Positions 1 to 35,738 of a stretch of DNA of 35,738 nt are shown here, piece after piece. Positions within the stretch are counted from its first letter, which is position 1. Each line of letters starts with the position of its first letter. The notes under the pieces were generated by a model. The model was given only the letters and a program-made list of their open reading frames with translations, had not been told where the DNA came from and ran no database searches. Origin of the DNA: a virus (taxonomy: Duplodnaviria; Heunggongvirae; Uroviricota; Caudoviricetes); IMG/VR virus record IMGVR_UViG_2778261460_000003; one strand, 5' to 3'. The position numbers were made by a program, and so were the translations under genes.

Positions 1-141
1 TTACTGCTTACACTGTAAGAACGCCGCAAACTCCGCTCCCCAGAAGCTCATCCGTATTTCGCACAGTGAACCGTGCAGCATCCAGATGATGAGGATTGCC
101 GTCACGCAGAACGTGATGGCCGTAAGCGATTTTTGCGACAT
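1..141 (-). CDS. Hok/Gef-family type I toxin-like small membrane protein (46 aa)
   Basis: Reverse complement of 1-141 reads MSQKSLTAITFCVTAILIIWMLHGSLCEIRMSFWGAEFAAFLQCKQ: one hydrophobic helix then the SLCEIR...AAF motif typical of Hok/Gef. AAGGAG about 8 nt upstream of the ATG. Absent from the ORF track (under 60 aa). Confidence 0.55.
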   Translation of the reverse strand: MSQKSLTAITFCVTAILIIWMLHGSLCEIRMSFWGAEFAAFLQCKQ

Positions 142-331
142 AGCACTTGCTCCTTTTCTGGAGAGGCGCTAACCTTTCACTTGTCAAGGTAATGCGGTTA
201 GGGCCTCGGTTAAACAGGTATGTTTTCCGGGGCCTTTCCACATCTGGCCTTCGGGTATTCCCTCCGACCATCAGCCGAAAGGCACCCGCGCGTAATCTAT
301 CGCTTTTTTGTTACTCCGGCAATTCTGCCTG

Positions 332-592
332 TTAATTCTGAGGTAAAGGCAAGCTCATCTGATTGTTTCCCCTGTGTGAAGCTGGCAGCTCATGCCACGG
401 GATACCTTCTGAAGAGTGAACGCCGGAGGCGTGTTTCGATGTGAATTTATGGAAAGCTTCCAGTGTTGAGAAGCATACGCCGCATTCCAGGTTGTTACAC
501 TGGTAATACTTTTGCCGCACAGTGTTTGAATCATTTTCCGGACGACTGGTGCGGATGCGGGCAGATGCGCCACAAAGCGGACAACGGAACAT
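332..592 (-). CDS. ogr: Ogr/Delta-family zinc-finger late transcription activator
   Basis: N-terminus MFRCPLCG..ARIRTSR..YYQCNNLECG matches the P2 Ogr Cys4 zinc-finger pattern (MFHCPLC...ARTSR...YHQCQNVNCS). Expected position at the prophage end next to attR. Confidence 0.8.
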   Translation of the reverse strand: MFRCPLCGASARIRTSRPENDSNTVRQKYYQCNNLECGVCFSTLEAFHKFTSKHASGVHSSEGIPWHELPASHRGNNQMSLPLPQN

Positions 593-768
593 AGCGACCT
601 CCCTAACGTGGTGCTGCCGCTATTCTAAGTTGTATAAGTTGAGATTCCAACTAACAGCCTGCTTTGAACGATGTTATGATGCATATCTGTGTATTAGTGC
701 ACGGTAGAAACTGTGGTTATCAATTAAAACAAGCAGAAATTATTCTTTCATCTGGAAATGGATAAAAA

Positions 769-1593
769 ATGACTGACTTTAAATATCAATCTGATAGTTA
801 TGATAGACAATCACAAAAATTTGTTATTCCGCTCTACATACGAAATGAACTAGGCGATTATAATTATTCATCGACTGGAACGTTTATATATTACAAGCAA
901 TCACACTATGTGGTTTTTGCTGCTCATGCTCTGAGGGATAAAGATGACATCAGAAATATTTACATACTGGGTTCTGATGGTGAATTTTTTGCTTTGACTA
1001 GTATCTCTATAGGACATCGAATTTTTGAAGAAGATGATTTAGTCATTGTCGATTGCTTTAATATGATACTTGATGGGAAAAATTATTTCTCGCTTAAAGA
1101 TAATTTCAATTTTATTGGATTTGATAAGAAACATTTTGCATGGACAGGCTTCCCTAAAAACTGGTGCAAAACACAAACAATTCACAGAACAAAACGCCCT
1201 GGTTCAATAGTAAATCAAACGGTAGCTTCTAACGAAGATGGCCTGTTTTTTAAAAATGCCAAGTATTTCACTATAATATCCGAGGTTAAAACATTCAATA
1301 AAATTGAAATAACAGGAACATACAAGGTTAAGAATATAGATTTAAAATATAAAGGACAGGTAAGTAAAGGCCCTTCTCCAGAGGGAATGAGTGGTGGTGC
1401 AATGTATTTTTTCTCTAAGGGGCAAGAATTAAAAAAAGAACTGGAGTCAACATTTCTTTTGGCTGGAATTGGTTTGTCTTTTAAAAAAGATGGAACAATA
1501 GTGGGAATTAGCCGTTATCGTATGATTGAGCTATTTGAACAGTTTAATGAAGAATCACCTATAGAGTGTTCTCTTCATTTTCAACAAGAATAA
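769..1593 (+). CDS. Hypothetical cargo protein with chymotrypsin-fold serine-peptidase-like motifs (274 aa)
   Basis: Long ORF in a visibly AT-rich island. Motifs VVFAAHAL (His, about aa 53), DDLVIVD (Asp, about aa 95) and GMSGGAMY (Ser, about aa 208) resemble the TAAHC / DIAL / GDSGGP triad of S1 peptidases with similar spacing. No signal peptide evident. Followed by a hairpin terminator. Confidence 0.6.
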   Translation: MTDFKYQSDSYDRQSQKFVIPLYIRNELGDYNYSSTGTFIYYKQSHYVVFAAHALRDKDDIRNIYILGSDGEFFALTSISIGHRIFEEDDLVIVDCFNMILDGKNYFSLKDNFNFIGFDKKHFAWTGFPKNWCKTQTIHRTKRPGSIVNQTVASNEDGLFFKNAKYFTIISEVKTFNKIEITGTYKVKNIDLKYKGQVSKGPSPEGMSGGAMYFFSKGQELKKELESTFLLAGIGLSFKKDGTIVGISRYRMIELFEQFNEESPIECSLHFQQE

Positions 1594-1619
1594 TCCCTGT
1601 GCTCCAATTATACAAAATC

Positions 1620-1649
1620 ACAGCCTCTGTATGAGGCTGTTTCATTTTT
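1620..1649. terminator. Hairpin terminator between the convergent cargo gene and gene D (likely bidirectional)
   Basis: ACAGCCTC-tgtat-GAGGCTGT stem-loop followed by TTCATTTTT on the plus strand; the minus-strand side has GATTTTGT. Confidence 0.5.
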
Positions 1650-1809
1650 AACTATTAATTCTTCAATGTGCATAAGCACTATTTAAATGAGCCAAGAAGA
1701 ATATGCTACTAGCTAACAACTCACTATTTAGCATAGAGCCAATTGTTAGATTAAAATCTGGAGATAAGTGTGCCAGCTTGAGTCTGGGTCAATACGTCTA
1801 AATTACTCA

Positions 1810-2907
1810 CTATGTTTCTGCTATCCATTCCGGGATTTTTGCTTCAAGCTCAAGCTGTGTGGTAAAGCCGCTGTTATCAATGGTGTGCTCGGCTTTTGCA
1901 ATAATCCAGTCCTGATTATCAATCTCGCTTTTAAATCCTGTTACCGTGCCATGCATTTCGGGGTAGAGTTCTGCGCGTCCACGCGCCAGCGTGATGGAGA
2001 ATGATGCGGCTCCGCGTTGTAGCTGCTGCCACTTTGCCGCTGCTGCACGTCTTGCTGCCTGCTCGTTCTGATAAGTCTTGCGTAACACAAACACGTTGCC
2101 TTCCGCACCTTCCATATAATCGCCTTCCCGACTGCTGCTTTTCTCCTTTTTCGGTTTGCGGCGTTTCACGCTGACTTTTTTCTTTTTCCCGTAATTAAGA
2201 TCAAGCCAGTAAGCGCGTACCCCCGTATACGCTTCGCGGTCAGCAATGCGGAACTGATGGCGATCGCCACTGCTGCGCGTGATGGCGAACGATGGCAACG
2301 GCTGGCCCTGTGCGTTCACGCCACCGCCTGGCATGATGAATAACAGATTACCGCTTTTTACCGTGGTGATTGCGCCCAACATTTCCGCCATGCGCGTAAG
2401 GAAGGACATGTCGCTTTCTTCGGTCTGGTCGGCGTGGTCGATTTCGATATCCATCAGCATTTCGCTGATTTGCGGTTTCAGACCGTACCGATGAGCGATG
2501 GCGGATACCACACGCTCAACGGTCACATCATGCCAGGACACCTCACGTTTAACGTTAAATTCATCCCGAAAATCTGCGCTTCTGGCTGAAACAGTCAGCC
2601 TGTCCGGCGGTCCTTCGTGAGCGATTTCATCAACAATGTAAGTGCCTTTTTCTGTCAGCGGTTCTCCTTTCCAGCCAATGAGAACCGTCAGGCGCGCGCC
2701 CCGTGGCGGTAGCTGCAACTGACCATCCGCATCATCCAGCGTGATGGTGAGCTGGTCCGCCTCAAATCCCCGGTTGTCGGTCAGTGACAGGCTCATCAGG
2801 CGCTCTGCCACGCCTGACAGCGTTTTACCCTCCGCGAGAATATCAAAATCCGGCATTTTCACGGGGTCTGTGCCCTGACTGAGCAATTGCATGGTGGTGT
2901 CGGTCAT
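1810..2907 (-). CDS. D: Tail protein / late control gene D family (gpD)
   Basis: Translation has the gpD-like architecture. Start placed at MTDTTMQ (2907), preceded by a GGGAGGGAG RBS; the track's longer N-terminal extension is rejected. Confidence 0.8.
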   Translation of the reverse strand: MTDTTMQLLSQGTDPVKMPDFDILAEGKTLSGVAERLMSLSLTDNRGFEADQLTITLDDADGQLQLPPRGARLTVLIGWKGEPLTEKGTYIVDEIAHEGPPDRLTVSARSADFRDEFNVKREVSWHDVTVERVVSAIAHRYGLKPQISEMLMDIEIDHADQTEESDMSFLTRMAEMLGAITTVKSGNLLFIMPGGGVNAQGQPLPSFAITRSSGDRHQFRIADREAYTGVRAYWLDLNYGKKKKVSVKRRKPKKEKSSSREGDYMEGAEGNVFVLRKTYQNEQAARRAAAAKWQQLQRGAASFSITLARGRAELYPEMHGTVTGFKSEIDNQDWIIAKAEHTIDNSGFTTQLELEAKIPEWIAET

Positions 2908-2960
2908 CTGCTCCCTCCCTGTGTGGCATGGTCGCATGTGCGTGCGGAGGGGGTTACTGC

Positions 2961-3000
2961 TTTTTGTTGTCGCCGTGGCGGGAGAATGGCGCAGGGGTGA
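2961..3000 (+). promoter_or_regulatory. Putative Ogr-dependent late promoter upstream of FI
   Basis: Motif CTTTTTGTTGT-N12-AGA...GCAGGGGTGA; the same motif recurs upstream of gene P at 20782-20820. Resembles the TGT-N12-ACA activator site of P2 late promoters (remembered consensus). Confidence 0.35.
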
Positions 3001-3064
3001 GATTACGCGCGTGGTGGGTGATGATTGTTGCCGAATCATTTAACGGATACAAGGGGCTGAAGCT

Positions 3065-4249
3065 ATGAGTGAAACTCGTTTTCATGGTGCCCGTGTTACG
3101 GAAAATACCGACCTGGTAACAGCGATTAACGATGTTGATTCCAGTGTTATCGGTATCGTGGCAACGGCGGATGATGCGGACGCGAAGCTGTTCCCGCTGA
3201 ACAAGCCAACACTGCTGACCCGCGTCAATGACGTGCTGGGAAAATGCGGGACAACGGGGACGCTTTATCGTGCGCTTAAGGCCATCGCAGACCAGGTGAG
3301 CACAAAGGTGATCGTCGTTCGCGTGGCTGAACACAAAGAAGAAGACGGAAAGACGCAGGATCAACTGGTTATCGGTGGTTCTGAGGATGACGGCAGCTAT
3401 ACGGGGATGTATGCGCTGCTTGTTGCAGAGCAGGATGAAAGCATCGGATACCGTCCGCGTATTCTGGCCGCGCCGGAGCTGGACACGGAGGCTGTAACAA
3501 AATCCCTGTGCGTGATTGCAGGTAAACTGCGCGCGTTTGTGTATGCCTCATGTCACGGCTGTAACACGATGGCTGAGGCGATTACCTACCGCCAGAAATT
3601 CAACGAACGTGAGGTGATGCTCTTATGGCCGGACTTCATCGCCTACAACCCGAAAAGTGGCAAAAACGAAACGTTCCCCGCGCCTGCCTATGCGTGCGGC
3701 CTTCGTGCGTACATTGACCATGAGCAGGGATGGCACAAATCACTGTCCAACGTTCCGGTTAAAAATGTGCTGGGGATGTCGAGGCATGTGTTCTGGTCGT
3801 TGCAGGCCGAAGACAGCGATGCCAACAGCCTCAACAACAAAGAAATCACGACCATTATTCGTCGCAACGGGTTCCGCTTCTGGGGCAACCGCACACCGGA
3901 AACGAACGCCTACATCTTTGAGGTGTATACCCGAACCGCACAGGTGCTGGCTGATTCAATTGCGGAAGCGCAGTTTGAAACCATCGACAGTCCACTGACG
4001 CCTGCGAACGTGAAGGATGTTATCAGCGCCATCAGGGCAAAACTGGATTCGCTGGTTACTGCCGGGAAACTGATTGGCGCGGAGTGCTGGTATGACGTGG
4101 TGGATAACGGCACCACGGATTTACGTCAGGGGCGTGTGCGTATTCGCTACAAATATACGCCCGTTCCCCCGCTGGAAGACATGGAGCTTTACCAGACGTT
4201 TACTGATGAATTCTTTGGTCCCGCATTTGCGGTGCTGGGAGGTGCCTGA
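3065..4249 (+). CDS. FI: Contractile tail sheath protein (gpFI)
   Basis: 394 aa; followed by the tube gene with TGATG stop/start overlap; P2 FI-like size and position. Confidence 0.9.
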   Translation: MSETRFHGARVTENTDLVTAINDVDSSVIGIVATADDADAKLFPLNKPTLLTRVNDVLGKCGTTGTLYRALKAIADQVSTKVIVVRVAEHKEEDGKTQDQLVIGGSEDDGSYTGMYALLVAEQDESIGYRPRILAAPELDTEAVTKSLCVIAGKLRAFVYASCHGCNTMAEAITYRQKFNEREVMLLWPDFIAYNPKSGKNETFPAPAYACGLRAYIDHEQGWHKSLSNVPVKNVLGMSRHVFWSLQAEDSDANSLNNKEITTIIRRNGFRFWGNRTPETNAYIFEVYTRTAQVLADSIAEAQFETIDSPLTPANVKDVISAIRAKLDSLVTAGKLIGAECWYDVVDNGTTDLRQGRVRIRYKYTPVPPLEDMELYQTFTDEFFGPAFAVLGGA

Positions 4250-4761
4250 TGGCTGTACCAAAACATCTTCGCTTTTTTACGTTGTTTGTGGATGGTGAAA
4301 ACGAAGTGGGTAAAGTGACATCCGTCACGCCGCCCAAACTGACGCGCAAAACCGACAGTTATCGTGGTGGTGGCATGATGGGGGCGGTAAGTATTGATCT
4401 CGGTCTGGACGACTCCGCGCTTGATGCGAGCTTTGTCATGGGTGGAGCTGTTCGTGCACTGTTCCTTAAGTATGGCGGCACGATTGACGGCACGCTGCTG
4501 CGTTTTGCGGGTGAATATTACACCGATGCAGAAAGCGATCTGTATGAAATCGAGATGCGTGGGCGTGTGACGGAAATTGATATGGGGGAGGCCAAACAGG
4601 GCGAGGCCACATCACACACATACGCTGTCAAAAACACCTACTACAAGCTGAGTGTTAACGATCGCCCGCTGTGGGAAATCGACCTGTTGAACCACATCTA
4701 CCGGAAGGACGGCAAGGACATTGTGCCTGACCGCATTCGCTCCGCGCTTGGGCTTGGCTGA
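4249..4761 (+). CDS. FII: Tail tube protein (gpFII)
   Basis: 170 aa; start overlaps the FI stop; canonical FI-FII pair. Confidence 0.9.
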   Translation: MAVPKHLRFFTLFVDGENEVGKVTSVTPPKLTRKTDSYRGGGMMGAVSIDLGLDDSALDASFVMGGAVRALFLKYGGTIDGTLLRFAGEYYTDAESDLYEIEMRGRVTEIDMGEAKQGEATSHTYAVKNTYYKLSVNDRPLWEIDLLNHIYRKDGKDIVPDRIRSALGLG

Positions 4762-4816
4762 TAAGTAATATGCAGGCGACGCAGTGCGTCGCCTCTGACT
4801 GAAAAGGAGACAACTG

Positions 4817-5191
4817 ATGAAAGACATCGATACTGAAACCCGGAATAACACCGTAGCGGATGATGTGACGGCAGGTGAGGATATGGCTGTCGAACGTGGT
4901 GTAAAACTTTCCCGGCCAATTGAGCGTGGTGCCGAAAAAATCACATATGTGGAAATCACCGGGGCTATTGAGCAGGCGGGATCCCTGCGTGGTCTGTCGC
5001 TGTCTGATGTGCTGAATCTGAAAGCGGATACCATGTTCACGCTGTTGCCTCGCGTGACCTCGCCACGACTGGATGAAGTGATGATTAAAAAAATGTCGTC
5101 ACGCGATTTTATTCAGTTGTGCGCTGTGGCTGTAAATTTTATGAGCGAGCCAGACTCTGGCGCGAAGAGCGTGCAGGAGACGGCAGCGTAA
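4817..5191 (+). CDS. E: Tail assembly chaperone gpE (zero-frame product)
   Basis: Small ORF between tube and tape-measure genes; its 3' part overlaps a -1 frame ORF that runs into the start of T. Confidence 0.7.
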   Translation: MKDIDTETRNNTVADDVTAGEDMAVERGVKLSRPIERGAEKITYVEITGAIEQAGSLRGLSLSDVLNLKADTMFTLLPRVTSPRLDEVMIKKMSSRDFIQLCAVAVNFMSEPDSGAKSVQETAA

Positions 5192-5355
5192 TCACCCTGG
5201 TGTGCTTTGAGCACATCGAAGAGCTGGTGGCGGATATTGCCGCCATTTTTAACTGGTCGCCCGCCGAAATCTTCATGATGACGCCCGGCGAAGTGGTTAG
5301 CTGGCGTGAGCGGGCGGCACTTCGCAGCGGGAATGCAGATAATGAAGACTCTTGA
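4817..5355 (+). CDS. gpE+E' fusion via programmed -1 frameshift (putative slip at the A7 run 5087-5093)
   Basis: The -1 frame is open from 5089 to a stop at 5355 and overlaps the T start, as E' does in P2-like phages. The only homopolymer slip candidate in the permitted window is ATT AAA AAA ATG. Confidence 0.45.
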
Positions 5356-8149
5356 CATCCGGGTCGCTTTCAGCGCCGTTGACAGGCTGACCCGGCCTGC
5401 CGAAAACGCCCGCCGCCTGATGGGGCAGTTTGGTGACTCCATCCAGCGAACGCAGGGGGCGATCAAAAATCTCGAGCGTCAGGCGCGTTCATTTGAGCGC
5501 GCCCGCGACGCTGTCAGTAAAGCGGATGCGGGTATCGTGAAAGCACGACGCCAGCTTAACGCCCTTAATCAGTTACAACGCACGGGTACAGTGCTCAGCG
5601 AAAAACAACAAAAGCTGATGCAGCAGTTAAGCACCCGGCTTGAACGCCTGAATGAATCGCGCACACGGGAAATTCAGAAAATGCGGGAGCTTGGCGGAGA
5701 GCTGAAACGCCACGGCATTTCCCTGACAGGCAGCGATAACACCATCCAGCAGGCCATCAGACGCACCGAACAGTACAACAACCAGCTTGAACGCGAACGG
5801 CAGGCGCTTGCGCGTGTAACGCGGGCGCGTGAGCGGTATTCGCGCGCGCAGGAAACAGCGGGAAAACTGAAAACAGGTGGTGCGCTGGCAATTGGTGCGG
5901 CAGCGGCGGGCGGCTATGCTGCCGGGCGTTTTTTGCAGCCTGCGATCGGGTTCGGGAAAGAGATGTCCCGCGTTCAGGCACTGACGCGAATCGACAAAAA
6001 CAGCCCGCAGTTTAAGGCGCTGCGTGAGCAGGCGTTAAAACTTGGCTCTGAAACGCAGTTCACCGCAGGCGATGCCGCCAGTGGGCAGGCATTTCTTGCA
6101 ATGGCTGGCTTCACACCACAGGCCATTCAGGCTGCGCTCCCTGGCGTACTGAGCATGGCAACGGCTGGCGGTATGGACCTCGGTGAGACGGCGGATATTG
6201 GCTCAAATATTCTGACGCAGTTCGGTCTTTCTGCTGACCAGATGGACCGGGTCGGCGACACACTCACCGCAGCGTTTACCCGTACCAACACTGACCTTCG
6301 CGCACTGGGTGAAACCATGAAATATGCAGGTCCGGTGGCGGGTAAGCTGGGAATATCGCTGGAGCAGGCCGCAGCGATGGCGGGCGTGCTGGCGAATATG
6401 GGTATCAGGGGGAGTGATGCTGGTACGGCAATGCGTGCCAGCCTGGCTCGTCTGGCATCACCGCCAAAGGCGGCAGCAGAGGCGCTGAAAGAGCTTGGCG
6501 TGTCTGTCTCGGATGCCGGGGGCAAAATGCGCCCGATGGAGGATGTGCTGGCTGACCTTTATAAAGCTACCCGCAAATACGGGGAAGTTGACCGGGTATC
6601 GTTCTTTAAGGACATTGCCGGAGAAGAGGCTTTCACATCATTTATGGCCCTCGTTGATGCGGCAGGTGACGGCTCCTTACCCAAACTGAGAAAAGAACTT
6701 GAAGGCGCGCGCGGTGAGGCTGAACGCACGGCAAAGGTTATGGCCAACAACCTTGACGGCGATCTGAAATCACTCAGCAGTGCATGGGAAGGGTTGCGCA
6801 TCCGCATTGCAGATCTGATTGACGGTCCGCTGCGTTCTGTCACGCAGTGGCTCACGCGTGTGGTATCAAAGGTGACGGCGCTGGCGCAGGCCCATCCCGC
6901 ACTGACGCGCCAGCTACTGATTGCAGGCGGTGCACTGCTGGCAATGACTGCAACGGTTGGCTCGTTGTCGCTGGCTATTGGTGTGCTTGCTGGTCCGCTG
7001 GCAAAACTGCGTCTTGTTTTTTCCCTCCTGACCGGATCAATGAATGCTGTCAGGGTTCTGCCAGCACTATGGGGAATGGTGACGGGTTCCGTTTCGTTAC
7101 TGGGGGGCGCTATCGGGGCGTTGTTCAGTCCGGTCGGTCTTATCGTGGCTGCGCTTGCCGGAGCTGCCGTTCTCATCTGGAAATACTGGGATCCCATCAG
7201 GGCATTTTTTGCCGGGGTGTTCAGCGGGATTATGGAAAGGCTGACCCCGTTGCGCGAAACCTTTGAACGGTTTGGTCCTGTTTTTGACGCAATCGGAAGC
7301 GGGATCAGCCAGGTGTTTAACTGGTTTAAATCGCTGTTGTCACCGATGGAGTCCAGCAAGGAAACGCTGGATAAATGTACCAGTGCTGGCGAGGTATTCG
7401 GTAACGTTCTTGGCGGTGCGTTACAACTTGTTCTGACACCTGCAAAAATGCTACTGGATACGCTGGCGTGGATACTTGAAAAACTTGGCGTCCTTCCGGA
7501 TGAAGCGGAAAGGGCGCGCAAGAAAATCGAAGACGCACAGCGTGCGGCCATTCTTCAGGACAAGGTTGCCTTACTTCAGGGGGACCTGGCGAAAATCAAT
7601 CCGCCGAAGCCTGTGGAAAATGGCAATGGCACCGGAGGTGATAAACCCAAAGACAACAAACCGCTCACAGACAGCAATACCGGGACGCTACGCAGACTCA
7701 GCAAAATTGCTGATAACACAGGTAAGCTGGTTGATGAGACGAAAAAACGCATTGGCCCCGGCGATATTGTCTTTAAGAACTTGCCCCGCGCACTTGCTGT
7801 TCGTGGGGAGTGGCAGGAGCGGAAGATTGCACAGGTCAGAAAGCCTGCCCCCGCAATTAATATCACCCCCGTGGTCCCGGCTCCGCTGCCTCCGGCGCTG
7901 GTCCCTGTTGTTGCGGCCAGCTCCCACCCGGTGGCGGAGGCCATACGATCTCCAGTGGCATCAGTTCCTGTAACTTCCCGTAACCGGGAGCCTGTTGCCT
8001 CCGGATTTGGTGGTGAAATTCATGTTCATCTGCATAACGTTGTTACGCAGAATCCCCGCGAACTGGCGAAACTGGTCGGTGAAATGGTCAGGGCAGAAAT
8101 GGAACGGCGCGCCCGTGCCGGGCGTGGCAGTTTTTACGATAAAGATTGA
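5306..8149 (+). CDS. T: Tail tape measure protein (gpT)
   Basis: 947-aa ORF with a coiled-coil-like N-terminal region (runs of R/Q/E/L), a central Gly/Ala-rich hydrophobic segment and a Pro/Ala-rich C-terminus; located after E/E'. Start could be 5306, 5333 or 5342. Confidence 0.85.
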   Translation: MSGRHFAAGMQIMKTLDIRVAFSAVDRLTRPAENARRLMGQFGDSIQRTQGAIKNLERQARSFERARDAVSKADAGIVKARRQLNALNQLQRTGTVLSEKQQKLMQQLSTRLERLNESRTREIQKMRELGGELKRHGISLTGSDNTIQQAIRRTEQYNNQLERERQALARVTRARERYSRAQETAGKLKTGGALAIGAAAAGGYAAGRFLQPAIGFGKEMSRVQALTRIDKNSPQFKALREQALKLGSETQFTAGDAASGQAFLAMAGFTPQAIQAALPGVLSMATAGGMDLGETADIGSNILTQFGLSADQMDRVGDTLTAAFTRTNTDLRALGETMKYAGPVAGKLGISLEQAAAMAGVLANMGIRGSDAGTAMRASLARLASPPKAAAEALKELGVSVSDAGGKMRPMEDVLADLYKATRKYGEVDRVSFFKDIAGEEAFTSFMALVDAAGDGSLPKLRKELEGARGEAERTAKVMANNLDGDLKSLSSAWEGLRIRIADLIDGPLRSVTQWLTRVVSKVTALAQAHPALTRQLLIAGGALLAMTATVGSLSLAIGVLAGPLAKLRLVFSLLTGSMNAVRVLPALWGMVTGSVSLLGGAIGALFSPVGLIVAALAGAAVLIWKYWDPIRAFFAGVFSGIMERLTPLRETFERFGPVFDAIGSGISQVFNWFKSLLSPMESSKETLDKCTSAGEVFGNVLGGALQLVLTPAKMLLDTLAWILEKLGVLPDEAERARKKIEDAQRAAILQDKVALLQGDLAKINPPKPVENGNGTGGDKPKDNKPLTDSNTGTLRRLSKIADNTGKLVDETKKRIGPGDIVFKNLPRALAVRGEWQERKIAQVRKPAPAINITPVVPAPLPPALVPVVAASSHPVAEAIRSPVASVPVTSRNREPVASGFGGEIHVHLHNVVTQNPRELAKLVGEMVRAEMERRARAGRGSFYDKD

Positions 8150-8155
8150 GGAGTC

Positions 8156-8650
8156 ATGGCCATGATGATGATCTACGGCATGTTTGTTTTTGAGCTGCGC
8201 ACATTGCCGCATCAGCAGTTACAGCAAAACAAAAGCTGGCGGCATGTGAAAAATGAACGCGTTAACCGTTCAGCAAGCTGGCAGTATATCGGCGCAGGTG
8301 ATGATCGCATCGTGCTTTCCGGCGTGCTTTATCCTGAAATTACAGGTGGCGAAGTGTCGCTTTCGTTGCTGACCACGCAGGCATATACAGGACGCCCCTG
8401 GCCTCTGATTGATGGTGTCGGGCAGATTTACGGCATGTATGTCCTGACCGGAACGAATACGACCCGCTCCGAGTTTGATCGCTACGGTAAGGCGAAAAAG
8501 ATAGAATTTTCACTGACTCTTGAACGCTGTGATGAGGATTTGCGGGAGCGCCTGCAATCCTCATCGTTCAGTGATATGCTGTCCGGCTTCAAAGATAAGG
8601 TCACATCATCCCTTAACAGCGCGGCCAGCTCCGTTAAAGGGCTGTTTTGA
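8156..8650 (+). CDS. U: Tail protein gpU
   Basis: 164-aa ORF immediately after T; size and position match P2 U. Confidence 0.8.
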   Translation: MAMMMIYGMFVFELRTLPHQQLQQNKSWRHVKNERVNRSASWQYIGAGDDRIVLSGVLYPEITGGEVSLSLLTTQAYTGRPWPLIDGVGQIYGMYVLTGTNTTRSEFDRYGKAKKIEFSLTLERCDEDLRERLQSSSFSDMLSGFKDKVTSSLNSAASSVKGLF

Positions 8651-8657
8651 TTAACGC

Positions 8658-8687
8658 AAAACCGCTAATGGTCAGATTAGCGGTTTT
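8658..8687. terminator. Bidirectional rho-independent terminator between convergent U and the invertase
   Basis: Perfect 12-bp stem AAAACCGCTAAT / ATTAGCGGTTTT with a 6-nt loop; T-runs on both strands; the stem includes the invertase stop codon. Confidence 0.55.
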
Positions 8688-9276
8688 CATTTTCCTGAGT
8701 CTGCCTGGTTGTTTCTTCAGCCTGTATATCGCCTACAGGGTGATAACGATAAATCGTCGATATGCCGATGTCGTAAATGATCGCCAGTTGTTTCCTGTCA
8801 TGACCGTTTTTAATCAGCCTCGCTATTTGCTCGTGTTGTTCTTTTGTCAACTTCGGGCGACGTCCGCCAATGCGTCCTTGTGCGCGTGCTGCTGCCAGCC
8901 CGGCCAGTGTACGCTCTACAATTAATTCACGTTCCATTTCGGCTAAAGCTCCCATGACGTGAAAAAAGAAACGCCCCATGGGTGTTGATGTGTCAATGCT
9001 GTCCGTCAGACTACGGAAATTAACACCTTTTTCCCGCAATTCCTCAATAAGCGTGATCAGGTGTTTCATACTTCTGCCCAGTCTGTCCAGCTTCCAGACA
9101 ACCAGCGTATCTCCTTCTGATAGCGTTCTGAGCAGTTTTTTCAATCCCGGTCTGGCTGATTTCGTTCCGCTGATTTTATCTTCAAAAATCAGTTCACATC
9201 CTGCGCACTCCAGCGCGTTACGCTGCAATTCTGTATTCTGGTCATTTGTTGATACGCGGACATAGCCAATAAGCAT
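8677..9276 (-). CDS. Serine recombinase, DNA invertase of the Pin/Gin/Cin/Hin family
   Basis: MLIGYVRVSTNDQ N-terminus with catalytic Ser in VSTNDQ, then WKLDRLGRSMKHL and a C-terminal HTH; closely matches my recollection of e14 Pin. Adjacent to the invertible fibre segment. Confidence 0.9.
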   Translation of the reverse strand: MLIGYVRVSTNDQNTELQRNALECAGCELIFEDKISGTKSARPGLKKLLRTLSEGDTLVVWKLDRLGRSMKHLITLIEELREKGVNFRSLTDSIDTSTPMGRFFFHVMGALAEMERELIVERTLAGLAAARAQGRIGGRRPKLTKEQHEQIARLIKNGHDRKQLAIIYDIGISTIYRYHPVGDIQAEETTRQTQENENR

Positions 9277-9303
9277 GATGGATCCCCTGAATAAAAACCG
9301 GGG

Positions 9304-9813
9304 ATGATGCCAGTTAGCCGTAATCTCTGCATTTTCTTAAACGTTGGTTTGGGAGAAACGATAGATAAAGCCTCCGGAGCTATGCAGAAATCGGCTAATG
9401 GATATGATATTTCTGATGTATCAGCCTTCCGAAATGCGCTCCAGTTAGGGACCGCTGCAACACGAGATGTTGGAGCAGATAATGCCTCGAAGTTACTGGA
9501 TTTAGACAGCTTCAGGTCAATGATGTCAGGTAATGGCTACATCTACATTCCATGCATTGCGACGACAGGAAACCCGGTGAAACTTATGTTGCAGTGGGGA
9601 ACGGTGGCAACACAAAAGGGAGTTGATGCTGGATATGCCTTACCATTTGCTTTTCCCTATGCAGGTTTGTTTGCGACCGGAAACCGTGGAACATCTGGCT
9701 ACAATGCCGCGATGAATGTGCGTATTGCCAGCAGAACGCATATCAGTATTCAGAACTGGTCGCCATCCGGAGAGGGCACCGAAGATTGTTGTTTTATCGC
9801 GTTGGGGTATTAA
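9304..9813 (+). CDS. Alternative tail-fibre C-terminal segment (Sv'-like); expressed only after fusion to the H N-terminus upon inversion
   Basis: Frame encodes ...FLNVGLGE|TIDK..., sharing GLGE with H exactly at the crossover site; followed by its own tail-fibre assembly gene. Confidence 0.65.
   Translation: MMPVSRNLCIFLNVGLGETIDKASGAMQKSANGYDISDVSAFRNALQLGTAATRDVGADNASKLLDLDSFRSMMSGNGYIYIPCIATTGNPVKLMLQWGTVATQKGVDAGYALPFAFPYAGLFATGNRGTSGYNAAMNVRIASRTHISIQNWSPSGEGTEDCCFIALGY
9332..9357. repeat. gix/hix-like inversion crossover site (right site)
   Basis: TTTTCTTAAACG-TT-GGTTTGGGAGAA; right half and core are a perfect inverted copy of 11241-11254; resembles the remembered gix consensus. Confidence 0.5.
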
Positions 9814-9815
9814 GA

Positions 9816-10232
9816 ATGAATAAATTTTATAAAGGCTCTTTCTATCCGGAAGCACTAAAAGATGTATATATCAGCGCCGGTTCATGGCCTGAAAATGGCG
9901 CTGATGTTGATGATGAAACAATGGCAATTTACACAGGCGTAGCGCCAGAAGGCAAAACGCTGGGGGCTGATAAAAATGGTAATCCTGCGTGGATTGATAT
10001 CCCGCCACTCTCCGCTGAACAACAGATTATTCAGGCTGAACAGAAAAGAACGGTATTGCGTTCTATGGCTGATAAGGAAATAGTCTGGAGACAGGATGCT
10101 TTTGATGCGGAAATCGCGACGGCAGAAGAAACCGCCGCGTTATCTGAATGGAAAAAATACCGGGTCTTGCTGATGCGCGTTGATACATCAAATCCCGTCT
10201 GGCCTACGCCTCCGGGGGAGCAGGCCAATTGA
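9816..10232 (+). CDS. Tail fibre assembly protein (alternative, U'-like)
   Basis: Ends ...NPVWPTPPGEQAN (WPxxP tail-fibre-assembly motif); convergent with and overlapping the 3' end of the G-like gene. Start chosen at MNKFYKG. Confidence 0.7.
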   Translation: MNKFYKGSFYPEALKDVYISAGSWPENGADVDDETMAIYTGVAPEGKTLGADKNGNPAWIDIPPLSAEQQIIQAEQKRTVLRSMADKEIVWRQDAFDAEIATAEETAALSEWKKYRVLLMRVDTSNPVWPTPPGEQAN

Positions 10233-10797
10233 TATCCGGCGCGGTGCTGGTATCTGTTGCCGTCACCGCGTCAATGTAATCCAGCACAGCGTTAAGCCGG
10301 GTTGTTTCTGCCTGCGTCAGTTTCCGCCCGGCCTGTAATTTCAGCTGAGTCAGACTAATGGAAGCCATTGCAGCATCAATCAGCAACTGGCGCTGTGCTT
10401 CTGCCGCGTCTACTGCGGCGCTATGCTGTGCCTCGGTATCCGTCACCCATTTCTCACCATCCCATTTATCGTATGGCGTTAACGGTGAAAGCGTGACATA
10501 ACCGTCTTTGATGGCACCGATATAATCCACTGTAACAGCTGCGCCATTTTCGATTGAGTAAACAGTCTCATTGCGATGGTCCTCTTCATGGCTCCATCCC
10601 TTACCCGTGAATACTGCCACTTGCCCCGGAATGTTTTCGCCCGGGTCAATACCAGTGGAACAGGCGGGCATACTTACGCCAGTATTAATATATTCATCAG
10701 ACCAGCCCGTATATTCAGACGTTACTGCATCATAATAAAAACAACGCATATCACCCGGCACTGTAGCCAGTCCATTTTCATCAAAAACAGGTTTCAT
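10204..10797 (-). CDS. G: Tail fibre assembly protein (gpG-like)
   Basis: 197 aa ending ...DINWPAPPEA; directly downstream of H. Confidence 0.8.
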   Translation of the reverse strand: MKPVFDENGLATVPGDMRCFYYDAVTSEYTGWSDEYINTGVSMPACSTGIDPGENIPGQVAVFTGKGWSHEEDHRNETVYSIENGAAVTVDYIGAIKDGYVTLSPLTPYDKWDGEKWVTDTEAQHSAAVDAAEAQRQLLIDAAMASISLTQLKLQAGRKLTQAETTRLNAVLDYIDAVTATDTSTAPDINWPAPPEA

Positions 10798-12386
10798 TAT
10801 TTAGCCCTCACCAGAAAGTTAAATGCAATATTTCGCGGTCTGACAGCAACAAAATTAACACCATCTCCTACTGAGTTACTGGTGTACTGAAATCGAGAGA
10901 AACCTGGCTGGTGTGCTGATATTCCATCGTAATCAGCAATCGCATGGCCGGACCCTTCTGGATAATTACCACCAAATTGCGATAAAGATGTTGCTGCCTG
11001 CCAGCTTAATAATGCTCGCCCACTGTCCGCCCCTCGCCCATCATCCCAGATACGAATGAAGTCACCGCGGGCTTCAGGTAATACCAGCGAAGGAAACACT
11101 TTTGCCAGCACAGGGTAATCAGTGGCAGAGAATTTCGCGCCGTTGAACTTCAAAAACACCATGCCGGACCAGCTTTCGATTACGGTATCTGGCATTGCGG
11201 CGGACGGCCAGAAGAACGGAACGCCAATAGCTGGAGCACCTTCTCCCAAACCAAGGTAATCAAGAACTCCCTGAGTGCTGGTTTTACCAAGAATGGCACG
11301 TCCAACACTTGTCAACGCGGTTAACGCGGCACGATCTGCTCCTGTAAAATATGGGAGTTTATCTGCTGATGTAGCAAGCTCCGCCAGCGCCGTCAGGGTG
11401 GCATCCTTCGGTTGCTTACCCGCAAGCGCGTTAGTCATGGTGGTCGCAAAATTCGGGTCATTGCCCAGCGCCGCAGCCAGTTCGTTCAGCGTGTTCAGTG
11501 CATCAGGTGACGAATCTACAAGTGCGGCAATCGCGGCCATAACGAAAGCCGTGCTTGCGATCTGGGTACTATTAGTCCCCTGTGGCGCTGTTGGTGTTGT
11601 TGGCGTTCCGGTCAGTGCCGGGCTGTTTAATGGTGCTTTCTTGCTCGTTTCATCCATTACCGCCTTAACAGCTTTTGGTGTCGCTGCCAGCGTTTCAGAC
11701 GTGCTGTTCGTGGCGCTACTGAGCTGAACAATCCCTTTTTGTGTTGTGGTGGCGTTCTGGGCGGTATATTTCCCGTCAGCCAGGTCATATGCAGCCTTAA
11801 CTGCTTTCGGTGTTGCGGCCAGTGTTTCTGATTCACTGTTAATTGCACTGCTTAACTGAGTAAAACCTTTTGCGGTCAGCGAGGCGTCCGGGTGACGTCG
11901 TGACTGTTCGTGCTCTGAGATTTTATCATCCACATATTTGCGGGTTGCCAGAATCACAGACGGGTCGATTTTCAGCGTGATGGCTTCGGTGTTCGTGACA
12001 ACCAGAATCATGCGGATAGTCTGGGTGCGTCCACTGCCTTCCTGCAACTGCGGTTTGTACGTTTCCGGGCAGTTTGCCACCGCAATGAGTACACCTTCAT
12101 CATCATAAAGACCAATCTCACGGATCCAGAATCCTCCCTCGTTTTCAGGGATGATTTGCTCCGCAATAATCTGGCTCTGATTGTTAGGGTCAACACTCAG
12201 AAGATTCAGCGGTGCAATGCGTTTCTGGTTAATCAGTTTTGTTTGTGCAGGGTCTGGTGTTGGTAACACACCATTTGCATCACCAACGGCCATTTGCGTC
12301 AGATTCAGCTTACTGCCGAGCATCGTCGCGTTAGCCAGTCGTGCTGCGCCCTGATTAGTCAGAATGGCGTAGTATTTCACTGTCAT
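10797..12386 (-). CDS. H: Tail fibre protein (gpH-like), constant N-terminus plus currently fused variable C-terminus
   Basis: 529 aa with repeated TQLSSA..SETLAATPKAVKA motifs typical of fibres; contains the left crossover site inside the coding sequence. Confidence 0.85.
   Translation of the reverse strand: MTVKYYAILTNQGAARLANATMLGSKLNLTQMAVGDANGVLPTPDPAQTKLINQKRIAPLNLLSVDPNNQSQIIAEQIIPENEGGFWIREIGLYDDEGVLIAVANCPETYKPQLQEGSGRTQTIRMILVVTNTEAITLKIDPSVILATRKYVDDKISEHEQSRRHPDASLTAKGFTQLSSAINSESETLAATPKAVKAAYDLADGKYTAQNATTTQKGIVQLSSATNSTSETLAATPKAVKAVMDETSKKAPLNSPALTGTPTTPTAPQGTNSTQIASTAFVMAAIAALVDSSPDALNTLNELAAALGNDPNFATTMTNALAGKQPKDATLTALAELATSADKLPYFTGADRAALTALTSVGRAILGKTSTQGVLDYLGLGEGAPAIGVPFFWPSAAMPDTVIESWSGMVFLKFNGAKFSATDYPVLAKVFPSLVLPEARGDFIRIWDDGRGADSGRALLSWQAATSLSQFGGNYPEGSGHAIADYDGISAHQPGFSRFQYTSNSVGDGVNFVAVRPRNIAFNFLVRAK
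11241..11266. repeat. gix/hix-like inversion crossover site (left site, inside H)
   Basis: TTCTCCCAAACC-AA-GGTAATCAAGAA; 14-bp perfect inverted repeat with 9344-9357. Confidence 0.5.
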
Positions 12387-12991
12387 GCGTTTACTCTCAG
12401 ATTATCAATTAAATGAATGGCCGGGGCAGGGAAATAATCCCCTTCGACAATAATGGACTCCGGGGTGTAGGGATAAACCGTCAGGGCATCGCCGTGATAG
12501 CATCCCGTACCAACGAAAATCTTTCCGTTCACACTCAGGCTGATCGCCAGCCCCGTCAGATGGCGACTTACTGGTTTTGCATCCGCAACAAGGCGCTCAA
12601 GTTCCTGATACATTTCATCGGTGATGCCCTGATCAAGTACTCCGACAACAATGCGAAATGTTCCTGGCTCCTCGTTGAGTTGCCACCACTCCTTTACTTC
12701 AATCAGGTAGCCGAGAGGCTCCACGGCTCTTCGCAGTGCGCTGATGGTCCCTTTGTGTCGGTGTATCAGCCATGCATCACGAATTACCTGTCGCTTTGTC
12801 TCTTCCGGCCAGTTGCGATCCCAGCGGTCAACGGAAAACGCCCAGGCGAGATAAGGCAGCAGATGCACCGGGCAGGTATCCGGCGACCACAGCGTATTGA
12901 GGTCTACCGGAATGTCTGTAATGCGTGTTCCGACGGCTTCGGCACAACGCATGAAACTGCTGGCTGATGGCGGTAACAGTGAATTACTCAT
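12383..12991 (-). CDS. I: Baseplate assembly protein gpI
   Basis: Position between H and J; internal start at MSNSLL chosen to limit overlap with J (track ORF extends to 13024). Confidence 0.7.
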   Translation of the reverse strand: MSNSLLPPSASSFMRCAEAVGTRITDIPVDLNTLWSPDTCPVHLLPYLAWAFSVDRWDRNWPEETKRQVIRDAWLIHRHKGTISALRRAVEPLGYLIEVKEWWQLNEEPGTFRIVVGVLDQGITDEMYQELERLVADAKPVSRHLTGLAISLSVNGKIFVGTGCYHGDALTVYPYTPESIIVEGDYFPAPAIHLIDNLRVNA

Positions 12992-13880
12992 TGCGCCCAC
13001 CTTCGCTGATGGTAAATGACTCACAGCGCGCCGCCTGTATGTCGCTGATGGCCATATTCTGTGTGGGTTCGATTATCTCCACGCGTTGCACGCCGTGCAC
13101 ATGAAGTGCGGCAGCAATGGCGGACAACGCCACGTCCTGACCGATAAGCCCCTGTTCAGCCAGCCACTTCCTGAATGACGATTCCGCCGCGGCCAGAATA
13201 GGTTCGGATTCCGGGCCGGGGTAAAAGTACAGTTTTGCATTCAGCCGCCATGTCACGATTCTGGCGCTCTGTACCGTCAGGCGGTCGGCCACCGGGCGGG
13301 TATCCTCTGCATTCAGAACGGCGCGAACGGTATTAAGCAACGCCTCCGTTGCTGTGCCGTCGCCTTCAGTGGACAGGATGGAAACCGTCACACAGGCCGG
13401 AGACGGACTGATAGCCCGCGCATCGCGCACCAGACCGCTGGCGCTGCGGGCAAAATACTCGTATGCACCTGACGGGCCAGCAACACTCAGGCCGTCGTAC
13501 GCCCGCTGCGCCCGCAGTCTCAGCGAGGTGTCGCTCTCCATCACCGCGTCGGTGGTATCCGTTGCCGGAGTGATAACCAGGCGCTTTGTGTTCATATTGC
13601 CCGCGAGGTTGTCCAGATTTGTCCCTGAACCGTGGCTTAACATGCAGGCGCGTGCGCCCTCGTTAACCCGCTGGCGTAACAGCATTTCACGAAAAGACAT
13701 GGTTTGAGCGATAACGTTCAGGGGTTCCGATTCCAGCTCCAGCGCGGCGGAGACGGCTTCACGCTGTTCGGCAGGATAGGACGCAATCATCATGGCCTTT
13801 GTGTCAGCCAGAATTGCCTCAAAATCAGGCTCCGCGATGATGGCGGGTTCCGGTAACTGGGAAAGGTCAACAGCAGGCAT
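12984..13880 (-). CDS. J: Baseplate assembly protein gpJ
   Basis: 298 aa; P2 J-like size and position. Confidence 0.85.
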   Translation of the reverse strand: MPAVDLSQLPEPAIIAEPDFEAILADTKAMMIASYPAEQREAVSAALELESEPLNVIAQTMSFREMLLRQRVNEGARACMLSHGSGTNLDNLAGNMNTKRLVITPATDTTDAVMESDTSLRLRAQRAYDGLSVAGPSGAYEYFARSASGLVRDARAISPSPACVTVSILSTEGDGTATEALLNTVRAVLNAEDTRPVADRLTVQSARIVTWRLNAKLYFYPGPESEPILAAAESSFRKWLAEQGLIGQDVALSAIAAALHVHGVQRVEIIEPTQNMAISDIQAARCESFTISEGGRNE

Positions 13881-13883
13881 GAT

Positions 13884-14234
13884 TTACTCTCTCAGCGTGA
13901 TGGTTAATTCAACATTCTGCATGGTCTGCATGACAGTGCCCGACAGCGTCACCCCGGCGCGGCCTCCTGCCTTCCAGACAACGTCGATGGCGTCCAGGGC
14001 AATGCGGGGTTCCCATCGTGTCAGCGCAATCACGGCAGCACTCATGCATTGCAGACGCGTGGTGTTATTCATGGGTTCGTCAATCAAATCAGGCACAAGG
14101 CTGCCATATTCCCGTCGCATAACTCGGCTTGCCAGCGGGGTGGTCAGGATGTCCCTGACTGACTGTTTCAGGTGCTCCGTATCGTTCAGGTTTTCCGTCC
14201 CGTCCGGATTCATTCCTGTGTAGCGGGTTGTCAC
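13884..14234 (-). CDS. W: Baseplate wedge protein gpW
   Basis: 116 aa; P2 W-like size and position. Confidence 0.8.
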   Translation of the reverse strand: MTTRYTGMNPDGTENLNDTEHLKQSVRDILTTPLASRVMRREYGSLVPDLIDEPMNNTTRLQCMSAAVIALTRWEPRIALDAIDVVWKAGGRAGVTLSGTVMQTMQNVELTITLRE

Positions 14235-14812
14235 TGCGGGCCTCCTGTCGAATCGCTGCCGCCTTTCACGCCACCGTGTTTATGCGTATGCACGGTAATG
14301 CCGTTTGAGGTGAAGTTGCCGCCGCTGTGCGTGATATTGCCGCTCATCTTTCCTCCTTTTGTGACGTCAAGCGTCGCTGTTCTCAGAAGGTTTGTGCATT
14401 CCACGACGGGCGTATCCAGTTTCACGCTGACGGATGTCTGCAAAGTGGCCGTTTTCATGCCGCTGGCGTTCAGTGCGCCTGCGTCCGCGTCGTAGCGGAA
14501 CACCGCGCCGTCCGGCGCGCTGACCACGATTTCTTTCAGGCTTTTGCCGGGTGCCGGATTGGCATCACTCCACAGGCTGCCAATTATCATGGCGGTTTCC
14601 GGGTTGCCGCCGATGCAGGCAATTACCACCTGTTCGCCTGGTGATGGCGGCAGCCATACATTGAAGGCTCCCGCGCGCGTGGTGTTCCAGCGCAGCCAGC
14701 CTGTTTCCAGTTCGCCGCTGCGAACGCGTACGCACCAGGATTCCTCATCAACTTCAGAGATGATCCCGGTGCGGATGATGTTGCTCAGCAGTCGCATGAG
14801 TTCTGCGCTCAC
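14231..14812 (-). CDS. V: Baseplate spike / assembly protein gpV
   Basis: 193 aa; P2 V-like size and position, Gly-rich C-terminal tip. Confidence 0.8.
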   Translation of the reverse strand: MSAELMRLLSNIIRTGIISEVDEESWCVRVRSGELETGWLRWNTTRAGAFNVWLPPSPGEQVVIACIGGNPETAMIIGSLWSDANPAPGKSLKEIVVSAPDGAVFRYDADAGALNASGMKTATLQTSVSVKLDTPVVECTNLLRTATLDVTKGGKMSGNITHSGGNFTSNGITVHTHKHGGVKGGSDSTGGPQ

Positions 14813-15453
14813 CGTACAGCCTCCGCAATCCGGCCCAGCACCGTGTTATAAATCAGGCGTTCATCTGCCTGACTGATGCCCAACAGCTCACGTACCGGGT
14901 AATCGGTGAAAATGCCCGGCGCAACCTGATCGCGCTCACCGAACTGATGAACGCGTGCAATACGTGCGGCCACGCCGCTGTAACCCACCGTCACACCGGA
15001 AGCATCTGCACGGGCTTTCAGGTAGCGGGCGGTGCGCAGTTTTACGAACATGGGGACGCGCTTTGTGCTGTCCTGGTTGATGCGCCGGGTGCGTATTTCC
15101 AGAAAACGGTCGATGTCATCCCGGTAAAACGTGCGGATATTGTTTTTATCCTCATCCCACCCGGTAATGGTTCGCCCGTATTTCCCCGTGTCGTGATGCC
15201 AGTTTTTCAGCGTGCGTGCTTCGTTATTCCAGATAAAGCGAATGCGCTCCTGTATCCGGGTTACGCGGCGTCTGCGTGGTGTCCATGCGGTCCCGTCCGG
15301 CGCTTTCTGTGACCGGATACGTGCCTGCTGGGCGCGGCGTAAATCCTGTGCCAGCTTTCTGGCGATGTTATTGATGGCCTGCTGATTCAGGCTGTCGCGG
15401 ATGGCCTCAAAGGTTTCATCCACGCGGGTGAATGCCTTATCCATCGCTTTCAC
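14809..15453 (-). CDS. S: Tail completion / virion morphogenesis protein (gpS-like)
   Basis: Position between R and V. Longer than P2 S (214 vs about 150 aa), so the true start may be internal. Confidence 0.55.
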   Translation of the reverse strand: MKAMDKAFTRVDETFEAIRDSLNQQAINNIARKLAQDLRRAQQARIRSQKAPDGTAWTPRRRRVTRIQERIRFIWNNEARTLKNWHHDTGKYGRTITGWDEDKNNIRTFYRDDIDRFLEIRTRRINQDSTKRVPMFVKLRTARYLKARADASGVTVGYSGVAARIARVHQFGERDQVAPGIFTDYPVRELLGISQADERLIYNTVLGRIAEAVR

Positions 15454-15904
15454 CCCACGTCACATCCTGGAATACATGCGACCAGTCGCCTTCGGAAGAG
15501 GGCAGACGGGGTTTTGGCTCCGGCAGGTGTTCTGCCTGCGGTGTGCCCTGACTGTTGCGCGTAATGCGAACGCGTTCCCGCAGGGGGAGCGTAAACAGGA
15601 GATCGGCGCTGTCATCGTCATTGATAACGGCGGAAAATTTGATGTCCTGATTACGCTCCGGATTGAGCAACAACTGTGGCTGATTTTCGGATAACCACGC
15701 CAGTAGCGGCAGCGTGAGGTCGTCCAGCTCCCCGGCGTAATCCATGACAAACATCACCATCTGATAGCGGTAAACAAACGAGGGCGTTTCTCCGGTCGTT
15801 TCAATGTTGCCGCTCTCCACGAAAATGGTGAATTTTTCCGGGTTAGCCTGACACCATCGGCATGAACGGGTCATGGCTTCACGCAGGGAATCAGTTTTCA
15901 GCAT
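15437..15904 (-). CDS. R: Tail completion protein gpR
   Basis: 155 aa, matching P2 R in size and position. Confidence 0.75.
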   Translation of the reverse strand: MLKTDSLREAMTRSCRWCQANPEKFTIFVESGNIETTGETPSFVYRYQMVMFVMDYAGELDDLTLPLLAWLSENQPQLLLNPERNQDIKFSAVINDDDSADLLFTLPLRERVRITRNSQGTPQAEHLPEPKPRLPSSEGDWSHVFQDVTWGESDG

Positions 15905-16181
15905 GGTTGTTATCCTCGTTGTTCAGCCGTTGCAGCCTGCGCTGTTCCAGTAATTCAATGGCCTGTTTATCCGCGTTACAGGTTTCCAGTGCATCCAGAA
16001 GGCGGTCGCCCCATATACCGAGATTTCCCCATGTGGGAGTATCAGGGAAGGGGGGAGGCGTTACCGGTATGGTCAGCGTCTGCGGTATAAGCCGTACTGA
16101 CGGCGCTGGCCGAGGCGCGTTCTGCGTGCCTGCGCAGCCTGTCAGTAAAACGAGCGTCAGGCAAAGCGTGGGCGCATTCAT
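15891..16181 (-). CDS. Outer-membrane lipoprotein spanin component (LysC/Rz1-like)
   Basis: MNAPTLCLTLVLLTGC lipobox signal, Pro-rich mature part; starts inside the i-spanin gene in another frame and extends beyond it. Confidence 0.6.
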   Translation of the reverse strand: MNAPTLCLTLVLLTGCAGTQNAPRPAPSVRLIPQTLTIPVTPPPFPDTPTWGNLGIWGDRLLDALETCNADKQAIELLEQRRLQRLNNEDNNHAEN

Positions 16182-16449
16182 CTTTTGCAATATCGTTGCG
16201 TAGCTGTTCACGTCTTACCTCTCCGTCCTGATTGCGTTGCTGATTTTCCACGCGGAGTTGCGCCAGCACCTGCTGCATATCCTGTACCCCGGCGCTGATG
16301 ATATTCAGGGTGTCGGCGGTGCTTTTCAGGGTGCTGGCCTGCGCTTCGTTTCTGGCGTTCTCCCGGCCCAGCGACCACGACAGACGCATGGATGTTCCCC
16401 ATCCGGCAATCAGAAGGAAAGCGACGCCCAGCGTGGGCCAGAGCTTCAT
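16042..16449 (-). CDS. Inner-membrane spanin component (LysB/Rz-like)
   Basis: Start at MKLWPTLGVAFLLIAGW (N-terminal TM) followed by a coiled-coil-like region; ATGA overlap with the endolysin stop. Confidence 0.6.
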   Translation of the reverse strand: MKLWPTLGVAFLLIAGWGTSMRLSWSLGRENARNEAQASTLKSTADTLNIISAGVQDMQQVLAQLRVENQQRNQDGEVRREQLRNDIAKDECAHALPDARFTDRLRRHAERASASAVSTAYTADADHTGNASPLP

Positions 16450-16838
16450 GCCGGATAGGCTCTGTGTGGTAACTGAAAATGCGGTCCGTCTTTCAGAGTC
16501 TTCCAGTCGCCGCCCCATTCCACCGGAATACTCAGTTCCCGGCTGGCCTGTCTGAATGCTGCTGCGATTTTTTCGTACAGTGGCCATTCCCATGACACCT
16601 GGCTGCCGATATAAGCCACAACATCCACGGCATGCCCCGTAAGGTGGCGGCTGTTCATGGTCTGGCTCTTACCCGTGGCCACCAGTTGCTTCTGGCGGTA
16701 ACGGCTGCGCAACCCTTCGGTGATACCAAAATCCACTTCCGAAATTTCCAGTGCCCGTCGGGTCACTTTCACCAGATCAGGATTTACGCCCTGCAAATTC
16801 TTTTCGCTCCGGCTGCTGAATTTAAATGTGTTGCTCAT
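16446..16838 (-). CDS. Endolysin, peptidase M15-type (L-alanyl-D-glutamate peptidase-like)
   Basis: HLTGHAVDV and DGPHFQ motifs (His/Asp/His zinc site of M15 peptidases); lysis-cassette position between holin and spanins. Confidence 0.7.
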   Translation of the reverse strand: MSNTFKFSSRSEKNLQGVNPDLVKVTRRALEISEVDFGITEGLRSRYRQKQLVATGKSQTMNSRHLTGHAVDVVAYIGSQVSWEWPLYEKIAAAFRQASRELSIPVEWGGDWKTLKDGPHFQLPHRAYPA

Positions 16839-17158
16839 TCGTCCTTCTCCTTCCCCCTGCGATTAAAGGCCGCAATAACCTTGTCGCGTGCTTTCTCTGC
16901 GCCCATAAAACCGATTGATGCGCCGATAAACGTCACGGCATCTTCAGGAAACCCGAAGAAGCGCAACGACCCGGCCACGGCCATGGCAAGAACGCCGCAC
17001 GCCAGCGATCCCGTTACGGTCTGAACCAGTGTTCGTCCGTCATAAAGACTCATCAGCGCGGAAATGCTGACCGCCGCGCCTACTGCATACACCGTTGGCA
17101 GGTGGTCAAAGAGCCACGCAATAACCTGCTCTGTGATCCCTGTTTGAATGGTGCTCAC
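16835..17158 (-). CDS. Holin (putative; GTG start)
   Basis: About 107 aa with two or three hydrophobic helices and a charged C-terminus; GGGGGGAG RBS before GTG at 17158; overlaps the endolysin start. Confidence 0.5.
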   Translation of the reverse strand: MSTIQTGITEQVIAWLFDHLPTVYAVGAAVSISALMSLYDGRTLVQTVTGSLACGVLAMAVAGSLRFFGFPEDAVTFIGASIGFMGAEKARDKVIAAFNRRGKEKDE

Positions 17159-17160
17159 TG

Positions 17161-17361
17161 CTACTCCCCCCACAACTGAATCATTTCTCGTTTTTTCTTC
17201 TCCGGCTCCGGCATCTCCACTTCCTGCCCGGCGTCCAGAAATACCTGCTGGCAGAGTCCGGGGTTGGCATCCAGCACCTTTTCGGTGACGCCCTGCGTCG
17301 TGCCGTAGTACCGGAAACAGAGCGAATCCACGGTGTCGCCTTCCAGTGCCTTCACTTTCAT
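17161..17361 (-). CDS. X: Tail protein X (gpX-like)
   Basis: MKVKALEGDTVDSLCFRYYG... about 66 aa; P2 X position between L and the holin. Confidence 0.7.
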   Translation of the reverse strand: MKVKALEGDTVDSLCFRYYGTTQGVTEKVLDANPGLCQQVFLDAGQEVEMPEPEKKKREMIQLWGE

Positions 17362-17864
17362 CAGCACAACTCCGCAAAGATTCGCGGGCGGCACAGAATG
17401 TCAGAGATGGCCCAGCTCACATCGCGCCACAAATCCGATGTCTGTATATCCAGTGCGTCCGCCCGGCGGTCGCCCTTATCCGTTGTGTCCGCATCGCGGT
17501 AACGCTCCAGAATCAGGGCGCGTGTGGCGGTATAAACGGCATTGCGCCAGTGCCAGAGATTGACGCTTTCTCCGTTAATTACGGGTGCCGGAACATCGGC
17601 CAGCGTCTGATGGCCAGCCGCCTGCTGTTCCTGCTGCCACGCTTCCAGCTCGCGGGTAACGTGTGCCACGGCCCCAGTGGCGGTATGCAGCAGGCGGGAG
17701 GTGGTCACACGGCCCGGCAGTCGTACCGCCAGACGCAGCTCGCGCAGCACAATATCCGGCCAGAATGCACCCGCTGAAATACGGGTATCACCATCATCGG
17801 TATCGGTGATGTCGTCCTCTGCGGGTCCGGGGTTGGTTCTGGCAACCATACTCATGGGGTTCAC
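17361..17864 (-). CDS. L: Head completion / stabilisation protein gpL
   Basis: 167 aa; P2 L-like size and position. Confidence 0.8.
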   Translation of the reverse strand: MNPMSMVARTNPGPAEDDITDTDDGDTRISAGAFWPDIVLRELRLAVRLPGRVTTSRLLHTATGAVAHVTRELEAWQQEQQAAGHQTLADVPAPVINGESVNLWHWRNAVYTATRALILERYRDADTTDKGDRRADALDIQTSDLWRDVSWAISDILCRPRIFAELC

Positions 17865-17956
17865 TCCTGAAAAAATCGGGCGGTGGGTGCGCGGTGTAAA
17901 CGGTCACGGAGTCAAACCGGAACACCGCGCACGCCGCCCGCTGACGGGGTCAGTCG

Positions 17957-18757
17957 TTAACCGCGCTTCGCCTTCTGCGTCGCGGTGGTTTTTCGTGTTG
18001 CAGGCTTCCGCGTTGTCTTTTTACTTTTGCTGCTTTCGTCCTGCGCCTGCGGTGTGCTGGCGTCTTCTGGTTCGGCTGCGGAATCGGCTTTTTTCAGGGC
18101 GCGGGAAAGGGTTGCAATCTCGCGTTTCACACCTGCGTTCGGGTTCAGGTGCATCGCTTCGCGCAGCAGCTTCAGTGATGAGGCCATGCTGTCCGCATCG
18201 GTCAGGCCACGACGGGCAAAGGCACACGCCTTGCATAATTTGGCGCGCACTTCGTCCGGCATGTCCTGGTCGGTGACAATCTCCCGGAGGGTATCCAGTG
18301 GTTCGATAAAGGCGGATAAATCCGCGTCGGCATCCGTCCCGGCCTGCGTCAGTACCGGGTTGCAGATTTCTTCGGTCAGTACCGTGGCAGCAGTACGGCC
18401 AAAGTTATCCGGCATAATGAGGTTGTGACGGACCACATACGCACCAATACGCAGCGCCAGCGGAAGATCGCCGCAGTCAATCGCCCACACCATCAGCGTG
18501 GCAATCACTTCATCCTGCTGCCCGCCGTCAGCCTCCAGCGTTCCCTCAATCCAGCCGGAAAAGTCCGGCAACAACTCTTTTTTGATGGAGGCTTTCGCGC
18601 TTCTGGCCTGTACGCCCTTAAGCCGGGCCTGTGCCAGACGCAGACGATACAGCACCTCTTCATGCGCGGTACGCGCGGCGTGGTCCACGCCTTCATTCGC
18701 CCGGCCTGCGCGCTGTGCCATCACGTTCTGCCAGTGTTGCTGTGCAGGAGTAATCAT
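17957..18757 (-). CDS. M: Terminase endonuclease (small) subunit gpM
   Basis: 266 aa with basic C-terminal tail; P2 M position between N and L. Confidence 0.8.
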   Translation of the reverse strand: MITPAQQHWQNVMAQRAGRANEGVDHAARTAHEEVLYRLRLAQARLKGVQARSAKASIKKELLPDFSGWIEGTLEADGGQQDEVIATLMVWAIDCGDLPLALRIGAYVVRHNLIMPDNFGRTAATVLTEEICNPVLTQAGTDADADLSAFIEPLDTLREIVTDQDMPDEVRAKLCKACAFARRGLTDADSMASSLKLLREAMHLNPNAGVKREIATLSRALKKADSAAEPEDASTPQAQDESSKSKKTTRKPATRKTTATQKAKRG

Positions 18758-18802
18758 TTTTTCTCTCCGTTACAGGCGGGCATGATGCCCGCCGTGAGTT
18801 GA

Positions 18803-19855
18803 TTAGCTGTCGGCGAACTTCAGGCCAGTGACCATCGCGCACTTGCCATAGTCTTCAACGACATAAGCGTCATTGATGGACTGATAGGTGGCGATGCGGT
18901 TGTATTCCGGTTCGTCTTTCATCAGACGACGCATTGAACCTTTCTGCCAGTAAATCGACAGGTTGTTGAACGAGGTGATCAGCATCGTTGCATCCGGGAA
19001 GAACGGCGCAAGGAACACGCCCAGCCCGCCAATGGTGCGCGATGACAGGATGAGCTGCCCGGCAAGTAATTCCGCATTGGGATTCTGGCCGCTGATGCTG
19101 TTCAGCACGGGCAGACGCAGCGAGTTAAACAGGTTGCGCCCCATAATCACCACGAGGTCGTCAGCTTCCTTGTGCCATTCATCCAGCAGGGATGAACGCG
19201 CGTCCTGTACCAGTGCATCAGCGTTTGCATACTTACCCGCGTGCGCCACGGTGTTGTCCATGTTGCGGGAGGTCAGCGTCACGTCATTCATAACGCGTTC
19301 GCTGGCGTCGGTTCTGATGTGCTCCAGCCAGCCCACGTTAACGTCCTGAAGCAGCTTGTTGGTGCTGAAGTTGGACTCATCCGCGTGAGACGTGCCGTTG
19401 AAACCGATCATGATGCGGTCAAGCGCCACCTGTCGGGCAATCTGTGCGCTGATGCGGGACTGAAAATCAGGGTGTGCCGACCAGGCATCAAGCTGCGGAT
19501 ACGAAATAAACGTGTCGTAGTTCACCTGTTCGCACTGGTATTTGCGGTTTTTCAGATCAACCACATTATTCGGGTTACGGCGTTTTGTTCCGTCATAACT
19601 GGTATTCGTGCGCGCAATTGGTCCTGTGGTATCCGGGAGGATTTTTTCGCCTTTCTGGTCGGTCACGCCGATCACGTTAATTCTTTTCGTAAATTCGGTA
19701 CTTTCCTTTGAGGCGTTTTCAAAACGCTGCTGCACCGCGGGTTCCACGGTAAATCGCGATACCAGTGCAGATACCGGGATATTGTTAAGCGACGCCTGCT
19801 GCGCCATATAGCAACCCAGCTTGTTGCGGGTAATATCTGACATCACCAGATTCAT
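18803..19855 (-). CDS. N: Major capsid protein precursor gpN
   Basis: 350 aa; P2 N-like size and position. Confidence 0.85.
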   Translation of the reverse strand: MNLVMSDITRNKLGCYMAQQASLNNIPVSALVSRFTVEPAVQQRFENASKESTEFTKRINVIGVTDQKGEKILPDTTGPIARTNTSYDGTKRRNPNNVVDLKNRKYQCEQVNYDTFISYPQLDAWSAHPDFQSRISAQIARQVALDRIMIGFNGTSHADESNFSTNKLLQDVNVGWLEHIRTDASERVMNDVTLTSRNMDNTVAHAGKYANADALVQDARSSLLDEWHKEADDLVVIMGRNLFNSLRLPVLNSISGQNPNAELLAGQLILSSRTIGGLGVFLAPFFPDATMLITSFNNLSIYWQKGSMRRLMKDEPEYNRIATYQSINDAYVVEDYGKCAMVTGLKFADS

Positions 19856-19878
19856 AAAAAATTTGCTCCTTTGTCTTA

Positions 19879-20715
19879 TCAGAAGTCAGCCAGCTGGTCG
19901 GAGGCTGCGCCCGTTGCGGTGAACCGGTTCTGCGGATCGCCGTCCTGCGTGCGCAGTTTTTCCTTCAGTGCTGCCAGCTCTGTGGTCAGTGAAGTGATTT
20001 TCTGGCGGTCCTGCTGATGGCGGGTTTCCAGTGCATTAAAACGGTCGATAATGTCGGCCTGTGACGTTGCGACGCCTTCCACCGCTTCCTGAATGCGGGA
20101 AAAACTGGCGTCATCCGCTTTGCGGCCACGGCCAATAATCCCCATTACGCGGTTAAACCACTGGGTGCCTTCTTCCTGGCGTTGTTCTGCCATTTCGATG
20201 ATTTCAGACTCGATGGCTTCGGAGATAAGCGGTGCTTCACCCTGGACACTGTTGAACGTCATCACCGCCTGACGTTGCTGTGCCGTGAATTTCAGGCGCT
20301 CAGTGCCCAGGCTTGCCGGGGTGTCGGTCATCGCCAGCCCGACCAGATAGGCGCGCCCGTTAACGGAGAACTGCGGGTGCAGTTCGATACTGGAATAGAT
20401 TTTCTTGCCGTCCGCGACAAGCTGCTTCATGCGCTCGGTCGGTTCAATTTCTGCATACAGCGCAGTACGTCCGGCCAGCGGGCCTTCCGTAATATCTTCC
20501 GTACTCAGTGCGGTGACATCACCCATTGCGGAAAATTCGCTTGACGGGCATGGCGAGAGATAGTGCTCAACGTTCACGCGGGCGGCGTAAACATCCGGGT
20601 TGAAGTTCTCGGCGGCTTCACGCAGATGCACCGGACTGATTTCGCGGCCATCAACAGTTGATCCGGAGACAGCCACGCGAAACTTTTTGCGGGATGTCTT
20701 TTTTTCATTAGCCAT
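19879..20715 (-). CDS. O: Capsid scaffolding protein gpO
   Basis: Start at MANEKK (20715) preceded by an AGAGGGG RBS; size and position as P2 O. Confidence 0.8.
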   Translation of the reverse strand: MANEKKTSRKKFRVAVSGSTVDGREISPVHLREAAENFNPDVYAARVNVEHYLSPCPSSEFSAMGDVTALSTEDITEGPLAGRTALYAEIEPTERMKQLVADGKKIYSSIELHPQFSVNGRAYLVGLAMTDTPASLGTERLKFTAQQRQAVMTFNSVQGEAPLISEAIESEIIEMAEQRQEEGTQWFNRVMGIIGRGRKADDASFSRIQEAVEGVATSQADIIDRFNALETRHQQDRQKITSLTTELAALKEKLRTQDGDPQNRFTATGAASDQLADF

Positions 20716-20781
20716 AGTTTTTGCCCCTCTGACTGGTTCTTCAGTCATGATGGCAAAGCGTAACAGGCTGATACAAAGGGC

Positions 20782-20820
20782 TTTTGTTGTAAGAAAACGG
20801 CCAGAGCAGGGGGTTAAGGA
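20782..20820 (+). promoter_or_regulatory. Putative late promoter upstream of P (in the divergent O/P control region)
   Basis: CTTTTGTTGT-N12-AGA-GCAGGGGGT, the same motif as upstream of FI. Confidence 0.35.
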
Positions 20821-20869
20821 GAACGGTTTCGCGCGCGGGTAATCTTCCTGTAATTACTCAGGGGGAGCA

Positions 20870-22621
20870 ATGATTCAGGACGCTTTTGTGCGCCAGCGTG
20901 CGCGGCAACTTTACTGGCAGGGTTATCCGCCCGCAGAAATATCACGTCTGATGGGAATAAACCCGAACACGATTTATGCGTGGAAAAAACGCGACCAGTG
21001 GGATGAAACGCCACCCGTGCAGCGTGTCACGCAGTCCATCGATGCGCGCCTCATCCAGCTTACTGAAAAACAGAATAAAACAGGCGGTGACTTTAAGGAA
21101 ATAGACCTGCTGACACGGCAGCTTAAAAAGCTGCATGATGGCCAGCCGGATGTGATGGCCGCAGGAAAGAAAGGCCGGGCGAAAAAACTCAAAAATCATT
21201 TCACGCCGGAACAGATTGCCGCACTGCGGGAAAAAATCATCAGCAGGCTGGAGTGGCATCAGCGAAGCTGGTTTGACTCCCTGACCCTTTGCAGGGAAGC
21301 CGGGATACGTAACAGGATGATCCTGAAATCCCGACAGATTGGGGCGACCTGGTATTTTGCACAGGAAGCACTGCTGATGGCGCTGCGTGACGATGTGGCG
21401 CAACCTTACCAGCGTAACCAGATTTTTTTGTCTGCGTCGCGTCGTCAGGCGTTCCAGTTTAAAAGCATTATTCAGAAGGCCGCGGCTGAAGTTGATGTGG
21501 AGCTGAAAGGGGGCGATAAAATCATCCTCTCCAACGGCGCAGAGCTGCATTTTCTCGGCACTTCTGCTGCGTCGGCACAGTCCTATACGGGCAATTTTTA
21601 TTTTGATGAATTTTTCTGGGTCAGTCGCTTTGCTGAACTGCGCAAGGTGGCTGGCGCTATGGCAACCCTCAGCGGACTGCGGCGCACCTACTTCTCGACG
21701 CCATCCACCGAAACGCACGAGGCATACGCCTACTGGAACGGCGACCGCTGGAACGAGAAAAAGGCCTCGCATAAACGCCAGCGTTTTTCTGTGGACTGGA
21801 AAACGCTGCATAACGGGCTTATCTGCCCTGACCGGACGTGGCGGCAAATTGTCACGCTGGAAGATGTGGTTAATCACGGCTGGAAACACACCGATATTGA
21901 TGAAATTCGTGATGAAAACACCGAAGACGAGTTCCTCAATCTCTATATGTGTGAGTTTGTCCGCGAAGGGGAATCGGCATTTAACCTGAATATCCTGATT
22001 GGCTGTGGCGTTGACGGATACGACGACTGGAAAGACTGGAAACCTTTTGCTCCCCGCCCGATGGGGAATCGTCCGGTATGGATTGGGTATGACGCAAACG
22101 GCAGCAGTGGCAACGGCGACAGCGGCGCTGTGTCCGTGGTGGTTCCTCCGGCTGTTCCTGGTGGCCGTTTTCGAACGGTGGAGACGCGACGCGTTCAGGG
22201 GCTGGAGTTTGAAGAACAGGCCAGAGTCATTGAAGAGTTCACGTGTCGCTACAACGTGGAACACATCGGCATTGATGTGACGGGCGGGAACGGGGAGGCT
22301 GTTTATCAGATAGTGAAACGGTTTTTCCCTGCTGCTATTCCGTACACCTTCACGCTGTCATCAAAACGGTCGCTGGTACTGAAAATGCTGCAAATAATGC
22401 GTGCCGGGCGGTGGGAATACGATCGCGCCGAACGCGAGCTGGTCGCGGCCTTTAACGCCGTGCGTAAGGTGAAAACACCGGGCGGCTTTATCACTTACGA
22501 AACGGACCGCGCGAGGGGGATCAGCCACGGCGACCTTGCGTGGGCAACCATGCTTGCTGTCATTAACGAACCGATTGGCGGCGAAGGAGAAAACGAGCGT
22601 TTCACGGTTATGGAGTTCTGA
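20870..22621 (+). CDS. P: Terminase ATPase (large) subunit gpP
   Basis: 583 aa; divergent from O as in P2. Confidence 0.9.
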   Translation: MIQDAFVRQRARQLYWQGYPPAEISRLMGINPNTIYAWKKRDQWDETPPVQRVTQSIDARLIQLTEKQNKTGGDFKEIDLLTRQLKKLHDGQPDVMAAGKKGRAKKLKNHFTPEQIAALREKIISRLEWHQRSWFDSLTLCREAGIRNRMILKSRQIGATWYFAQEALLMALRDDVAQPYQRNQIFLSASRRQAFQFKSIIQKAAAEVDVELKGGDKIILSNGAELHFLGTSAASAQSYTGNFYFDEFFWVSRFAELRKVAGAMATLSGLRRTYFSTPSTETHEAYAYWNGDRWNEKKASHKRQRFSVDWKTLHNGLICPDRTWRQIVTLEDVVNHGWKHTDIDEIRDENTEDEFLNLYMCEFVREGESAFNLNILIGCGVDGYDDWKDWKPFAPRPMGNRPVWIGYDANGSSGNGDSGAVSVVVPPAVPGGRFRTVETRRVQGLEFEEQARVIEEFTCRYNVEHIGIDVTGGNGEAVYQIVKRFFPAAIPYTFTLSSKRSLVLKMLQIMRAGRWEYDRAERELVAAFNAVRKVKTPGGFITYETDRARGISHGDLAWATMLAVINEPIGGEGENERFTVMEF

Positions 22622-23667
22622 TGAGCAGAAAAAATAAAAAAGTGCGCATGAGTTCACGCATTGATCTCGCTGATGCGCTCAGGAAAGAATCGTCGCTCAG
22701 TGCATTCACATTTGATGGTCCTTATCGCCTGACCGGGCATGACCTGCTGGACAATATGTACTGTGCTGATAACGGGCGGTGGTATGAAACCCCGGTGGAC
22801 TGGTACGGTCTGGCAAGAGCTGCCCGGCAAACGTCCTGGCATCAGTCTGCGCTTTACTTTAAGCGCAATGTATTACTCGGTTGCTACATCCCGCACCCGC
22901 TGCTTTCCCGGCAGGATTTCTCGGCGCTGGCGCTGGACTGGTTTGTGTTCGGTAACGCATTCCTTGAGCTTCGAAGCAATATGCTCGGCGAACCGCTTAA
23001 ATTACGGCACGCCCTGGCGAAATACATGCGACGCGGTAGCGATCTTGAATCATGGTGGTATGTGCAGGATGGCAAGGATGCGTTCCAGTTTCGCCCTGGC
23101 AAAGTGTGCCACCTGATGAATCCTGACATTAACCAGGAAATCTACGGCATGCCGGAATATCTCGGCGCATTACTCTCGGCCAGCCTGTCTCATTCGGCGG
23201 ACATGTTCAGAAAACTGTATTACGACAACGGATCCCACGCCGGGTGCATCATCTACATCGGTGCAGCGCAGGTAAACCGCGAAAGCATGGACTCCCTGAA
23301 AGCAACGCTACAGGGGGCACGTGGTGGTGGTGCGTTTAAAAACGTGCTCATTCATGCGCCCAACGGGGGCAAAGAGGGGGTGCAAATTTTGCCGTTCCAG
23401 CAGATCACCGCAAAGGATGAGTTCATGAATGTTAAGGCGGCATCCCGTGATGATGTGCTGGCTGCGCACCGCGTTCCGCCGCAACTGATGGGGGCGATGC
23501 CGGGCGAAAAAAGTGCGTTTGGTGATGTGGAGAAGGCCGCGCGGGTTTACGCAATTAACGAGCTGATGCCCGTCATGGAGGCCATGAAGCACATCAATGA
23601 CTGGCTTGGCGAGGAGGTGATCCGCTTTAACCCTTACGCACTGTTAGACACCCAGCCCACATCCTGA
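22621..23667 (+). CDS. Q: Portal protein gpQ
   Basis: 348 aa; start overlaps the P stop; last late gene before the cos-region intergenic interval. Confidence 0.9.
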   Translation: MSRKNKKVRMSSRIDLADALRKESSLSAFTFDGPYRLTGHDLLDNMYCADNGRWYETPVDWYGLARAARQTSWHQSALYFKRNVLLGCYIPHPLLSRQDFSALALDWFVFGNAFLELRSNMLGEPLKLRHALAKYMRRGSDLESWWYVQDGKDAFQFRPGKVCHLMNPDINQEIYGMPEYLGALLSASLSHSADMFRKLYYDNGSHAGCIIYIGAAQVNRESMDSLKATLQGARGGGAFKNVLIHAPNGGKEGVQILPFQQITAKDEFMNVKAASRDDVLAAHRVPPQLMGAMPGEKSAFGDVEKAARVYAINELMPVMEAMKHINDWLGEEVIRFNPYALLDTQPTS

Positions 23668-24140
23668 CGCGCTTCGCTTGTCTGCTGCTTCGCCGGGGCA
23701 TAAAAAATTTATGCCCCGACTCTCCAGCTCCTGTATCAATCAGATAATTTCACGACGCCTTCCAGCTTATTGCCATCATTGACGGTCAGGCTCTTACGCA
23801 ATCCCATCGCGCTGACTGCATGTTCTCGCCGCCTCAGTGCGATTTTGACGGCCTTATCTGCCACCCCATCAAATCAAAAGCCCTCACGTCTTTTTCACGC
23901 TCAGCGTGAGAAATACAGCCATTCTGTTGTGTCGCTGCGACATCGTTCAGGGGATGCTATTTACCCCCTGAAACGCGGGCTGTTCCCCCGTCACCTGCGC
24001 GCAGAAAAAGCGCGTTTTTTTGTGCACGCACGGATCCCTGACGGATCCAGCCGCCACGCGGGCCAGAAGGGCAAAAGTTCGTTCAAAAAAATTGTGCAAA
24101 TTTGTGCACTATCGTGCATGTAAATTCATAAAAAAATTAC

Positions 24141-24162
24141 AGAAAAAAGGCCGCTTTCGCGG
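24141..24162 (-). terminator. Rho-independent terminator downstream of the S8 peptidase gene
   Basis: GGCCGC-tttc-GCGGCC stem, followed on the minus strand by a U6 run. Confidence 0.55.
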
Positions 24163-24171
24163 CCATAAAAA

Positions 24172-26376
24172 TTACGTGTCGAGAGAAATTTGTGTGCGCA
24201 GTTGAATAGGATTCAGAATTGTATATCGCTGGCGAATAACATTATATAAATCAAAGTCTTTTACCCTTACGCTTATTACCATCGCATATTGCATATCAGG
24301 GGCTGAAACTCCCTTAACATGGCGCGAAGAATCTCGGGCATGATACCGTATATCAAAAACTGGATCGCTTAATAATGTATCAGCACTGAACTTTTTGCTT
24401 CTGTGCAAACAAGTTTCCCACTTATGACCTTCACTCCTACACTCCCTTTCAGTCTTATACTGGCTTTTTTGACCAAAGAAATCATCTGTATCGGTATCGT
24501 CAAGGCCGAATCTTGGGCGGAAAGTTACCTGCATACCGGCCCTTGTATAGTTTACTGAATGTTCAGGATCTACTGGGGTTTGAATGCATAAAGTAGCGGT
24601 AAGCTCAAATGCTTCGTCAAAGGGAACATCAGGGAATGGGATCGGTGCCCTTAAATATTTATTTTTTGCTAATGAACCATAGTAAATTACTGTAGCAGTA
24701 TCATTTGGACAATCGATTAAAACGTTAGGATCCTCACTAAACCGTCCCCAACCGATATGTTCACGCGAATATTTTCTTGATGTTTCAGCATGATGAACAA
24801 GCAACGCTTTCAATGCAATGGTGTTCAATGGAGTTCCTGATAGAGCCGCAACTCCAGCGGCCGTTCTCAATGCTAATGGAGAGGCATAACTGGTTCCTTG
24901 AACTCCAACTATAGAACCAAGCAGAGGGTTGTAAGTGTAAAAAGGCTCGTCGTCGCTTCCACCAAAAATAACACCATCAGGTTTAACGAATCCGGGGCTT
25001 CTGCCTGGCCCAATACAGCTATATGGTGCCCGCCCCCATTTTTCACCGCTACGATCAGCAGCACCAATCGCTAGCGCGTTTACCATATCGGAAGGAGGTT
25101 GTATTCTCGCTGCATCACCGTCCTCATTGCCATCATTCCCAACAGCAACAGTAAGTAATATCCCATGCTTAGCACAGATTTGGTCTAAAACAGCAGTCCA
25201 TACATGAACCTCATCATCACCAATTGGAAGATGAGGACCAATACTTAGATTAGCGAACTTATAGTCACCACTATCAAGAACGGACTGTATTTTCTTAAGG
25301 ACATCAAATAAATCCCAATTGCCATTGTCACCTGATGTCGGTGAAAGAACTCTATAATGATCTACATTCATAAACGGTCTTTTAAAAGAAGGTGCATTTT
25401 CCTCGACACGTCCGAATAAGAAAGTGGATGTCACTTCATTACCGTGCTGCAATAATAATCCGCTTGTTTCTTTGGTGTCTGGATACACGTATTCCGTAAC
25501 CCAATTACTCAAGTCAGCTGTCCCCAAGCCACCATCAAAAATGGCAATACGTTCGGATTCAAGAACAGCTTTAGAATTAGGGAGCTCCGGTGTAACTATA
25601 TTAGATAACTTTCTGACAATGTTCGGCTGAGTACACCTGAGAGACGGCATCGGCCGCACAACGCGGATTAATGAAAAATCGAGTGTTTTTTTCATATCTT
25701 CAGGTCGCGCGTGTGCAACGATGAAAGTCAGCCCACCAACTTGGATTCTACTTTTGTAATCAACAGAGACATCATATTGTGCCGCATAGCTAATATAGGC
25801 TTTAACGATATCATCGTCTTCAACCCCAGCATGAAGAACCACTTCAAATTTTATCAAATCACTTTTCGCATGCTCAAAATTGCGTGCTCTCTCTTTTCCT
25901 TCAAAAAAGCTAACACTTTCAATTTCGATCAAATCCTTTTGTACGCCCTTCGGAGCTGTAGGGGAATTTAAAATTTCCTTAAATCTTATAACGGCATCAT
26001 CATCACCGCTAACAAACAGTTGCGCCGTTACTAAGTCCTTATTCTGATCGCACTGACGTGCCGCTTTCCGTGGGCGAATGATTACCTGACGGCTACCGAC
26101 ATCCCGTAAACCTGTCGCTCTAAGCAATCCTTCCGGAAAGTAGCTTTTACCCAAAAACGCTGGGTGTAAAGTTAAATTGAATACACTCTCCCCCCTTGGC
26201 TTAGCCGCATCATCCAAACTGCGAAAGCGTGAGAGTAAAGTATCAATCTCTGGGTTTAAATGCTCCCTTACTTCTTCAAGAGTATAGGGATAGCGCTTAC
26301 CATCCCTTCCTTTAGGCAAAGGTTCCTTTTTTGTCAGAACATGACCGTTACCTAAAAGTAAGTTCCTTTCCATCAT
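24172..26376 (-). CDS. Subtilisin-like serine peptidase (S8 family) with N- and C-terminal extensions, 734 aa
   Basis: Motifs IAIFDGGLG (Asp), LLQHGNEV (His), VAVGNDGNEDG (oxyanion Asn), GTSYASPLALRTAAG (Ser); AT-rich; 4-nt overlap with the upstream ATPase gene. Confidence 0.8.
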   Translation of the reverse strand: MMERNLLLGNGHVLTKKEPLPKGRDGKRYPYTLEEVREHLNPEIDTLLSRFRSLDDAAKPRGESVFNLTLHPAFLGKSYFPEGLLRATGLRDVGSRQVIIRPRKAARQCDQNKDLVTAQLFVSGDDDAVIRFKEILNSPTAPKGVQKDLIEIESVSFFEGKERARNFEHAKSDLIKFEVVLHAGVEDDDIVKAYISYAAQYDVSVDYKSRIQVGGLTFIVAHARPEDMKKTLDFSLIRVVRPMPSLRCTQPNIVRKLSNIVTPELPNSKAVLESERIAIFDGGLGTADLSNWVTEYVYPDTKETSGLLLQHGNEVTSTFLFGRVEENAPSFKRPFMNVDHYRVLSPTSGDNGNWDLFDVLKKIQSVLDSGDYKFANLSIGPHLPIGDDEVHVWTAVLDQICAKHGILLTVAVGNDGNEDGDAARIQPPSDMVNALAIGAADRSGEKWGRAPYSCIGPGRSPGFVKPDGVIFGGSDDEPFYTYNPLLGSIVGVQGTSYASPLALRTAAGVAALSGTPLNTIALKALLVHHAETSRKYSREHIGWGRFSEDPNVLIDCPNDTATVIYYGSLAKNKYLRAPIPFPDVPFDEAFELTATLCIQTPVDPEHSVNYTRAGMQVTFRPRFGLDDTDTDDFFGQKSQYKTERECRSEGHKWETCLHRSKKFSADTLLSDPVFDIRYHARDSSRHVKGVSAPDMQYAMVISVRVKDFDLYNVIRQRYTILNPIQLRTQISLDT

Positions 26377-27455
26377 TTAATCCCCCACTTTTGTAATTTA
26401 TTCGCGATTGTTGGATGTGAAACACCAACTAATTCAGCTATCTTCCTATTTGAAAAACCGTCAAAATGATATTTAATTATATTGAGATCATTATCGCTAA
26501 ACTCATCCAATGAAACCCTCTCCGTAATTACGGCTTCTATTAATGAGCTTTCAAATGGAATATTTCTAAGTACCTCATTCTTTTTGGAGAAATTCAAAAT
26601 ACGGTTAATGATGGCAAAGGACATGCCATCTAATAATGGTGCAAGTTTTTTAGATAGTTCAGGTTCAATATTATGATTGACTAAATATCTATCTATCAGT
26701 TCTACTGATGGCATATTAAATTTAAGGATGTGCTCAAATCGACGCCAAACAGCCGGATCTAAGATATCAGGGTGATTAGTCGCAGCAACAAGAAGCGAGG
26801 TCGCTGGCCACTCATCTATGGTCTGTAGGAGTACAGTAACTAAACGTTTTAATTCTCCAACGTCCCTGTCATCATCACGTCTTTTTGCAACAGCATCAAA
26901 TTCATCAAGCAAAAGGACACATGGTTTCTCTTTGGCATAATCCATAACGGATTTAATATTATTACCTGTTTTTCCCAAAAGAGAACTCATTACAGATGAG
27001 AGATCCAATGTTAAAAGAGGTAAATTTAACTTTGCAGCAAGCCAATGTGCGGACATTGTTTTGCCTACGCCTGGCGGGCCAGAAAGTAAAACCGTCTTCA
27101 CAGGTTCAAGACCAGCTTTGAACAAAGAAACCGCATTCTCTCTTTCGTTAACAATTGACTCCAGCTTCTTTGAGATATCCGTATTCCATACAGGTTCTTC
27201 AACAATTGCGTTGACAGATGTTTCCTGCAAAAGGTTTCGTCTGGAGTCTCCATCCACAGGCATAGGAGCCTTACTAGATGCCCCACGTAATACTGTTCCC
27301 TCAGCAACTAACGAAGCCAGCTTAGAAGCTAAAGCCTCATCATTTTTACGGATGTTGTTAATCATCTTTCTGCATAGGAGTGTAAATGCATTTGCGTTGC
27401 CTTTGATGCCTTGCTCGATGAGTTTGAAAAGTTCATCCTCCCTCACGTTTACCAT
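26373..27455 (-). CDS. AAA+ ATPase with C-terminal HTH-like region, 360 aa
   Basis: Walker A GPPGVGKT, Walker B VLLLDEFD; C-terminal NRKIAELVGVSHPTIANKLQKWG resembles an HTH; AT-rich. Confidence 0.8.
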   Translation of the reverse strand: MVNVREDELFKLIEQGIKGNANAFTLLCRKMINNIRKNDEALASKLASLVAEGTVLRGASSKAPMPVDGDSRRNLLQETSVNAIVEEPVWNTDISKKLESIVNERENAVSLFKAGLEPVKTVLLSGPPGVGKTMSAHWLAAKLNLPLLTLDLSSVMSSLLGKTGNNIKSVMDYAKEKPCVLLLDEFDAVAKRRDDDRDVGELKRLVTVLLQTIDEWPATSLLVAATNHPDILDPAVWRRFEHILKFNMPSVELIDRYLVNHNIEPELSKKLAPLLDGMSFAIINRILNFSKKNEVLRNIPFESSLIEAVITERVSLDEFSDNDLNIIKYHFDGFSNRKIAELVGVSHPTIANKLQKWGIK

Positions 27456-27759
27456 AAAACCCCCAATAAAACATCAGCTTGTGTAAGCTGGTAACTACAT
27501 TAATGAAAATCATTGACTAATGTTACCACTCTTGCTGGCGTAATTCAAAGAGTATCCTCACTTTTTTACTGTATGGATAATCAGCATAAAATCTATCCAG
27601 TTGGGTTACTCGAACATACTGTCAATACTTGTTTCCAACGATTGATCAGTTCTACAGTTTTATCTCCTTCACTTGTGTTGGCAGCATGCTTATTCCTGAA
27701 CCAGCTCGATTACTTGGCCATTTGAGAAAGATGTGTAGATCTTCTGATGGTTTGTATTG

Positions 27760-27791
27760 GAACGGGGTGCATAGTGATTTGCACCCCGTTC
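27760..27791. other. Strong GC-rich hairpin (12-bp perfect stem) between the ParR-like and ATPase genes
   Basis: GAACGGGGTGCA-tagtgatt-TGCACCCCGTTC, followed by TTTATGTTAT on the plus strand. Confidence 0.5.
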
Positions 27792-27833
27792 TTTATGTTA
27801 TGGGATTGGTGGCAGGGCGAATACGCCCTGATG

Positions 27834-28145
27834 TTATTCAGGAAATAACGCCCGGATATTTCCGGCCATCTGACTGGTTATCTGTGCGGTTGATACTGGC
27901 TGTGACGCGGGGCGTTCTGTCCTGGTTTGTGTCACTGATAACACCTCATCATCAGCCCATGCAGCCAGTCGGTAAGCCTCTGCCGGATTCATTTTCAGAA
28001 GTGCCAGCCCGGCCAGAAAAGCCACGCGTTGGCCGCTTTTGCGGGCTTCTGGTGTAAGGCTGTCCAGCCAGGCGCATGCTTCTCCTTCGTTCTTGACGGC
28101 GGTGGGCTTCAGATAGAAACTTATCCGTCTGGTTGGAGTCGTCAT
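27834..28145 (-). CDS. parR: ParR-like centromere-binding adaptor protein
   Basis: RRISFYLKP...LDSLTPEARKSGQRVAFLAGLAL...RALFPE parallels my recollection of R1 ParR (RRTIAFKLNP...LDSIPQGERS...ALTAGLAL...RSLFPKE); directly downstream of the ParM-like gene. Confidence 0.6.
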   Translation of the reverse strand: MTTPTRRISFYLKPTAVKNEGEACAWLDSLTPEARKSGQRVAFLAGLALLKMNPAEAYRLAAWADDEVLSVTQTRTERPASQPVSTAQITSQMAGNIRALFPE

Positions 28146-28149
28146 TGGT

Positions 28150-29109
28150 TTACTCCTTGTCCATTGCGTACAGCCCATTAACCAGAGCAAACTGTGGCAC
28201 CCCGTCCGCGATGAAAGTCGCATTAACTCCGCAGGCTTCGCGGATAGCGGGTGCCACAATCTCCGCCCCTCCACCGACAACCATCACCCGCCCGTAACCC
28301 GAAAAAACCGCCAGCGCGCGGATCACGCGTTGTTTCAGTGTTTCTTCCTTTTCACGAATAACCGCCATCAGGCTGGCGTAATGCGCGTCATTGTGGATGT
28401 GCTGGCGCAGCCAGGCTTCATCATGGCGATGTTCGATAATGGTATTGGCGATGTGGTGACTGGTGCGCATACCGTTAGTGGCCATCACCGACAGTACTGC
28501 ATCGGCCATCAGAGAAACGCCTACGTGTGGATCGCAAAACACCTGGCTGATACCTGCCAGTTGCCCCTGAACCTTTGCCACATCCAGCGTGGTTCCGCCC
28601 AAATCCACAATCAGCAGGGATTCAAACGGACTCATGTCAGCCAGTGCCTTAAAGCCAGCCGGAATGGATTCAGGCATAACCCGCACGTTACGGATAGTGA
28701 ATGCCTCACCGTTCTGGTACTCCACCGGGCGCATAACGTTCGCTTTTTTGCGGTTGATGTTGGCCATGTCCGGCTGGGCGTTAGTGTCGAAATATTCGCT
28801 CAGTGGCAGGGTGACAACCACATCCACTTCCTGTGGCGTGATGCCTGATTTGACCAGCGCGTGATGAATGGCAATGACATTCACATCGCTGTACTGGTAT
28901 TGCGTGTCGGTCGTCTGGACAAAGCGATCGCTGACCGGATCAAAACCATAGCGCACGCCATCAAGCATGTAGTTCGCAGGCTGCGAGCCACCGAACGGCG
29001 CAGACCATTCCGACTTGAAGCTGTTCGGGCTGATGGCGTTGCGGCGTTCGCCGTTTTCAGTCCATGCCAGCTTGATGTTGGTGGAGCCGTCGTCGATACA
29101 AATTTTCAT
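28150..29109 (-). CDS. parM: ParM/StbA-like actin-fold segregation ATPase
   Basis: N-terminus MKICIDDGSTNIKLAW...ISPNSFKSEW...YSDVNVIAIHHAL closely parallels ParM of plasmid R1 (MLVFIDDGSTNIKLQW...) as I recall it. Confidence 0.75.
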   Translation of the reverse strand: MKICIDDGSTNIKLAWTENGERRNAISPNSFKSEWSAPFGGSQPANYMLDGVRYGFDPVSDRFVQTTDTQYQYSDVNVIAIHHALVKSGITPQEVDVVVTLPLSEYFDTNAQPDMANINRKKANVMRPVEYQNGEAFTIRNVRVMPESIPAGFKALADMSPFESLLIVDLGGTTLDVAKVQGQLAGISQVFCDPHVGVSLMADAVLSVMATNGMRTSHHIANTIIEHRHDEAWLRQHIHNDAHYASLMAVIREKEETLKQRVIRALAVFSGYGRVMVVGGGAEIVAPAIREACGVNATFIADGVPQFALVNGLYAMDKE

Positions 29110-29140
29110 GTCGATTTTCCTTATGTTGGTTAATTAACCG

Positions 29141-29252
29141 TTTACGGGATTTTTAAATCCCGCTTTCGCCTGTTTTGTGCGCGCTTCATATATCGCGGCG
29201 TGTTTTTTGCTCATTTGCGGGATTTGTGAATCCCGTTTCTGTCTGTTTTTTG
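29141..29252. repeat. Two approx. 38-bp direct repeats, each with a CGGGATTT-N-AATCCCG palindrome (candidate ParR-binding / parC-like sites)
   Basis: 29141-29179 and 29214-29252 share about 31 of 38 positions, 73 bp apart; one lies between A and parM, the other inside the 3' end of A. Confidence 0.4.
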
Positions 29253-32053
29253 TTGCCACTGGTCAGGCTACCCCGCAGCAGGTCTGCTTTGCGGCGGGCG
29301 CGTTCAGTGGTTTCACTGATTCTCTGTGCGTGCTCTGCGTCACGAATGGCGCGCAGCATGTCAGAAAGCACGGTAACGGGTGTTTTCATGGTGTTCTGGT
29401 CCTGCTGAAGTGTGGATGCCAGGCGTGCGGCGGCTTCGGGGTCTGATGCCCCGAGCTGTGCCAGATAGCTGGCGACCGGGTTATGGCGGATCTCCGTGCT
29501 GCTTACGCCGTGATTACGGCTCAGGCGCTGCCAGAGCTGCGTGATTCGGCTGTCCGGGCGGGTATCCGGTTTGCGTACAATTTCAAATCCCTGCGGTGCA
29601 ATGATGCTGCCGTCAACGTACAGGCTGCCGCCCCGTAACAGGTGCTGCATCTGCTGTTCACCGATATGCAGGCCGAGAGATTCGGCAGACTCCCGCCATT
29701 CTTTAGCGAGTAATTCGTGGTTATCAGGCAAAGGCTGTGGCTGTTTGCGGCTCTGTGTCCAGTTCTGCATTTCATCACTGCTGTTTTTGGCCTGTTTGTC
29801 ACGCAGCGAACGCATCAGTGCCCGGCGTTCGTGCCGTTTCAGTGAGCGCATCCATTCATTCACTTCAATGCCGTCAGGGAGCTGCGGCCACGGTGCTGGC
29901 CGTTCTTCCGGCTGTTCTGTCCCGTTGTTGTCCGTTTCCTGTACACGGGGACAGTTATTGCCACGAGTCCAAGGGGCGGCAGGGCCGCCCTGAAGGTCAA
30001 AACCATTTTCGCGGGTGCTGTCCTCCGCTTCCGGTTTACGTCTTACCAGCTTCCAGTTATCCGGATGCGTGCACACACGGGAGGATTCCCCGATGAATGG
30101 CGACCAGATCCCGTAAATCTGTACACTCTGTTCGCCGTAATCGTTCAGCTCATCTGCGAGGTCGTAGGCTGTGCGAATCAGGTAGTCCTTGCGCGGAACA
30201 AGTACGCCACCCTGTTTTTCAATGTAGGTGGCAAAACACCCGGCATCAGCGGCAGCAAGAACCGCATCCATTGCGTCATCCTTCAGCCGTTGCGGGCCTT
30301 CCGGGTTGCGTGCCATCTGGCTGGCAAGGCGGCGGAGTTCACGCCACACCTGACGGGAGGGGATGCCAAAGAACTGGAACTGGCGGACCCGGTGAAGGCG
30401 CGCCCAGCCGATGGCGCGCTCCACGCTCTCGGCCATTGATTTACCTGTTTCGTGGTCAACGCGTGGCTTGCCCGTTTTCGGGTCGATGCCATCCACGGCG
30501 CGGCTGTCCAGGTTCTTTCCGATGTAGGTGGCGATGTAGCTGGTTGGCGTGCCTTTTGAGCCGTCGACGTACTCCGCCTTAAAGCGTGGGGTAATATCAT
30601 CACCCAGCTCGTGACGATCTTCCTGAATGGCAATATCGCGGGTGTGGGACACAATGGTGTCGATTTCTTCCGGATGAGCAAAGACCATCATATGCCAGTG
30701 CACGGTGCCGTCATGGTGAGGCTCTACCGTGCGGATGCCATACCAGCGCAGGCCGTCGCGGTTCAGTTTCTTGCGGACCGCTGCAAAAAACGTGTTAACC
30801 AGGTAATCGCTGGAGTCGCGCATGGTGGCCCCGTTCCATTTGGGATTCGGATGACCGTTCTCTGTTGTGGCGTGGTATTTTGACGGGCAGGTGACAGTCA
30901 GAAACACCGCTTTGTCGCCACGGGCTTCGGCCAGAAGTTCCAGCCCCTTCATGGTGGCCATCATTTCTGCCTTACGGTGAACCGGGTTACTTACTCCCGC
31001 GTAATACACTGTCTCGAGAGCAATCGTGAATCCGTCTTCGTTTTCCAGCATGAAACTTTTCAGGAAATCGCGTGTTTTCTCGCGCTGCGCGCGAAACTCG
31101 CTTAATGCGTCCTGACTCAGATAGGGCGATGTTTTTCTGGAAACCAGACAGGCGGCGCGGAGTTGTTCTTCCCGCCACTCGCAACGTAACAGCCACAGTT
31201 TGCGTTTCCACCATTCCGCACAGGTCAGGCGAAGGATTGCGCCCGGCAGCAGCTCCGTGTCCGGTTCGTTCCTCCGGTCTTTGTCTGTTGTCAGTGCGTC
31301 ATAATGTGGAGGCATGGCGTGCAGGTGTAACGCCATGCGGGCCAGCATCTGATACGCCTTCAGCGTTACATCCATGGTCAGCTCGCCATCAGTCGCGCCA
31401 AAGCTATCGCAGAGTTTTTCGAAGGTGCTGCTGAACATCGCCGCCGTCATGGTGGCCAGCGTCTGTATCTGGTGTTTGTTGAGCTGCGGCAGGTAAAGCA
31501 AATCGTCCAGGCGTTCGCGTCCGGTAAGGGAGCGATAACCCGGTGTCAGCCAGCGGTGATCGGTGCGTTCCAGGCGTTCGAATATTTTGCGCAGGTTTCC
31601 GCGCGCGTAGCGTTCAGCCTGCCAGCTCTTTTTGCCTTTCTGACGATCGGATTCCTGTTTTTTGCGCAGGAAAGAGAGGTGGCGGCTCAGAGGTTCACGC
31701 AGATAAACGGGAAGCACTTTCAGTGTGGCAAAAGCACGGGCCACCGGGTCTTGTTCTGTTGCCTGACGCTTGCTGATGATGCTTTGTGCCAGCTTTTCAC
31801 GCTGTCCGGCTTCCTCAAGGGATGCCATGAGTTTTTTACCCACGGTGGATTGTGCGAAAAATGCTTCCTCCTTCGCTTCCTGTTCTTCCAGGGCCTTTTT
31901 GTCTGCCTCAAGGTAGTAACGGATGGCGCGTTGCAGGTCGGTTTCAGTTTCCTGCCTGTGCTCCGTAAATCTGGCCGGATCAATGGCTGGTCGTGGTTCA
32001 TTCCAGCTCCATGCAAACTCACTCATGGCTGGTATCCCGTCACGCGCTGCCAC
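29186..32053 (-). CDS. A: Replication initiation endonuclease gpA (rolling-circle HUH family)
   Basis: HWHMMVF (HUH-like) and TSYIATYIGK (Y-x3-Y twin-tyrosine) motifs as in P2 A; start codon uncertain (32053 or 32026). Confidence 0.85.
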   Translation of the reverse strand: MAARDGIPAMSEFAWSWNEPRPAIDPARFTEHRQETETDLQRAIRYYLEADKKALEEQEAKEEAFFAQSTVGKKLMASLEEAGQREKLAQSIISKRQATEQDPVARAFATLKVLPVYLREPLSRHLSFLRKKQESDRQKGKKSWQAERYARGNLRKIFERLERTDHRWLTPGYRSLTGRERLDDLLYLPQLNKHQIQTLATMTAAMFSSTFEKLCDSFGATDGELTMDVTLKAYQMLARMALHLHAMPPHYDALTTDKDRRNEPDTELLPGAILRLTCAEWWKRKLWLLRCEWREEQLRAACLVSRKTSPYLSQDALSEFRAQREKTRDFLKSFMLENEDGFTIALETVYYAGVSNPVHRKAEMMATMKGLELLAEARGDKAVFLTVTCPSKYHATTENGHPNPKWNGATMRDSSDYLVNTFFAAVRKKLNRDGLRWYGIRTVEPHHDGTVHWHMMVFAHPEEIDTIVSHTRDIAIQEDRHELGDDITPRFKAEYVDGSKGTPTSYIATYIGKNLDSRAVDGIDPKTGKPRVDHETGKSMAESVERAIGWARLHRVRQFQFFGIPSRQVWRELRRLASQMARNPEGPQRLKDDAMDAVLAAADAGCFATYIEKQGGVLVPRKDYLIRTAYDLADELNDYGEQSVQIYGIWSPFIGESSRVCTHPDNWKLVRRKPEAEDSTRENGFDLQGGPAAPWTRGNNCPRVQETDNNGTEQPEERPAPWPQLPDGIEVNEWMRSLKRHERRALMRSLRDKQAKNSSDEMQNWTQSRKQPQPLPDNHELLAKEWRESAESLGLHIGEQQMQHLLRGGSLYVDGSIIAPQGFEIVRKPDTRPDSRITQLWQRLSRNHGVSSTEIRHNPVASYLAQLGASDPEAAARLASTLQQDQNTMKTPVTVLSDMLRAIRDAEHAQRISETTERARRKADLLRGSLTSGNKKQTETGFTNPANEQKTRRDI

Positions 32054-32412
32054 TCCTGCAAGAAGATGGTGGAAAGGCGGTTAAATTCAGCGGTGTATTC
32101 ACTCAGCGAGACACACCCGCCAGCAGTGCGATGCGCCAGCATTGCCGCAAATACGGAGGCCGGGGAGTCGTAATACGCCAGCAGTGATTCGCCGTGCGGT
32201 GTCAGGCAGTGCAACGCCAGTCCGTGTGGTGTGAAGTCCACGCGGTAGCAGTCGTCTACTGTGAAATAAAGGGTATCCACATTCTCCGGTTTTGTGGTGC
32301 GTGTTCTGTTGTCACGACCACGAATGTAGAGATCAAATAATCCCCGAAGAATGGGAGCCAGACGGGTGTCCTGTGTGCGCACCCATCTTGTGAAGTCATG
32401 AGCGTCAATCAT
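32023..32412 (-). CDS. Hypothetical early-region protein
   Basis: ORF in the early operon just upstream of A; function not recognised. Confidence 0.5.
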   Translation of the reverse strand: MIDAHDFTRWVRTQDTRLAPILRGLFDLYIRGRDNRTRTTKPENVDTLYFTVDDCYRVDFTPHGLALHCLTPHGESLLAYYDSPASVFAAMLAHRTAGGCVSLSEYTAEFNRLSTIFLQEWQRVTGYQP

Positions 32413-32520
32413 GCTGCAATTCTCTCTACTAAGGATGTGCGAAGGCTTCCTGCCAAAAAACTCAGAAGCGGTCGGTTACAGAAATTGGCGTTCTACGAGT
32501 AGTTATTGCTGGCTTGAGGT

Positions 32521-32739
32521 TCATTTCTGTTTAATTCCGTGCATGCTGTAGAAGAAATCAAAAGTGTTATCTATGCGTATAATGAGCTCACGCTGCATCG
32601 CTTCTGGTGTTTCTGGTTCACCTAGTGAGCCAACTCCCGCGAAGAAATCACCGATCTCGCTTTGAATAAGTGCCTTTAGCGTTGCTGAGGAATTCAGGTG
32701 TGTGCGGTGATGTCTGCGAGTGATTCTTCTCCTGCTCAT
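32521..32739 (-). CDS. Hypothetical early-region protein
   Basis: ORF in the early operon; ATGA overlap with the upstream gene. Confidence 0.45.
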   Translation of the reverse strand: MSRRRITRRHHRTHLNSSATLKALIQSEIGDFFAGVGSLGEPETPEAMQRELIIRIDNTFDFFYSMHGIKQK

Positions 32740-32939
32740 TTGCGTGGATCCTGTACCTGTCGGATAAGATTCACCCGCGCCACATTAGTGGCGCAGAAGT
32801 AAGTACCGTCAGTGAGATAGATGTGGTGTGCATCCTTTTCTGAGCGGTGTTTGTCGATTGTGGTAATCAGGCGTTCGTCGACTTCGTATTCACGTCCTCT
32901 GGAAGTGAAACGAACGACAGGAAAATGCTTAATTGCCAT
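32736..32939 (-). CDS. Hypothetical early-region protein
   Basis: AGGAGG RBS 4 nt upstream of the ATG. Confidence 0.5.
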   Translation of the reverse strand: MAIKHFPVVRFTSRGREYEVDERLITTIDKHRSEKDAHHIYLTDGTYFCATNVARVNLIRQVQDPRK

Positions 32940-33026
32940 TACGCCTCCTGGGCGTGTGCGAATACCTCCGCGAATGCGGATTGTTTTTACATTTTCTTAT
33001 TTAACCTAGGGTTTTTATTTGCGCTG

Positions 33027-33140
33027 TTATTCGCCAGTGAAAATGCGTTCAATCTTTTTTACTGAATGAATAATTTGCATAATCCCAATGGCGCAGACCA
33101 CCGAAATAATCAGGACAAGCCATGAGATAAATATACTCAT
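33027..33140 (-). CDS. Putative 37-aa hydrophobic peptide (MSIFISWLVLIISVVCAIGIMQIIHSVKKIERIFTGE)
   Basis: Not in the ORF track; ATG overlaps the stop of the upstream gene (ATGA); predicted single TM helix. Confidence 0.3.
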   Translation of the reverse strand: MSIFISWLVLIISVVCAIGIMQIIHSVKKIERIFTGE

Positions 33141-33379
33141 GCAATATTCCCCAGCTTATACGGTTCAATATGCTCCCCGCATTCTGCGGCACAGATCAGC
33201 TCGGAAAGTTCGTTAAGTGCATCCAGATCATCAGCGTAAAAAGCCACGTCATACAGACTCCGGATTGCCCTGGTCAATGAGTCACGGGCTGCACGTTCAG
33301 CATGAGCACCTGATGCACTTAAGCGAAAATAAAAACGCTCAAGTGCTTTGTTAATGAGAGTTTTATATTCTTTGCCCAT
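33137..33379 (-). CDS. Hypothetical early-region protein
   Basis: ORF in the co-directional early operon. Confidence 0.45.
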   Translation of the reverse strand: MGKEYKTLINKALERFYFRLSASGAHAERAARDSLTRAIRSLYDVAFYADDLDALNELSELICAAECGEHIEPYKLGNIA

Positions 33380-33390
33380 CGCAACGCCCT

Positions 33391-33669
33391 TTAATCTGCT
33401 TTCTGAATTTCAGCTTCTGAATCCATACAAATAATTTCGATATAGGGTTCATCGCCATTAATCTTACGTGCTTTTTCAGCTTCGCTAATGATTCCGTGTA
33501 CAGTCTGGTACGGAAGTTCTACGGTCAGGCGCGTGCCGTTCAGATAAACGTAAGTAGCTGCATTTTTTTCTGATGGGACAACTCCATCAATAGCTGATGC
33601 GCGCAATAACAGTTCACCGCGAAAATCAATAAAACGGATAAATACACCTTGTGCATGCTCTTTGGTCAT
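33391..33669 (-). CDS. Hypothetical early-region protein (start at MTKEHAQ)
   Basis: Internal start chosen to avoid overlap with the upstream gene; AGGTG RBS. Confidence 0.45.
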   Translation of the reverse strand: MTKEHAQGVFIRFIDFRGELLLRASAIDGVVPSEKNAATYVYLNGTRLTVELPYQTVHGIISEAEKARKINGDEPYIEIICMDSEAEIQKAD

Positions 33670-33679
33670 AACGCACCTG

Positions 33680-34018
33680 TTATAAATCAGTCTGTTTAAT
33701 AAAACTTTGCCCGCGAAGCAGACGATCAACCGTGCGAAGTGCTTCGTACAATGTGAAATCCTGTCCAAACTGAGTGTCGCCGTTGCTCAGAGCAAAAATG
33801 CGGTTTCCGGTAAATGGGTTGCGTTGGCATCTGTGAACCACGATTCCAGCTTTTTCAATCAGCCAGGTGTGTTCGCCAATTTGTTTTACTGTATGGCCAT
33901 CTGGCGTTGCGTGCGTCTCGCTCAGGCTGTAGCGGATGTTGCTGCGTGATGCGCTGGTAGCGAAACGGTTAGCTTGGCGTTCCGTTTCGGTGCGAAAATT
34001 ACGGCGTTGCTTCAGCAT
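33680..34018 (-). CDS. Hypothetical early-region protein (occupies the position of P2 B)
   Basis: Second gene of the early operon; identity not confirmed. Confidence 0.45.
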   Translation of the reverse strand: MLKQRRNFRTETERQANRFATSASRSNIRYSLSETHATPDGHTVKQIGEHTWLIEKAGIVVHRCQRNPFTGNRIFALSNGDTQFGQDFTLYEALRTVDRLLRGQSFIKQTDL

Positions 34019-34032
34019 AAAATGACACCTCG

Positions 34033-34311
34033 TTATTTTGTCATCTGCACGTATTTCTCTGCGTTTCTGATGGTTTTCAGGAAAATTGCGAAGAGATTTA
34101 CTGTACGTTTTGAGTTTTTTTCTTCTTGGTTGATGGGAAGGGCTGCTCTGTCAGCCTGCCTTTTCACTGCATTAACAGTTTGATTGGTACGCTTCGCGTA
34201 ATCTTTCAGGCTTTCTTCGAGTACCGGTAATCCATGCTCATCGCGGTATGGGTAGAACGCCGCCAAACGCTCAAAATCCGCTTGCTCGTATGTGTTCAAG
34301 AGCTTTGTCAT
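34033..34311 (-). CDS. First early-operon gene at the Cox/Apl position (putative excisionase/regulator)
   Basis: 92 aa, divergent from C, same size as P2 Cox, but the sequence is not recognisably P2 Cox. Confidence 0.4.
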   Translation of the reverse strand: MTKLLNTYEQADFERLAAFYPYRDEHGLPVLEESLKDYAKRTNQTVNAVKRQADRAALPINQEEKNSKRTVNLFAIFLKTIRNAEKYVQMTK

Positions 34312-34402
34312 GATGTGATAACCTGTTCAGTCTGTGGTTATTTGTTGCTAAAAGTCGTCTCTAGGCGACTTTTAGGGTTAATTTAGTCGTCTGGAGACCA
34401 CC
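34312..34402. promoter_or_regulatory. Lysis-lysogeny switch region with divergent promoters and operator repeats
   Basis: Direct repeats AGTCGTCT at 34353-34360 and 34385-34392; palindrome AAAAGTCG-N8-CGACTTTT at 34350-34373. Confidence 0.4.
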
Positions 34403-34714
34403 ATGTCAAGTGGGTACGAAAAAAAACTGAAAGAGATACGGAAAAGTGAAGGGTTAACTCAAGCTGAGTTTGCAGATGTTACTGGGATAAATCTCGGAAC
34501 TATAAAGAATTATGAGAGCGGTAAAAGAGAGGTTGGTTTAAGCGTTGTTGATCGCGTAATTAATTCTAAGGATTTCGAAAAATACACTATATGGCTTATG
34601 ACGGGAAAAACAAATGAGGCTGCTGGGCAGATCAGTCCCTCTCTCTCCCCTGATGGGCCAGAAAACACATCGTCTTCTCAAAAATCCCGCAAGACTGGTA
34701 CACAGCCCGGCTAA
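34403..34714 (+). CDS. C: Immunity repressor C (XRE-type HTH)
   Basis: LTQAEFADVTGINLGTIKNYESGKR HTH; about 100 aa; upstream of int and divergent from the early operon, as P2 C. Confidence 0.8.
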   Translation: MSSGYEKKLKEIRKSEGLTQAEFADVTGINLGTIKNYESGKREVGLSVVDRVINSKDFEKYTIWLMTGKTNEAAGQISPSLSPDGPENTSSSQKSRKTGTQPG

Positions 34715-34763
34715 TCATGGAACGCTGGGGGCATGGTGGTCTTGTAACGCTGGGGTTTCACGA

Positions 34764-35738
34764 ATGAGCATAAAATCAATTCCGGGAGGGTATCTTCTTG
34801 ACATGCGCCCTGAGGGGCGTAAAGGCAAACGCATTCGCAAAAAATTTAAAACGAAATCGGATGCAGTTTTATATGAGCGGTGGGTGCTGGCGCAACAGCA
34901 TAACAATGAGTGGAAAGGAAACTCCATTGATCGCCGTCCGCTGTCGGTGCTTATTGACTTGTGGTGGAAATACCACGGCCAGCTAATGAAGTCAGGGCAT
35001 AACACGCGCCTTAAATTGCTGCGCTTGAGTGAGGCAATGGATGACCCGTGTGTGCATAAACTTAATACAACGATGCTCACCGAGCTACGTGTGTCCAGGA
35101 TAGAGCAGGGGATACAGCCCAGCACCATTAATCGAGAGATTGGGGCGTTAAGCGCGATGTTTACCGCACTCATCTCATCCGGCCATTTTCTTAACGATAA
35201 CCCCGTTCAAGGCCTTAAAGGAATGAAGGTTAACGAGCGCGAAATGGGATATCTGAGTAAGTCTGAATGTGTTCAGTTGCTGGATGCACTGGCTGAAAAT
35301 CCCGATGAACGGCTGGCTGTCGAAATCCTTCTGTCGACCGGGGCGCGATGGGGCGAGGTAGCGGCACTGGAGCAGCGCCGTGTTCTTCATTGTCGAATCA
35401 CTTTTTCAAAAACGAAGAACAGCAAAAACCGTACCGTTCCTATTTCTGAAAGCCTGTTTGAAAAGATCAAAAAACGGGGCGGGAAACTGGTGTTTCCGAC
35501 GCTGGATTATCCATTGGTTCGCGATGTCATCAAAACGGTCGCACCTGATGTTCCTGACGGCCAGGCTGTTCATGCGCTGCGCCACACCTTCGCCAGTCAT
35601 TTCATGATGAACGGCGGCAATATTCTGACGCTCCAGAAAATTCTGGGGCACGCAAAGATTCAGACAACGATGATTTATGCCCATCTTGCGCCGGATTACT
35701 TGCAGGATGCGGTGAGATTTAATCCTATTGCTGGGTAA
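34764..35738 (+). CDS. int: Tyrosine integrase
   Basis: C-terminal HALRHTFASHFMMNGGNILTLQKILGHAKIQTTMIYAHL (R..H..Y catalytic motifs); start chosen at MSIKSIPGG; stop at the window end. Confidence 0.85.
   Translation: MSIKSIPGGYLLDMRPEGRKGKRIRKKFKTKSDAVLYERWVLAQQHNNEWKGNSIDRRPLSVLIDLWWKYHGQLMKSGHNTRLKLLRLSEAMDDPCVHKLNTTMLTELRVSRIEQGIQPSTINREIGALSAMFTALISSGHFLNDNPVQGLKGMKVNEREMGYLSKSECVQLLDALAENPDERLAVEILLSTGARWGEVAALEQRRVLHCRITFSKTKNSKNRTVPISESLFEKIKKRGGKLVFPTLDYPLVRDVIKTVAPDVPDGQAVHALRHTFASHFMMNGGNILTLQKILGHAKIQTTMIYAHLAPDYLQDAVRFNPIAG

What the first reader, a model, noticed from the sequence alone, without database searches (positions are those of the whole stretch)
1..331. Unlisted Hok/Gef-like toxin ORF with an overlapping mok-like frame at the prophage left junction
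Seen in sequence: the reverse complement of 1-141 encodes a 46-aa peptide with one TM helix and the SLCEIR...AAF motif, preceded by AAGGAG. The out-of-frame ORF 8..271 (minus) overlaps it the way mok overlaps hok. It lies just outside ogr, so it is either the first host gene beyond attR or phage-borne addiction cargo. A hok-type mRNA leader would have to start in or near the 3' end of ogr.
Basis: partly seen in the sequence, partly recalled or inferred. Interest (0 to 1): 0.5.

Follow-up and report, generated by a model that had tools for sequence, protein, structure and literature searches.

The report
Phage-borne hok/Sok toxin-antitoxin cassette
The small gene at the left end of this E. coli P2-like prophage is a genuine Hok-type membrane toxin with its antisense-RNA control region, but it is already annotated in over a thousand genomes, and the overlapping "mok" frame is not conserved.

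Summary
The 46-aa ORF at 1..141 (-) is a real Hok/Gef toxin: Pfam HOK_GEF 29.9 bits (cut-off 22) and phrog_251 E 1e-22. RefSeq already annotates the identical protein (WP_000078916.1) beside ogr.

The hok mRNA leader starts near 287. That is 45 nt past the ogr stop, and it has its own promoter-like site.

The window ends at the hok stop codon, so the mRNA 3' end (fbi element and terminator) is missing. In a 99.9% identical genome the 408-nt mRNA folds with the classic 5'-3' tac/fbi helix (z -9.3). Removing fbi predicts the R1-type refolding.

A Sok-like antisense RNA is predicted on the + strand (-10 at 170-175, hairpin 200-236).

The cassette is phage cargo, not a host gene. In the two closest complete-genome relatives the 25-bp att core lies about 263 bp beyond the hok stop, in the ihfA terminator, and 5118 of 5426 E. 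coli genomes have the empty site.

The mok claim fails. The 87-aa frame is open in this window, but about half of the distinct relatives have no leader ORF reaching the hok ribosome-binding site. The supposed mok start region is the most variable, indel-rich part of the locus.

Verdict: ordinary and already known. One mildly interesting point is a possibly mok-independent subfamily.

The parts
1..141 (-). hok-family toxin CDS, 46 aa. It has one N-terminal hydrophobic helix, Cys27 in SLCEIR and Cys44 in LQCKQ. The stop codon is at 3-1, the very edge of the window.
   Evidence: ORF. Pfam PF01848 29.9 bits, above the cut-off of 22. phrog_251 E 1.3e-22. NCBIfam HokA 34 bits, below its cut-off. Annotated as WP_000078916.1 'Hok/Gef family protein'. 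Variable sites fall 11/5/26 by codon position.
150..157 (-). hok Shine-Dalgarno sequence, AAAAGGAG, 8 nt upstream of the ATG.
   Evidence: Read from the sequence. The GGAG core is kept across 56 distinct relatives (alignment A2).
128..287 (-). hok mRNA leader, with the predicted 5' end at 287. Its parts are:
- tac, 287-273
- ucb, 241-229
- the GAGG that corresponds to the mok SD of R1, 207-204
- the Sok-tail target, 201-176
- dcb (GCCUC), 167-163
   Evidence: Rfam RF01794 matches full length at 48.2 bits, E 2.4e-9 (gathering score 59). The pairings tac/fbi and ucb/GAGGCC in the full-length RNA, and tac/ucb and GAGGC/dcb in the truncated RNA, were predicted with ViennaRNA. They match the R1 scheme summarised in PMC9841398.
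294..322 (-). Promoter-like site for hok mRNA: TTGCCG (322-317), 17-nt spacer, TAGATT (299-294), then 6 nt to the G at 287. It lies entirely downstream of the ogr stop codon (334-332).
   Evidence: Read from the sequence. The Stx-phage copy has the same layout (TTGCCC, 17 nt, TAAATT) in an otherwise unrelated upstream context. The simple consensus scan did not list it, because it scores 8 of 12 and the scan needs 9.
147..240 (+). Predicted Sok-like antisense RNA gene:
- -35 TTGCTC at 147-152, overlapping the hok SD
- -10 TAACCT at 170-175
- start near 182
- single-stranded 5' tail of about 14-18 nt
- hairpin 200-209 with 227-236
- UUUCC 3' end
   Evidence: Sequence. Fold -24.1 kcal/mol, z -3.8; the P88 and Stx-phage versions fold alike although their inner stems differ. 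AGGTTAGCGCC, the complement of the -10, is invariant in 56 sequences. The same TAACC motif is what Takada et al. mutated to silence sokW, as deduced from primer YO-421 against probe YO-597.
8..271 (-). 87-aa out-of-frame ORF, the 'mok-like' frame. It is open in this allele but is judged not to be a conserved gene.
   Evidence: ORF. No Pfam, NCBIfam or PHROG hit. The frame lacks any canonical start upstream of hok in 39 of 67 distinct relatives. The segment that would hold a mok start has 25-28 nt length variants.
332..592 (-). ogr/delta-type late-gene activator, the neighbour upstream on the same strand. It is context, not part of the cassette.
   Evidence: PF04606 52.4 bits. Annotated as an Ogr/Delta-like zinc finger protein. 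No terminator-like site on the - strand between ogr and hok.

Best explanation
**What it is.** This is a self-contained hok/Sok-type type I toxin-antitoxin cassette of about 400 bp. It is carried as accessory cargo by a P88-like (Xuanwuvirus, P2-like) prophage of E. coli, between ogr and the phage attachment site.

**Proposed mechanism** (inferred by homology with plasmid R1 hok/sok and from predicted folds; nothing here is experimentally shown):
1. A constitutive promoter at 322-294 makes a roughly 408-nt mRNA starting at 287.
2. In the full-length RNA the 5' tac element (GGGUGCCUUUCGGCU) pairs with the 3' fbi element (..GGUCGAUAAGGCACCC). fbi lies 49-64 nt beyond the window edge.
3. In that state ucb pairs with the GAGG region, so the RNA is translationally silent and closed to the antisense RNA.
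4. Slow 3' trimming removes fbi. tac then pairs with ucb, and GAGGC pairs with dcb. This presents a target hairpin whose loop carries UUGA.
5. A short, unstable Sok-like RNA of about 55 nt is transcribed from the + strand (-10 at 170-175). It pairs through its 5' tail with 201-176 and blocks or destroys the activated mRNA.
6. If Sok synthesis stops, Hok is made and inserts into the inner membrane. Sok could stop because the prophage is lost, because host transcription is shut off by another phage, or because the prophage is induced.

**Where it differs from R1.** A mok leader ORF is not a conserved part of this subfamily, so coupling to hok translation probably does not depend on one.

**Biological role** (least certain): prophage stabilisation or exclusion of other phages, or help with lysis at induction as reported for hokW.
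For: **Toxin identity**
- Pfam HOK_GEF is above its gathering score.
- phrog_251 gives E 1e-22.
- RefSeq annotates the gene.
- Variable sites fall 11/5/26 by codon position, a purifying-selection pattern.

**Leader**
- Rfam RF01794 matches full length with E 2.4e-9. It also matches in P88 and VT2-Sakai.

**Fold-back**
- The 408-nt RNA has MFE -177.6 and z -9.3. A 15-bp 5'-3' helix closes it and a terminator follows.
- That helix is paired in 96.4% of cells across 56 distinct sequences, against 34-51% when the partners are slid.

**Refolding**
- tac/ucb and GAGGC/dcb pairings are predicted once fbi is removed. This matches the published R1 scheme.

**Sok**
- The -10 complement is invariant.
- The RNA has a stable hairpin with a free 5' tail.
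- The motif is the one shown experimentally to drive sokW.

**Phage-borne**
- A 25-bp direct repeat flanks the element in TUM1880, and O26:H11 11368 has the same ihfA/btuC site.
- The empty site is contiguous in 5118 of 5426 genomes.
- The cassette is present in P88, PhiR44_2, Chuche and 120 IMG/VR contigs.
- Homology with the Stx-phage copy spans about 2-308 of the window. In the three-way alignment it starts near the -35 and fades soon after fbi, so the cassette behaves as one module.

**Published context**
- hok is enriched in prophages (bioRxiv 10.1101/2025.08.07.668861).
Against: - No experiment bears on this particular allele.
- The Rfam hit is below the family's gathering score (48.2 against 59).
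- The tac/fbi helix shows no double-sided compensatory change, because its 5' side is invariant.
- Both promoters are weak consensus matches. The hok promoter was not picked up by the scan, and the Sok -10 matches only 3 of 6.
- The Sok terminator has only a UUU tract.
- The window itself lacks fbi and the terminator, so the complete structure is inferred from a 99.9% identical genome.
- The source genome of the window was not identified. The integration site is inferred from two close relatives.
- In R1, mok translation up to the hok SD is mandatory, and half of these loci have no such ORF. Either the mechanism differs here or some alleles are silent.
- Chromosomal hok loci of E. coli have been reported not to mediate post-segregational killing (cited).
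Confidence: 0.85

Rival explanations
1. This is a canonical mok-dependent locus. In this allele the overlapping frame is translated, either from the TTG at 187-185 in the target loop or from the ATG at 271. Hok synthesis would then be coupled to it exactly as in R1.
For: - The frame is open from 271 to 8 in the window and has in-frame ATG, GTG and TTG codons.
- The TTG lies in the predicted target-hairpin loop of the truncated RNA.
- 28 of 67 distinct relatives keep some canonical start in this frame.
- R1 requires mok translation up to the hok SD.
Against: - 39 of 67 distinct relatives encode the same or a nearly the same Hok but have no canonical start in that frame. Stops lie 13-55 nt upstream of the hok ATG in most of them.
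- 33 of 65 have no leader ORF in a non-hok frame reaching the hok SD.
- No start codon sits at the R1-equivalent distance after GAGG. The TTG is 15 nt from it, and the script's SD check found no SD-like motif before either the TTG or the ATG at 271.
- The segment has indels that are not multiples of three.
- Variation is concentrated at hok codon position 3, which is position 1 of the mok frame.
Confidence: 0.15
2. The cassette is an evolutionary relic. The toxin and the RNA elements look intact, but the locus is functionally silent, as has been suggested for chromosomal hok loci of E. coli.
For: - A mok ORF, which is essential in R1, is absent in about half of the alleles.
- Chromosomal hokA, hokB and hokC did not mediate post-segregational killing, according to work cited in the Hok survey.
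- Both promoter matches are weak.
Against: - All 119 full-length Hok peptides recovered are 46 aa. Only one of 128 hits was incomplete.
- Substitutions are dominated by third codon positions.
- tac, ucb, dcb, fbi and the Sok -10 are invariant or keep their pairing across 56 distinct sequences from two unrelated phage groups.
- 42 of 45 diverse Hok homologs tested in the survey were toxic.
Confidence: 0.1
3. Same cassette, different job. It is chiefly a lysis helper that fires at prophage induction, as reported for hokW-sokW of Stx phage Sp5, rather than an addiction or exclusion module.
For: - In Sp5, sokW RNA disappears and HokW appears after mitomycin C in a RecA-dependent way, and deleting the locus halves phage release.
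- hok lies directly downstream of ogr on the same strand with no terminator between them. ogr read-through could therefore feed 5'-extended hok transcripts. The timing of ogr expression is from general knowledge of P2.
Against: - The characterised hokW is a different, Gef-like 51-aa toxin at another locus. Its primers encode MKQQKAM...DYESEK, so the transfer is by analogy only.
- P2-like phages have their own holin and endolysin genes.
- A latent, stable mRNA with fold-back inhibition is the design of a delayed 'loss sensor'.
Confidence: 0.25
4. The ORF is the first host gene beyond attR, and the prophage merely abuts a resident chromosomal hok locus.
For: It is the last gene of the predicted prophage and the window stops at its stop codon.
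Against: - In the two closest complete-genome relatives the host flank is ihfA, and the 25-bp att core (GGCCGCTCTGCGGCCTTTTTTCTTT) lies about 263 bp further out. It is repeated next to btuC at the other end.
- The reconstituted ihfA|core|btuC junction, without hok, is contiguous at 100% identity in other genomes. 5118 of 5426 genomes cover at least 80% of it in one place.
- Phage genome records contain the cassette.
- 40 of 120 IMG/VR contigs end at the same stop codon. That fits a cut made at the last called gene.
Confidence: 0.01

Closest known systems
hok/sok (parB) of plasmid R1, the paradigm type I toxin-antitoxin system
   Same: - A small Hok/Gef membrane toxin.
- An mRNA of about 400 nt.
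- A 5' tac / 3' fbi fold-back.
- The ucb, SD-like GAGG and dcb alternative pairings.
- An antisense RNA gene whose -35 overlaps the hok SD.
- A target hairpin.

Sources; R1 scheme as described in PMC9841398.
   Different: - Hok is 46 aa rather than 52. Its C-terminal end is ..FLQCKQ.
- No conserved mok ORF.
- Carried by a phage, not a plasmid.
- The leader scores below Rfam's gathering threshold.
HokA of E. coli (NCBIfam NF007290)
   Same: It is the best-scoring named subfamily (34 bits, E 2e-8, residues 6-45). Like HokA, this peptide encodes both cysteines directly (C27 and C44, 17 residues apart). The Hok survey notes that HokA needs no RNA editing for that reason.
   Different: The score is far below the equivalog cut-off of 89 bits, so this is not a HokA orthologue. 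The genomic context is a prophage rather than the chromosomal hokA locus.
hokW-sokW of Stx2 phage Sp5 (Takada et al. 2021, PMC8621323)
   Same: - A phage-borne hok/Sok cassette in E. coli.
- The leader begins GGGUGC.
- The Sok -10 has the same TAACC motif.
- It is the only phage-borne Hok system with experimental data that I found.
   Different: It is a different locus and toxin: 51 aa, MKQQKAM...DYESEK, Gef/HokD-like. Stx phages also carry a second hok cassette next to lom that is 82% identical to this window's. That copy is unannotated in VT2-Sakai and is not the one studied.
phrog_251 'MokW-like host killing'; Hok/Gef gene of phage P88 (SF19_gp52) and other Xuanwuvirus genomes
   Same: It is the same gene in the same position beside ogr, with 94-98% DNA identity in the listed phage records that cover at least 90% of the query. 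It matches the PHROG over its full length.
   Different: Nothing substantive. The PHROG name says 'Mok', but the family it models is the Hok peptide.

Membership tests
Hok/Gef toxin family (Pfam PF01848) | Profile match above the curated gathering score | tested here: met
   29.9 bits against a cut-off of 22, E 4.1e-7, residues 7-44 on profile positions 5-42 of 42.
Hok/Gef toxin family (Pfam PF01848) | A peptide of about 50 aa with one N-terminal hydrophobic helix and the conserved cysteine in an (S/D)LCE motif, plus a C-terminal cysteine | tested here: met
   46 aa. The hydrophobic stretch is LTAITFCVTAILIIWML. It has SLCEIR (C27) and LQCKQ (C44). All full-length relatives are also 46 aa.
Hok/Gef toxin family (Pfam PF01848) | Membrane toxicity on expression | not testable with these tools
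   42 of 45 diverse homologs were toxic in the Hok survey. This allele was not shown to be among them.
hok/Sok type I TA locus (R1 type) | hok mRNA leader recognised by the Rfam RF01794 covariance model | tested here: inconclusive
   Full-length match to 287..128 (-), E 2.4e-9, but 48.2 bits is below the gathering score of 59. The whole-window gathering scan found nothing.
hok/Sok type I TA locus (R1 type) | Long-range tac (5') / fbi (3') fold-back helix closing the full-length mRNA | tested here: met
   A 15-bp helix appears in the MFE of the 408-nt RNA taken from the 99.9% identical genome. It is paired in 96.4% of cells across 56 distinct sequences, against 34-51% when slid. It shows one-sided changes only. 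fbi lies outside the window.
hok/Sok type I TA locus (R1 type) | Alternative pairings after 3' trimming: tac/ucb and SD-region/dcb | tested here: met
   Predicted by ViennaRNA for the RNA cut before fbi and for the nascent 70 nt, and by RNAalifold on 56 sequences. This is a computational prediction only.
hok/Sok type I TA locus (R1 type) | Antisense Sok RNA gene with its own promoter, a free 5' tail and a stem-loop | tested here: inconclusive
   - Sequence layout: TTGCTC, 17 nt, TAACCT, then a hairpin.
- The -10 complement is invariant.
- The motif is homologous to the sokW -10 that was mutated experimentally.
- No transcript data exist. The -10 matches 3 of 6 and the U-tract is short.
hok/Sok type I TA locus (R1 type) | mok leader ORF overlapping hok and translationally coupled to it | tested here: not met
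   The frame is open in the window, but 39 of 67 distinct relatives have no canonical start in it. 33 of 65 have no leader ORF in a non-hok frame reaching the hok SD. The region carries indels that are not multiples of three.
hok/Sok type I TA locus (R1 type) | Post-segregational killing or activation when transcription stops | not testable with these tools
   This needs rifampicin-chase or prophage-curing experiments.
HokA equivalog (NCBIfam NF007290) | Score at or above the equivalog cut-off | tested here: not met
   34 bits against a cut-off of 89.
hokW-sokW of Sp5 | Same toxin and locus as the characterised hokW | tested here: not met
   The published cloning primers encode MKQQKAM... and ...DYESEK. 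The Stx-phage sequence that matches this window encodes MSQKSLITVTICM...FLQCKQ next to lom.

The most novel reading that the evidence does not exclude
The 46-aa, HokA-like phage subfamily, found in P2-like and Stx phages, may work without any Mok leader peptide. On this reading Hok translation is gated only by the tac/fbi-ucb-dcb RNA switch and by Sok. The Sok 5'-tail/target segment would be under diversifying selection, so that cassettes on co-resident prophages do not cross-neutralise. That segment has 22 variants in 56 sequences, lengths of 25-28 nt, and 0.60 bits per column against 0.17 in the CDS.
Probability: 0.3. Interest if true: 0.35.

Novelty: already known. Interest (0 to 1): 0.15.

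Why it matters
It matters little as a discovery. [quoted passage not shown]

Three practical points are worth keeping:

1. **Boundary cutting.** The window ends exactly at the hok stop codon, as do 40 of 120 IMG/VR contigs. That pattern fits prophage boundaries cut at the last called gene. It removes the fbi element and terminator, so a complete cassette looks like a truncated one.
2. **Missed by standard Rfam annotation.** This subfamily's leader scores below Rfam's gathering threshold, so routine RNA annotation misses it.
3. **Mok.** The natural allele series argues that a Mok reading frame is dispensable here. That would be a modest refinement of the R1 paradigm, and it is easy to test.

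Tried and rejected
It was replaced by a degenerate DNA pattern scan of IMG/VR.
- **Equating the locus with published hokW** was rejected after reading the primers. PHROG-based records name the matching Stx-phage gene 'MokW-like', but it is a different hok.
- **Double-sided covariation in tac/fbi:** none, because the 5' side is invariant. Support is limited to conservation, one-sided GC/GU changes and the slide control.
- **The att core in the P88 record stretch fetched (L002)** was not found. P88's attP was not pursued.
- **Identifying the window's own genome** failed. The left end is 99.9% identical to TUM1880 and the integrase end 99.9% identical to O26:H11 strains, and no single record matched both. 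The integration site is therefore inferred from these two relatives, both at ihfA/btuC.
- **PADLOC on Hok and on the neighbouring 274-aa ORF:** no hits.
- **Literature searches for hok in P2-like phages** returned nothing specific.
- **RNAalifold on RNAs cut exactly at fbi** chose the local tac/ucb hairpin rather than tac/fbi. I read this as the known alternative state, not as evidence against fbi.

Full report

Yes.
- The reverse strand of 1-141 encodes MSQKSLTAITFCVTAILIIWMLHGSLCEIRMSFWGAEFAAFLQCKQ.
- AAAAGGAG lies at 157-150, 8 nt before the ATG.
- An 87-aa ORF at 8..271 (-) overlaps it out of frame.
- The next gene, 332..592 (-), is an Ogr/Delta zinc-finger protein (PF04606, 52.4 bits).
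- The window's first base is the last base of the hok stop codon.

**2. Is it a Hok toxin?**

Yes.
- Pfam HOK_GEF scores 29.9 bits, above the gathering score of 22, with E 4e-7.
- phrog_251 ('MokW-like host killing') matches the full length at E 1.3e-22.
- The nearest named subfamily is HokA, but at 34 bits against an equivalog cut-off of 89 it is not a HokA orthologue.
- A 700-nt query covering hok and ogr matches 1550 of 5426 complete E. coli genomes. In 1158 of them one place covers at least 80% of the query.
- In every listed row RefSeq annotates a 'Hok/Gef family protein' beside ogr. Both relatives inspected carry WP_000078916.1.
- P88-like phage records carry the gene too.

- All 119 full-length peptides among the 128 hits are 46 aa. 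They fall into two main types, a P2-like type and an Stx-phage type.
- Among 41 distinct CDS variants the variable sites fall 11/5/26 on codon positions 1/2/3. This is the signature of selection on the hok frame.

**3. Host gene or phage cargo?**

It is phage cargo.
- In E. coli TUM1880, which is 99.9% identical over the first 700 nt, the gene beyond hok is ihfA.
- A 25-bp direct repeat, GGCCGCTCTGCGGCCTTTTTTCTTT, overlaps the terminator-like hairpin just after the ihfA stop. It recurs just upstream of btuC on the far side of the integrase.
- The left copy lies about 263 bp beyond the hok stop.
- O26:H11 11368 has the same arrangement.
- The reconstituted junction ihfA|core|btuC is contiguous at 100% identity in other genomes. 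5118 of 5426 genomes cover at least 80% of it in one place.

attR is therefore not within 142-331, and hok is inside the element.

I could not identify the window's own genome. Its left end is closest to TUM1880 and its integrase end to O26:H11 strains. The integration site is inferred from these two relatives.

**4. The RNA machinery**

*Leader.* Rfam RF01794 is named 'sok', but its consensus runs from GGGUGCUUGAG to the hok AUG, so it models the sense-strand hok leader. Compare the hokW primers. It matches 287..128 (-) over its full length with E 2.4e-9 and 48.2 bits, below the gathering score of 59.

*Start and promoter.* The predicted 5' end at 287 lies 45 nt after the ogr stop (334-332). 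TTGCCG (322-317), a 17-nt spacer and TAGATT (299-294) precede it. The Stx-phage copy keeps this layout in an unrelated upstream context.

*Full-length fold.* The window lacks the 3' UTR, so I took it from TUM1880.
- The 408-nt RNA folds at -177.6 kcal/mol, z -9.3.
- Its 5' GGGUGCCUUUCGGCU pairs with ...GGUCGAUAAGGCACCC.
- A terminator-like hairpin follows.
- Across 56 distinct mRNAs this 15-bp helix is paired in 96.4% of cells, against 34-51% with slid partners.
- Its 5' side is invariant. Four pairs change on the 3' side only (GC/GU, UA/UG). There is therefore no double-sided covariation.

*Refolding.*
- With fbi present, GGCCCC (ucb) pairs with GAGGCC.
- With fbi removed, tac pairs with ucb, and GAGGC pairs with GCCUC (dcb).
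- The second state exposes a hairpin loop containing UUGA.
- RNAalifold on the 56 sequences finds the same tac/ucb hairpin.

This is the switch described for R1 (PMC9841398).

*Antisense RNA.*
- On the + strand, TTGCTC (147-152), 17 nt and TAACCT (170-175) are followed by an RNA with a free 5' tail and a stable hairpin (200-209 with 227-236). It folds at -24.1 kcal/mol, z -3.8.
- The complement of the -10 is invariant in all 56 sequences.
- The same TAACC motif is what Takada et al. changed to silence sokW, as deduced from primer YO-421 against probe YO-597.

All of this is prediction and homology. No transcript data were available.

**5. The mok claim**

In R1, mok starts 19 codons upstream of hok, and translation up to the hok SD is mandatory. 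Here the frame 8..271 is open, but three things count against it.
- No start codon sits at the R1-equivalent distance after GAGG. The in-frame TTG is 15 nt away. The script's SD check found no SD-like motif before either the TTG or the ATG at 271.
- Of 67 distinct relatives, 39 have no ATG/GTG/TTG in that frame upstream of hok. In most of them a stop lies 13-55 nt upstream. Of 65, 33 have no leader ORF in a non-hok frame reaching the hok SD.
- The segment that would hold the mok start is the most variable in the locus. It has 0.60 bits per column against 0.17 in the CDS, 22 variants among 56 sequences, and lengths of 25-28 nt.

That segment is the predicted Sok-tail target, so its variability fits an antisense specificity determinant better than a coding region. 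The 87-aa product has no Pfam, NCBIfam or PHROG hit.

I conclude that the overlapping ORF is not a conserved gene. Whether this particular allele uses its TTG is untested.

**6. Comparison with what is known**

The cassette works like R1 hok/sok and belongs to the Hok/Gef family.

It is not the hokW-sokW studied in Sp5. That toxin is a 51-aa Gef-like peptide, MKQQKAM...DYESEK. Stx phages hold a second cassette, 82% identical to this one, next to lom. It is unannotated in VT2-Sakai.

The similarity between the P2-like and Stx-phage copies starts near the -35 and fades soon after fbi. The cassette of about 400 bp therefore behaves as a mobile module.

A recent survey found 6290 Hok homologs in IMG/VR and a four-fold enrichment in prophages. 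It explicitly left Mok unanalysed.

**7. Function**

The mechanism I commit to is a latent, fold-back-inhibited toxin mRNA held in check by an unstable antisense RNA. The biological role is not settled. It could be prophage stabilisation or phage exclusion, or help with lysis at induction as for hokW.

hok follows ogr on the same strand with no predicted terminator between them. Read-through from ogr is therefore possible. This is inference.

**8. Verdict**

The ORF and its Hok identity are confirmed. The leader and promoter questions are answered and the junction is placed. The mok analogy is not supported. The locus is an ordinary, already annotated member of a well-known family, so interest is low. 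The only mildly new angle is a naturally mok-less subfamily with a hypervariable antisense target.

Noticed in passing
window 769-1593 (+): A 274-aa ORF lies between ogr and the tail gene D. It has no Pfam, NCBIfam or PADLOC hit and only a weak PHROG hit of unknown function. By eye it contains AAHAL and GMSGG, which recall the His and Ser motifs of trypsin-like serine proteases; this was not tested. In O26:H11 11368 the same slot holds HxsD/HxsB genes instead (L004 750-1022 and upstream), so the slot looks like a variable cargo site.
   Followed up: partly
L006 701-1009 (VT2-Sakai AP000363.1 44532-44840), next to lom: Stx phages (933W, VT2-Sakai and others) carry a second hok cassette. It encodes MSQKSLITVTICMTVIFTIWMLHGSLCEFRLNLWGAEFAAFLQCKQ and is 82% identical in DNA to the window's. 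It is distinct from the published hokW-sokW locus and is unannotated in several records.
   Followed up: partly
window 1; L007-L126: 40 of 120 IMG/VR contigs carrying this gene end within 3 nt of the hok stop codon, exactly like the window. This fits prophage boundaries cut at the last called gene, which removes the fbi element and terminator of the hok mRNA. L115 is identical to the window for its first 3969 bases.
   Followed up: yes
window 176-201 (-); alignment A2 columns 90-117: The predicted Sok-tail target is the most variable part of the cassette: 22 variants in 56 sequences, with lengths of 25-28 nt. Hok itself is nearly invariant. The variants I checked by eye keep a YUNR-type tetranucleotide (UUGA, UUAA, CUAG, CUCA, UUCG or UUCA) at the same place.
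   Followed up: partly
Rfam RF01794 match, window 128-287 (-): The Rfam family called 'sok antitoxin' aligns to the hok-sense strand, from the mRNA 5' end to the hok AUG. It therefore describes the hok leader rather than Sok itself. This phage subfamily scores 36-48 bits, below the gathering score of 59, so a gathering-threshold scan reports nothing.
   Followed up: yes
L001 3713-3737 and L003 3007-3031 (outside the window): The att core of this prophage group is a 25-bp sequence overlapping the terminator-like hairpin just after the ihfA stop (GGCCGCTCTGCGGCCTTTTTTCTTT). In TUM1880 a small gene, annotated as a CCDC90 family protein, lies between the integrase and the btuC-side core. In O26:H11 a hypothetical protein occupies that position.
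   Followed up: partly
window 33800-35738 compared with L003: The window is a mosaic relative to its closest matches. Its left end is 99.9% identical to TUM1880, but the integrase region is only 98.5% identical to TUM1880, with the aligned stretch ending 13 nt before the window end. That region is 99.9% identical to O26:H11 strains.
   Followed up: partly

Follow-up and report, generated by a model that had tools for sequence, protein, structure and literature searches.

The junction between the late-gene activator ogr and gene D in this P88-like prophage of E. coli (Xuanwuvirus, P2 family) raises the question of what a lone gene, set between two conserved phage genes, does for the element or the cell that carries it. 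Our analysis of the window, i.e., the whole stretch of 35,738 nucleotides, shows that the gene is rare, horizontally acquired cargo. Based on a predicted structure, its product is best explained as a cytoplasmic, single-domain, S1-like serine endopeptidase of the PA clan. The gene is a good candidate for a one-gene anti-phage defence, and the evidence for this role has to be weighed against several other functions that a mobile protease might have.

The limits of the insertion follow from alignment with phage P88, which has no cargo at this site. Because homology to P88 breaks off at position 631 and restarts at 1797, the insert is placed at 632-1796 (Table 1), and the same query interval spans 2,631 bp here against 1,466-1,468 bp in the empty allele. 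A sequence-only reading of this DNA had proposed an insertion between ogr and D; the insertion stands, while its bounds of 593-1810 are slightly too wide. At either end of the insert, the outermost 30-40 bp or so (632-669 and 1767-1796) also occur in prophages with other cargo. With a GC content of 0.33 against 0.51-0.58 in the flanking DNA, the insert is the GC minimum of the entire 35.7-kb window; each 200-nt window from 601 to 1800 lies at 0.30-0.36 and those on both sides at 0.47-0.59, which bears out the earlier claim of an AT-rich gene between richer flanks. One long open reading frame occupies the ogr-D gap, as expected of the single-gene cargo proposed by that reading, and about 350 bp of the insert is AT-rich non-coding DNA. 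Since D lies on the minus strand and the cargo gene on the plus strand, the two are convergent, again as had been claimed. The hairpin terminator attributed to the gene is also present: its 8-bp stem includes 5 GC pairs and a T-run comes after it (dG -14.2 kcal/mol, z -3.6), and none of 200 shuffled sequences folds as stably. In minus-strand orientation this hairpin likewise has the form of a terminator, and it could also end the D transcript arriving from the opposite side. A weak promoter match sits 89 nt before the start codon. Sigma-70-like matches in the region do not exceed those in shuffles (9 vs 5.2 +/- 2.6), so expression of the protease gene in the lysogen is an assumption.

Table 1. 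Coordinates of features at the ogr-D junction (position 1 is the first nucleotide of the window)
Feature	Position	Strand	Basis or remark
ogr, late-gene activator with Ogr/Delta zinc finger; conserved left border of the hotspot	332..592	-	Pfam Ogr_Delta 5.1e-14; RefSeq annotation in TUM1880
ogr-proximal intergenic DNA, common to cargo-free phage P88	593..631	.	local alignment to P88
TCTAAGTT, closing the intergenic DNA shared with P88	624..631	.	
AT-rich cargo insert, 1,165 bp	632..1796	.	composition and local alignment to phage P88
Weak sigma-70-like promoter match, CTAACA-18-TATGAT, extended TG	651..680	+	9/12 match; candidate promoter of the gene itself
Predicted stand-alone PA-clan (chymotrypsin-fold) serine protease, 274 aa	769..1593	+	ATG start
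Codon of catalytic His53 (FAAHAL; motif VVFAAHAL)	925..927	+	invariant in 39 homologues, at least 90% in 130 sequences
Codon of catalytic Asp90 (D-L-V-I-V; motif DDLVIVD)	1036..1038	+	invariant in 39 homologues, at least 90% in 130 sequences
Codon of nucleophile Ser208 (motif GMSGGAMY)	1390..1392	+	invariant in 39 homologues and in 130 sequences
Intrinsic-terminator hairpin, bidirectional	1620..1640	.	27 nt past the stop codon
TCTAAATT, imperfect (7/8) direct repeat of 624-631	1797..1804	.	sits where empty-site homology restarts
D, tail/late control protein D; conserved right border of the hotspot	1810..2907	-	Pfam Phage_GPD 1.5e-17; RefSeq CDS in TUM1880

P88-like prophages occur in about one quarter of complete E. 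coli genomes, roughly 1,450. The gene is carried by 2 of 5,426 complete E. coli genomes, whose prophages occupy different chromosomal sites, and it is absent among 50,697 phage records. The protein is identical to WP_053903352.1 and shares 99% identity with WP_000129162.1, all of them named 'hypothetical protein'. More than 99% of prophages that are otherwise 95-99% identical do without the gene, which disposes of the objection, raised by the sequence-only reading against itself, that related prophages might always carry it. Tail genes adjoin the gene here, and the Proteus homologue lies inside the tail module of a siphovirus prophage, an arrangement that could suggest a protease with which the phage matures its own head or tail. 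We reject this morphogenetic role, which is effectively refuted, because viable sister phages (P88, PhiR44_2 and others) lack the gene; moreover, it is transcribed opposite to the late operon.

The survey of the D-ogr junction suggested by the sequence-only reading uncovered alternative cargo. Both flanks were matched in 41 sampled prophages; 22 of these sites are empty and 19 occupied, by at least 10 types of cargo. The ogr-D junction is thus a regular single-gene hotspot in the P88-like lineage, and the earlier view of it as an unusual site for cargo has to be abandoned. Single genes found there in sister prophages encode bSEFIR/TIR (PADLOC 1.4e-44), DUF2971 (equivalent to PDC-S31), PIN_12, DUF3800, YecA and proteins of unknown type; because most of this cargo matches no defence model, the site offers a compact list of further candidates. 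The junction is not among the cargo hotspots named by Rousset 2022 (PMC9122126) or in a 2026 survey of P2 and P4 (10.64898/2026.02.27.708500), and the iLund4u preprint gives a third hotspot only, 'between a tail protein and CI'. It resembles the old/tin (gpA-portal) and Z/fun cargo sites of P2 (Rousset 2022, PMC9122126), which are likewise AT-rich, variable, mostly devoted to defence and set between core genes, but differs from them in position.

The assignment as a protease is carried by structure and by distant homology. The AF2 model of the 274-residue protein (pLDDT 90.4, pTM 0.88) adopts the double beta-barrel chymotrypsin fold, and the top Foldseek matches in the PDB are all S1 proteases, with a probability of 1.00; the fold on which the sequence-only reading had staked its proposal is therefore present. 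A structure search of BFVD returned generic RNA-virus 3C/S-like proteases only and adds nothing beyond the fold. Two alignments were used, one of the close family with 39 homologues and a wide set of 130 sequences whose identity falls to about 15%. Only the wide profile linked the family to S1 proteases; the PDB sequence-profile search with the close family gave nothing but chance matches. With the profile of 130 relatives, FAAH matches the His57 motif and D-I-x-I the Asp102 motif of factor Xa, SplE and exfoliative toxin B; His53 also aligns with SMIPP-S, alongside the TAAHC histidine of factor Xa and SplE, and Asp90 aligns with the aspartate of the DIA(I/V)L motif of S1 proteases. Pfam Trypsin_2 is matched by 50 of the 130 distant relatives and Trypsin (PF00089) by 16, a link that is transitive only, as the window protein itself has no Pfam match even at E<=1. 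An NCBIfam profile search with this protein gave no useful match, and its sole PHROG match (E 0.004, residues 83-125, a family without assigned function) was set aside. Among PA-clan S1 peptidases the structurally nearest are HtrA/DegS (S1C) and the V8, Spl and exfoliative-toxin group (S1B), within Pfam Trypsin_2 (PF13365). The likeness extends to the two-beta-barrel fold, a C-terminal helix and the TAAH-like, D-I-x-I-like and G-x-S-G-G motifs, whereas identity to any solved structure is 10-17%. Hydropathy reveals neither a signal peptide nor a membrane segment (mean of the first 30 residues -0.97; 19-residue maximum 1.16), in keeping with the cytoplasmic location claimed from sequence, and this single-domain protein has no PDZ domain or pro-region. 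In contrast to S1 peptidases it is cytoplasmic and stands alone, and it has neither the signal peptide or membrane anchor nor the C-terminal PDZ domain of HtrA/DegP-type S1C enzymes. Longer relatives contain no recognisable extra domain, though a few are longer at the C-terminus by about 100 unassigned residues. No description of the family was found in the literature, and a previously undescribed family is the best explanation.

The three motifs picked out by the sequence-only reading hold up as the predicted catalytic center of this fold, with His, Asp and Ser in canonical order throughout the family. The segment G206-M-S208-G-G210 constitutes the G-x-S-G-G oxyanion-hole motif and is invariant in the 39-sequence alignment; across the 130 sequences S208 and G209 are invariant and G206 is kept in at least 90%. 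A methionine replaces the Asp or Asn that would stand just before the nucleophile, and the long spacing of 118 residues from Asp to Ser contains a K-N-Y-F loop that is specific to the family and invariant in it. Strong conservation also marks the first 35 residues, and variation is found in loops 55-66, 72-80 and 148-160 around a fixed catalytic core. We infer from this conservation that the protein is catalytically competent and proteolytically active. The non-catalytic chymotrypsin-fold proteins SMIPP-S and haptoglobin appear among the structural matches, and a few copies are broken (Terasakiispira, split into 182 and 87 residues, and truncated E. coli members), as might be expected if the family were an inactive pseudo-protease scaffold or a decaying remnant without function. 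This is scarcely plausible given the near-invariance of His, Asp, Ser and the oxyanion-hole glycines over 130 sequences to about 15% identity and Ka/Ks values of 0.09-0.23, which denote purifying selection.

Homologues of 31-79% identity are spread over Gamma-, Beta- and Epsilonproteobacteria in prophages, ICEs and islands, and in every locus the gene is solitary. The gpA-portal cargo position, the classical old/tin hotspot of P2-like prophages (Rousset 2022, PMC9122126), is held by homologues in a further three such prophages, from Pluralibacter, an Aeromonas MAG and an IMG/VR contig. Elsewhere the Herminiimonas copy has a TIR protein on one side and type I R-M genes on the other, that of Pseudomonas syringae adjoins an OLD-like ATPase and a NOV_C protein, and that of a Shewanella prophage adjoins a methylase/specificity pair close to Abi_alpha. 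Neighbours across 11 loci include ThsB, LmuA/LmuB, a type I REase and several PDC candidates. The family is thus found in defence hotspots and islands of several kinds, namely the ogr-D site with its bSEFIR and PDC-S31 cargo, the three gpA-portal sites, and loci with ThsB, Thoeris-like TIR, LmuAB, R-M or OLD-like neighbours. The protein itself matched none of the defence HMMs of PADLOC-DB v2.0.0 (2023) at E<=1. A role in defence or abortive infection gains much more support from context than from sequence alone, because homologues occupy the gpA-portal hotspot and defence islands. On balance we lean, with moderate confidence, towards a new family of cytoplasmic chymotrypsin-fold proteases carried as cargo by P88-like prophages and serving as a one-gene anti-phage defence.

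The same contexts bear on three other functions. A protease that destroys immune proteins of the host or of competitors such as P4-like satellites would help its carrier become established and would not protect the cell. We consider such counter-defence unlikely, although the family rides several kinds of mobile element (prophages, ICE), the context of the Citrobacter copy, inside the conjugation operon of an ICE that also carries Antirestrict and ArdC genes, fits roles other than defence, and hotspots carry counter-defence cargo as well as defence cargo (bioRxiv 10.1101/2024.10.15.618418). A gene convergent with the late operon and equipped with its own terminator is typical of a lysogen-expressed moron, not of an early anti-defence gene; anti-defence genes occur in only 28 of 1,511 P2-like prophages, where defence genes dominate the hotspots (10.64898/2026.02.27.708500); and some copies lie in chromosomal defence islands remote from any element. 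It is quite unlikely that the gene is a lysogenic-conversion or housekeeping accessory acting outside phage conflict, for example in the stress turnover of particular host proteins. The gene is rare and very unevenly distributed (13 loci in 185,579 species representatives; two of the 5,426 E. coli genomes), its GC content is low and its mobility high, and it is repeatedly placed in validated antiviral hotspots beside R-M, TIR, Lamassu and OLD-like genes. Against this, many hotspot genes have no known function, and the Microbulbifer and Bacterioplanes copies sit in islands of unknown genes that show no defence signal and are uninformative on function.

The remaining function to be weighed is that of a toxin in an addiction (toxin-antitoxin-like) module that stabilizes the prophage, with a small protein or RNA antitoxin encoded in 632-768 or 1594-1796. 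IetS sets a precedent for a protease acting as a toxin (PMC13069673), and the AT-rich non-coding DNA of the insert would leave room for a partner. An obligate antitoxin is expected to move with its toxin gene; in more than 15 loci no conserved neighbour, small ORF or non-coding element travels with the gene, and nucleotide similarity between loci is confined to the CDS except for 37 nt upstream in Proteus. An addiction module is disfavoured for this reason and appears highly improbable. As a possible partner we considered a 196-aa gene that lies downstream at two loci in Halomonas, and rejected it as lineage-specific.

Lit of the e14 prophage, a zinc metalloprotease with an HExxH motif, causes abortive infection by cleaving EF-Tu once the Gol peptide of T4 appears. 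We know of no other well-understood precedent for a lone protease that both senses and executes. Like Lit, the gene described here is a single, partnerless, prophage-borne protease gene, but the resemblance is a functional analogy only; fold and catalytic class are unrelated, and the serine-protease fold of the window protein comes with no match to Pfam U49 (Peptidase_U49). The IetAS defence system, reportedly described by Gao and co-workers in 2020, combines an AAA ATPase with an S8 subtilisin-like protease. It is likewise a protease-based defence in a P2-family hotspot but uses a protease of another clan (subtilisin S8, 734 aa) that depends on its ATPase partner. IetAS is also encoded in the same window, at 24172-27455. 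Trypsin-fold serine proteases serve bacterial antiviral immunity in the trypsin-MBL nuclease pairs of Avs2, Hachiman, Lamassu and DRT systems, where the protease forms a fusion with a sensor (STAND, helicase etc.) and activates a separately encoded pro-nuclease that is always its neighbour (Science 2025, PMC12799240; bioRxiv 10.1101/2025.09.03.673762). The window protein shares the fold but is not fused to a sensor, has no MBL gene beside it and shows no conserved neighbour, and so lacks the adjacent effector or sensor fusion that marks protease-effector modules in general (trypsin-MBL, caspase-nuclease, Pepco/EACC1).

For the one-gene defence that we prefer, we infer an anti-phage role, a trigger, a target and expression in the lysogen, and the protein would possibly act by abortive infection. 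The lysogen would express the protease and the prophage would thereby gain defence against other phages. Following a Lit-like logic, the enzyme may be kept harmless at rest by narrow specificity or by latching itself, until an infecting phage brings a substrate or cofactor; by cutting a phage protein or an essential host protein, the protease would then stop the infection, possibly through cell death. The 274 residues hold no recognisable sensor domain and have no partner, and how a lone protease is silenced and triggered is pure conjecture. A bolder proposal, which we regard as doubtful, is that nothing beyond this protease domain of some 275 residues is needed for complete antiviral immunity, which would make it a minimal sensor-effector and the founder of a new defence family. 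Recognition of the invader would then amount to recognition of a substrate or cofactor by the variable loops flanking the active site, and the conserved N-terminal residues may form the latch. If true, bacteria would have a serine-protease counterpart of Lit, the minimal immune sensor-effector built from a protease alone.

Proteases are increasingly recognised as central to bacterial immunity. To our knowledge, the trypsin-like immune proteases characterised so far are all subordinate modules, fused to a sensor and paired with the effector they activate. A family whose members are always solitary, and which recurs in validated antiviral hotspots, would reveal whether both sensing a phage and halting it lie within the reach of an isolated protease domain. 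It would also provide a very small, tractable system for identifying a viral trigger and the target that is cleaved. Our findings also flag the ogr-D junction of P88-like prophages as a single-gene hotspot and a source of further candidates.

Our analysis confirms the sequence-only observation and supports its interpretation: the gene between ogr and D (Table) belongs to a new, rare family of stand-alone proteases of predicted chymotrypsin fold, which antiviral hotspots of prophages carry as a cargo of one gene. The sequence-only reading had described an AT-rich gene between GC-rich flanks, convergent with D and followed by its own hairpin terminator, and each of these features held: GC falls to 0.30-0.36 across 601-1800, the minimum of the entire window, against 0.47-0.59 on both sides, the two genes face one another, and the hairpin (dG -14.2 kcal/mol, z -3.6) is equalled by 0 of 200 shuffles. 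Read from either strand, this hairpin has a terminator score, so that it could end both the protease transcript and the converging D transcript. Expression from its own promoter is an assumption, because the upstream sigma-70-like match is weak and such matches show no excess over shuffles. Alignment to the cargo-free phage P88, in which homology ends at 631 and restarts at 1797, bears out the proposed insertion; the accompanying view of the locus as outside the usual cargo sites gives way, since the ogr-D junction of the P88-like lineage is a regular single-gene hotspot, albeit one for which neither ogr nor D is named in Rousset et al. 2022 (PMC9122126) or a 2026 P2/P4 survey (10.64898/2026.02.27.708500).

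Features of the window at the ogr-D junction and the second low-GC island
Feature	Position	Strand	Remarks
Hok/Gef-family toxin gene	1-141	minus	prophage end adjoining ogr; with upstream sequence to ~330, about 80-83% identity to Stx-converting phages
ogr	332-592	minus	Pfam Ogr_Delta 5e-14
Promoter-like site for ogr	650-622	minus	spans left insert boundary
Left junction repeat, 8 bp	624-631		TCTAAGTT
Insert	632-1796		1,165 bp
Left inner flank	632-669		
Sigma-70-like promoter match	651-680		weak; consensus scan; upstream of protease ORF
Protease ORF	769-1593	plus	274 aa; sole long ORF of the ogr-D gap
Terminator hairpin	1620-1640	both	8-bp GC-rich stem then T-run; 27 bases 3' of protease stop codon
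Right inner flank	1767-1796		
Right junction repeat, 8 bp	1797-1804		TCTAAATT
Gene D	1810-2907	minus	Pfam Phage_GPD 1.5e-17
D through U region	1810-8650		order unlike P2: D-ogr block divergent from FI-FII-E-T-U, not after U
FI start	3065	plus	
Second low-GC island	24172-27455	minus	GC 0.36-0.45; between terminase/portal block and gpA-like replication gene

The genes around the insert share 95-99% identity with phages P88, PhiR44_2, P884B11 and 500465-2 (Peduoviridae, Xuanwuvirus), and with prophages of some 1,450-1,650 among 5,426 complete E. coli genomes. Related prophages by no means always carry the cargo: its DNA occurs in only two of the 5,426 genomes, TUM1880 and EcPF40, whose prophages occupy different chromosomal sites (beside ihfA and beside prpB), and 50,697 phage records encode no relative of the protease. 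The junction survey proposed earlier revealed varied alternatives. Among prophages sampled down the ranked list of E. coli matches, both flanks were matched in 41, with the site empty in 22 and occupied in 19 by the window's protease (1), YecA/SEC-C proteins (3), DUF3800 (2), PIN_12 (1), DUF2971 (1; PADLOC candidate PDC-S31, 5e-27), a ParA-like AAA_31 ATPase (1), hypothetical genes of various sizes (8) or IS elements (2); a TIR protein (PADLOC bSEFIR, 1.4e-44) appears in matches beyond this sample. In the related E. coli prophages compared as loci L002-L004 and L038-L046, the alternatives are mostly single genes of 220-470 aa. One 340-aa protein has a weak HEPN match and most of the remaining cargos match no Pfam or PADLOC model; the unmatched products (221, 229, 384 and 465 aa, plus a 134 + 186 aa pair) offer a compact set of additional unexplored defence candidates.

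Exactly at both cargo junctions lies an imperfect direct repeat, present as a single copy in the empty P88 site, which could represent microhomology for cassette gain and loss, or chance. The inner flanks are absent from the empty allele. Because prophages with unrelated cargo (TIR, YecA, the 229-aa protein) have the same 30-40 bp inside each boundary, we suggest that cassettes are swapped by recombination within these short common flanks, which may act as recombination handles. The gene is almost certainly hotspot cargo. Across 1810-3039 (minus strand), many RefSeq genomes, as in L002-L004, annotate D as a short 'VgrG/Pvc8 family' CDS (about 266 aa) with a tiny overlapping pseudogene, while D of TUM1880 is a full 365 aa; this looks like annotation inconsistency rather than biology.

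All database copies of the protein are named hypothetical, and searches of Pfam, NCBIfam and PADLOC 2.0.0 gave no match for it, PHROG just a weak and partial one. Relatives of 270-283 aa number 98 in a word-indexed search and come from Proteus, Pluralibacter, Citrobacter, Vibrio, Photobacterium, Shewanella, Halomonas, Marinomonas, Pseudomonas, Acidovorax, Cupriavidus, Herminiimonas and Aliarcobacter. When 1.84 billion cluster representatives were searched exhaustively with a profile, just 183 clusters reached E<=1e-3, and almost all of these are proteins of 250-300 aa with a single domain; a pattern scan found 13 loci in 185,579 species genomes. The family is thus small, patchy and mobile. The triad-like motifs noticed at the outset are borne out by conservation, with H53 (FAAHAL), D90 (D-I/L-V-I-V) and S208 (G-M-S-G-G) invariant in 39 members; in a 130-member alignment reaching about 15% identity, S208 and G209 are invariant and H53, D90 and G206 at least 90% conserved. 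A close-family profile matched no PDB sequence, and the 130-member profile reached S1 proteases there (E 1e-4 to 1e-3), the His and Asp motifs aligning onto TAAHC and DIA(I/V)L of factor Xa, SMIPP-S, SplE and exfoliative toxin B. Pfam Trypsin_2 was matched by 50 of the 130 and Trypsin by 16, the window protein itself falling below the Trypsin_2 threshold. Predicted fold and catalytic residues place it in the PA clan. We regard it as very probably an active serine protease; that it is a pseudo-protease seems highly improbable. Ka/Ks of 0.09-0.23 between enterobacterial and Shewanella copies shows purifying selection; a split copy in Terasakiispira (L026 9947-10818, 182 + 87 aa) and truncated ones in E. 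coli assemblies (195-227 aa; family cluster members P0247/P0248) indicate occasional decay. Peculiar to the family are a Met directly before the nucleophilic Ser, a very conserved N-terminal stretch of 35 residues and, between the barrels, a K-N-Y-F loop that never varies; residues 55-66, 72-80, 148-160 and the C-terminal tail vary. As the sequence-only reading had it, there is no signal peptide, and the protein should be cytoplasmic, since it begins with a hydrophilic segment and its hydropathy over 19 residues is nowhere above 1.16.

The gene is solitary in every context, with nucleotide similarity across loci stopping at the CDS edge, no recurring neighbour across the loci compared and no extra domain recognised in longer relatives. 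A 196-aa gene lacking a Pfam match lies 3' of the homologue in both Halomonas-type loci (L015 10941-11531, L016 2814-3404) and is missing elsewhere; it is a local partner or else a neighbour particular to that lineage. In Pluralibacter gergoviae (66% identity) a P2/186-like prophage carries the gene, and no other cargo, between gpA and portal; this is the old/tin antiviral hotspot in its classical position. The copies of an IMG/VR contig and an Aeromonas MAG also lie between gpA and portal. In Proteus mirabilis (71%) it is a moron within the tail module of a siphovirus prophage unrelated to this one. The Citrobacter freundii copy sits within an ICE transfer operon, and those of Microbulbifer and Bacterioplanes in islands of unknown genes. 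Other copies adjoin an N6-methylase/specificity-subunit pair and CI repressor with Abi_alpha nearby (lambdoid prophage, Shewanella denitrificans), share an island with an OLD-like TOPRIM ATPase and NOV_C protein (Pseudomonas syringae) or an IS-rich one with RelA/SpoT-like and KwaB genes (Halomonas), or are flanked by a TIR protein and hsdRMS (Herminiimonas). Among the 126 pooled neighbours of 11 loci are ThsB (1.5e-129), a type I REase, LmuA/LmuB and members of several candidate families in PADLOC. The window's second low-GC island encodes proteins of 360 and 734 aa matching PADLOC IetA (3.6e-89) and IetS (6.6e-41). This Iet defence system is complete and occupies the classical old/tin hotspot, so that the prophage carries two protease-containing cargos.

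The protease is mobile cargo, combines a predicted chymotrypsin fold and conserved catalytic set with no export signals, and recurs in antiviral hotspots and islands. We narrowly favor an anti-phage role, in which lysogens would express it and be protected against other phages by proteolysis; abortive infection specifically is doubtful. Of the rival readings, counter-defence or competition between elements is unlikely, an accessory function unrelated to phage conflict slightly more so, a toxin with a hidden antitoxin very unlikely and a morphogenetic protease exceedingly improbable. Because it has neither sensor domain nor partner, the simplest scheme would be Lit-like: latent or highly specific until infection, the protease may act when the phage supplies a substrate or cofactor, and would then cut one of the phage's proteins or a host protein that is essential. 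Conjecturally, the loops that vary about an unchanging catalytic core fit specificity tuning and the conserved N-terminal segment a latch. Lit is a metalloprotease, and the resemblance is by analogy of action only. Nor is the protein an HtrA, since it lacks a PDZ domain and export signal, an IetS, which is an S8 clan protease, or one of the protease modules of trypsin-MBL and Avs2/Hachiman (PMC12799240, 10.1101/2025.09.03.673762), being unfused and having no effector gene beside it. We found no literature on the accession or on stand-alone trypsin-like single-gene defence. The protease joins, as a candidate, the known class of protease-based, prophage-borne defences, and hotspot candidates of this sort are common; what makes this one worth the effort, and easy to test, is that it is always a protease on its own and that it recurs in the P2 hotspot with the best validation.

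Follow-up and report, generated by a model that had tools for sequence, protein, structure and literature searches.

Inverted sheath-to-U tail genes are the ordinary arrangement in a large P2-like phage lineage, with a predicted bidirectional late promoter between D and FI

In the window (the whole 35,738-nucleotide stretch of viral DNA analyzed here), gene D and the baseplate genes are on one strand and the tail genes FI to U on the other. This orientation is the fixed, normal and ordinary gene order of a large P2-like branch whose extent and age go well beyond one phage. The gap between D and FI carries a dyad at a conserved position and a mirror-image pair of conserved hexamers, from which we infer that the gap is a bidirectional Ogr-dependent late promoter, PD/PF. 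As an explanation of the whole, we consider it likely that the window is a Xuanwuvirus prophage in which one ancestral inversion of the segment from PF to U has been inherited vertically, leaving a PD/PF site shared by the two transcription units.

Tail gene layout of the window

Homologues of all the genes of the Peduoviridae (P2-like) tail module, FI, FII, E/E', T, U, D and ogr, are present in the window. Every tail-module gene has a Pfam match, and tblastn searches with P2 proteins gave E-values from 1e-11 to 1e-111. The features are as follows.

332-592, minus strand: ogr homologue, an Ogr/Delta zinc-finger late activator (PF04606, E=5e-14; 41.5% identity to P2 Ogr residues 1-51)
1810-2907, minus strand: D, baseplate hub / late control D (PF05954; 50% identity to P2 gpD from residue 15; 100% to P88 gp51)
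3065-4249, plus strand: FI, tail sheath (PF04984, PF22671, PF17482; 45% identity to P2 FI; 99% to P88)
4249-4761, plus strand: FII, tail tube (PF04985, E=2e-45)
4817-5355, plus strand: E and E', tail assembly chaperone pair (E 4817-5191; E' frame 5119-5355, PF06528)
about 5306-8149, plus strand: T, tape measure (PF10145; P2 T alignment from 5351)
8156-8650, plus strand: U, tail protein (PF06995, E=1.5e-38)
8658-8687, either strand: bidirectional hairpin terminator common to the F operon and the invertase gene (12-bp stem AAAACCGCTAAT-ggtcag-ATTAGCGGTTTT)
8677-9276, minus strand: Hin/Gin-type serine DNA invertase (PF00239, PF02796)

Pfam and tblastn with P2 proteins agree that FI-FII-E-T-U (3065-8650) are opposite in strand to D and to G, H, I, J, W and V, which share the minus strand with D, as an earlier note on this DNA had claimed. 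D and FI diverge from a gap at 2908-3064, whose length is exactly the 157 bp given in that note. At the other end of the block, U and the invertase gene converge on the hairpin at 8658-8687, bearing out the bidirectional terminator proposed before; the hairpin lies between the stop codons of the two genes, has A and T runs on both sides and scores as terminator-like. The start of D is the ATG at 2907, which has its own Shine-Dalgarno sequence (GGGAGGGAG) just before it. A longer D reading frame, extending to 3039, is not supported because the alignment with P2 D begins at residue 15, at position 2853. The start of T is uncertain (5306 or about 5342). The P2 E alignment spans 4883-5158 by tblastn, and the P88 annotation has two coding sequences at the place of E/E'.

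The P2 F operon (PF-FI-FII-E/E'-T-U-D-ogr) has the same genes in the same internal order as the window, although the protein identities are only 33-50%, and the ogr homologue is downstream of D and co-directional with it in both. In the P2 record, FI-FII-E-T-U-D form one operon from PF, as the earlier note had stated, whereas in the window FI-U occupy the plus strand and D the minus strand. In P2, D overlaps U and comes last in the PF transcript; in the window it diverges from FI, with its own Shine-Dalgarno sequence and a putative promoter of its own. A separate transcription start for D, already deduced in the note, is needed here as D and FI-U lie on opposite strands. Apart from the FI-U block, the window genome is syntenic with P2.

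Over positions 300-25000, the window is collinear with and 94.6-96.5% identical to P88, P884B11, PhiSM, 500465-2 and others over 76-86% of the length (95.6% over 81% with P88, 96.5% over 80% with P884B11). The ICTV guideline for a genus is about 70% identity over the full length, and on these alignments of 300-25000 we assign the window to the P88-like (Xuanwuvirus) P2-family prophages. The Xuanwuvirus members P88, P884B11, Citrobacter phage PhiSM/Shae_phiSM, 500465-2 and 520873 have the identical layout, with D on the minus strand, FI to U on the plus strand and the invertase on the minus strand, together with the 157-bp gap and the dyad. They differ from the window in the fibre tips, in the invertase (about 86% identical in amino acids) and in cargo: the window has a 274-residue open reading frame between D and ogr, and IetAS by cos. 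The E protein of P88 is 73% identical to that of the window.

The inverted order among related phages and prophages

Of 5426 complete E. coli genomes, 1355 (about a quarter) carry the D/FI junction in collinear form. We also compared loci picked by FI similarity (the best 80 of 587 matches, which is not an unbiased census). Among these best 80, all 40 genome loci whose FI is 55% or more identical have ogr and D on the minus strand, FI to U on the plus strand and I, J, W and V on the minus strand, and these 40 prophages come from many Enterobacterales species; by comparison, the collinear order is seen in 39 of 39 P2-type loci with D included, a set that takes in outgroups from beta-proteobacteria, Acinetobacter and Pseudomonas. 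All 46 related loci show one orientation only.

The inverted strand layout is also found in the annotations of the isolated phages P88, which is inducible and lytic (PMC5285337), and PhiSM, which is spontaneously active (PMC6456863), as well as in SEN5, KSP20 and the Klebsiella phages Kp4848-1 and Kp4878-3. Senquatrovirus (SEN4/SEN5), Reipivirus, Reginaelenavirus and Serratia phage KSP20 share the layout and the dyad position with the window, although their FI is only 55-72% identical; most have a perfect TGT-N12-ACA dyad, and several have no invertase beside U. Related phages carry this orientation as their normal state, the outcome that the earlier note had said would make it simply the gene order of the lineage, so the block is not an anomaly of this sequence.

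The D/FI gap as a predicted bidirectional promoter

Ogr/Delta-dependent late promoters are characterized by a TGT-N12-ACA dyad whose centre lies about 55 nt before the start of transcription, and they are active only with Ogr and the alpha subunit of RNA polymerase. The activator itself is encoded in the window by the ogr homologue. The following elements were located in the D/FI gap.

2968-2985, either strand: Ogr-type dyad TGT-N12-AGA (centre 2976.5; extended motif TTTTGTTGT-N12-AGA from 2962)
3020-3025, plus strand: -10-like hexamer GATGAT of the predicted PF (+44 to +49 from the dyad centre; predicted start near 3032)
2928-2933, minus strand: -10-like hexamer GACCAT of the predicted PD (-44 to -49 from the dyad centre; predicted start near 2921)

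An exact search of the window for TGT-N12-ACA returned nothing in the gap, because the window carries the AGA variant, one mismatch from the consensus; the site emerged on aligning relatives. About 0.65 dyad matches per 157 bp are expected by chance at up to one mismatch, so the case for the dyad rests on its conserved position and not on the match itself. The dyad lies 78-88 nt from the FI ATG in all 46 inverted-order loci. In 43 of them it is TGT-N12-ACA or TGT-N12-AGA (80-88 nt from the FI ATG), and in the other three, all from Providencia, it is TCT-N12-AGA at an unchanged position, meaning that both half-sites have changed. Measured from its centre, the dyad of the window is 88 nt away from the ATG of FI and 69 nt away from that of D. 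The Ogr-type dyad upstream of P2 FI is placed alike (82 nt at PF; about 82-88 nt for the two phages). A class of about 9 loci with the D ATG some 107 nt from the dyad centre proved spurious, the true MALTTD starts being about 68 nt away.

The sequences flanking the dyad are conserved as well. Non-coding blocks of the gap are kept across genera, and at least 80% of 44 distinct sequences retain xAxxAT on the PF side and xAxcAT, its mirror image, on the PD side. The 12-base motif TTTTGTTGT-N12-AGA occurs identically in the window only at the D/FI gap and in the O/P divergent region (20782-20805), the same two sites from which the motif was derived. Published work describes the consensus of P2 late promoters and, in Smp131, a PP'/PO' site that is shared (PMC3931495). 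In P2, PP and PO drive divergent late genes around a single dyad, as at D/FI in the window, with mapped starts 55.5 nt to either side; their hexamers, TAGCCT (PP) and GAAACT (PO), sit at the same offsets of 44-49 nt as in the window and share the pattern xAxxxT. P2 has no PD/PF pair, and that of the window is predicted from sequence.

By analogy with PP and PO, the single dyad would drive two divergent late promoters. PF would transcribe FI-FII-E/E'-T-U, ending at the hairpin downstream of U, and PD would transcribe D through a short predicted leader of about 14 nt. Ogr dependence and both start positions are predictions from this geometry. A separate PV site was also looked for upstream of V, and none was found.

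An unlikely alternative is that the inversion is real and ancient and D is nevertheless not Ogr-dependent; its promoter would then be a separate one, active at a different time, and the left-hand conserved block would have another purpose. The D-to-Ogr link is indeed a prediction here, the -10-like hexamer GACCAT is weak, and a different factor could bind the conserved CGCGCGCG-rich block. However, the hexamers keep their mirror symmetry about the dyad from genus to genus, and the geometry is identical to that of the mapped PP/PO pair. Furthermore, no sigma-70 consensus promoter was found in the D/FI gap, its minus strand included, and D is required stoichiometrically with the other tail proteins. 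We prefer the bidirectional PD/PF promoter, and hold with moderate confidence that one ancient inversion turned the unidirectional PF of P2 into a second bidirectional Ogr-dependent promoter, uncoupling gpD from the sheath-tube-tape-measure transcript, with the mirror-symmetric site kept throughout the history of the clade.

Origin and meaning of the inversion

The proposed event would have taken place in the ancestor of a large branch of Peduoviridae infecting Enterobacterales, where the stretch running from PF through U may have flipped once; one breakpoint would have been between PF and the fibre/invertase genes, the other between D and U. Through the inversion, D would have come to lie back to back with the Ogr site of PF, which has dyad symmetry, and the arrangement would have been inherited vertically ever since as the normal order in functional phages. 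Neighbor-joining trees of FI, FII, U and D each separate the inverted from the collinear loci, in keeping with a single ancient inversion. The baseplate genes J, I, W and V gave trees without this split, and monophyly is thus seen only for the module of FI-U plus D.

The behavior of the baseplate trees, together with the mosaic nature of P2-like genomes, would also suit a replacement in which an FI-U cassette was imported in the opposite orientation from another contractile-tail phage instead of being flipped in place. We regard this as improbable. Divergence from P2 is similar inside the block (FI 45%, FII 42%, U 46% identity) and outside it (D 50%, V 46%, W 44%), and the D tree splits as the FI, FII and U trees do. 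The PF dyad is at the P2 distance from FI, and the block has precisely the genes of P2 in the P2 order.

Far less probable is a programmed switch in which the adjoining Hin/Gin-type invertase flips FI-U, giving both orientations in one population. Its gene abuts the block, and enzymes of the serine invertase kind do invert kilobase-sized segments. However, gix-like or 26-bp crossover sites were not found at 2850-3100 or 8600-8720, where the best local matches are 7-8 nt, in line with the absence of gix-like sites reported earlier. An inverted-repeat search of 1500-12800, the boundary check that the earlier note had advised, gave chance-level pairs only; nothing joins the two ends of the block (2900-3070 and 8640-8690). 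The invertase's own paired sites, 9332-9357 and 11241-11266, flank the fibre segment; a gix search at up to 3 mismatches gave one site only, and its partner at 11241-11266, in H, was found by gapped local alignment. Judged from these sites, the invertase serves the fibre segment and not the FI-U block, which has no crossover pair at its ends and a single orientation in relatives, unlike a Gin/Hin/Cin segment. In addition, 1357 of 1382 matching E. coli records keep the D/FI junction intact, many clade members (e.g. SEN5) have the inverted block and no adjacent invertase, and the flipped-back orientation would leave FI-U without an adjoining promoter.

Of the two origins offered in the earlier note, a lineage-specific inversion stands and an assembly artefact does not: that the 5.7-kb block was flipped when the contig was assembled has next to no likelihood, as nothing but the departure from the P2 map favors it, and it is already refuted by identical junctions in the 1355 complete E. 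coli genomes, with the same junctions in independently sequenced, viable phages and in 40 prophages of other species, each junction having purpose-built signals (a conserved divergent promoter region, as predicted here, and a shared terminator).

The inverted layout is already visible in deposited genome maps. We found neither the clade-defining inversion nor the PD/PF promoter described in words in the searchable literature, and the inversion is unmentioned in papers on P88, SEN4/5, the C. rodentium prophage, P2 diversity and defence hotspots. Our findings leave the current understanding of P2-type regulation unchanged. In P88-like prophages, however, D is a separate unit and the P2 operon map does not apply; such prophages are very frequent in E. 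coli, Salmonella, Klebsiella, Serratia, Xenorhabdus and others. The divergent D/FI junction is a simple and robust marker that divides the sampled Peduoviridae tail modules into two lineages. If the predicted PD/PF is true, this clade, today found in roughly one in four complete E. coli genomes, would be a natural example of an operon that tolerates inversion as its dyad-symmetric activator site becomes bidirectional.

Gene map and ends of the tail block

An ORF list, Pfam searches and tblastn with all P2 proteins identify the window as a complete P2-family prophage in reverse orientation relative to the P2 map, with the following genes.

Gene map of the window (coordinates, strand, feature, method)
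332-592, minus, ogr homologue (tblastn with P2 proteins, Pfam)
769-1593, plus, low-GC cargo ORF (ORF list)
1810-2907, minus, D (Pfam, tblastn with P2 proteins)
3065-4249, plus, FI (Pfam, tblastn)
4249-4761, plus, FII (Pfam, tblastn)
4817-5355, plus, E/E' (Pfam, tblastn)
about 5306-8149, plus, T (Pfam, tblastn)
8156-8650, plus, U (Pfam, tblastn)
8677-9276, minus, Hin/Gin-type invertase (Pfam)
after the invertase in gene order, invertible fibre segment
then, all minus and in this order, H, I, J, W, V, S, R, lysis genes, X, L, M, N, O
beyond O in gene order, plus, P and Q
last in gene order, cos-side cargo, then the early region with A, C and int

The same searches confirm the earlier note's reading that the FI-U block and D lie on opposite strands, and the P2 record agrees with the co-directional operon it had described: FI-FII-E-E'-T-U-D is a single operon from the late promoter PF, in which D overlaps U. 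All late genes other than FI-U are oriented as P2 predicts, and the succession of D and then ogr on one strand is retained. A single inversion, of the stretch running from PF through U, accounts for this difference from P2 in its entirety.

The divergent D/FI region spans 2908-3064 and has the size of 157 bp previously given. D starts with the ATG at 2907, preceded by the SD sequence GGGAGGGAG, and the tblastn alignment of P2 gpD begins at gpD residue 15 (window position 2853). A longer D ORF to 3039, which would span the whole gap, lacks support from homology. At the other end, a hairpin at 8658-8687 with a 12-bp stem (AAAACCGCTAAT-ggtcag-ATTAGCGGTTTT) lies between and across the ends of U (8650) and the invertase gene (8677) and is terminator-like in both directions, consistent with the bidirectional terminator on which the two genes were said to converge.

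The 274-aa cargo ORF at 769-1593 (plus, GC about 0.35) parts D from ogr on the opposite strand, whereas the two genes are adjacent in P2. It has no match in Pfam or PADLOC, a bidirectional terminator-like hairpin (1620-1640) lies just beyond it, and it looks like a moron. The low-GC cassette at 24172-27455 (minus, GC about 0.40-0.43) is an IetAS anti-phage/anti-plasmid defence pair, encoding the subtilase IetS (734 aa, PADLOC E=7e-41) and the AAA ATPase IetA (360 aa, PADLOC E=4e-89); it occupies the cos-proximal hotspot that holds old and tin in P2. The early region of this integrating prophage includes a gene for a ParM/StbA actin-like segregation protein (28150-29109, minus; PF06406 E=2e-82, PF21523 E=6e-69). 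S (14809-15453, minus) overlaps V (14231-14812, minus), and neither an orf30-type spacer nor an Ogr-type dyad was found upstream of V, so transcription of the baseplate and fibre genes may simply run on from the O operon, without a separate PV.

Distribution and origin of the inverted order

Megablast of 1500-10500 found D through the invertase in single collinear pieces, at 92-96.5% identity, in eight phages (P88, P884B11, Shae_phiSM, 500465-2, 520873, 503458, PhiR44_2 and Chuche). Across the late region (300-25000), relatives align with 76-86% coverage and 94.6-96.5% identity, which makes the window a Xuanwuvirus member. The strand pattern in the P88 and PhiSM annotations matches the window; P88 is induced and plaque-forming (PMC5285337), and PhiSM shows spontaneous activity in Citrobacter rodentium (PMC6456863). 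The D/FI junction (query 2400-3600, at least 80% coverage) is present in 1355 of 5426 complete E. coli genomes; the U/invertase junction occurs in 619 genomes, and U without this invertase in many more. The inverted order is thus the normal state of the related phages, the outcome for which the earlier note would have taken it as no more than the gene order of the lineage, and the block is ordinary for this lineage. We note IS100 insertions within the tail block of phages 520873 and 503458. O157:H7 E. coli strains have a copy (e.g. NC_011353.1 2517304-2518264) whose match to the junction query does not begin until base 241, which means that distal D sequence has been lost or replaced.

Sheath identities by tblastn in the phage collection fall into three bands: at least 95% (Xuanwuvirus), 55-72%, and at most 49% (P2 and classical P2-like phages). 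Four middle-band phages have the inverted layout, namely SEN5 (Senquatrovirus), Serratia KSP20, Kp4848-1 (Reipivirus) and Kp4878-3 (Reginaelenavirus). Bacterial genomes were also scanned, with one genome per species with a sheath alignment and gene strands scored in the best 80 of 587 matches; these loci, picked by sheath similarity, are a sample and not a census. Where FI is at least 55% identical to that of the window, the order is ogr- D- / FI+ FII+ T+ U+ / (invertase-) I- J- W- V- in 40 of 40 loci. Hosts of inverted loci include Salmonella, Citrobacter, Enterobacter, Kosakonia, Klebsiella, Raoultella, Trabulsiella, Mixta, Erwinia tracheiphila, Brenneria, Serratia, Pantoea, Pectobacterium, Yokenella, Providencia, Morganella, Xenorhabdus and Dryocola. 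The next sheath band has the P2-like collinear order in all 39 loci that include D (one additional locus is truncated before D). Prophages of Burkholderiales, Acinetobacter and Pseudomonas fall within this band, so outgroup comparison makes collinearity ancestral. On a 226-kb contig with a Gram-positive label (L009, NZ_JBQPOM010000071.1, 'Vagococcus sp. WN89Y') there is also a Xuanwuvirus-type prophage, whose sheath shares 98% identity with that of the window; this assembly is probably contaminated or mislabelled.

In neighbour-joining analysis, a branch separating inverted from collinear loci is present in the tree of each of FI, FII, U and D. For J, I, W and V the branch is absent, which fits the known mosaicism of baseplate and fibre modules. 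A foreign FI-U cassette might have been imported rather than inverted in place, but tblastn identity to P2 is alike within the block, at 42-46% (FI 45%, FII 42%, U 46%), and beside it, at 44-50% (D 50%, V 46%, W 44%), which argues against import and for inversion in place. An active switch of the block is rejected, as searches at both boundaries found no inverted repeat joining the block ends and, in agreement with the earlier note, no gix/hix-like sequence at either end. The assembly artefact, which that note had offered beside a lineage-specific inversion, is ruled out by recurrence of the junction in relatives, isolated phages and the 1355 E. coli genomes, and the lineage-specific inversion stands.

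The actual invertase sites, which are hix/gix-like and lie at 9332-9357 (plus) and 11241-11266 (minus) with the common sequence TTGGTTTGGGAGAA, bracket alternative fibre tips and chaperones, and P2 H similarity ends exactly at 11241. The segment between them is about 1.9 kb long; its plus strand encodes an alternative H C-terminus and the matching chaperone, and its minus strand the current H tip and G. The 9332 site has a degenerate left half that aligns only if a 2-nt gap is allowed, and the segment may therefore be locked or invert poorly.

A candidate bidirectional late promoter between D and FI

Upstream of D on the minus strand there is only the 5.7-kb antisense strand of FI-U, past a terminator, so that D needs a promoter in the 157-bp gap, as expected from the earlier statement that it must be transcribed separately. 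No sigma-70 consensus promoter was found in this gap. An alignment of seven phages shows a conserved TTGTTGT...ACAAC element there, which matches the consensus P2 late-promoter dyad TGT-N12-ACA (PMC3931495, citing Christie & Calendar 1985 and Julien & Calendar 1995). In the window the element reads TGT-N12-AGA and spans 2968-2985 (centre 2976.5). A TGT-N12-ACA/AGA dyad is present in 43 of 46 inverted loci, centred 80-88 nt from the FI ATG, compared with 82 nt in P2 PF, and about 64-80 nt from the D ATG (D starts corrected). In three Providencia loci (L032-L034), a perfect GTTCTC-N-GAGAAC dyad (TCT-N12-AGA) takes the place of TGT/ACA at the same gap position. Alteration of both half-sites is as expected for a protein-binding dyad, and their joint change suggests co-evolution with the Ogr protein, the late activator, of these prophages. 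The dyad of the window is a hybrid, TGT...AGA. An Ogr homologue is encoded in the window at 332-592.

When 44 distinct sequences were stacked on the dyad centre, the hexamer xAxxAT at +44 to +49 was kept in at least 80% of them (window GATGAT, 3020-3025), as was xAxcAT at -44 to -49 on the opposite strand (window GACCAT, 2928-2933). This conserved geometry is that of the P2 PP/PO pair, for which the P2 record annotates a single activator site (3057-3087, P2 coordinates). There the dyad is centred on 3071.5, midway between the mapped starts (3016 and 3127) and 55.5 nt from each, and TAGCCT and GAAACT occupy the same offsets of 44-49 nt to either side. The 12-base motif TTTTGTTGT-N12-AGA occurs exactly twice in the window, at D/FI and in the O/P divergent region (20782-20805). 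The window holds 17 TGT-N12-A[CG]A sites, and D/FI is the only one flanked by -10-like hexamers in both symmetric positions; at O/P, one hexamer is exactly placed and the other is off by 1 nt. We note that 20714, and not the first ORF ATG (20748), is the probable start of the scaffold gene O: this start has the SD GAGGGG and lies 82 nt from the O/P dyad centre, and P2 gpO aligns from 20703.

We propose that the D/FI gap is a bidirectional Ogr-dependent promoter, with the PF start near 3032 and that of a D promoter, PD, near 2921; Ogr binding, both starts and late timing are predicted from the sequence. Since the activator site of PF is a dyad, the inversion that set it beside D could have given D late transcription once a weak -10 element was also present.

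The inverted layout is already known as data, being visible in GenBank records back to KSP20 and P88; a description in words was not found in the P88, SEN4/5, C. rodentium prophage, P2-diversity and defence-hotspot papers searched. Bidirectional Ogr-type sites common to PP and PO are established (PMC3931495; P2 record), and the PD/PF pair would be a straightforward variation on that common site. The remaining interest lies in the putative bidirectional late promoter and in the D/FI junction as a clade marker.

Follow-up and report, generated by a model that had tools for sequence, protein, structure and literature searches.

Evidence for a two-state tail-fibre inversion switch of the Gin/Cin/Pin type in a P2-like prophage

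The window (the whole 35,738-nt stretch of DNA analysed here, IMG/VR record IMGVR_UViG_2778261460_000003) carries D on the minus strand, FI-FII-E-T-U on the plus strand, and an invertase gene and H-I-J on the minus strand, an order unlike that of P2. As present, the tail-fibre gene H spans 10797-12386 on the minus strand and encodes 529 aa; I, J, W and V precede it on that strand, and the constant part of H is predicted to be expressed within a V-W-J-I-H late operon. The features of the tail-fibre region are as follows.

8658..8687, no strand: hairpin with a 12-bp stem, lying where the ends of gpU and the invertase gene converge
8677..9276, minus strand: serine DNA invertase of the Pin/Gin/Cin family, 199 aa (Pfam, PDB and PHROG matches)
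9170..9276, boundaries approximate, minus strand: putative recombinational (Fis-dependent) enhancer, the first ~110 nt of the invertase gene, from conservation
9332..9357, no strand: invertase-proximal 26-bp site, TTTTCTTAAACG-TT-GGTTTGGGAGAA, crossover at the core TT, 9344-9345
9346..9813, plus strand: alternative H tip, predicted silent, 155 aa from GLGE, with a gp53-like C-terminal domain (Pfam Gp53-like_C, 3e-08)
9816..10232, plus strand: tail-fibre assembly chaperone of the alternative tip, predicted silent, 138 aa (Caudo_TAP, 1.8e-31; PHROG 188, 5.4e-43)
10204..10797, minus strand: TfaE-like assembly chaperone of the facing cassette, 197 aa (Caudo_TAP, 2.3e-26; PHROG 105, 1.7e-82; 61% identical to e14 TfaE)
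10797..11252, minus strand: variable C-terminal tip of H in the facing orientation (residues 379-529), StfE-like/tail-collar type, in the segment
11241..11266, no strand: H-internal 26-bp site, TTCTCCCAAACC-AA-GGTAATCAAGAA, crossover at the core, 11253-11254, in codon 378 of H
11253..12386, minus strand: constant N-terminal part of H (residues 1-378), outside the segment (Pfam Phage_tail_fib N-terminal, 6.5e-63, and Phage_fiber_2 repeats)

Invertases of the Gin/Cin/Pin/Hin family are small, ~185-200 aa, and join a resolvase catalytic domain at the N terminus to an HTH DNA-binding domain at the C terminus; their catalytic serine (Gin Ser9/Hin Ser10) lies in the motif YVRVSTxxQ. The sequence-only reading had placed a Pin-like invertase next to the segment, and this is borne out by Pfam domains (Resolvase PF00239, 6.2e-52, residues 3-135; HTH_7 PF02796, 1.4e-12, residues 138-180), by the match of residues 1-185 to the Gin structure 4M6F in PDB (E=1.3e-91) and by identity to PinE at 151/184 residues (82%). 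The catalytic serine is present in MLIGYVRVSTNDQ, where it aligns as Ser9 with Gin Ser9; this is exactly the position at which the S9A mutant structure 3UJ3 differs. PHROG 125 'DNA invertase' also matches (1.8e-99), and identical residues number 141/193 for Gin and 199/199 for the protein of E. coli ES4. The C-terminal tail is 15 residues longer than that of PinE. The 5' end of the gene faces the invertible segment and transcription runs away from it, toward the hairpin at 8658-8687, which is likely a bidirectional terminator closing the unit.

In the Gin and Hin systems the enhancer acts in cis, carries two Fis-binding sites and occupies the 5' portion of the invertase gene. In the window, the opening ~110 nt of that gene are nearly invariant among five sequences (the window itself, pin of e14, gin of Mu, phage 500465-2 and a P1-like phage), and synonymous-codon identity is 0.84-0.71 over codons 1-18, 0.63 over codons 25-36 and ~0.4 elsewhere in the gene. 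The proximal site is ~95-180 bp away from this conserved stretch, in keeping with the situation for Gin and Hin, where the enhancer is inside the invertase gene ~100 bp from the nearest site (PMC3798978). Inspection by eye for G-N13-C 15-mers gave candidate Fis sites at gene nt 22-36, 71-85 and 94-108, with spacings of 49 and 72 bp; these spacings and the central composition gave no confident assignment of two sites. Residues contacting Fis or the enhancer that are peculiar to Fis-dependent invertases are Lys47, Arg48 and Lys51 of Hin in helix B, and Gln151, Arg154 and Leu155 in DBD helix 1 (PMC3798978). In the window protein these positions are occupied by K46, K47 and R50 and by the motif Q-I-A-R-L, aligned with K/R/K and Q-A-G-R-L of Gin. 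For residue equivalence we took the Hin numbering to be offset by +1. Conservation of both the contact residues and the 5' stretch suggests that the window invertase depends on Fis and on an enhancer in the 5' end of its gene.

A perfect 14-bp inverted repeat had been reported within two gix/hix-like sites, and we confirmed its coordinates and sequences throughout: TTGGTTTGGGAGAA lies at 9344-9357 and its reverse complement at 11241-11254. The two 26-bp sites are inverted relative to each other, and in each a 2-bp core separates two 12-bp half-sites. Reading inward toward the segment, the left is TTTTCTTAAACG-TT-GGTTTGGGAGAA and the right TTCTTGATTACC-TT-GGTTTGGGAGAA, with TT as the core of both. 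Sites for Gin, Cin, Pin and Hin likewise consist of two imperfect 12-bp half-sites, and their cores must be identical for religation after rotation. The inner half-site plus core, identical at both window sites, equals that of e14 pixL and pixR, the whole proximal site differs from pixR by 1 nt, and the architecture is the same as for Mu gix, which makes these pix/gix-type sites. The distance from the proximal core centre to the invertase ATG is 68.5 bp here and 67.5 bp in e14. On the H side, the outer half-site GGTAATCAAGAA matches its partner half-site poorly (7/12), which may make the inversion reaction slower or biased. Both sites encode GLGE in frame, as proposed, H reading ...VLDYL GLGE GAPAIG and the plus-strand frame ...FLNV GLGE TIDK.

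When the whole window (35.7 kb) was scanned with the 14-mer allowing up to 2 mismatches, only the two sites matched, and no third, shufflon-like recombination site was found; allowing 3 mismatches added a single match, at 26578 inside an unrelated gene. In shuffled sequence, 0.32 matches are expected at up to 2 mismatches, and 5/100 shuffles reached two; by our own arithmetic ~0.04 perfect 14-bp inverted repeats are expected inside 4.6 kb. Chance is untenable because the repeat is the e14 pix sequence, has an invertase gene beside it and sits in frame in each of the two tail-fibre frames. Having two sites only, the window falls outside the multi-site shufflon-like systems, which have at least three.

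The segment holds two convergent cassettes, each predicted to be a tip with its own cognate chaperone, the StfE-like cassette now expressed and the gp53-like cassette silent. Identity of the present H tip is 41% with e14 StfE and 87% with its counterpart in phage 500465-2, and PHROG 3100 also matches (9e-51); the present tip has no detectable similarity to the gp53-like tip. The 3' end of the facing chaperone gene overlaps that of the silent chaperone gene by 29 bp. The ATG at 9304, outside the segment, is merely an extension by the ORF finder, and no sigma-70-like promoter match for the silent cassette was found in 8600-11300, in a crude scan that yielded none for the invertase either. We simulated inversion between the cores (9344/9345 and 11253/11254, 1909 bp apart), which yielded an uninterrupted H of 533 aa that is the same as the present H over residues 1-382, the crossover lying in codon 378. 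The sequence-only reading had predicted fusion of the first ~378 residues to a different C-terminal domain, with the second assembly gene (9816-10232) brought behind it; the fusion is indeed in frame, and in silico that gene comes to lie directly downstream of the new H 3' end.

The window captures a single orientation, as had been pointed out, and observing only one orientation anywhere, together with disruption of the catalytic serine or the sites in relatives, had been named as evidence against a switch; the opposite orientation is present in E. coli ES4 and in strain TOE17. ES4 has a prophage of the same type in which the segment is reversed and 99.84% identical over 1914 nt (3 mismatches), with collinear flanks of 96.6% and 98.1% identity. 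Both strand switches relative to the window fall inside the 14-bp repeats, the predicted 533-aa H fusion ORF is intact, and the H-side site is the same, as it is in TOE17. In TOE17 the flipped H junction is 800/800 identical and the fusion ORF is again intact. Both orientations thus occur naturally in near-identical prophages, with breakpoints inside the repeat, and a reversed segment that has only 3 mismatches over its 1.9 kb implies that inversion was very recent in this lineage. Each state of the invertase-proximal junction is common among complete E. coli genomes, the two matching 77 and 200 of them at ≥80% coverage. The 3.8-kb region as a whole had no match at ≥80% coverage among complete E. 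coli genomes and might have been considered novel, an idea that we rejected: the segment is flipped in the closest relatives, and the search left the pieces unjoined. A scan of IMG/VR with the H-side junction found 24 contigs, in which at least three classes of tip follow the junction; the gp53-like tip was absent from this junction in all 24, so that no further flipped example came from that source.

The closest classical system is the P segment of e14, the E. coli K-12 cryptic prophage (pinE, stfP-tfaP/tfaE-stfE), which like the window has two convergent tip and chaperone cassettes and for which both orientations have been shown within cultures (PMC4272514). The two differ in that e14, a defective lambdoid remnant, has only a short constant part and an StfP-like alternative cassette, while the window switch, with its gp53-like alternative, sits in an apparently complete P2-like structural gene set and follows a 378-residue constant region of H. 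The same phage family context, 14-bp repeat and mechanism are found in a two-state P2-like locus of EPEC O127:H6 E2348/69 (NC_011601:2977580-2979467), which inverts within clonal cultures as found by sequencing and PCR (Goldberg et al. 2014, PMC4272514 Table S1). Its segment also measures ~1.9 kb and carries an StfE-like tip, a gp53-like tip and two chaperones; its proximal 26-bp site is identical to that at 9332-9357; and 132/192 residues of its invertase are identical to those of the window enzyme. Its distal site is divergent too, and its orientations stand at ~93:7 (PMC4272514). Unlike the window, that prophage is truncated, having lost the H constant part, and has the canonical P2 order, with the invertase gene followed by FI on the same strand. 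Another EPEC locus has three repeats and four states, whereas the window has two sites only.

Similarities extend to more distant systems. The Mu G segment and Gin share with the window 26-bp sites of AAACC-NN-GGTTT architecture, an enhancer region (putative in the window) at the 5' end of the invertase gene, and a constant part with alternative variable parts, the Mu chaperones being U and U'; Mu differs in its 34-bp repeats, its TC/GA core, its shorter constant part Sc, and tips largely unrelated to those of the window. The P1-like plasmid pEC73552_03 is 97.7% identical to window 8733-10205 (invertase, proximal site, gp53-like tip and chaperone), and the P1-like phage vB_EcoM-813R1 has the alternative cassette at 98.4% identity in the flipped, expressed position. 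These elements have a Punavirus rather than a Peduoviridae backbone and a different tail-fibre constant part, and the S gene of the P1-like phage has many more fibre repeats than H. Salmonella Hin, which serves flagellar phase variation, belongs to the same subfamily of Fis/enhancer-dependent serine invertases, with the same 26-bp site design and conserved Fis-contact residues. Hin flips a promoter for flagellin genes from inside its own segment; in the window it is a coding C-terminus that is swapped, and the invertase gene is outside the segment.

We conclude that the locus is very probably a two-state inversion switch of the Gin/Cin/Pin type in the tail-fibre operon of a P2-like (Peduoviridae, Gemsvirus-like) prophage. 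The central claim of the sequence-only reading, an invertible tail-fibre switch with crossover sites in coding sequence, is supported, every testable element having held. Dimers of the serine invertase (8677-9276) would bind the two inverted 26-bp sites, assisted by host Fis on the putative enhancer at the start of the invertase gene. The enzyme would cut both TT/AA cores with a 2-bp stagger, turn half the complex through 180 degrees and religate, inverting 1909 bp. Inversion would leave the late operon promoter and codons 1-378 of H in place, so that whichever cassette faces them would be expressed: the StfE-like tip with its TfaE-like chaperone at present, the unrelated gp53-like tip with its own chaperone after a flip. 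A lysogen population would then be expected to release a mixture of virions with two receptor specificities. The switch is almost certainly functional; that it flips in this particular lysogen, and that the two orientations differ in host range, we infer. The system is an ordinary representative of the well-known Gin/Cin/Pin/Hin class, and switches of this kind have been described before in P2-like prophages.

The main alternative is a locked relic, in which sites and invertase appear sound but inversion has ceased and only the StfE-like tip is made, whether because the invertase is unexpressed, because its divergence leaves the H-side site too weak, or because the prophage is defective. It would fit the single orientation in the window, the weak outer half-site on the H side, the want of a sigma-70-like promoter match for the invertase in a simple scan, and the frameshifted invertases of some relatives, such as the P1-like phage 813R1. 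We consider it improbable: the invertase ORF is intact and identical at 199/199 residues in ES4, where the orientation is opposite with 3 mismatches, and ES4 and TOE17 carry the same H-side site. Gin, Cin, Pin and Hin cross-complement, and other invertases in the same cell might act on the window sites.

Homologous recombination or cassette replacement could also be invoked for the orientation difference from ES4 and TOE17, the repeats then being mere module boundaries. Cassettes are clearly exchanged horizontally, as the near-identical copies in the P1-like plasmid (97.7%) and 813R1 (98.4%) attest, at least three tip classes occur on the H-side junction in IMG/VR contigs, and the segment is more conserved than its flanks. 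Replacement would not, however, conserve both cassettes, and ES4 keeps both, with the whole 1914-nt block reversed and both breakpoints in a 14-bp repeat. Such a repeat is shorter than RecA-mediated recombination usually needs, an intact dedicated invertase adjoins, and equivalent loci flip in culture; we regard this account as very unlikely. Least credible of all is a coincidental repeat without recombination function. Short inverted repeats are frequent (19 pairs of at least 12 nt in the region), but this is the sole perfect 14-mer pair, it is in frame in both tail-fibre frames, and it flanks two convergent tip and chaperone cassettes and abuts an invertase gene. Its identity to e14 pix and its coincidence with the natural breakpoints in ES4 appear effectively to refute that explanation.

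The convergent gene order might have been a secondary rearrangement, perhaps made by the invertase; we rejected this, as the same order is found in phage 500465-2 (Gemsvirus), ES4 and TOE17. No site-like inverted repeat was found at the gene-block boundaries, the best match being 11/14, which 22/100 shuffles also reached. The invertase gene, proximal site and one cassette (8733-10205) are 97.7-99.5% identical to P1-like phage-plasmids, and the invertible segment shows 99.84% identity against 96-98% for the surrounding P2 backbone. One speculative and unlikely explanation is that invertase modules move between unrelated co-resident prophages (P1-like and P2-like) by recombination in trans at shared pix/cix sites, the alternative being ordinary homologous recombination in conserved flanks. 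If modules did move in trans, the invertase would be a system for cassette exchange between elements as well as an intramolecular switch.

The value of the locus lies in annotation and phage biology, and it raises no new mechanistic question. For prophage annotation, it is one tail-fibre gene with two alternative C-termini; RefSeq PGAP splits the flipped form into a pseudogene and a 'gp53-like' protein, and one silent tip is labelled 'integrase'. Host-range predictions for the phage should consider two receptor-binding tips. The near-identical prophages in opposite orientations are a clean natural example of inversion, and a possible positive control for inversion-detection pipelines.

The window is a P2-like prophage. 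The genes assigned by Pfam, and the invertase gene, lie as follows:

1810-3039, minus: gpD
3065-4249, plus: sheath FI
4249-4761, plus: tube FII
5306-8149, plus: tape measure T
8156-8650, plus: gpU
8677-9276, minus: serine recombinase (invertase), 199 aa, with resolvase and HTH_7 domains
10797-12386, minus: tail fibre H
12383-13024, minus: gpI
12984-13880, minus: baseplate J
past J, minus: W, V, S and R

The FI-FII-E-T-U block (3065-8650) is inverted relative to its canonical P2 counterpart, and the invertase gene, whose 3' end faces it, is convergent with it. This layout is normal in the Gemsvirus-type lineage of Escherichia phage 500465-2 (Peduoviridae), the nearest annotated phage, which has the window's gene order, including the FI-U block converging on the invertase gene. 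The inverted order is also common to the related prophages of E. coli strains ES4 and TOE17, and an EPEC P2-like prophage lacks it. No site-like inverted repeats were found at the block boundaries, where the best match, 11/14, is at chance level.

The invertase matches the crystal structure of phage Mu Gin (E=1e-91), with the catalytic Ser9 in place. It has 151/184 residues in common with PinE of e14 (a prophage of E. coli K-12), 141/193 with Gin and 132/192 with the invertase of an EPEC P2-like locus, and is the same as the ES4 invertase (199/199). The recombination sites match in their TT cores: the invertase-proximal site (9332-9357) is TTTTCTTAAACG-TT-GGTTTGGGAGAA, and the site within H (11241-11266) is TTCTCCCAAACC-AA-GGTAATCAAGAA. 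The inner half-site plus core dinucleotide (14 bases) is perfectly inverted between them, with no further copy in the whole window at ≤2 mismatches. At these sites the H frame reads ...VLDYLGLGEGAPAIG... and the plus-strand frame at the left site ...FLNVGLGETIDK.... An earlier sequence-only reading had called the recombinase Pin-like, which the domains, structural match, Ser9 and PinE likeness bear out; rechecking the sequence found its sites, in sequence and position, exactly as described, and confirmed its 14-bp perfect inverted repeat.

Sequences of the reference systems were retrieved, and their recombination sites extracted for comparison with the window. In e14, each of the two pix sites contains TTCTCCCAAACCAA exactly as in the window, and there is a single mismatch between pixR and the window's proximal site; the AAACC-NN-GGTTT design is shared by Mu gix. 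The proximal core lies 68.5 bp from the invertase start codon, versus 67.5 bp in e14. A hairpin followed by a T-run (AACTGGCATCATCCCCGGTT TTTATTCAGG; 9296-9315, minus) falls after the proximal site, directly upstream of the start codon, and is conserved in e14, a P1-like phage and phage 500465-2. It might act by attenuating read-through from the late operon into this gene, or by blocking the gene's ribosome-binding site.

The invertible segment consists of two convergent cassettes, each a variable fibre tip with its chaperone. The expressed tip, residues 379-529 of H, is StfE-like or tail-collar-like and matches PHROG 3100, with 41% identity to e14 StfE (its chaperone has 61% identity to e14 TfaE). 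The silent tip, whose C-terminal domain is gp53-like, is accompanied by a Caudo_TAP chaperone of its own, and no similarity between the two tips was detectable. Inversion was simulated between the core dinucleotides, 1909 bp apart. H remained open, going from 529 to 533 aa with its first 382 residues the same. The crossover fell in codon 378, and directly downstream of the new H there now lay the second chaperone gene (9816-10232). Tip and chaperone are thus exchanged together, in frame, just as the sequence-only reading had envisaged in fusing some 378 residues of H to another C-terminus and bringing that assembly gene behind it.

Exchange of tail-fibre cassettes has long been known among Mu, P1, P2 and e14-type elements, as in the classical P2 tail-fibre gene literature. 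Here, the stretch 8733-10205, which covers most of the invertase gene and runs over the proximal site into the gp53-like tip and chaperone, matches the P1-like plasmid pEC73552_03 at 97.7% identity, and the gp53-like cassette is 98.4% identical to that of P1-like phage vB_EcoM-813R1, where it is in expressed orientation; the StfE-like cassette has its counterpart in phage 500465-2, at ~90% identity. In IMG/VR, the window's 41-nt H-side junction recurs unchanged next to tips of at least three different classes. Two IMG/VR contigs carry this junction twice, as direct copies 2 kb apart in L019 and inverted copies 1.9 kb apart in L030; these double copies suggest that relatives have longer repeats or arrangements of several cassettes.

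Both junctions that only inversion would create were built and searched against every complete E. coli genome in RefSeq. TOE17 has the flipped H junction at 800/800 and ES4 at 99.9%, and ES4 also has the flipped invertase-side junction, at 99.9%; the window's own H junction, at full length and >92% identity, was found in 0 of these genomes. ES4 aligns to the window in three blocks: 1797-9357 collinear (96.4%), 9344-11257 on the opposite strand (99.84%, 3 mismatches in 1914 nt) and 11241-24118 collinear again (98.0%). The strand therefore switches inside the 14-bp repeats, and inversion has occurred naturally at exactly these two sites. ES4 and TOE17 both encode the predicted 533-aa fusion H as an uninterrupted ORF. 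In RefSeq, PGAP splits it into a 'phage tail protein, incomplete' (pseudogene) and a 'gp53-like domain-containing protein' (TOE17 sequence L002, 7932-9533; ES4 sequence L003, 6487-6948 and 7932-9533), and labels the silent StfE-like tip of ES4 'integrase, incomplete'. For the invertase-proximal arrangement, at ≥80% coverage, both states are common in E. coli genomes (window's state 77, flipped 200).

Neither homologous recombination nor replacement of a cassette can account for this difference in orientation, since the reversal is clean, both cassettes are kept and the breakpoints fall in the 14-bp repeat; chance is excluded as the source of the repeat itself. That the window holds a locked relic that no longer inverts is possible but unlikely, because in ES4 an identical invertase and identical sites adjoin the opposite orientation. 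Both orientations of e14 and of two P2-like prophage loci of EPEC E2348/69 have been seen in clonal cultures by paired-end sequencing and PCR (Goldberg et al. 2014, PMC4272514). The EPEC two-state P2 locus (NC_011601:2977580-2979467) has a proximal 26-bp site identical to the window's, and the same 14-bp repeat.

The Gin and Hin enhancers lie inside the invertase gene, ~100 bp from the nearest site, and certain residues occur only in invertases that depend on Fis (PMC3798978). By what is established for the family, we infer that the window switch would likewise depend on Fis and an enhancer. Consistent with this, the window protein has kept those residues, and the first ~110 nt of the invertase gene are nearly invariant in five systems, with synonymous-codon identity of 0.84-0.63 versus ~0.4 in the remainder, as expected where a gene also contains a DNA element. 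Two separate Fis sites could not be made out individually. A scan of 8600-11300 detected no sigma-70-like promoter for the silent cassette; as weak evidence, this fits a cassette that would depend for its expression on the late operon lying upstream of H, once placed there, and on no other source.

Several differences from the ES4 prophage lie elsewhere. (i) A cargo hotspot adjoining the portal gene holds a two-gene IetAS anti-phage defence system (24172-27455, minus), comprising the AAA ATPase IetA (360 aa; PADLOC 3.6e-89) and the subtilase IetS (734 aa; PADLOC 6.6e-41); ES4 has different genes at this position, and 24119-27812 has no match in its prophage. (ii) A 1.2-kb insertion (632-1796), between the ogr-like region and gpD, encodes a 274-aa protein (769-1593, plus) with no match in Pfam or PADLOC, and could represent cargo, as yet uncharacterised, of the third P2 hotspot. 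(iii) The replication endonuclease gpA (29186-32053, minus) is an intact 955-aa ORF, and its ES4 counterpart (sequence L008, 30428-33254) is annotated as frameshifted; judged by this, the window may be the more functional phage. The early region of this integrase-bearing prophage also encodes a ParM-type actin-like plasmid segregation protein (28150-29109, minus; Pfam 2e-82), and ES4 carries one too, with a partitioning/stability protein.

The invertible tail-fibre switch that the sequence-only reading proposed is supported, and the evidence supports a standard two-state inversion system of the Pin/Gin type. Switches of this kind are already known from experiments on P2-like prophages of E. 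coli, and the other orientation of this one is already present in public genomes as an essentially identical copy.

Follow-up and report, generated by a model that had tools for sequence, protein, structure and literature searches.

An IetAS-type ATPase–subtilase operon in the cargo slot of a P88-like E. coli prophage

IetAS is a system type known from work of 2009 and 2020. In pTiC58, IetS acts as toxin to the antitoxin IetA, and the homologous pair of SGI1, SgiAT, works as a toxin-antitoxin (TA) system (PMC5006074). Abortive infection is the mode of action of the ietAS pair of B. cereus, for which SPbeta yosG serves as trigger (bioRxiv 10.1101/2022.08.27.505566); in ietHAS (Liu-DS4, Nucleic Acids Res 2026), ietA mutants could not be constructed and defence needs protease activity (PMC13069673), and a toxic protease neutralised by its ATPase is implied there too. 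The ietAS pair of E. coli ECOR52 by itself protected only to a limited degree, as reported by Wu et al. In the P2 hotspot surveyed by Rousset et al. 2022 (PMC9122126) ietAS is the seventh commonest system, with 400 loci; it is not mentioned in the main text of a 2026 paper on the P2/P4 hotspots (PMC13586616). Papers up to 2026, including PMC13069673, still call the IetAS mechanism unknown.

The window, i.e., the whole stretch of 35,738 nt analysed here, comes from a P88-like (Peduoviridae), P2-family prophage of E. coli. An ATPase/subtilase pair lies in its variable cargo slot, arranged as follows:

22621..24125, portal gene and conserved downstream block, flanking the cargo slot
24126..27783, no strand assigned, variable cargo slot with the ietAS cassette inside, delimited by backbone breakpoints against P88-like phages
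24149..24164, minus strand, hairpin and T-run resembling an intrinsic terminator, 8 nt past the ietS stop
24172..26376, minus strand, ietS, 734-aa S8 subtilase, by analogy the presumed toxin/effector
26373..26376, minus strand, ATGA stop/start overlap, 4 nt common to ietA and ietS, translational coupling
26373..27455, minus strand, ietA, 360-aa AAA+ ATPase, by analogy the presumed antitoxin/regulator
27456..27716, minus strand, putative leader/promoter region moving with the cassette
27548..27543 (TTGAAT) and 27525..27520 (TAACAT), minus strand, weak candidate promoter boxes read by eye
27834..29109, parR/parM, between the ietAS pair and gpA
29186..32053, gpA, beyond parR-parM from ietAS

The genes are adjacent and co-directional with the ATPase first, the same order as in Chromobacterium, phiT5282H and pTiC58. 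The first-pass annotation had described two translationally coupled genes, poorer in GC than the backbone and equipped with their own upstream region and terminator, and all of this was borne out. The shared nucleotides 26373-26376 read AAATGATGG, the TGA stop of ietA overlapping the ATG of ietS, and a GGGGGA motif (SD) is located 8 nt upstream. The terminator-like element reads GGCCGCGAAAGCGGCC followed by TTTTTTCTGT (24164..24149, minus strand), and a spacer of 378 nt separates the ietA ATG (27455) from the parR stop (27834). A consensus scan of this spacer yielded no minus-strand sigma-70 sites; by eye, a weak candidate promoter was read upstream of ietA, TTGAAT-17-TAACAT (27548..27520, 8/12 matches). 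An imperfect inverted repeat ahead of ietA (27497-27507 / 27513-27523) is a candidate operator to which the IetA helix-turn-helix (HTH) might bind. The putative leader (27456..27716) falls inside the high-identity block common to the window and phiT5282H. Scans with Rfam and for tRNAs found no RNA genes in the whole window. The GC content is 0.390 for ietA and 0.427 for ietS vs 0.537 for the rest of the window, and GC3 is 0.33 and 0.34, respectively, vs 0.65 for parM and 0.63 for gpA; the composition of the pair is foreign to the prophage backbone.

In the profile search IetA matched the PADLOC IetA profile PDLC02196 (3.6e-89, 297.8 bits; residues 7-356, profile positions 5-370 of 374) and IetS the PADLOC IetS profile PDLC02197 (6.6e-41; residues 22-707, profile positions 24-718 of 749). 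The top NCBIfam matches were IteA_antiphage (253.1 bits) and IteS_antiphage (115.7 bits), each in a near full-length alignment. Because of these near-full-length PADLOC matches and top NCBIfam matches, the pair is identified, at the level of sequence, as IetAS, a known anti-phage/toxin-antitoxin type, in agreement with the IetAS-type layout suspected earlier. Both scores lie below the NCBIfam equivalog cut-offs (253.1 vs 510 bits and 115.7 vs 900 bits), so the function is transferred from diverged relatives, and the pair is best classified as homologous to the validated IteA/IteS but outside the narrow equivalog clade.

IetA also matches Pfam AAA (9.6e-31), and its score against Pfam HTH_50 is just below the cut-off (26.7 bits; cut-off 27). 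It carries Walker A (GPPGVGKT, 126-133) and Walker B (LLLDEFD, 181-187) motifs. Invariance was scored across 40-42 homologues of 41-91% identity (n = 42 for the IetS alignment); the invariant IetA residues K132, T133, D184, E185, N227, R238 and R239 include Walker A/B, sensor-1 and Arg-finger positions. The N-terminal helical bundle comprises residues 6-52, and in the C-terminal HTH (~321-356) G333, S335, R337, I339, A340, H347, P348 and T349 are invariant. The best Foldseek matches of the AF2 model (pLDDT 78) are FtsH, p97 D2, PAN and Rpt, and the modelled fold is that of a classical-clade AAA+ protein of the unfoldase clade (FtsH, p97, PAN). The pore-loop-1 position reads S-L-L-G and has no usual aromatic residue, which makes threading activity uncertain.

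IetS matches Pfam Peptidase_S8 (4e-17), and its catalytic set, D281, H311, N414 and S496, is invariant in the 42 homologues. Its regions are:

residues ~60-245, alpha/beta N-terminal region
residues ~272-545, catalytic region
residues ~550-734, beta-rich C-terminal region

Neither a signal peptide nor a transmembrane (TM) segment was found in IetA or IetS; for IetS the idea of a secreted protease is rejected on this ground, and the enzyme is predicted to be cytoplasmic. Its structure resembles pro-subtilases: directly before the catalytic domain, the N-terminal region contains one or two ferredoxin-like units similar to I9 subtilase propeptides. Residues 1-270 and 548-734, searched together with the corresponding parts of four or two homologues against Pfam at E up to 10, gave nothing meaningful, so the resemblance to I9 propeptides is structural only. 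No solved structure of IetA or IetS turned up among PDB sequences in profile searches, which returned generic AAA+ and subtilisin relatives only. The ATPase motifs, the HTH-like segment and the complete S8 set thus stand as first read. The tentative reading of the HTH and the extra domains as signs of a distinct variant does not, because the profiles span them and they are common to hundreds of homologues of ~360 and ~733 aa; a C-terminal HTH and a ~730-aa protease are the standard architecture of this IetAS subfamily, and the contrast is solely with the founding pair of pTiC58, in which IetA has no HTH.

Similarity to the P88-like backbone stops at about 24125 and restarts at 27784 (vs P88), and the equivalent slot of P88 and of vB_EcoM-705R2 is taken up by small, unrelated ORFs. 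Such other cargo in related phages, together with a listing by Rousset et al. 2022 (Table S5), upholds the proposal that the pair occupies the cargo position of P2 tin/old. The first-pass annotation had placed it between gene A and cos; the slot placement stands, with the amendment that parR and parM intervene before gpA. No match to the 19-nt cohesive-end sequence of P2 or to its relaxed core was found, and since cos was not located by the P2 consensus, proximity of ietAS to it is a matter of synteny only.

Enterobacter phage phiT5282H, with a backbone only ~72% identical, has the segment 24100..27716 at 96.7% identity and carries the cassette, in the same ATPase-first order, without ParMR. 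A homologous pair with 85% protein identity is present on a Plesiomonas plasmid, and the same AAA-then-S8 pair on a Chromobacterium Tn7-like element. The cassette is exchanged horizontally, and clearly illustrates how one 3.6-kb defence cassette travels among plasmids, transposons and P2-family phages from more than one genus. About 0.6% of complete E. coli genomes carry it, the EPEC reference strain E2348/69 among them, and 31 of the 32 complete E. coli genomes with the cassette show at least 99% identity. In E. coli A1 the pair, annotated as WP_000248600 and WP_000970615, is 100% identical to the window at the DNA level.

The same pair in the same prophage slot was already catalogued in 2022. 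In Table S5 of Rousset et al. 2022 (PMC9122126) it is named "ietAS (Gao et al, 2020)"; IetA of that entry is identical, IetS is identical across the printed part, and the accessions of the pair and of its flanks, StbA WP_001673486 and Plasmid_stab_B WP_024242821, are as in E. coli A1. The list of tested systems in that paper (Table S2) has no ietAS entry, and no experimental tests of the window's allele were found in the literature. The ECOR52 ietAS of Wu et al. is a different locus: the window has no match to either cloning primer at up to 3 mismatches, so that result is not transferable to the window's allele. As a discovery the locus adds little; what makes it useful in practice is that it offers a clean and abundant natural example for studying the IetAS mechanism.

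We consider it likely that this is a prophage-borne IetAS in which a cytoplasmic subtilase toxin is restrained by the AAA+ protein IetA and freed on phage sensing, leading to abortive infection. The two genes would be transcribed from the cargo slot as one translationally coupled operon. By analogy, IetS activity would be toxic to the cell if uncontrolled; IetA, a putative hexamer-type AAA+ protein, would bind or remodel IetS in an ATP-dependent way and so keep it inactive as long as the lysogen is uninfected, and its C-terminal HTH probably adds autoregulation of the operon. Infection by a competing phage would break this control, through a phage protein or through some effect of the infection, and the freed IetS would cleave essential host and/or phage proteins, stopping phage growth and thereby protecting the resident prophage along with the population of lysogens. 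The analysis itself established that the pair belongs to the family, keeps intact active sites, has the anatomy of an operon, lies in the cargo slot and is exchanged as a cassette; toxin/antitoxin roles, protease need, abortive infection and a phage-protein trigger are taken from the literature on other IetAS members, and the manner in which IetS is restrained and the role of the HTH are inferred. A more specific version is speculative and, in our estimate, rather improbable: IetS would be an intracellular zymogen with a propeptide-like plug, the internal I9-propeptide-like fold, gated by IetA, held or re-set in the uninfected cell and released on the trigger, while the HTH would link the complex with DNA or with autoregulation. 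In such a scheme the propeptide-like unit (~175-242) would block the D281/H311/S496 cleft and touch the pore of IetA. If true, such gating would be the first mechanistic model for IetAS, with the very common E. coli prophage allele as a convenient model.

The pair might instead be mainly an addiction module which, alongside ParM/ParR, ensures by post-segregational killing that the prophage, or a replicative form resembling a plasmid, is kept, rather than serving against phages. This is possible although unlikely. Stability was the role in which the TA systems SgiAT (SGI1) and the founding IetAS (pTiC58) were characterised (PMC5006074, PMC13069673), but SgiAT expressed from its own promoter gave no post-segregational killing (PMC5006074). 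ParR/ParM directly adjoin the pair; however, P88-like phages have ParMR in their backbone regardless of cargo, and phiT5282H has the same cassette without it. The E. coli A1 prophage, whose portal gene is broken by an IS66 element, keeps the pair 100% conserved, which favours addiction, yet the slot is on record as a hotspot for defence systems. The addiction and anti-phage roles are not mutually exclusive. Passive carriage by the prophage of a remnant in decay, without function, is very improbable: ahead of ietA no strong promoter came out of the consensus scan, but both frames are intact with every catalytic residue kept, the cassette is conserved at 99% identity or above in nearly all complete genomes that have it, and Rousset et al. 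2022 (PMC9122126) counted hundreds of such loci. A housekeeping peptidase with its chaperone and without a conflict role, e.g., a subtilase that is secreted or does processing and an ATPase that matures it, is hardly credible for two proteins lacking signal peptides and TM segments, matching defence-system profiles over their full length, found on many kinds of mobile element and encoded in a cassette with no accompanying substrate or precursor gene.

As a predicted abortive-infection IetAS, the pair can be set beside the described systems. With IetAS as defined by Gao et al. 2020, PADLOC and NCBIfam (NF042959/NF042956) it shares the AAA+-then-S8 order and carriage on mobile elements, and the IetAS profiles extend over the HTH region at the C-terminus of IetA as well as both terminal regions of IetS; relative to the protein behind the NCBIfam models it forms a diverged clade (253 vs 510; 116 vs 900). 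In pTiC58 (IetA/IetS) and SGI1 of Salmonella (SgiA/SgiT) the AAA+ antitoxin lies upstream of the S8 toxin, as in the window. Both pTiC58 (Agrobacterium) proteins match the PADLOC IetA/IetS profiles. IetA of pTiC58 is 32% identical to that of the window over 253 residues (E = 1e-45), but it is a 328-aa protein without the HTH (its profile match stops at 322 of 374), and its pore loop reads F-M-G instead of L-L-G. The pTiC58 IetS, of 836 aa, best matches a different sub-profile, PDLC02198, and its BLASTP similarity to the window's IetS is not significant (E = 0.33), the two being linked through the PADLOC IetS profiles only. The ietHAS system (PMC13069673) shares the IetA and IetS core and adds an essential SNF2-family helicase gene, whereas no helicase gene is present in or beside the window's cassette. 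P2 tin/old likewise consists of prophage exclusion genes between the gene A side and the cos/portal side, but its proteins are unrelated to IetAS, and in the window's P88-like backbone parR-parM separates the slot from gpA. Finally, ietAS entry no. 7 of the P2 hotspot catalogue (PMC9122126) is the same system in the same position, with no difference.

The two genes of the AT-rich operon and the terminator that follows them lie on the minus strand:

27455..26373, minus strand: ietA, AAA+ ATPase, 360 aa
26376..24172, minus strand: ietS, S8 subtilase, 734 aa
24164..24149, minus strand: G+C-rich hairpin, then a T-run, 8 bases 3' of the ietS stop

The first-pass annotation, which had described a translationally coupled pair of low GC content with its own upstream region and terminator, is exact in its coordinates and is borne out in each of these features. 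The TGA stop of ietA and the ATG of ietS share four bases within AAATGATGG, with GGGGGA 8 bases 5' of that ATG. The GC content is 0.39 in ietA and 0.43 in ietS versus 0.537 in the remainder of the window, and GC3 is 0.33–0.34 versus 0.65 and 0.63 in the neighbouring parM and gpA. An AT-rich spacer of 378 nt separates the ietA ATG from parR upstream; a sigma-70 consensus scan of its minus strand gave no good site, and a weak TTGAAT-17-TAACAT was spotted by eye at 27548..27520.

As judged by profile comparison, the naming of the two proteins is unambiguous: the 360-aa protein matches PADLOC IetA PDLC02196 (3.6e-89, profile positions 5–370 of 374) and the 734-aa protein IetS PDLC02197 (6.6e-41, positions 24–718 of 749), in agreement with the IetAS-type assignment proposed earlier. 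The Walker A/B motifs, the C-terminal HTH-like segment and the complete S8 catalytic set that had been read from the sequence are likewise recovered, Pfam giving AAA (9.6e-31) and, just below its cut-off, a C-terminal HTH_50 on IetA, and Peptidase_S8 at residues 288–544 of IetS. In alignments of 40–42 homologues with identity down to 41%, the invariant residues comprise Walker A G126..K132 and T133, Walker B D184 and E185, sensor-1 N227, R238/R239 and the HTH core of IetA, as well as D281, H311, N414 and S496 of IetS. The suggestion that the HTH and the additional domains of the protease mark a distinct variant does not hold, since homologues of these lengths (~360 and ~733 aa) turn up by the hundred in database searches, and most of the ATPases have an HTH_23 or HTH_50 match; both features are the norm for the subfamily. 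Each protein has a full-length PHROGs family, annotated as of unknown function. The best NCBIfam matches, near full-length, are "anti-phage ATPase IteA" and "S8 family anti-phage peptidase IteS", with scores of 253 and 116, below the equivalog cut-offs of 510 and 900, which places the pair in a diverged clade of the family, outside the immediate clade of the validated protein. The names are spelt IteA/IteS in NCBIfam (NF042959 and NF042956) and IetA/IetS in the literature and PADLOC. RefSeq (PGAP) labels members of the clade only "AAA family ATPase" and "S8 family peptidase", and with the sub-cut-off NCBIfam scores this means that annotation-based surveys will miss it.

The system is already on record. 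An entry in the P2 hotspot catalogue of Rousset et al. (2022, Table S5; PMC9122126), with the comment "ietAS (Gao et al, 2020)", has an IetA identical to that of the window and an IetS identical over the printed part; its accessions are those annotated in E. coli A1 on DNA that matches the window at 100% identity. The system had thus been recorded, together with its family and its place in the hotspot; the observation is real and the IetAS interpretation correct, but already known. The table of tested systems of Rousset et al. has no ietAS entry. The E. coli ietAS that Wu et al. cloned came from ECOR52, and they remarked that ietAS lies in prophages; their cloning primers have no match in the window, hence theirs is another allele.

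The window is a P2-family prophage of the P88 type (Xuanwuvirus, Peduoviridae), in which the following features lie next to the operon:

27759..27792: perfect hairpin with 12-bp arms, GAACGGGGTGCA ... TGCACCCCGTTC, at the right-hand junction of cargo slot and backbone
27834..28145, minus strand: ParR/StbB, plasmid-type actin-like partition system
28150..29109, minus strand: ParM/StbA, of the same system
29186..32053, minus strand: gpA-type replication endonuclease, 955-aa ORF (a 2823-nt CDS in the E. coli A1 and P88 records)

The non-coding block 3' of the portal gene (23668..24125) is 92–94% identical in P88-like phages, and P88 similarity restarts at 27784, taking in parR, parM and gpA; between these blocks the ORFs of P88 and vB_EcoM-705R2 are small and unrelated. 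Conserved flanks with differing contents define 24126..27783 as a variable cargo slot and ParMR as backbone. The tin/old-type position proposed earlier stands as regards a slot between the portal and gpA sides; the placing next to cos is by synteny, a search of the window for the P2 cos consensus having found no match. The hairpin sits exactly where P88 similarity restarts, and could terminate parR or mark a boundary of recombination. ParR/ParM, with a backbone-like GC of 0.55, are a plasmid-type system conserved in an integrated P88-like prophage and in phages P88 and 705R2. In gpA, the Phage_GPA domain covers residues 194–518 only, and the ~430-aa C-terminal region has no Pfam assignment.

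In Enterobacter phage phiT5282H a 96.7% identical copy of the cassette likewise has the portal gene on one side and gpA on the other; the backbone of that phage is only ~72% identical and lacks ParMR. Relatives are found on a Plesiomonas plasmid (85% protein identity), and Chromobacterium vaccinii has a pair, 56% identical, within a Tn7-like element. The operon is present in 32 of 5426 complete E. coli genomes, always chromosomal, with at least 99% identity in 31 of these carriers, which include EPEC E2348/69. In E. coli A1 an IS66-family element, ISCro1, lies within the portal gene of the same prophage (16635..19250 of that record), so this phage is probably defective; the operon there is 100% identical to that of the window despite the insertion.

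In pTiC58 and SGI1, IetS is reported to be the toxin and IetA its antitoxin (PMC5006074). ietA mutants could not be constructed, and defence needs protease activity (PMC13069673); in B. cereus, ietAS acts by abortive infection and is turned on by the SPbeta protein YosG (bioRxiv 10.1101/2022.08.27.505566). A mainly addiction or stability role is plausible, this being the role in which the family was first found, and ParMR adjoins the operon; however, ParMR belongs to the backbone, the cassette is also found in its absence, and the slot itself is a hotspot for defence systems. One operon can fill both roles. That the genes are a housekeeping maturation pair or a dead remnant is unlikely: export signals are absent, the contexts are mobile, the active sites are intact and the copies in different strains are nearly identical. 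The predicted IetA structure (pLDDT 78) comprises a three-helix N-terminal bundle, a classical-clade AAA+ module nearest to FtsH, p97-D2, PAN and Rpt, and the terminal HTH; its pore-loop position reads S-L-L-G, not aromatic-hydrophobic-Gly. IetS (pLDDT 83, pTM 0.87) is predicted to be cytoplasmic, with a beta-alpha-beta-beta-alpha-beta unit (~175–242) directly N-terminal to the catalytic domain. These predictions suggest that IetS may be zymogen-like, with the AAA+ partner controlling its plug; a Pfam search at E up to 10 with the isolated N-terminal (1–270) and C-terminal (548–734) parts of IetS and of homologues gave no sequence-level support for a propeptide relation.

Other features of the prophage are:

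1..141, minus strand: Hok/Gef-family toxin ORF, 46 aa, at the window start, adjoining ogr
769..1593, plus strand: 274-aa ORF, within the window's most AT-rich stretch (GC 0.33)
8677..9276, minus strand: Hin/Gin-type serine invertase (Resolvase and HTH_7)
9304..9813, plus strand: tail-fibre C-terminal fragment, adjoining the invertase
9786..10232, plus strand: tail-fibre assembly gene, near the invertase
10204..12386, minus strand: main tail-fibre genes, facing the fragment and assembly genes

Rfam at the gathering threshold found no Sok-type RNA for the Hok/Gef ORF. The 274-aa ORF, flanked by ogr (332..592, minus strand) and gpD (1810..3039, minus strand), has no match in Pfam, PADLOC, PHROGs or NCBIfam; its ~100 homologues across Proteobacteria are all "hypothetical" bar one UniRef "Trypsin-like peptidase". 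In 24 homologues H53, D90 and S208 (GMSGG) never vary; their H-D-S order is that of chymotrypsin-fold proteases. The matching region of E. coli EC571, likewise flanked by ogr and gpD, carries an annotated TIR-domain protein. These features suggest that the ogr–gpD interval is a second cargo slot with an uncharacterised candidate single-gene defence protease. The segment 8677..10232 is apparently an invertible segment governing host range, as are Mu G and P1 C.

Compared with the founding pTiC58 pair (27874–28860 and 28864–31374 of its record), the window IetA is 32% identical (E = 1e-45) and, at 360 aa, includes the HTH, whereas the 328-aa pTiC58 IetA ends before it. The pTiC58 IetS, of 836 aa, is best matched by a different PADLOC IetS sub-profile, and BLASTP finds no significant similarity between it and the window IetS (E = 0.33). 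IetAS as now defined is thus a loose family of several sub-clades, within which the window pair belongs to the HTH-bearing one with a protease of roughly 735 aa.

Follow-up and report, generated by a model that had tools for sequence, protein, structure and literature searches.

An R1-type ParM/ParR cassette beside the replication gene of P88-like prophages and its possible role in positioning phage DNA

A P88-like (Xuanwuvirus) prophage of the P2 family from Escherichia coli carries, directly downstream of its replication gene A, a ParM/ParR module whose identification is far beyond chance and which reads as an intact R1-type (type II, actin-like) DNA segregation cassette. Comparison with related phages suggests that a single deep branch of the P2-like temperate phages has long had the cassette among its core genes and has passed it on vertically. 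In our estimate the matter is evenly poised as to whether this core R1-type cassette serves to position or distribute phage circles that are replicating or have not yet integrated. Both genes are already named by PGAP and PHROGs, and their identification as such adds nothing to public annotation; our searches of the literature found no experimental study of a ParM/ParR of the P88 type.

The two genes lie on the minus strand of the window, the whole stretch of 35,738 nucleotides that was analyzed. parM (28150..29109) encodes a predicted actin-fold segregation ATPase of 319 aa with the N terminus MKICIDDGSTNIKLAW, and parR (27834..28145) encodes a 103-aa adaptor of the StbB/ParR family, which starts with an ATG 4 nt past the parM stop according to the ORF coordinates. 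The parR ORF (27834-28280 in the ORF listing) can also be read as a 148-aa protein from a TTG, and the 103-aa, ATG-initiated form is the one given in public annotation. The upstream neighbor of parM is gene A (29186..32053, minus strand), which encodes the rolling-circle replication initiator (Phage_GPA, 1.2e-130) and ends at 29186, leaving a gap of 76 nt before parM. Genes for a phage integrase and an HTH repressor are also present in the window. The GC content of the module (0.50-0.56) is like that of the phage backbone and unlike that of the ATPase/peptidase pair downstream (0.40-0.43). The original prediction had described a module of backbone-like composition, distinct from an adjacent ATPase/subtilase pair and situated directly downstream of A in a P2-like prophage with an integrase and a repressor, and each of these features holds.

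The 319-aa protein matches Pfam StbA_N at 2.1e-82, with a score of 275 for a cut-off of 24.6 bits, and the Pfam profile of the ParM C-terminal domain at 6.3e-69. It is matched end to end by R1 ParM (PDB 1mwk; residues 2-316, E 6.3e-93), the HMMER alignment showing about 50% identity. Its nucleotide-binding motifs line up with their counterparts in R1 ParM, and the phosphate 1 motif (D6 D7 G8 S9 T10), the catalytic E147, the phosphate 2 motif (D169 L170 G171 G172 T173 T174) and the adenosine motif (G279 G280 G281 A282) are all invariant in an alignment of the phage clade. The closest plasmid ParM is 52.6% identical to the prophage protein, and the StbA/ParM of phage D6 is 47.8% identical.

The 103-aa protein matches Pfam Plasmid_stab_B (PF10784) at 7.7e-24 and aligns with R100 ParR in BLASTP over its N-terminal 56 aa (34% identity, E 2e-8), while the top PDB match of its profile is the StbB/ParR of pB171 (2jd3, E 0.015), over the N-domain. 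In NCBIfam, no model scored above cut-off for ParM or ParR. The profile matches agree with the original prediction that the two proteins are ParM-like and ParR-like, and the order of the genes, parM and then parR, is that of R100 and R1. ParR is laid out as a predicted N-terminal ribbon-helix-helix-type DNA-binding domain followed by a linker and a tail. Among 29 alleles, the linker (about residues 68-93) is hypervariable and the C-terminal tail, M-x-x-N-I-R-A-L-F-P-E, is nearly invariant; its motif N-[AI]-x-x-L-[FI] is common to relatives and to the end of R100 ParR, KKNAMKLIN. The tail of R1 ParR is reported to bind ParM (Gayathri et al. 2012, PDB 4a62). An AlphaFold2 model of the ParR monomer (mean pLDDT 57) has helices at residues 20-29, 32-52 and 54-68 and an unformed N-terminal strand, as expected of an obligate dimer, and a Foldseek search of this low-pLDDT model against the PDB returned no meaningful match (best E 5.4). 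The variability of ParR, whose alleles are 53-95% identical, is concentrated in the linker, and the N-domain and tail are conserved. Diversifying selection on the DNA specificity of ParR was considered and rejected, since the variation falls mainly in the linker and dN/dS is below 1.

That the module is a long-standing component of the phage had also been suggested, a view strengthened by phylogeny, synteny across genera and low dN/dS. In a neighbor-joining tree, the phage-linked ParMs form one clade with a bootstrap of 88/100, separate from plasmid ParMs. The order A-parM-parR recurs in prophages of Hafnia, Plesiomonas, Serratia and Enterobacter, and the ParMs that are at least 54% identical to the prophage ParM all adjoin gpA, whereas none of those at 53% or less does. 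Among these phages, the identity of ParM (54-62%) compares with 31-56% for A and 30-46% for the portal, suggesting that ParM is conserved as well as or better than either. The dN/dS of parM, 0.014-0.095 over dS values of up to 0.16, compares with 0.12 for gene A and points to strong purifying selection. Strict coupling of parM to A is not universal, given that other genes or about 1.2 kb lie between the two in Enterobacter (L007) and Serratia quinivorans (L016). The lineage with the cassette appears to comprise P88/Xuanwuvirus in E. coli and its relatives in Hafnia, Plesiomonas, Serratia and Enterobacter.

Such conservation also bears on the view that the cassette is an inert relic of an old plasmid-phage recombination, now of no use to the phage. 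Frameshifted parM alleles are indeed common in some prophage lineages (a 229-aa form in P0009, with 649 member sequences), truncated or frameshifted alleles occur in P0017 as well, parM is split into 4 pieces in phage 503458, and about three quarters of P2-like phages have no cassette (Rousset et al. 2022, PMC9122126). All of this would suit a relic, but a useless module is hard to reconcile with the dN/dS range given above, with synteny kept at 54-62% protein identity in at least four other genera and with invariant catalytic motifs and ParR tail, and we regard this explanation as very improbable.

The cassette shares with the ParMRC system of R1 and R100 (the parA/stb locus) the same two protein families in the common order parM-parR, all ATPase motifs in a full-length ParM alignment, the ParR N-terminal domain and tail motif, and repeated DNA upstream of parM. 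It differs from them in its shorter ParR (103 aa versus 116-117 aa), in a ParM clade separate from plasmid ParMs and in its setting, an integrating P2-like prophage that is almost always chromosomal, where the cassette has no recognizable promoter of its own. The repeats differ too, since R100 parC consists of 5+5 direct 11-bp iterons around the promoter, whereas the phage has two palindromes, one of them inside gene A.

These palindromes are the cores of two 39-nt repeat units on the minus strand. The proximal unit (29141..29179) lies between A and parM, belongs to direct-repeat family D1 and inverted repeat I1, and contains the palindrome CGGGATTTAAAAATCCCG (29145-29162), a candidate ParR-binding (centromere) site; the distal unit (29214..29252) lies within the last codons of gene A and contains CGGGATTCACAAATCCCG (29218-29235), a candidate second ParR site. 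The pair, of the form CGGGA-N8-TCCCG and 18-20 bp each, is spaced 73 bp apart and flanks the stop codon of gene A. The motif occurs at only these two places in the window, a count reached by 0/100 shuffles. In 9 related phages the arms GGGA and AATCCC are invariant and the center is variable, and a similar two-copy layout, spaced by 72-73 bp, is found in E. albertii, Salmonella and Plesiomonas. We infer from these features that the two palindromes are a candidate centromere. In phage 569R5 they are unchanged despite a swapped ParR allele, which fits the N-terminal 20 residues shared by the ParRs and lends zero covariation support. The palindromes also resemble, by sequence, intrinsic terminators of the opposite strand.

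A parC-type array of many short direct repeats was not found upstream of parM, where there are the two 39-nt units only; to our knowledge every characterized parC has 10 or more repeats, unlike this two-palindrome arrangement. The sequence upstream of parM is weakly enriched in 11-mers resembling the R100 iterons: it has 5 overlapping matches of at least 8 bits, and none of 187 other windows has more than 4. A centromere 3' of parR was rejected as a candidate, since the parR stop is followed by two hairpins and then by cargo that is unrelated from phage to phage, with no shared repeats. These two GC-rich hairpins (27813-27830 and 27759-27792) lie just past the parR stop, and homology to P88 and other phages stops at 27813-27834; the hairpin at 27813-27830 is common to P88 and the whole-genome record L001, and the sequences diverge beyond it. 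The hairpin region (27759..27830) thus appears to be the boundary between the conserved module and the variable cargo. An Rfam search of 27300-29500 found no RNA family.

A crude consensus scan of the minus strand from 27300 to 29700, which a weak ParR-regulated promoter could escape, found no sigma-70-like promoter, and hence none of the ParR-autoregulated kind that is embedded in parC. The A-parM interval showed no intrinsic terminator on this strand, and the region upstream of parM in the Serratia and Plesiomonas relatives contained no convincing promoter-like or terminator-like site. With neither kind of signal between A and parM, parM and parR probably share a transcript with A, and the cassette probably forms the last part of the early replication operon.

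Our working model for the cassette is as follows. ParR dimers would bind phage DNA through their N-terminal ribbon-helix-helix-type domain, most likely at the two palindromes, whose spacing corresponds to about 7 helical turns. The NIRALFPE tail of ParR would then capture the ends of ATP-dependent ParM filaments, and filament growth would drive the phage DNA circles apart. As part of an early operon, the cassette would be expressed when the genome is extrachromosomal, either soon after infection, ahead of integration, or in the rolling-circle replication that follows excision, and parM-parR would be silent in the repressed, integrated prophage. We infer the binding sites, the shared transcript with A, when the cassette acts and what it does from the features described above. 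Any benefit from a ParM/ParR cassette is not obligatory, since replication proceeds well in P2 and in the majority of P2-like phages, which do without one.

The distribution of the cassette speaks to when it might act. It is carried by 1308 of the 5426 complete E. coli genomes of the RefSeq collection (24%), and in these 1308 genomes 1454 of its 1456 places are chromosomal and 2 are on plasmids, so that an extrachromosomal form was not found to be the normal lysogenic state. The P88-like phage PhiSM lysogenizes K-12 via integration at pdxB (PMC6456863). No plasmid-type replication initiator was found in the window, where the P2-type rolling-circle A protein is the sole initiator, and no plasmid-type Rep is annotated in L001. 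We favor a transient role because the cassette is chromosomal in nearly all places, because PhiSM integrates and because gpA is the only initiator found.

The screen for phage-plasmids by Pfeifer et al. (2021, PMC7969092) recovered P88, and the idea that such phages "may be maintained as plasmids" was proposed there and by Rousset et al. (2022, PMC9122126). Episomal maintenance was also among the speculative functions raised in the original prediction, along with DNA positioning and co-option. P88-like prophages would then be facultative plasmids with two lysogenic states, one integrated and one episomal, and the cassette would let them persist as circular episomes of low copy number, for instance where the host lacks the attachment site. 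The proposal accords with the completeness of the ParM/ParR pair and its homology to a system proven to stabilize plasmids, and one complete E. coli assembly includes a 34,461-bp circular "plasmid", NZ_CP148288.1, which is an entire P88-like genome. This record nevertheless retains the integrase, and a 996-bp segment of its portal-to-parR region is chromosomal, at 99.9% identity, in another strain; a query specific to its cargo matched 1143 records. Moreover, P2-like circles that have an integrase and lack ParMR are also deposited as plasmids of about 30 kb (pENTAS02, pESL4.2), and plasmid-type records of this sort likely reflect excised or replicating phage DNA. Phage-plasmids such as P1, D6, N15, SSU5 and Arsenophonus paPv10 likewise combine a tailed temperate phage with a plasmid-type partition module, but they live as plasmids with dedicated replicons, whereas the P88-like prophage has an integrase and no plasmid replicon was found in it; paPv10, a true P2-like phage-plasmid, has RepA and a ParA-like ATPase, and no integrase is annotated in it. 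With these records added to the chromosomal places and the single rolling-circle initiator, we consider plasmid maintenance unlikely, and the evidence weighs more in favor of the positioning of phage DNA during an extrachromosomal phase than of stable lysogeny as a plasmid.

The surroundings of the cassette raise one further explanation. The region from gpA to the portal gene gpQ is a defense hotspot (Rousset et al. 2022, PMC9122126), an IetA/IetS-like defense pair directly adjoins the module (PADLOC: IetA 3.6e-89, IetS 6.6e-41), and the cargo past parR differs between phages, with HicAB, a KAP NTPase or a ClpX-like zinc-finger protein. The cassette might accordingly serve the lysogen by interfering with partition in incoming plasmids or phages whose ParMRC is related (incompatibility), or have some other role in defense. 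However, it stays in place at the A-proximal edge, follows the phage lineage as a single clade and has the GC content of the backbone, and PADLOC gave zero model matches for ParM or ParR. Cross-reaction with plasmid centromeres is unlikely because identities are low, 52.6% for the nearest plasmid ParM and 34% for the N-domain of R100 ParR, and no promoter for expression in the lysogen is evident. We hold such competition or exclusion to be improbable, and we rejected the cassette as a defense system, since it has no PADLOC match and is not variable cargo.

Returning to DNA positioning, we can tentatively propose, at somewhat less than an even chance, that the cassette is an early-operon DNA-positioning machine of a rolling-circle, P2-type phage, with a minimal two-palindrome centromere overlapping the end of the replication gene, and that it is not for plasmid maintenance. 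The task of such a machine would be to separate or tether circles as they replicate, or to retain an entering genome until it has integrated. Among ParMR-like systems of integrating phages, the best parallel in function is AlpC/AlpA/alpS of the Corynebacterium glutamicum prophage CGP3 (Donovan et al. 2015, PMC4446434; Forde et al. 2017, PMC5539076), likewise an actin-like filament former with a co-transcribed DNA-binding adaptor in an integrated prophage. AlpC and AlpA are induced early and are needed for efficient phage DNA replication (PMC4446434), and the adaptor sites lie upstream of the operon, like the candidate sites in the phage. CGP3 differs in being a large, unrelated prophage of a Gram-positive host, and the function of AlpAC has been shown by experiment, whereas that of the phage cassette is a prediction. 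If the early-operon reading is true, the cassette would be the first Gram-negative counterpart of CGP3 AlpAC.

The purpose of this cassette in an integrating phage, found in roughly one in four of the complete E. coli genomes searched, has been the subject of two published conjectures. Should episomal lysogeny prove true, it would give P2-like phages a second way of life, with consequences for gene transfer and for the detection of prophages. If the cassette acts on extrachromosomal phage DNA while the phage replicates or becomes established, actin-like segregation would be a regular part of the biology of enterobacterial temperate phages, and P88 and PhiSM would offer a tractable E. coli model for it.

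Directly downstream of gene A, two minus-strand genes, parM (28150-29109) and parR (27834-28145), encode proteins that, by sequence, are members of the R1-type ParM and ParR families. The 319-aa product of parM, with the N terminus MKICIDDGSTNIKLAW, matches both Pfam ParM domains (StbA_N, 2.1e-82; ParM C-terminal domain, 6.3e-69) and, from residue 2 to residue 316, aligns with ParM of plasmid R1, whose crystal structure is known (E 6.3e-93); the ATPase motifs DDGST, DLGGTT and GGGA and the catalytic glutamate are invariant across the phage-clade ParMs. The 103-aa product of parR, whose ATG at 28145 lies 4 nt past the parM stop, matches Plasmid_stab_B (PF10784, 7.7e-24) and shares 34% identity with ParR/StbB of plasmid R100 over the N-terminal 56 residues (E 2e-8). 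When a profile built from 29 ParR alleles was run against the PDB, the best match was the solved pB171 ParR (2jd3, E 0.015), in an alignment spanning the DNA-binding domain. The original prediction of a ParM-like protein followed by a ParR counterpart, in that order and immediately after A, is thus borne out by the family profiles as well as by the gene arrangement.

The carrier, an E. coli prophage of the P2 family, is P88-like (genus Xuanwuvirus, Peduoviridae) and encodes an integrase, an HTH repressor and portal, terminase and tail proteins, in agreement with the earlier description of a P2-like element that has both integrase and repressor. E. coli strain 6883 has the same region, 100% identical, in its chromosome, with the prophage adjoining btuC, and the module is carried at 95-99% identity by 14 deposited phage records, P88 and Citrobacter phage PhiSM among them. 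The long gene A (29186-32053, minus strand; 955 aa when counted from its first GTG, or 940 aa as annotated by PGAP) gives a Phage_GPA match of 1.2e-130 and ends 76 nt upstream of parM; only residues 194-518 of its product belong to the Phage_GPA domain, and the C-terminal portion is matched by separate PHROGs. The GC content of the module (0.50-0.56) resembles that of the remaining phage and differs from that of the two downstream genes (0.40-0.43), as had been noted. These two genes, both on the minus strand, encode an AAA ATPase (26373-27455; PADLOC IetA, 3.6e-89) and an S8 peptidase (24172-26376; PADLOC IetS, 6.6e-41), with NCBIfam IteA/IteS matches below cut-off; they are an IetA/IetS-like anti-phage pair, a low-GC cargo of the gpA-gpQ hotspot that is separate from the module. 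Near the tail-fibre genes, a serine recombinase/DNA invertase (8677-9276, minus strand; Resolvase, 6.2e-52, plus HTH_7) is presumably a Cin/Hin-type host-range switch.

The P2-like prophages of other genera repeat the order A, parM, parR, variable cargo and portal, with ParMs 62% (Hafnia and Plesiomonas), 58% (Serratia) and 54% (Enterobacter) identical to that of the window. In a set of 32 loci, with each species represented by one genome, plus four more obtained by protein look-ups, a gpA gene stood beside every ParM at least 54% identical to the window ParM and beside none at 53% identity or less. A neighbour-joining tree places all the phage-linked ParMs in one clade (bootstrap 88/100), and among these phages ParM is conserved as well as or better than A (31-56%) and portal (30-46%). 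From the gpA linkage, the single clade and this degree of conservation, we infer that the cassette was acquired once and then retained by the phage lineage, which upholds the view that it is a long-standing component.

Between the window and its close relatives, dN/dS was 0.014-0.095 for parM (dS up to 0.16), 0.12 for gene A and 0.22-0.59 for parR. ParR looks highly polymorphic within E. coli (53-95% identity), the variation being concentrated in a linker at about residues 68-93; conservation extends over the first 65 residues and the C-terminal tail M-x-x-NIRALFPE, a pattern that agrees with the known three-part build of ParR. The tail motif N-[AI]-x-x-L-[FI] is common to the ParRs of the Hafnia, Plesiomonas, Serratia and Enterobacter relatives and is also seen at the end of R100 ParR (KKNAMKLIN). 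Swapped parR alleles occur in phage vB_EcoM-569R5 (L009, 2241-2555) and in E. albertii NBRC 107761 (L013, 6965-7276): parM is 99-100% identical to that of the window and the upstream palindromes are the same, yet ParR is only 53-55% identical, homology breaking about 18 codons into parR. The E. albertii locus is itself a mosaic, in which A (96%) and ParM (100%) are joined to a very different structural module (portal 30%, terminase 35% identical).

A crude, consensus-based scan of the coding strand found no promoter-like or terminator-like site between A and parM, and no usable one in the relatives from Serratia and Plesiomonas. Most simply, parM-parR would be the last part of an early operon ending with A; if so, both genes would be expressed at the stage when the phage DNA replicates as a free circle, and the repressed prophage would not express them. 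Two small genes separate A from parM in Enterobacter, and about 1.2 kb separates the end of the upstream gpA match from parM in Serratia quinivorans.

Close to the genes, the sole notable repeats are a pair of 39-nt direct repeats, at 29141-29179 in the A-parM spacer and at 29214-29252 within the final codons of A, which overlap the distal palindrome. Each repeat contains an 18- to 20-nt palindrome, CGGGA-N8-TCCCG, the two being spaced by 73 bp; the motif is absent elsewhere in the window, and no shuffle reached its count. In nine related sequences, the arms GGGA and AATCCC are constant and the centre varies. Prophages of E. albertii and Salmonella retain the pair at 73 bp; in Plesiomonas, two GCGGGAC...CCC units are spaced by 72 bp, and in Hafnia, by eye, two GGG-N10-CCC sites are spaced by about 70 bp, whereas Serratia and Enterobacter have instead one 14- to 20-nt inverted repeat with arms 20-28 nt apart. 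We propose the palindromes as candidate ParR sites, although in phage 569R5 they are unchanged beside a ParR that is only 55% identical and shares its first 20 residues with that of the window. Their arrangement is different from that of R100 parC, a classic 5+5 array of 11-bp direct iterons flanking the promoter. The iteron-like signal is weak: upstream of phage parM, an R100-iteron matrix gave five overlapping sites scoring 8 bits or more, whereas 187 other windows averaged 0.58 such sites and never exceeded 4. On the plus strand (29141-29252), where a T-rich tract comes after each palindrome, the two resemble intrinsic terminators, and one was scored as such for transcription antisense to A; the Serratia hairpins upstream of parM have the same orientation. 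Its carrier, the organisation of its repeats and the lack of an evident promoter of its own set the phage system apart from R1 ParMRC.

Homology to a proven plasmid stabiliser raises the possibility of facultative plasmid lysogeny, and a whole P88-like genome is indeed listed as a 34,461-bp circular "plasmid" in one complete assembly. That record, however, retains the integrase, and a 996-bp segment of it, in the portal-to-parR region, is 99.9% identical to chromosomal sequence in another strain. Integrase-positive P2-like phages devoid of ParMR are likewise deposited as roughly 30-kb circular plasmids, and phage-sized "plasmid" records are therefore no evidence of plasmid lysogeny; they probably capture excised or replicating DNA. 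Such control records are Enterobacter soli pENTAS02 (L046) and Pantoea dispersa pESL4.2 (L047), 30- to 33-kb circles with integrase and without partition genes. Furthermore, the module, found in 1308 of 5426 complete E. coli genomes, occupies 1454 chromosomal places against 2 on plasmids, and PhiSM was demonstrated to lysogenise K-12 by integration at pdxB (PMC6456863). Some "plasmid" matches of the window ParM are accounted for by the 228-kb conjugative IncC plasmid pC-Ec2-KPC of E. coli (L045, NZ_MK439959.1), which harbours, at 39.7-66 kb of the record, P88-like prophage DNA that is rearranged and contains A, parM and parR, with IS26 copies inside the phage DNA and at one end of it. The sole initiator found in the P88 type is the rolling-circle A protein, as opposed to RepA in Arsenophonus nasoniae paPv10 (L048, NZ_CP123514.1). 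The latter is a circular P2-like element of 33.8 kb that combines gpA and a complete set of virion genes with a plasmid RepA and a ParA-like AAA ATPase; it has no annotated integrase and would seem to be a true P2-like phage-plasmid with a different maintenance kit. Overall, we consider plasmid lysogeny unlikely, though it ranks second among the readings.

The best functional precedent is the AlpC/AlpA pair of the integrated prophage CGP3, an early-induced actin-like protein and a DNA-binding adaptor required for efficient phage DNA replication (PMC4446434). Given this analogy and the evidence against plasmid lysogeny, we favour, at about an even chance, a transient role: the cassette would position or distribute phage circles that are outside the chromosome, either ahead of integration or in the course of early or lytic replication. 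Some prophage lineages have frameshifted parM alleles, which show that parM is dispensable once the prophage is integrated; this fits either the transient role or decay. Truncated or frameshifted ParM clusters (P0009, 229 aa, 649 members; P0017, 188 aa, 555; P0006, 261 aa, 414) suggest pseudogenisation in some widespread prophage lineages, some possibly being contig-end artefacts. That the cassette serves exclusion or incompatibility ranks third and seems improbable; that it is an inert relic comes last, and we give this reading hardly any credence.

None of the cassette observation is new. The genes already go by the PGAP names "plasmid segregation protein ParM" and "plasmid partitioning/stability family protein", PHROGs 691 and 2515 both bear the label "partition protein", and Pfeifer et al. 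(PMC7969092) and Rousset et al. (PMC9122126) both put forward the idea of plasmid maintenance; the original prediction is correct and well reasoned, and restates what was known. Our literature search found no published test of the function of the cassette, and what it does in the phage is a testable question.

Follow-up and report, generated by a model that had tools for sequence, protein, structure and literature searches.

The window (the whole stretch of viral DNA that was analysed, 35,738 nucleotides) is a complete P88-like prophage of E. coli (Xuanwuvirus, P2 family), 95-97% identical to phage P88, to Xuanwuvirus phages and to Citrobacter phage PhiSM. The 2.5-kb stretch of it that was tested is 100% identical to E. 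coli chromosomes, and the prophage adjoins pheA, between integrase and tail genes. As judged from protein family profiles, the gene for the replication endonuclease (gene A) is followed on the minus strand by a genuine type II parM-parR pair (Table 1). The profile of the ParR family matches ParR of plasmid pB171 (PDB 2JD3, E = 5.3e-18), a structure that only the family profile reached, a PDB search with the single ParR sequence having returned nothing meaningful. An N-terminal RRISFY strand and a C-terminal N-x3-LF motif are invariant across the phage and plasmid homologues of ParR. Mechanical reading of the parR frame yields a longer ORF (27834-28280, minus strand) of 148 residues, which begins with a TTG 45 codons further 5' and overlaps the end of parM; we place the start at the ATG of the 103-residue protein (28145), which is backed by RefSeq and by the alignment of homologues. 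Both parM and parR had already been annotated in P88-like phages and prophages, and our literature search returned such annotations only, with no study of the parMR cassette or of its cis site.

Downstream (3') of parR lie the IetA/IetS defence pair and then the portal and terminase genes. The defence pair (24172-27455, minus strand) consists of an AAA ATPase of 360 residues and an S8 peptidase of 734 residues that match the IetA and IetS models at E = 4e-89 and 7e-41, respectively; it fills a variable cargo slot between parR and the portal gene, and different genes occupy this slot in other prophages. Two strong G+C-rich hairpins (27759-27792 and 27813-27830, with 13 and 7 pairs, respectively) lie just past the parR stop codon and have T-rich tails on the plus strand only, as if they stopped transcription from the portal/terminase side rather than ended the parMR transcript.

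Table 1. Genes and sequence features of the A-parM-parR region, in window coordinates.
Feature	Position	Strand	Remarks
Gene A, P2-type replication endonuclease	29186..32053	-	Pfam Phage_GPA, E = 1e-130; stop codon 29186-29188
C-terminal ~22 residues of the gene A product (KKQTETGFTNPANEQKTRRDI)			encoded by the leading edge of the parMR cassette
R2, distal repeat	29214..29252	-	coding strand CAAAAAACAGACAGAAA-CGGGATTCACAAATCCCG-CAAA; in the last codons of gene A; repeat family D1
R2 as left edge of the parMR cassette	29214..29252	-	boundary mapped with loci L005, L006 and L058
R2 palindrome, CGGGATT-N4-AATCCCG	29218..29235
R2 conserved core, GGG-N10-CCC	29219..29234	.	columns invariant in E. 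coli, Hafnia and Plesiomonas
Spacer between R2 and R1	29180..29213	-	contains the stop codon of gene A; sequence variable, length kept
R1, proximal repeat	29141..29179	-	coding strand CACAAAACAGGCGAAAG-CGGGATTTAAAAATCCCG-TAAA; A-parM intergenic; repeat family D1
R1 palindrome, CGGGATT-N4-AATCCCG	29145..29162
R1 conserved core, GGG-N10-CCC	29146..29161	.
parM leader	29110..29140	-	TTAATTAA / ATTAATCAA box 29130-29137; AAGGA ribosome-binding site 29118-29122
parM, actin-like segregation ATPase, 319 aa	28150..29109	-	Pfam StbA_N, E = 2.1e-82; ParM C-terminal domain, E = 6.3e-69; both full length
parR, ribbon-helix-helix adaptor, 103 aa, presumed repeat binder	27834..28145	-	Plasmid_stab_B (PF10784), E = 7.7e-24

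A repeat finder run over the window returned a family of two direct copies, R1 and R2, that are 79% identical and start 73 bp apart, and that end 32 nt ahead of the parM ATG. An earlier note on this DNA had described two such copies, each with a palindrome, the first in the A-parM intergenic region and the second inside the last codons of A; the stop codon of A and the start of parM confirm this layout, the repeat sequences given there agree with the copies found, and only the length needs adjusting, from 38 to 39 nt. The palindrome CGGGATT-N4-AATCCCG is matched four times in the window when counted strand by strand, against 0.35 expected, and none of 100 shuffles reached four. The search for further copies that the earlier note had proposed, run over the whole 35.7 kb, tolerated up to three mismatches and still found the palindrome in R1 and R2 and nowhere else. 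The weaker core GGG-N10-CCC occurs eight times in the window, R1 and R2 being the only pair 70-75 bp apart.

Conservation of the repeat cores

ParM of the window is at least 92% identical to its counterparts in the E. coli phage clade and 52.6% identical to the nearest plasmid ParM. Intermediate ParMs (54-62% identical) are encoded by P2-like prophages of Hafnia, Plesiomonas, Serratia and Enterobacter, those of Hafnia and Plesiomonas being 62% identical to the protein of the window. The gene order in these prophages is A, parM, parR, followed by ogr and the portal gene, which puts the cassette in the same place. A single-protein scan of genome contigs for such intermediate relatives gave close relatives only; among viral contigs, the Hafnia protein as query had no match and the Plesiomonas protein had a single relative, at 53%. 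Scanning metagenomes for relatives yielded mostly E. coli-type or plasmid-type loci.

We aligned the 155 nt 5' of parM across E. coli, Hafnia and Plesiomonas in an ungapped register. The only conserved blocks in this three-clade alignment are the two GGG-N10-CCC cores with a CCC-R-n-AAA-y-G flank, the ATTAATCAA box and the ribosome-binding site. Counted from the parM ATG, the cores lie at -125 and -52 in the E. coli prophage of the window, at -128 and -55 in Hafnia and at -131 and -59 in Plesiomonas, giving spacings of 73, 73 and 72 bp, respectively; the background density of GGG-N10-CCC is 0.2-0.55 per kb. Plesiomonas has a 26-nt direct repeat of its own, with copies 81% identical and 72 bp apart, the distal one again in the last codons of A. 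The two copies within a genome are 60-80% alike, as opposed to 47-60% for orthologous copies compared between clades. The TTAATTAA / ATTAATCAA box, aligned in loci L009 and L012, lies about 10 nt 3' of the proximal core and is kept despite diverged flanks; it does not fit a sigma-70 -10 element.

Within E. coli, we sampled 135 loci of this type, which fall into 52 distinct haplotypes. About 132 of the loci have two copies of the repeat and two have a single hybrid copy, as would result if recombination between the copies had removed one 73-bp unit. In these single-hybrid variants (the viral contig L025 and one other locus), A reads on to ...KKQTKTGFKNPVTD. The copies are spaced by 73 bp in all haplotypes but two (72 and 74 bp), and what is preserved across the 52 haplotypes is the palindrome arms and the spacing, in contrast to the variable loops and spacer, the last of these alternating between GCGATATAT and CATAAAACAT at unchanged length. 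Nucleotide diversity (pi) is 0.023 in the A-rich arm of R2, 0.030 in the palindrome arms of R1 and 0.034 in the parM leader, and these are the only parts that fall below synonymous diversity, which we gauged from third codon positions in parM (0.049) and in A (0.091). The spacer (0.080) and the R1 loop (0.25) are more variable, and with values of 0.054-0.089 for the repeats the region taken together shows no clear excess of conservation over synonymous sites. Constraint within E. coli is modest and local, a signal too weak to stand alone. Some changes have occurred in parallel in both copies (CAGGATT twice in L058, position 14 altered in both copies in L054), and an asymmetric T-to-C change in R2 is found in 17 of the 52 haplotypes. 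Two allele groups of ParR among the 135 loci share the same palindromes. The window itself (29125-29262) carries a minority allele, present at an identity of at least 99% in 16 of 1304 E. coli records, most of which are 90-95% identical; a common difference is an R1 loop that reads TCAG, not TAAA.

These patterns bear on the possibility, to which we give little credence, that the palindromes act as RNA, either as stem-loops in the A-parMR transcript (with roles in stability, processing or translational coupling) or as antisense terminators on the plus strand. Each E. coli palindrome folds to -9 to -11 kcal/mol (z of about -4), the 171-nt region is more stably folded than its shuffles whichever strand is taken (z = -4.9 and -3.7), and on the plus strand T-rich tails follow both hairpins, that of R2 being flagged as terminator-like. 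However, no plus-strand gene or promoter feeds these antisense sites, and on the coding strand the hairpins run into CAAATGAG and TAAACGGT, neither of which is a U-tract. Not one of the 14 pairs shows a compensatory change among the 52 haplotypes, pairing is no better than in shuffles, and 17 of the 52 break a pair in R2. In Hafnia and Plesiomonas, the sites amount to stems of 3-4 bp with 10-nt loops (-3.3 to -4.9 kcal/mol), terminator prediction finds nothing between parM and the ORF before it, and a search of Rfam gave no match at E <= 1. Since hairpin strength is not conserved, compensatory changes are absent and the coding strand has no U-tract, the terminator and RNA readings are weak. 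The idea of A-operon terminators, raised in the earlier note, is not supported either, on the same points: there is no T-run on the coding strand, and only R2 in the antisense direction resembles a terminator. It is the GGG/CCC ends and the distance between them that are kept, a pattern indicative of a feature at the level of DNA.

A hidden iteron array or DNA curvature was also considered and rejected. A 10.5-bp periodicity of A-tracts, which would be compatible with wrapping of the DNA, is only nominal in E. coli, being equalled by 10 of 500 shuffles; the other clades do not show it, the plasmid parC controls gave weak signals (33, 107 and 391 of 500 shuffles), and we make no use of it as evidence.

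Linkage of the repeats to parMR

Of 5426 complete E. coli genomes, 1303 (24%) contain the repeat region, which is carried by an integrating phage and not by one that lives as a plasmid. Among the matches listed, it lies at the end of the replication endonuclease gene in every case. The A-parM junction was found in 1287 E. coli genomes and the P88-type A gene in 1355 (each at a coverage of at least 80%). An entire P88-like genome is entered as a 'plasmid' in one complete E. coli assembly (L103, NZ_CP148288.1, a circle of 34,461 bp with integrase, cox, A, parM, parR and structural genes). Sequencing may have captured the phage DNA after excision or during replication, or the circle may be a true episome; it fits a transient or carried episomal form and is no proof of one. 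A contig labelled Vagococcus sp., a Gram-positive organism, contains an E. coli-type prophage region with a ParM 98% identical to that of the window (L003, NZ_JBQPOM010000071.1) and is probably the result of assembly contamination or mislabelling.

P88-type prophages that lack parMR mark the edge of the cassette. In two of them (L005 and L006), A matches the window up to about 29272-29300 and then runs into different short tails without repeats; A genes of this kind diverge 20-50 nt 5' of R2 and are missing the cassette-encoded tail. Conversely, in L058 the A gene encodes 871 residues, and a separate, unrelated ORF of 155 residues is joined exactly at the A-rich start of R2, gaining the same peptide tail, KQTKTGFTNPVNEQKTRSDI. 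This extra ORF (L058:3457-3924) is cysteine-rich (MIKYCRQCGREL...), lies between A and parM, reads into R2 and is unrelated to the 167-residue ORF found at the same place in Hafnia. Because the upstream ORF reads into the cassette in these comparisons, we take the final ~22 residues of A to be cassette sequence. The first 40 bp of the cassette double as the last codons of any upstream ORF, and a tail encoded in this way explains why the annotated C-terminus of the replication endonuclease varies from prophage to prophage. We conclude from the comparison of these loci that the repeats are part of the parMR cassette and not of A.

In the Serratia/Enterobacter clade, the GGG-N10-CCC pair is missing, and the cassette carries one long inverted repeat, GGGAACGAtATAGAAAAAT ... 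ATTTTTCTgTTTCgTTCCC, which starts with CGGGAAC and whose arms contain the ATTTTTCT motif typical of plasmid parC iterons. Elements of this type, too, accompany parMR when its neighbours change, as in L102, where the gene before them encodes a methyltransferase.

The same loci weigh on a further explanation, namely that the protein bound by the repeats is not ParR (it might be a phage regulator or a nucleoid protein of the host), or that the repeats serve A as an origin or termination signal. The P2 origin lies inside gene A, palindromes near the 3' end of the gene for a rolling-circle initiator could be origin-like, and the conserved ATTAATCAA box beside R1 is otherwise left unexplained. Yet P88-type A genes without parMR are also without the repeats, the repeats of L058 are attached to a different upstream ORF, the equivalent element of L102 has gone with parMR to a methyltransferase gene, and the prophage holds no other copy. 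That the repeats travel with parMR argues against an origin or a signal specific to A, and we consider this explanation improbable.

We regard a functionless duplication scar or a coding repeat as very unlikely. Read in one relative frame, the two copies give KKQTETGFTNPAN as the last residues of A and TKQAKAGFKNPVN in an ORF of 26 residues (29134-29214, minus strand); their distance of 73 (3 x 24 + 1) agrees with the offset between the frames of A and of this small ORF, and the natural single-copy variants resemble deletions between repeats. Yet of nine differences between the copies, six are non-synonymous; no ribosome-binding site precedes the small ORF, whose frame is shifted in L029 and L074 by single-base indels in the A-run; and the proximal copy in Plesiomonas has a stop codon in the corresponding frame. 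Nor would a neutral scar account for two cores that hold their place and distance in three clades with diverged flanks. A peptide repeat or a frameshift was rejected on the coding evidence among these points.

A candidate two-site parC

ParMRC is the textbook actin-like machine of plasmid segregation, its centromere being an iteron array around a ParR ring, with the promoter inside. In type II systems, parC is positioned immediately upstream of parM and consists of tandem repeats that either adjoin one another or are divided by the promoter, each iteron binding one ParR dimer (PMC5016525). The phage locus has a ParM ATPase, a ParR that is encoded directly 3' of parM and has a C-terminal tail, and a repeated site immediately 5' of parM; it has neither a tandem array of 10-20-bp iterons, there being two long units only, nor a promoter within parC. 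We favour the reading, at a probability of roughly 0.6, that the two repeats are the cis-acting site (parC) bound by ParR of a phage-borne type II ParMRC cassette. The earlier note had offered ParR-binding, parC-like sites as one option, and this is the reading best supported by the sequences: by the linkage of the repeats to the cassette, by the position and spacing of the cores in two other phage clades, and by a ParR of the true pB171/R1 type. Also in its favour are the likeness of the two copies within a genome, the parallel changes in L058 and L054, the arms and spacing preserved within E. coli, and the Serratia/Enterobacter element that accompanies parMR. Against it count the departure from characterised parC sites, the limited conservation of the region within E. 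coli, the asymmetric change in R2, the two single-copy variants, the missing core pair of the Serratia/Enterobacter clade and the A-tract periodicity, which is nominal only.

The companion suggestion of an operator finds no support, there being no sigma-70-like promoter in or near the repeats in three clades. We scanned 27700-29700 and the equivalent regions of Plesiomonas and Hafnia for the sigma-70 consensus and found no promoter (weak or non-sigma-70 promoters are beyond the reach of such a scan), while the same scan, as a positive control, picked out TTTACA-17-AATAAT (10 of 12 matches) in the parC of pOXA-48. Because neither a promoter nor a coding-strand terminator lies between A and parM, parMR is probably transcribed by read-through from the early operon.

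Based on this organization, we propose that each GGG-N10-CCC core (CGGGATT-N4-AATCCCG in E. coli) would bind the ribbon-helix-helix ParR, the half-sites within a core being about one helical turn apart. A distance of 72-73 bp is about seven turns, which would place both cores on the same face of the helix, and ParR bound at both could bridge the interval or wrap it into one complex. The clustered C-terminal tails of ParR, with their N-x3-LF motif, may then capture the growing ends of ParM filaments. Because parMR is probably expressed with the early operon, the expected substrate of the system would be phage circles that have been excised or are replicating, following infection or induction, and not a resident plasmid. 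New here is a candidate parC, recognised from sequence, that has two sites and no promoter, is partly embedded in an ORF and belongs to an integrating phage.

If the repeats are the ParR site, they would constitute a minimal two-site centromere and could inform how many ParR dimers the end of a ParM filament needs; they would also illustrate how a partition cassette can plug in behind a replication gene, dispense with a promoter of its own and overwrite the C-terminus of the protein encoded upstream. A more far-reaching and rather doubtful proposal is that the cassette is a stripped-down ParMRC, expressed solely with the early lytic operon, whose two-site centromere lacks a promoter and is joined to the 3' end of the gene before it, and whose filaments move or separate replicating phage circles. 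P88-like and other P2-family phages integrate and replicate by an A-dependent rolling circle, so that under this proposal there is no plasmid lifestyle to protect, and the filaments would act during infection, induction or the establishment of lysogeny. Were it true, a small and very common E. coli prophage would possess a phage cytoskeleton function, and two ParR sites seven helical turns apart would suffice for a working type II centromere.

Comparison with known partition systems

Among the closest known systems is parC of R1 and pB171, which shares with the phage locus the order cis site, parM, parR, homologous ParM and ParR proteins, and repeats directly 5' of parM. In R1, the repeats also form two blocks split by a spacer, as 5 + 5 iterons (PMC5016525). 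There are also differences: where the plasmids have ten 11-bp iterons, the phage site has two 39-nt units with a dyad core of 16-18 bp; its spacer contains no promoter, whereas the plasmid relatives have a clear one; its distal block lies inside coding sequence; and the replicon is an integrating phage whose nearest plasmid ParM is about 52% identical. The plasmid relatives that we inspected (pOXA-48, IncI1, Pantoea and metagenomic) have many short T-rich iterons flanking a clear sigma-70 promoter. The earlier note had remarked that two long repeats are unlike the many short iterons of R1; this is correct and constitutes the main point of novelty. More generally, characterised parC sites comprise 4-10 tandem iterons of 10-20 bp with an embedded promoter, in contrast to the two long, promoter-less repeats of the phage.

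Longer units are known from the staphylococcal plasmid pSK41, in which contiguous 20-bp repeats are bound by ribbon-helix-helix ParR dimers that wrap the DNA (PMC5016525). The pSK41 site is, however, a tandem array, unlike the two phage units 73 bp apart, and the ParM and ParR sequences of pSK41 are unrelated to those of the phage.

Two systems of integrated elements offer functional parallels and precedents for sites with few repeats. In srpMRC of the SXT/R391 elements, srpC consists of four 13-bp repeats bound by SrpR, and the system stabilises the excised element (PMC4489591). Like the phage cassette it is ParMRC-like and resides in a chromosomally integrated element, and it acts on the excised circular form. 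No similarity to ParR can be recognised in SrpR, in contrast to the phage protein, a true PF10784 ParR; the element is conjugative and not a phage; and binding and stabilisation are experimental for srpMRC and sequence-inferred for the phage site. In the CGP3 prophage of Corynebacterium glutamicum, AlpA binds the alpS repeats, and AlpAC is needed for efficient phage replication after induction (PMC4446434). CGP3 differs from the phage studied here in its distant actin-like family, its reversed gene order (alpA then alpC), its 24 short TTAAnnG repeats and its Gram-positive host. The two have in common an integrated prophage, an actin-like filament protein and a DNA-binding adaptor, known in CGP3 and proposed here, that recognises repeats at its own operon, and by this analogy AlpAC is a plausible model for the role of ParMR in a P2-like phage.
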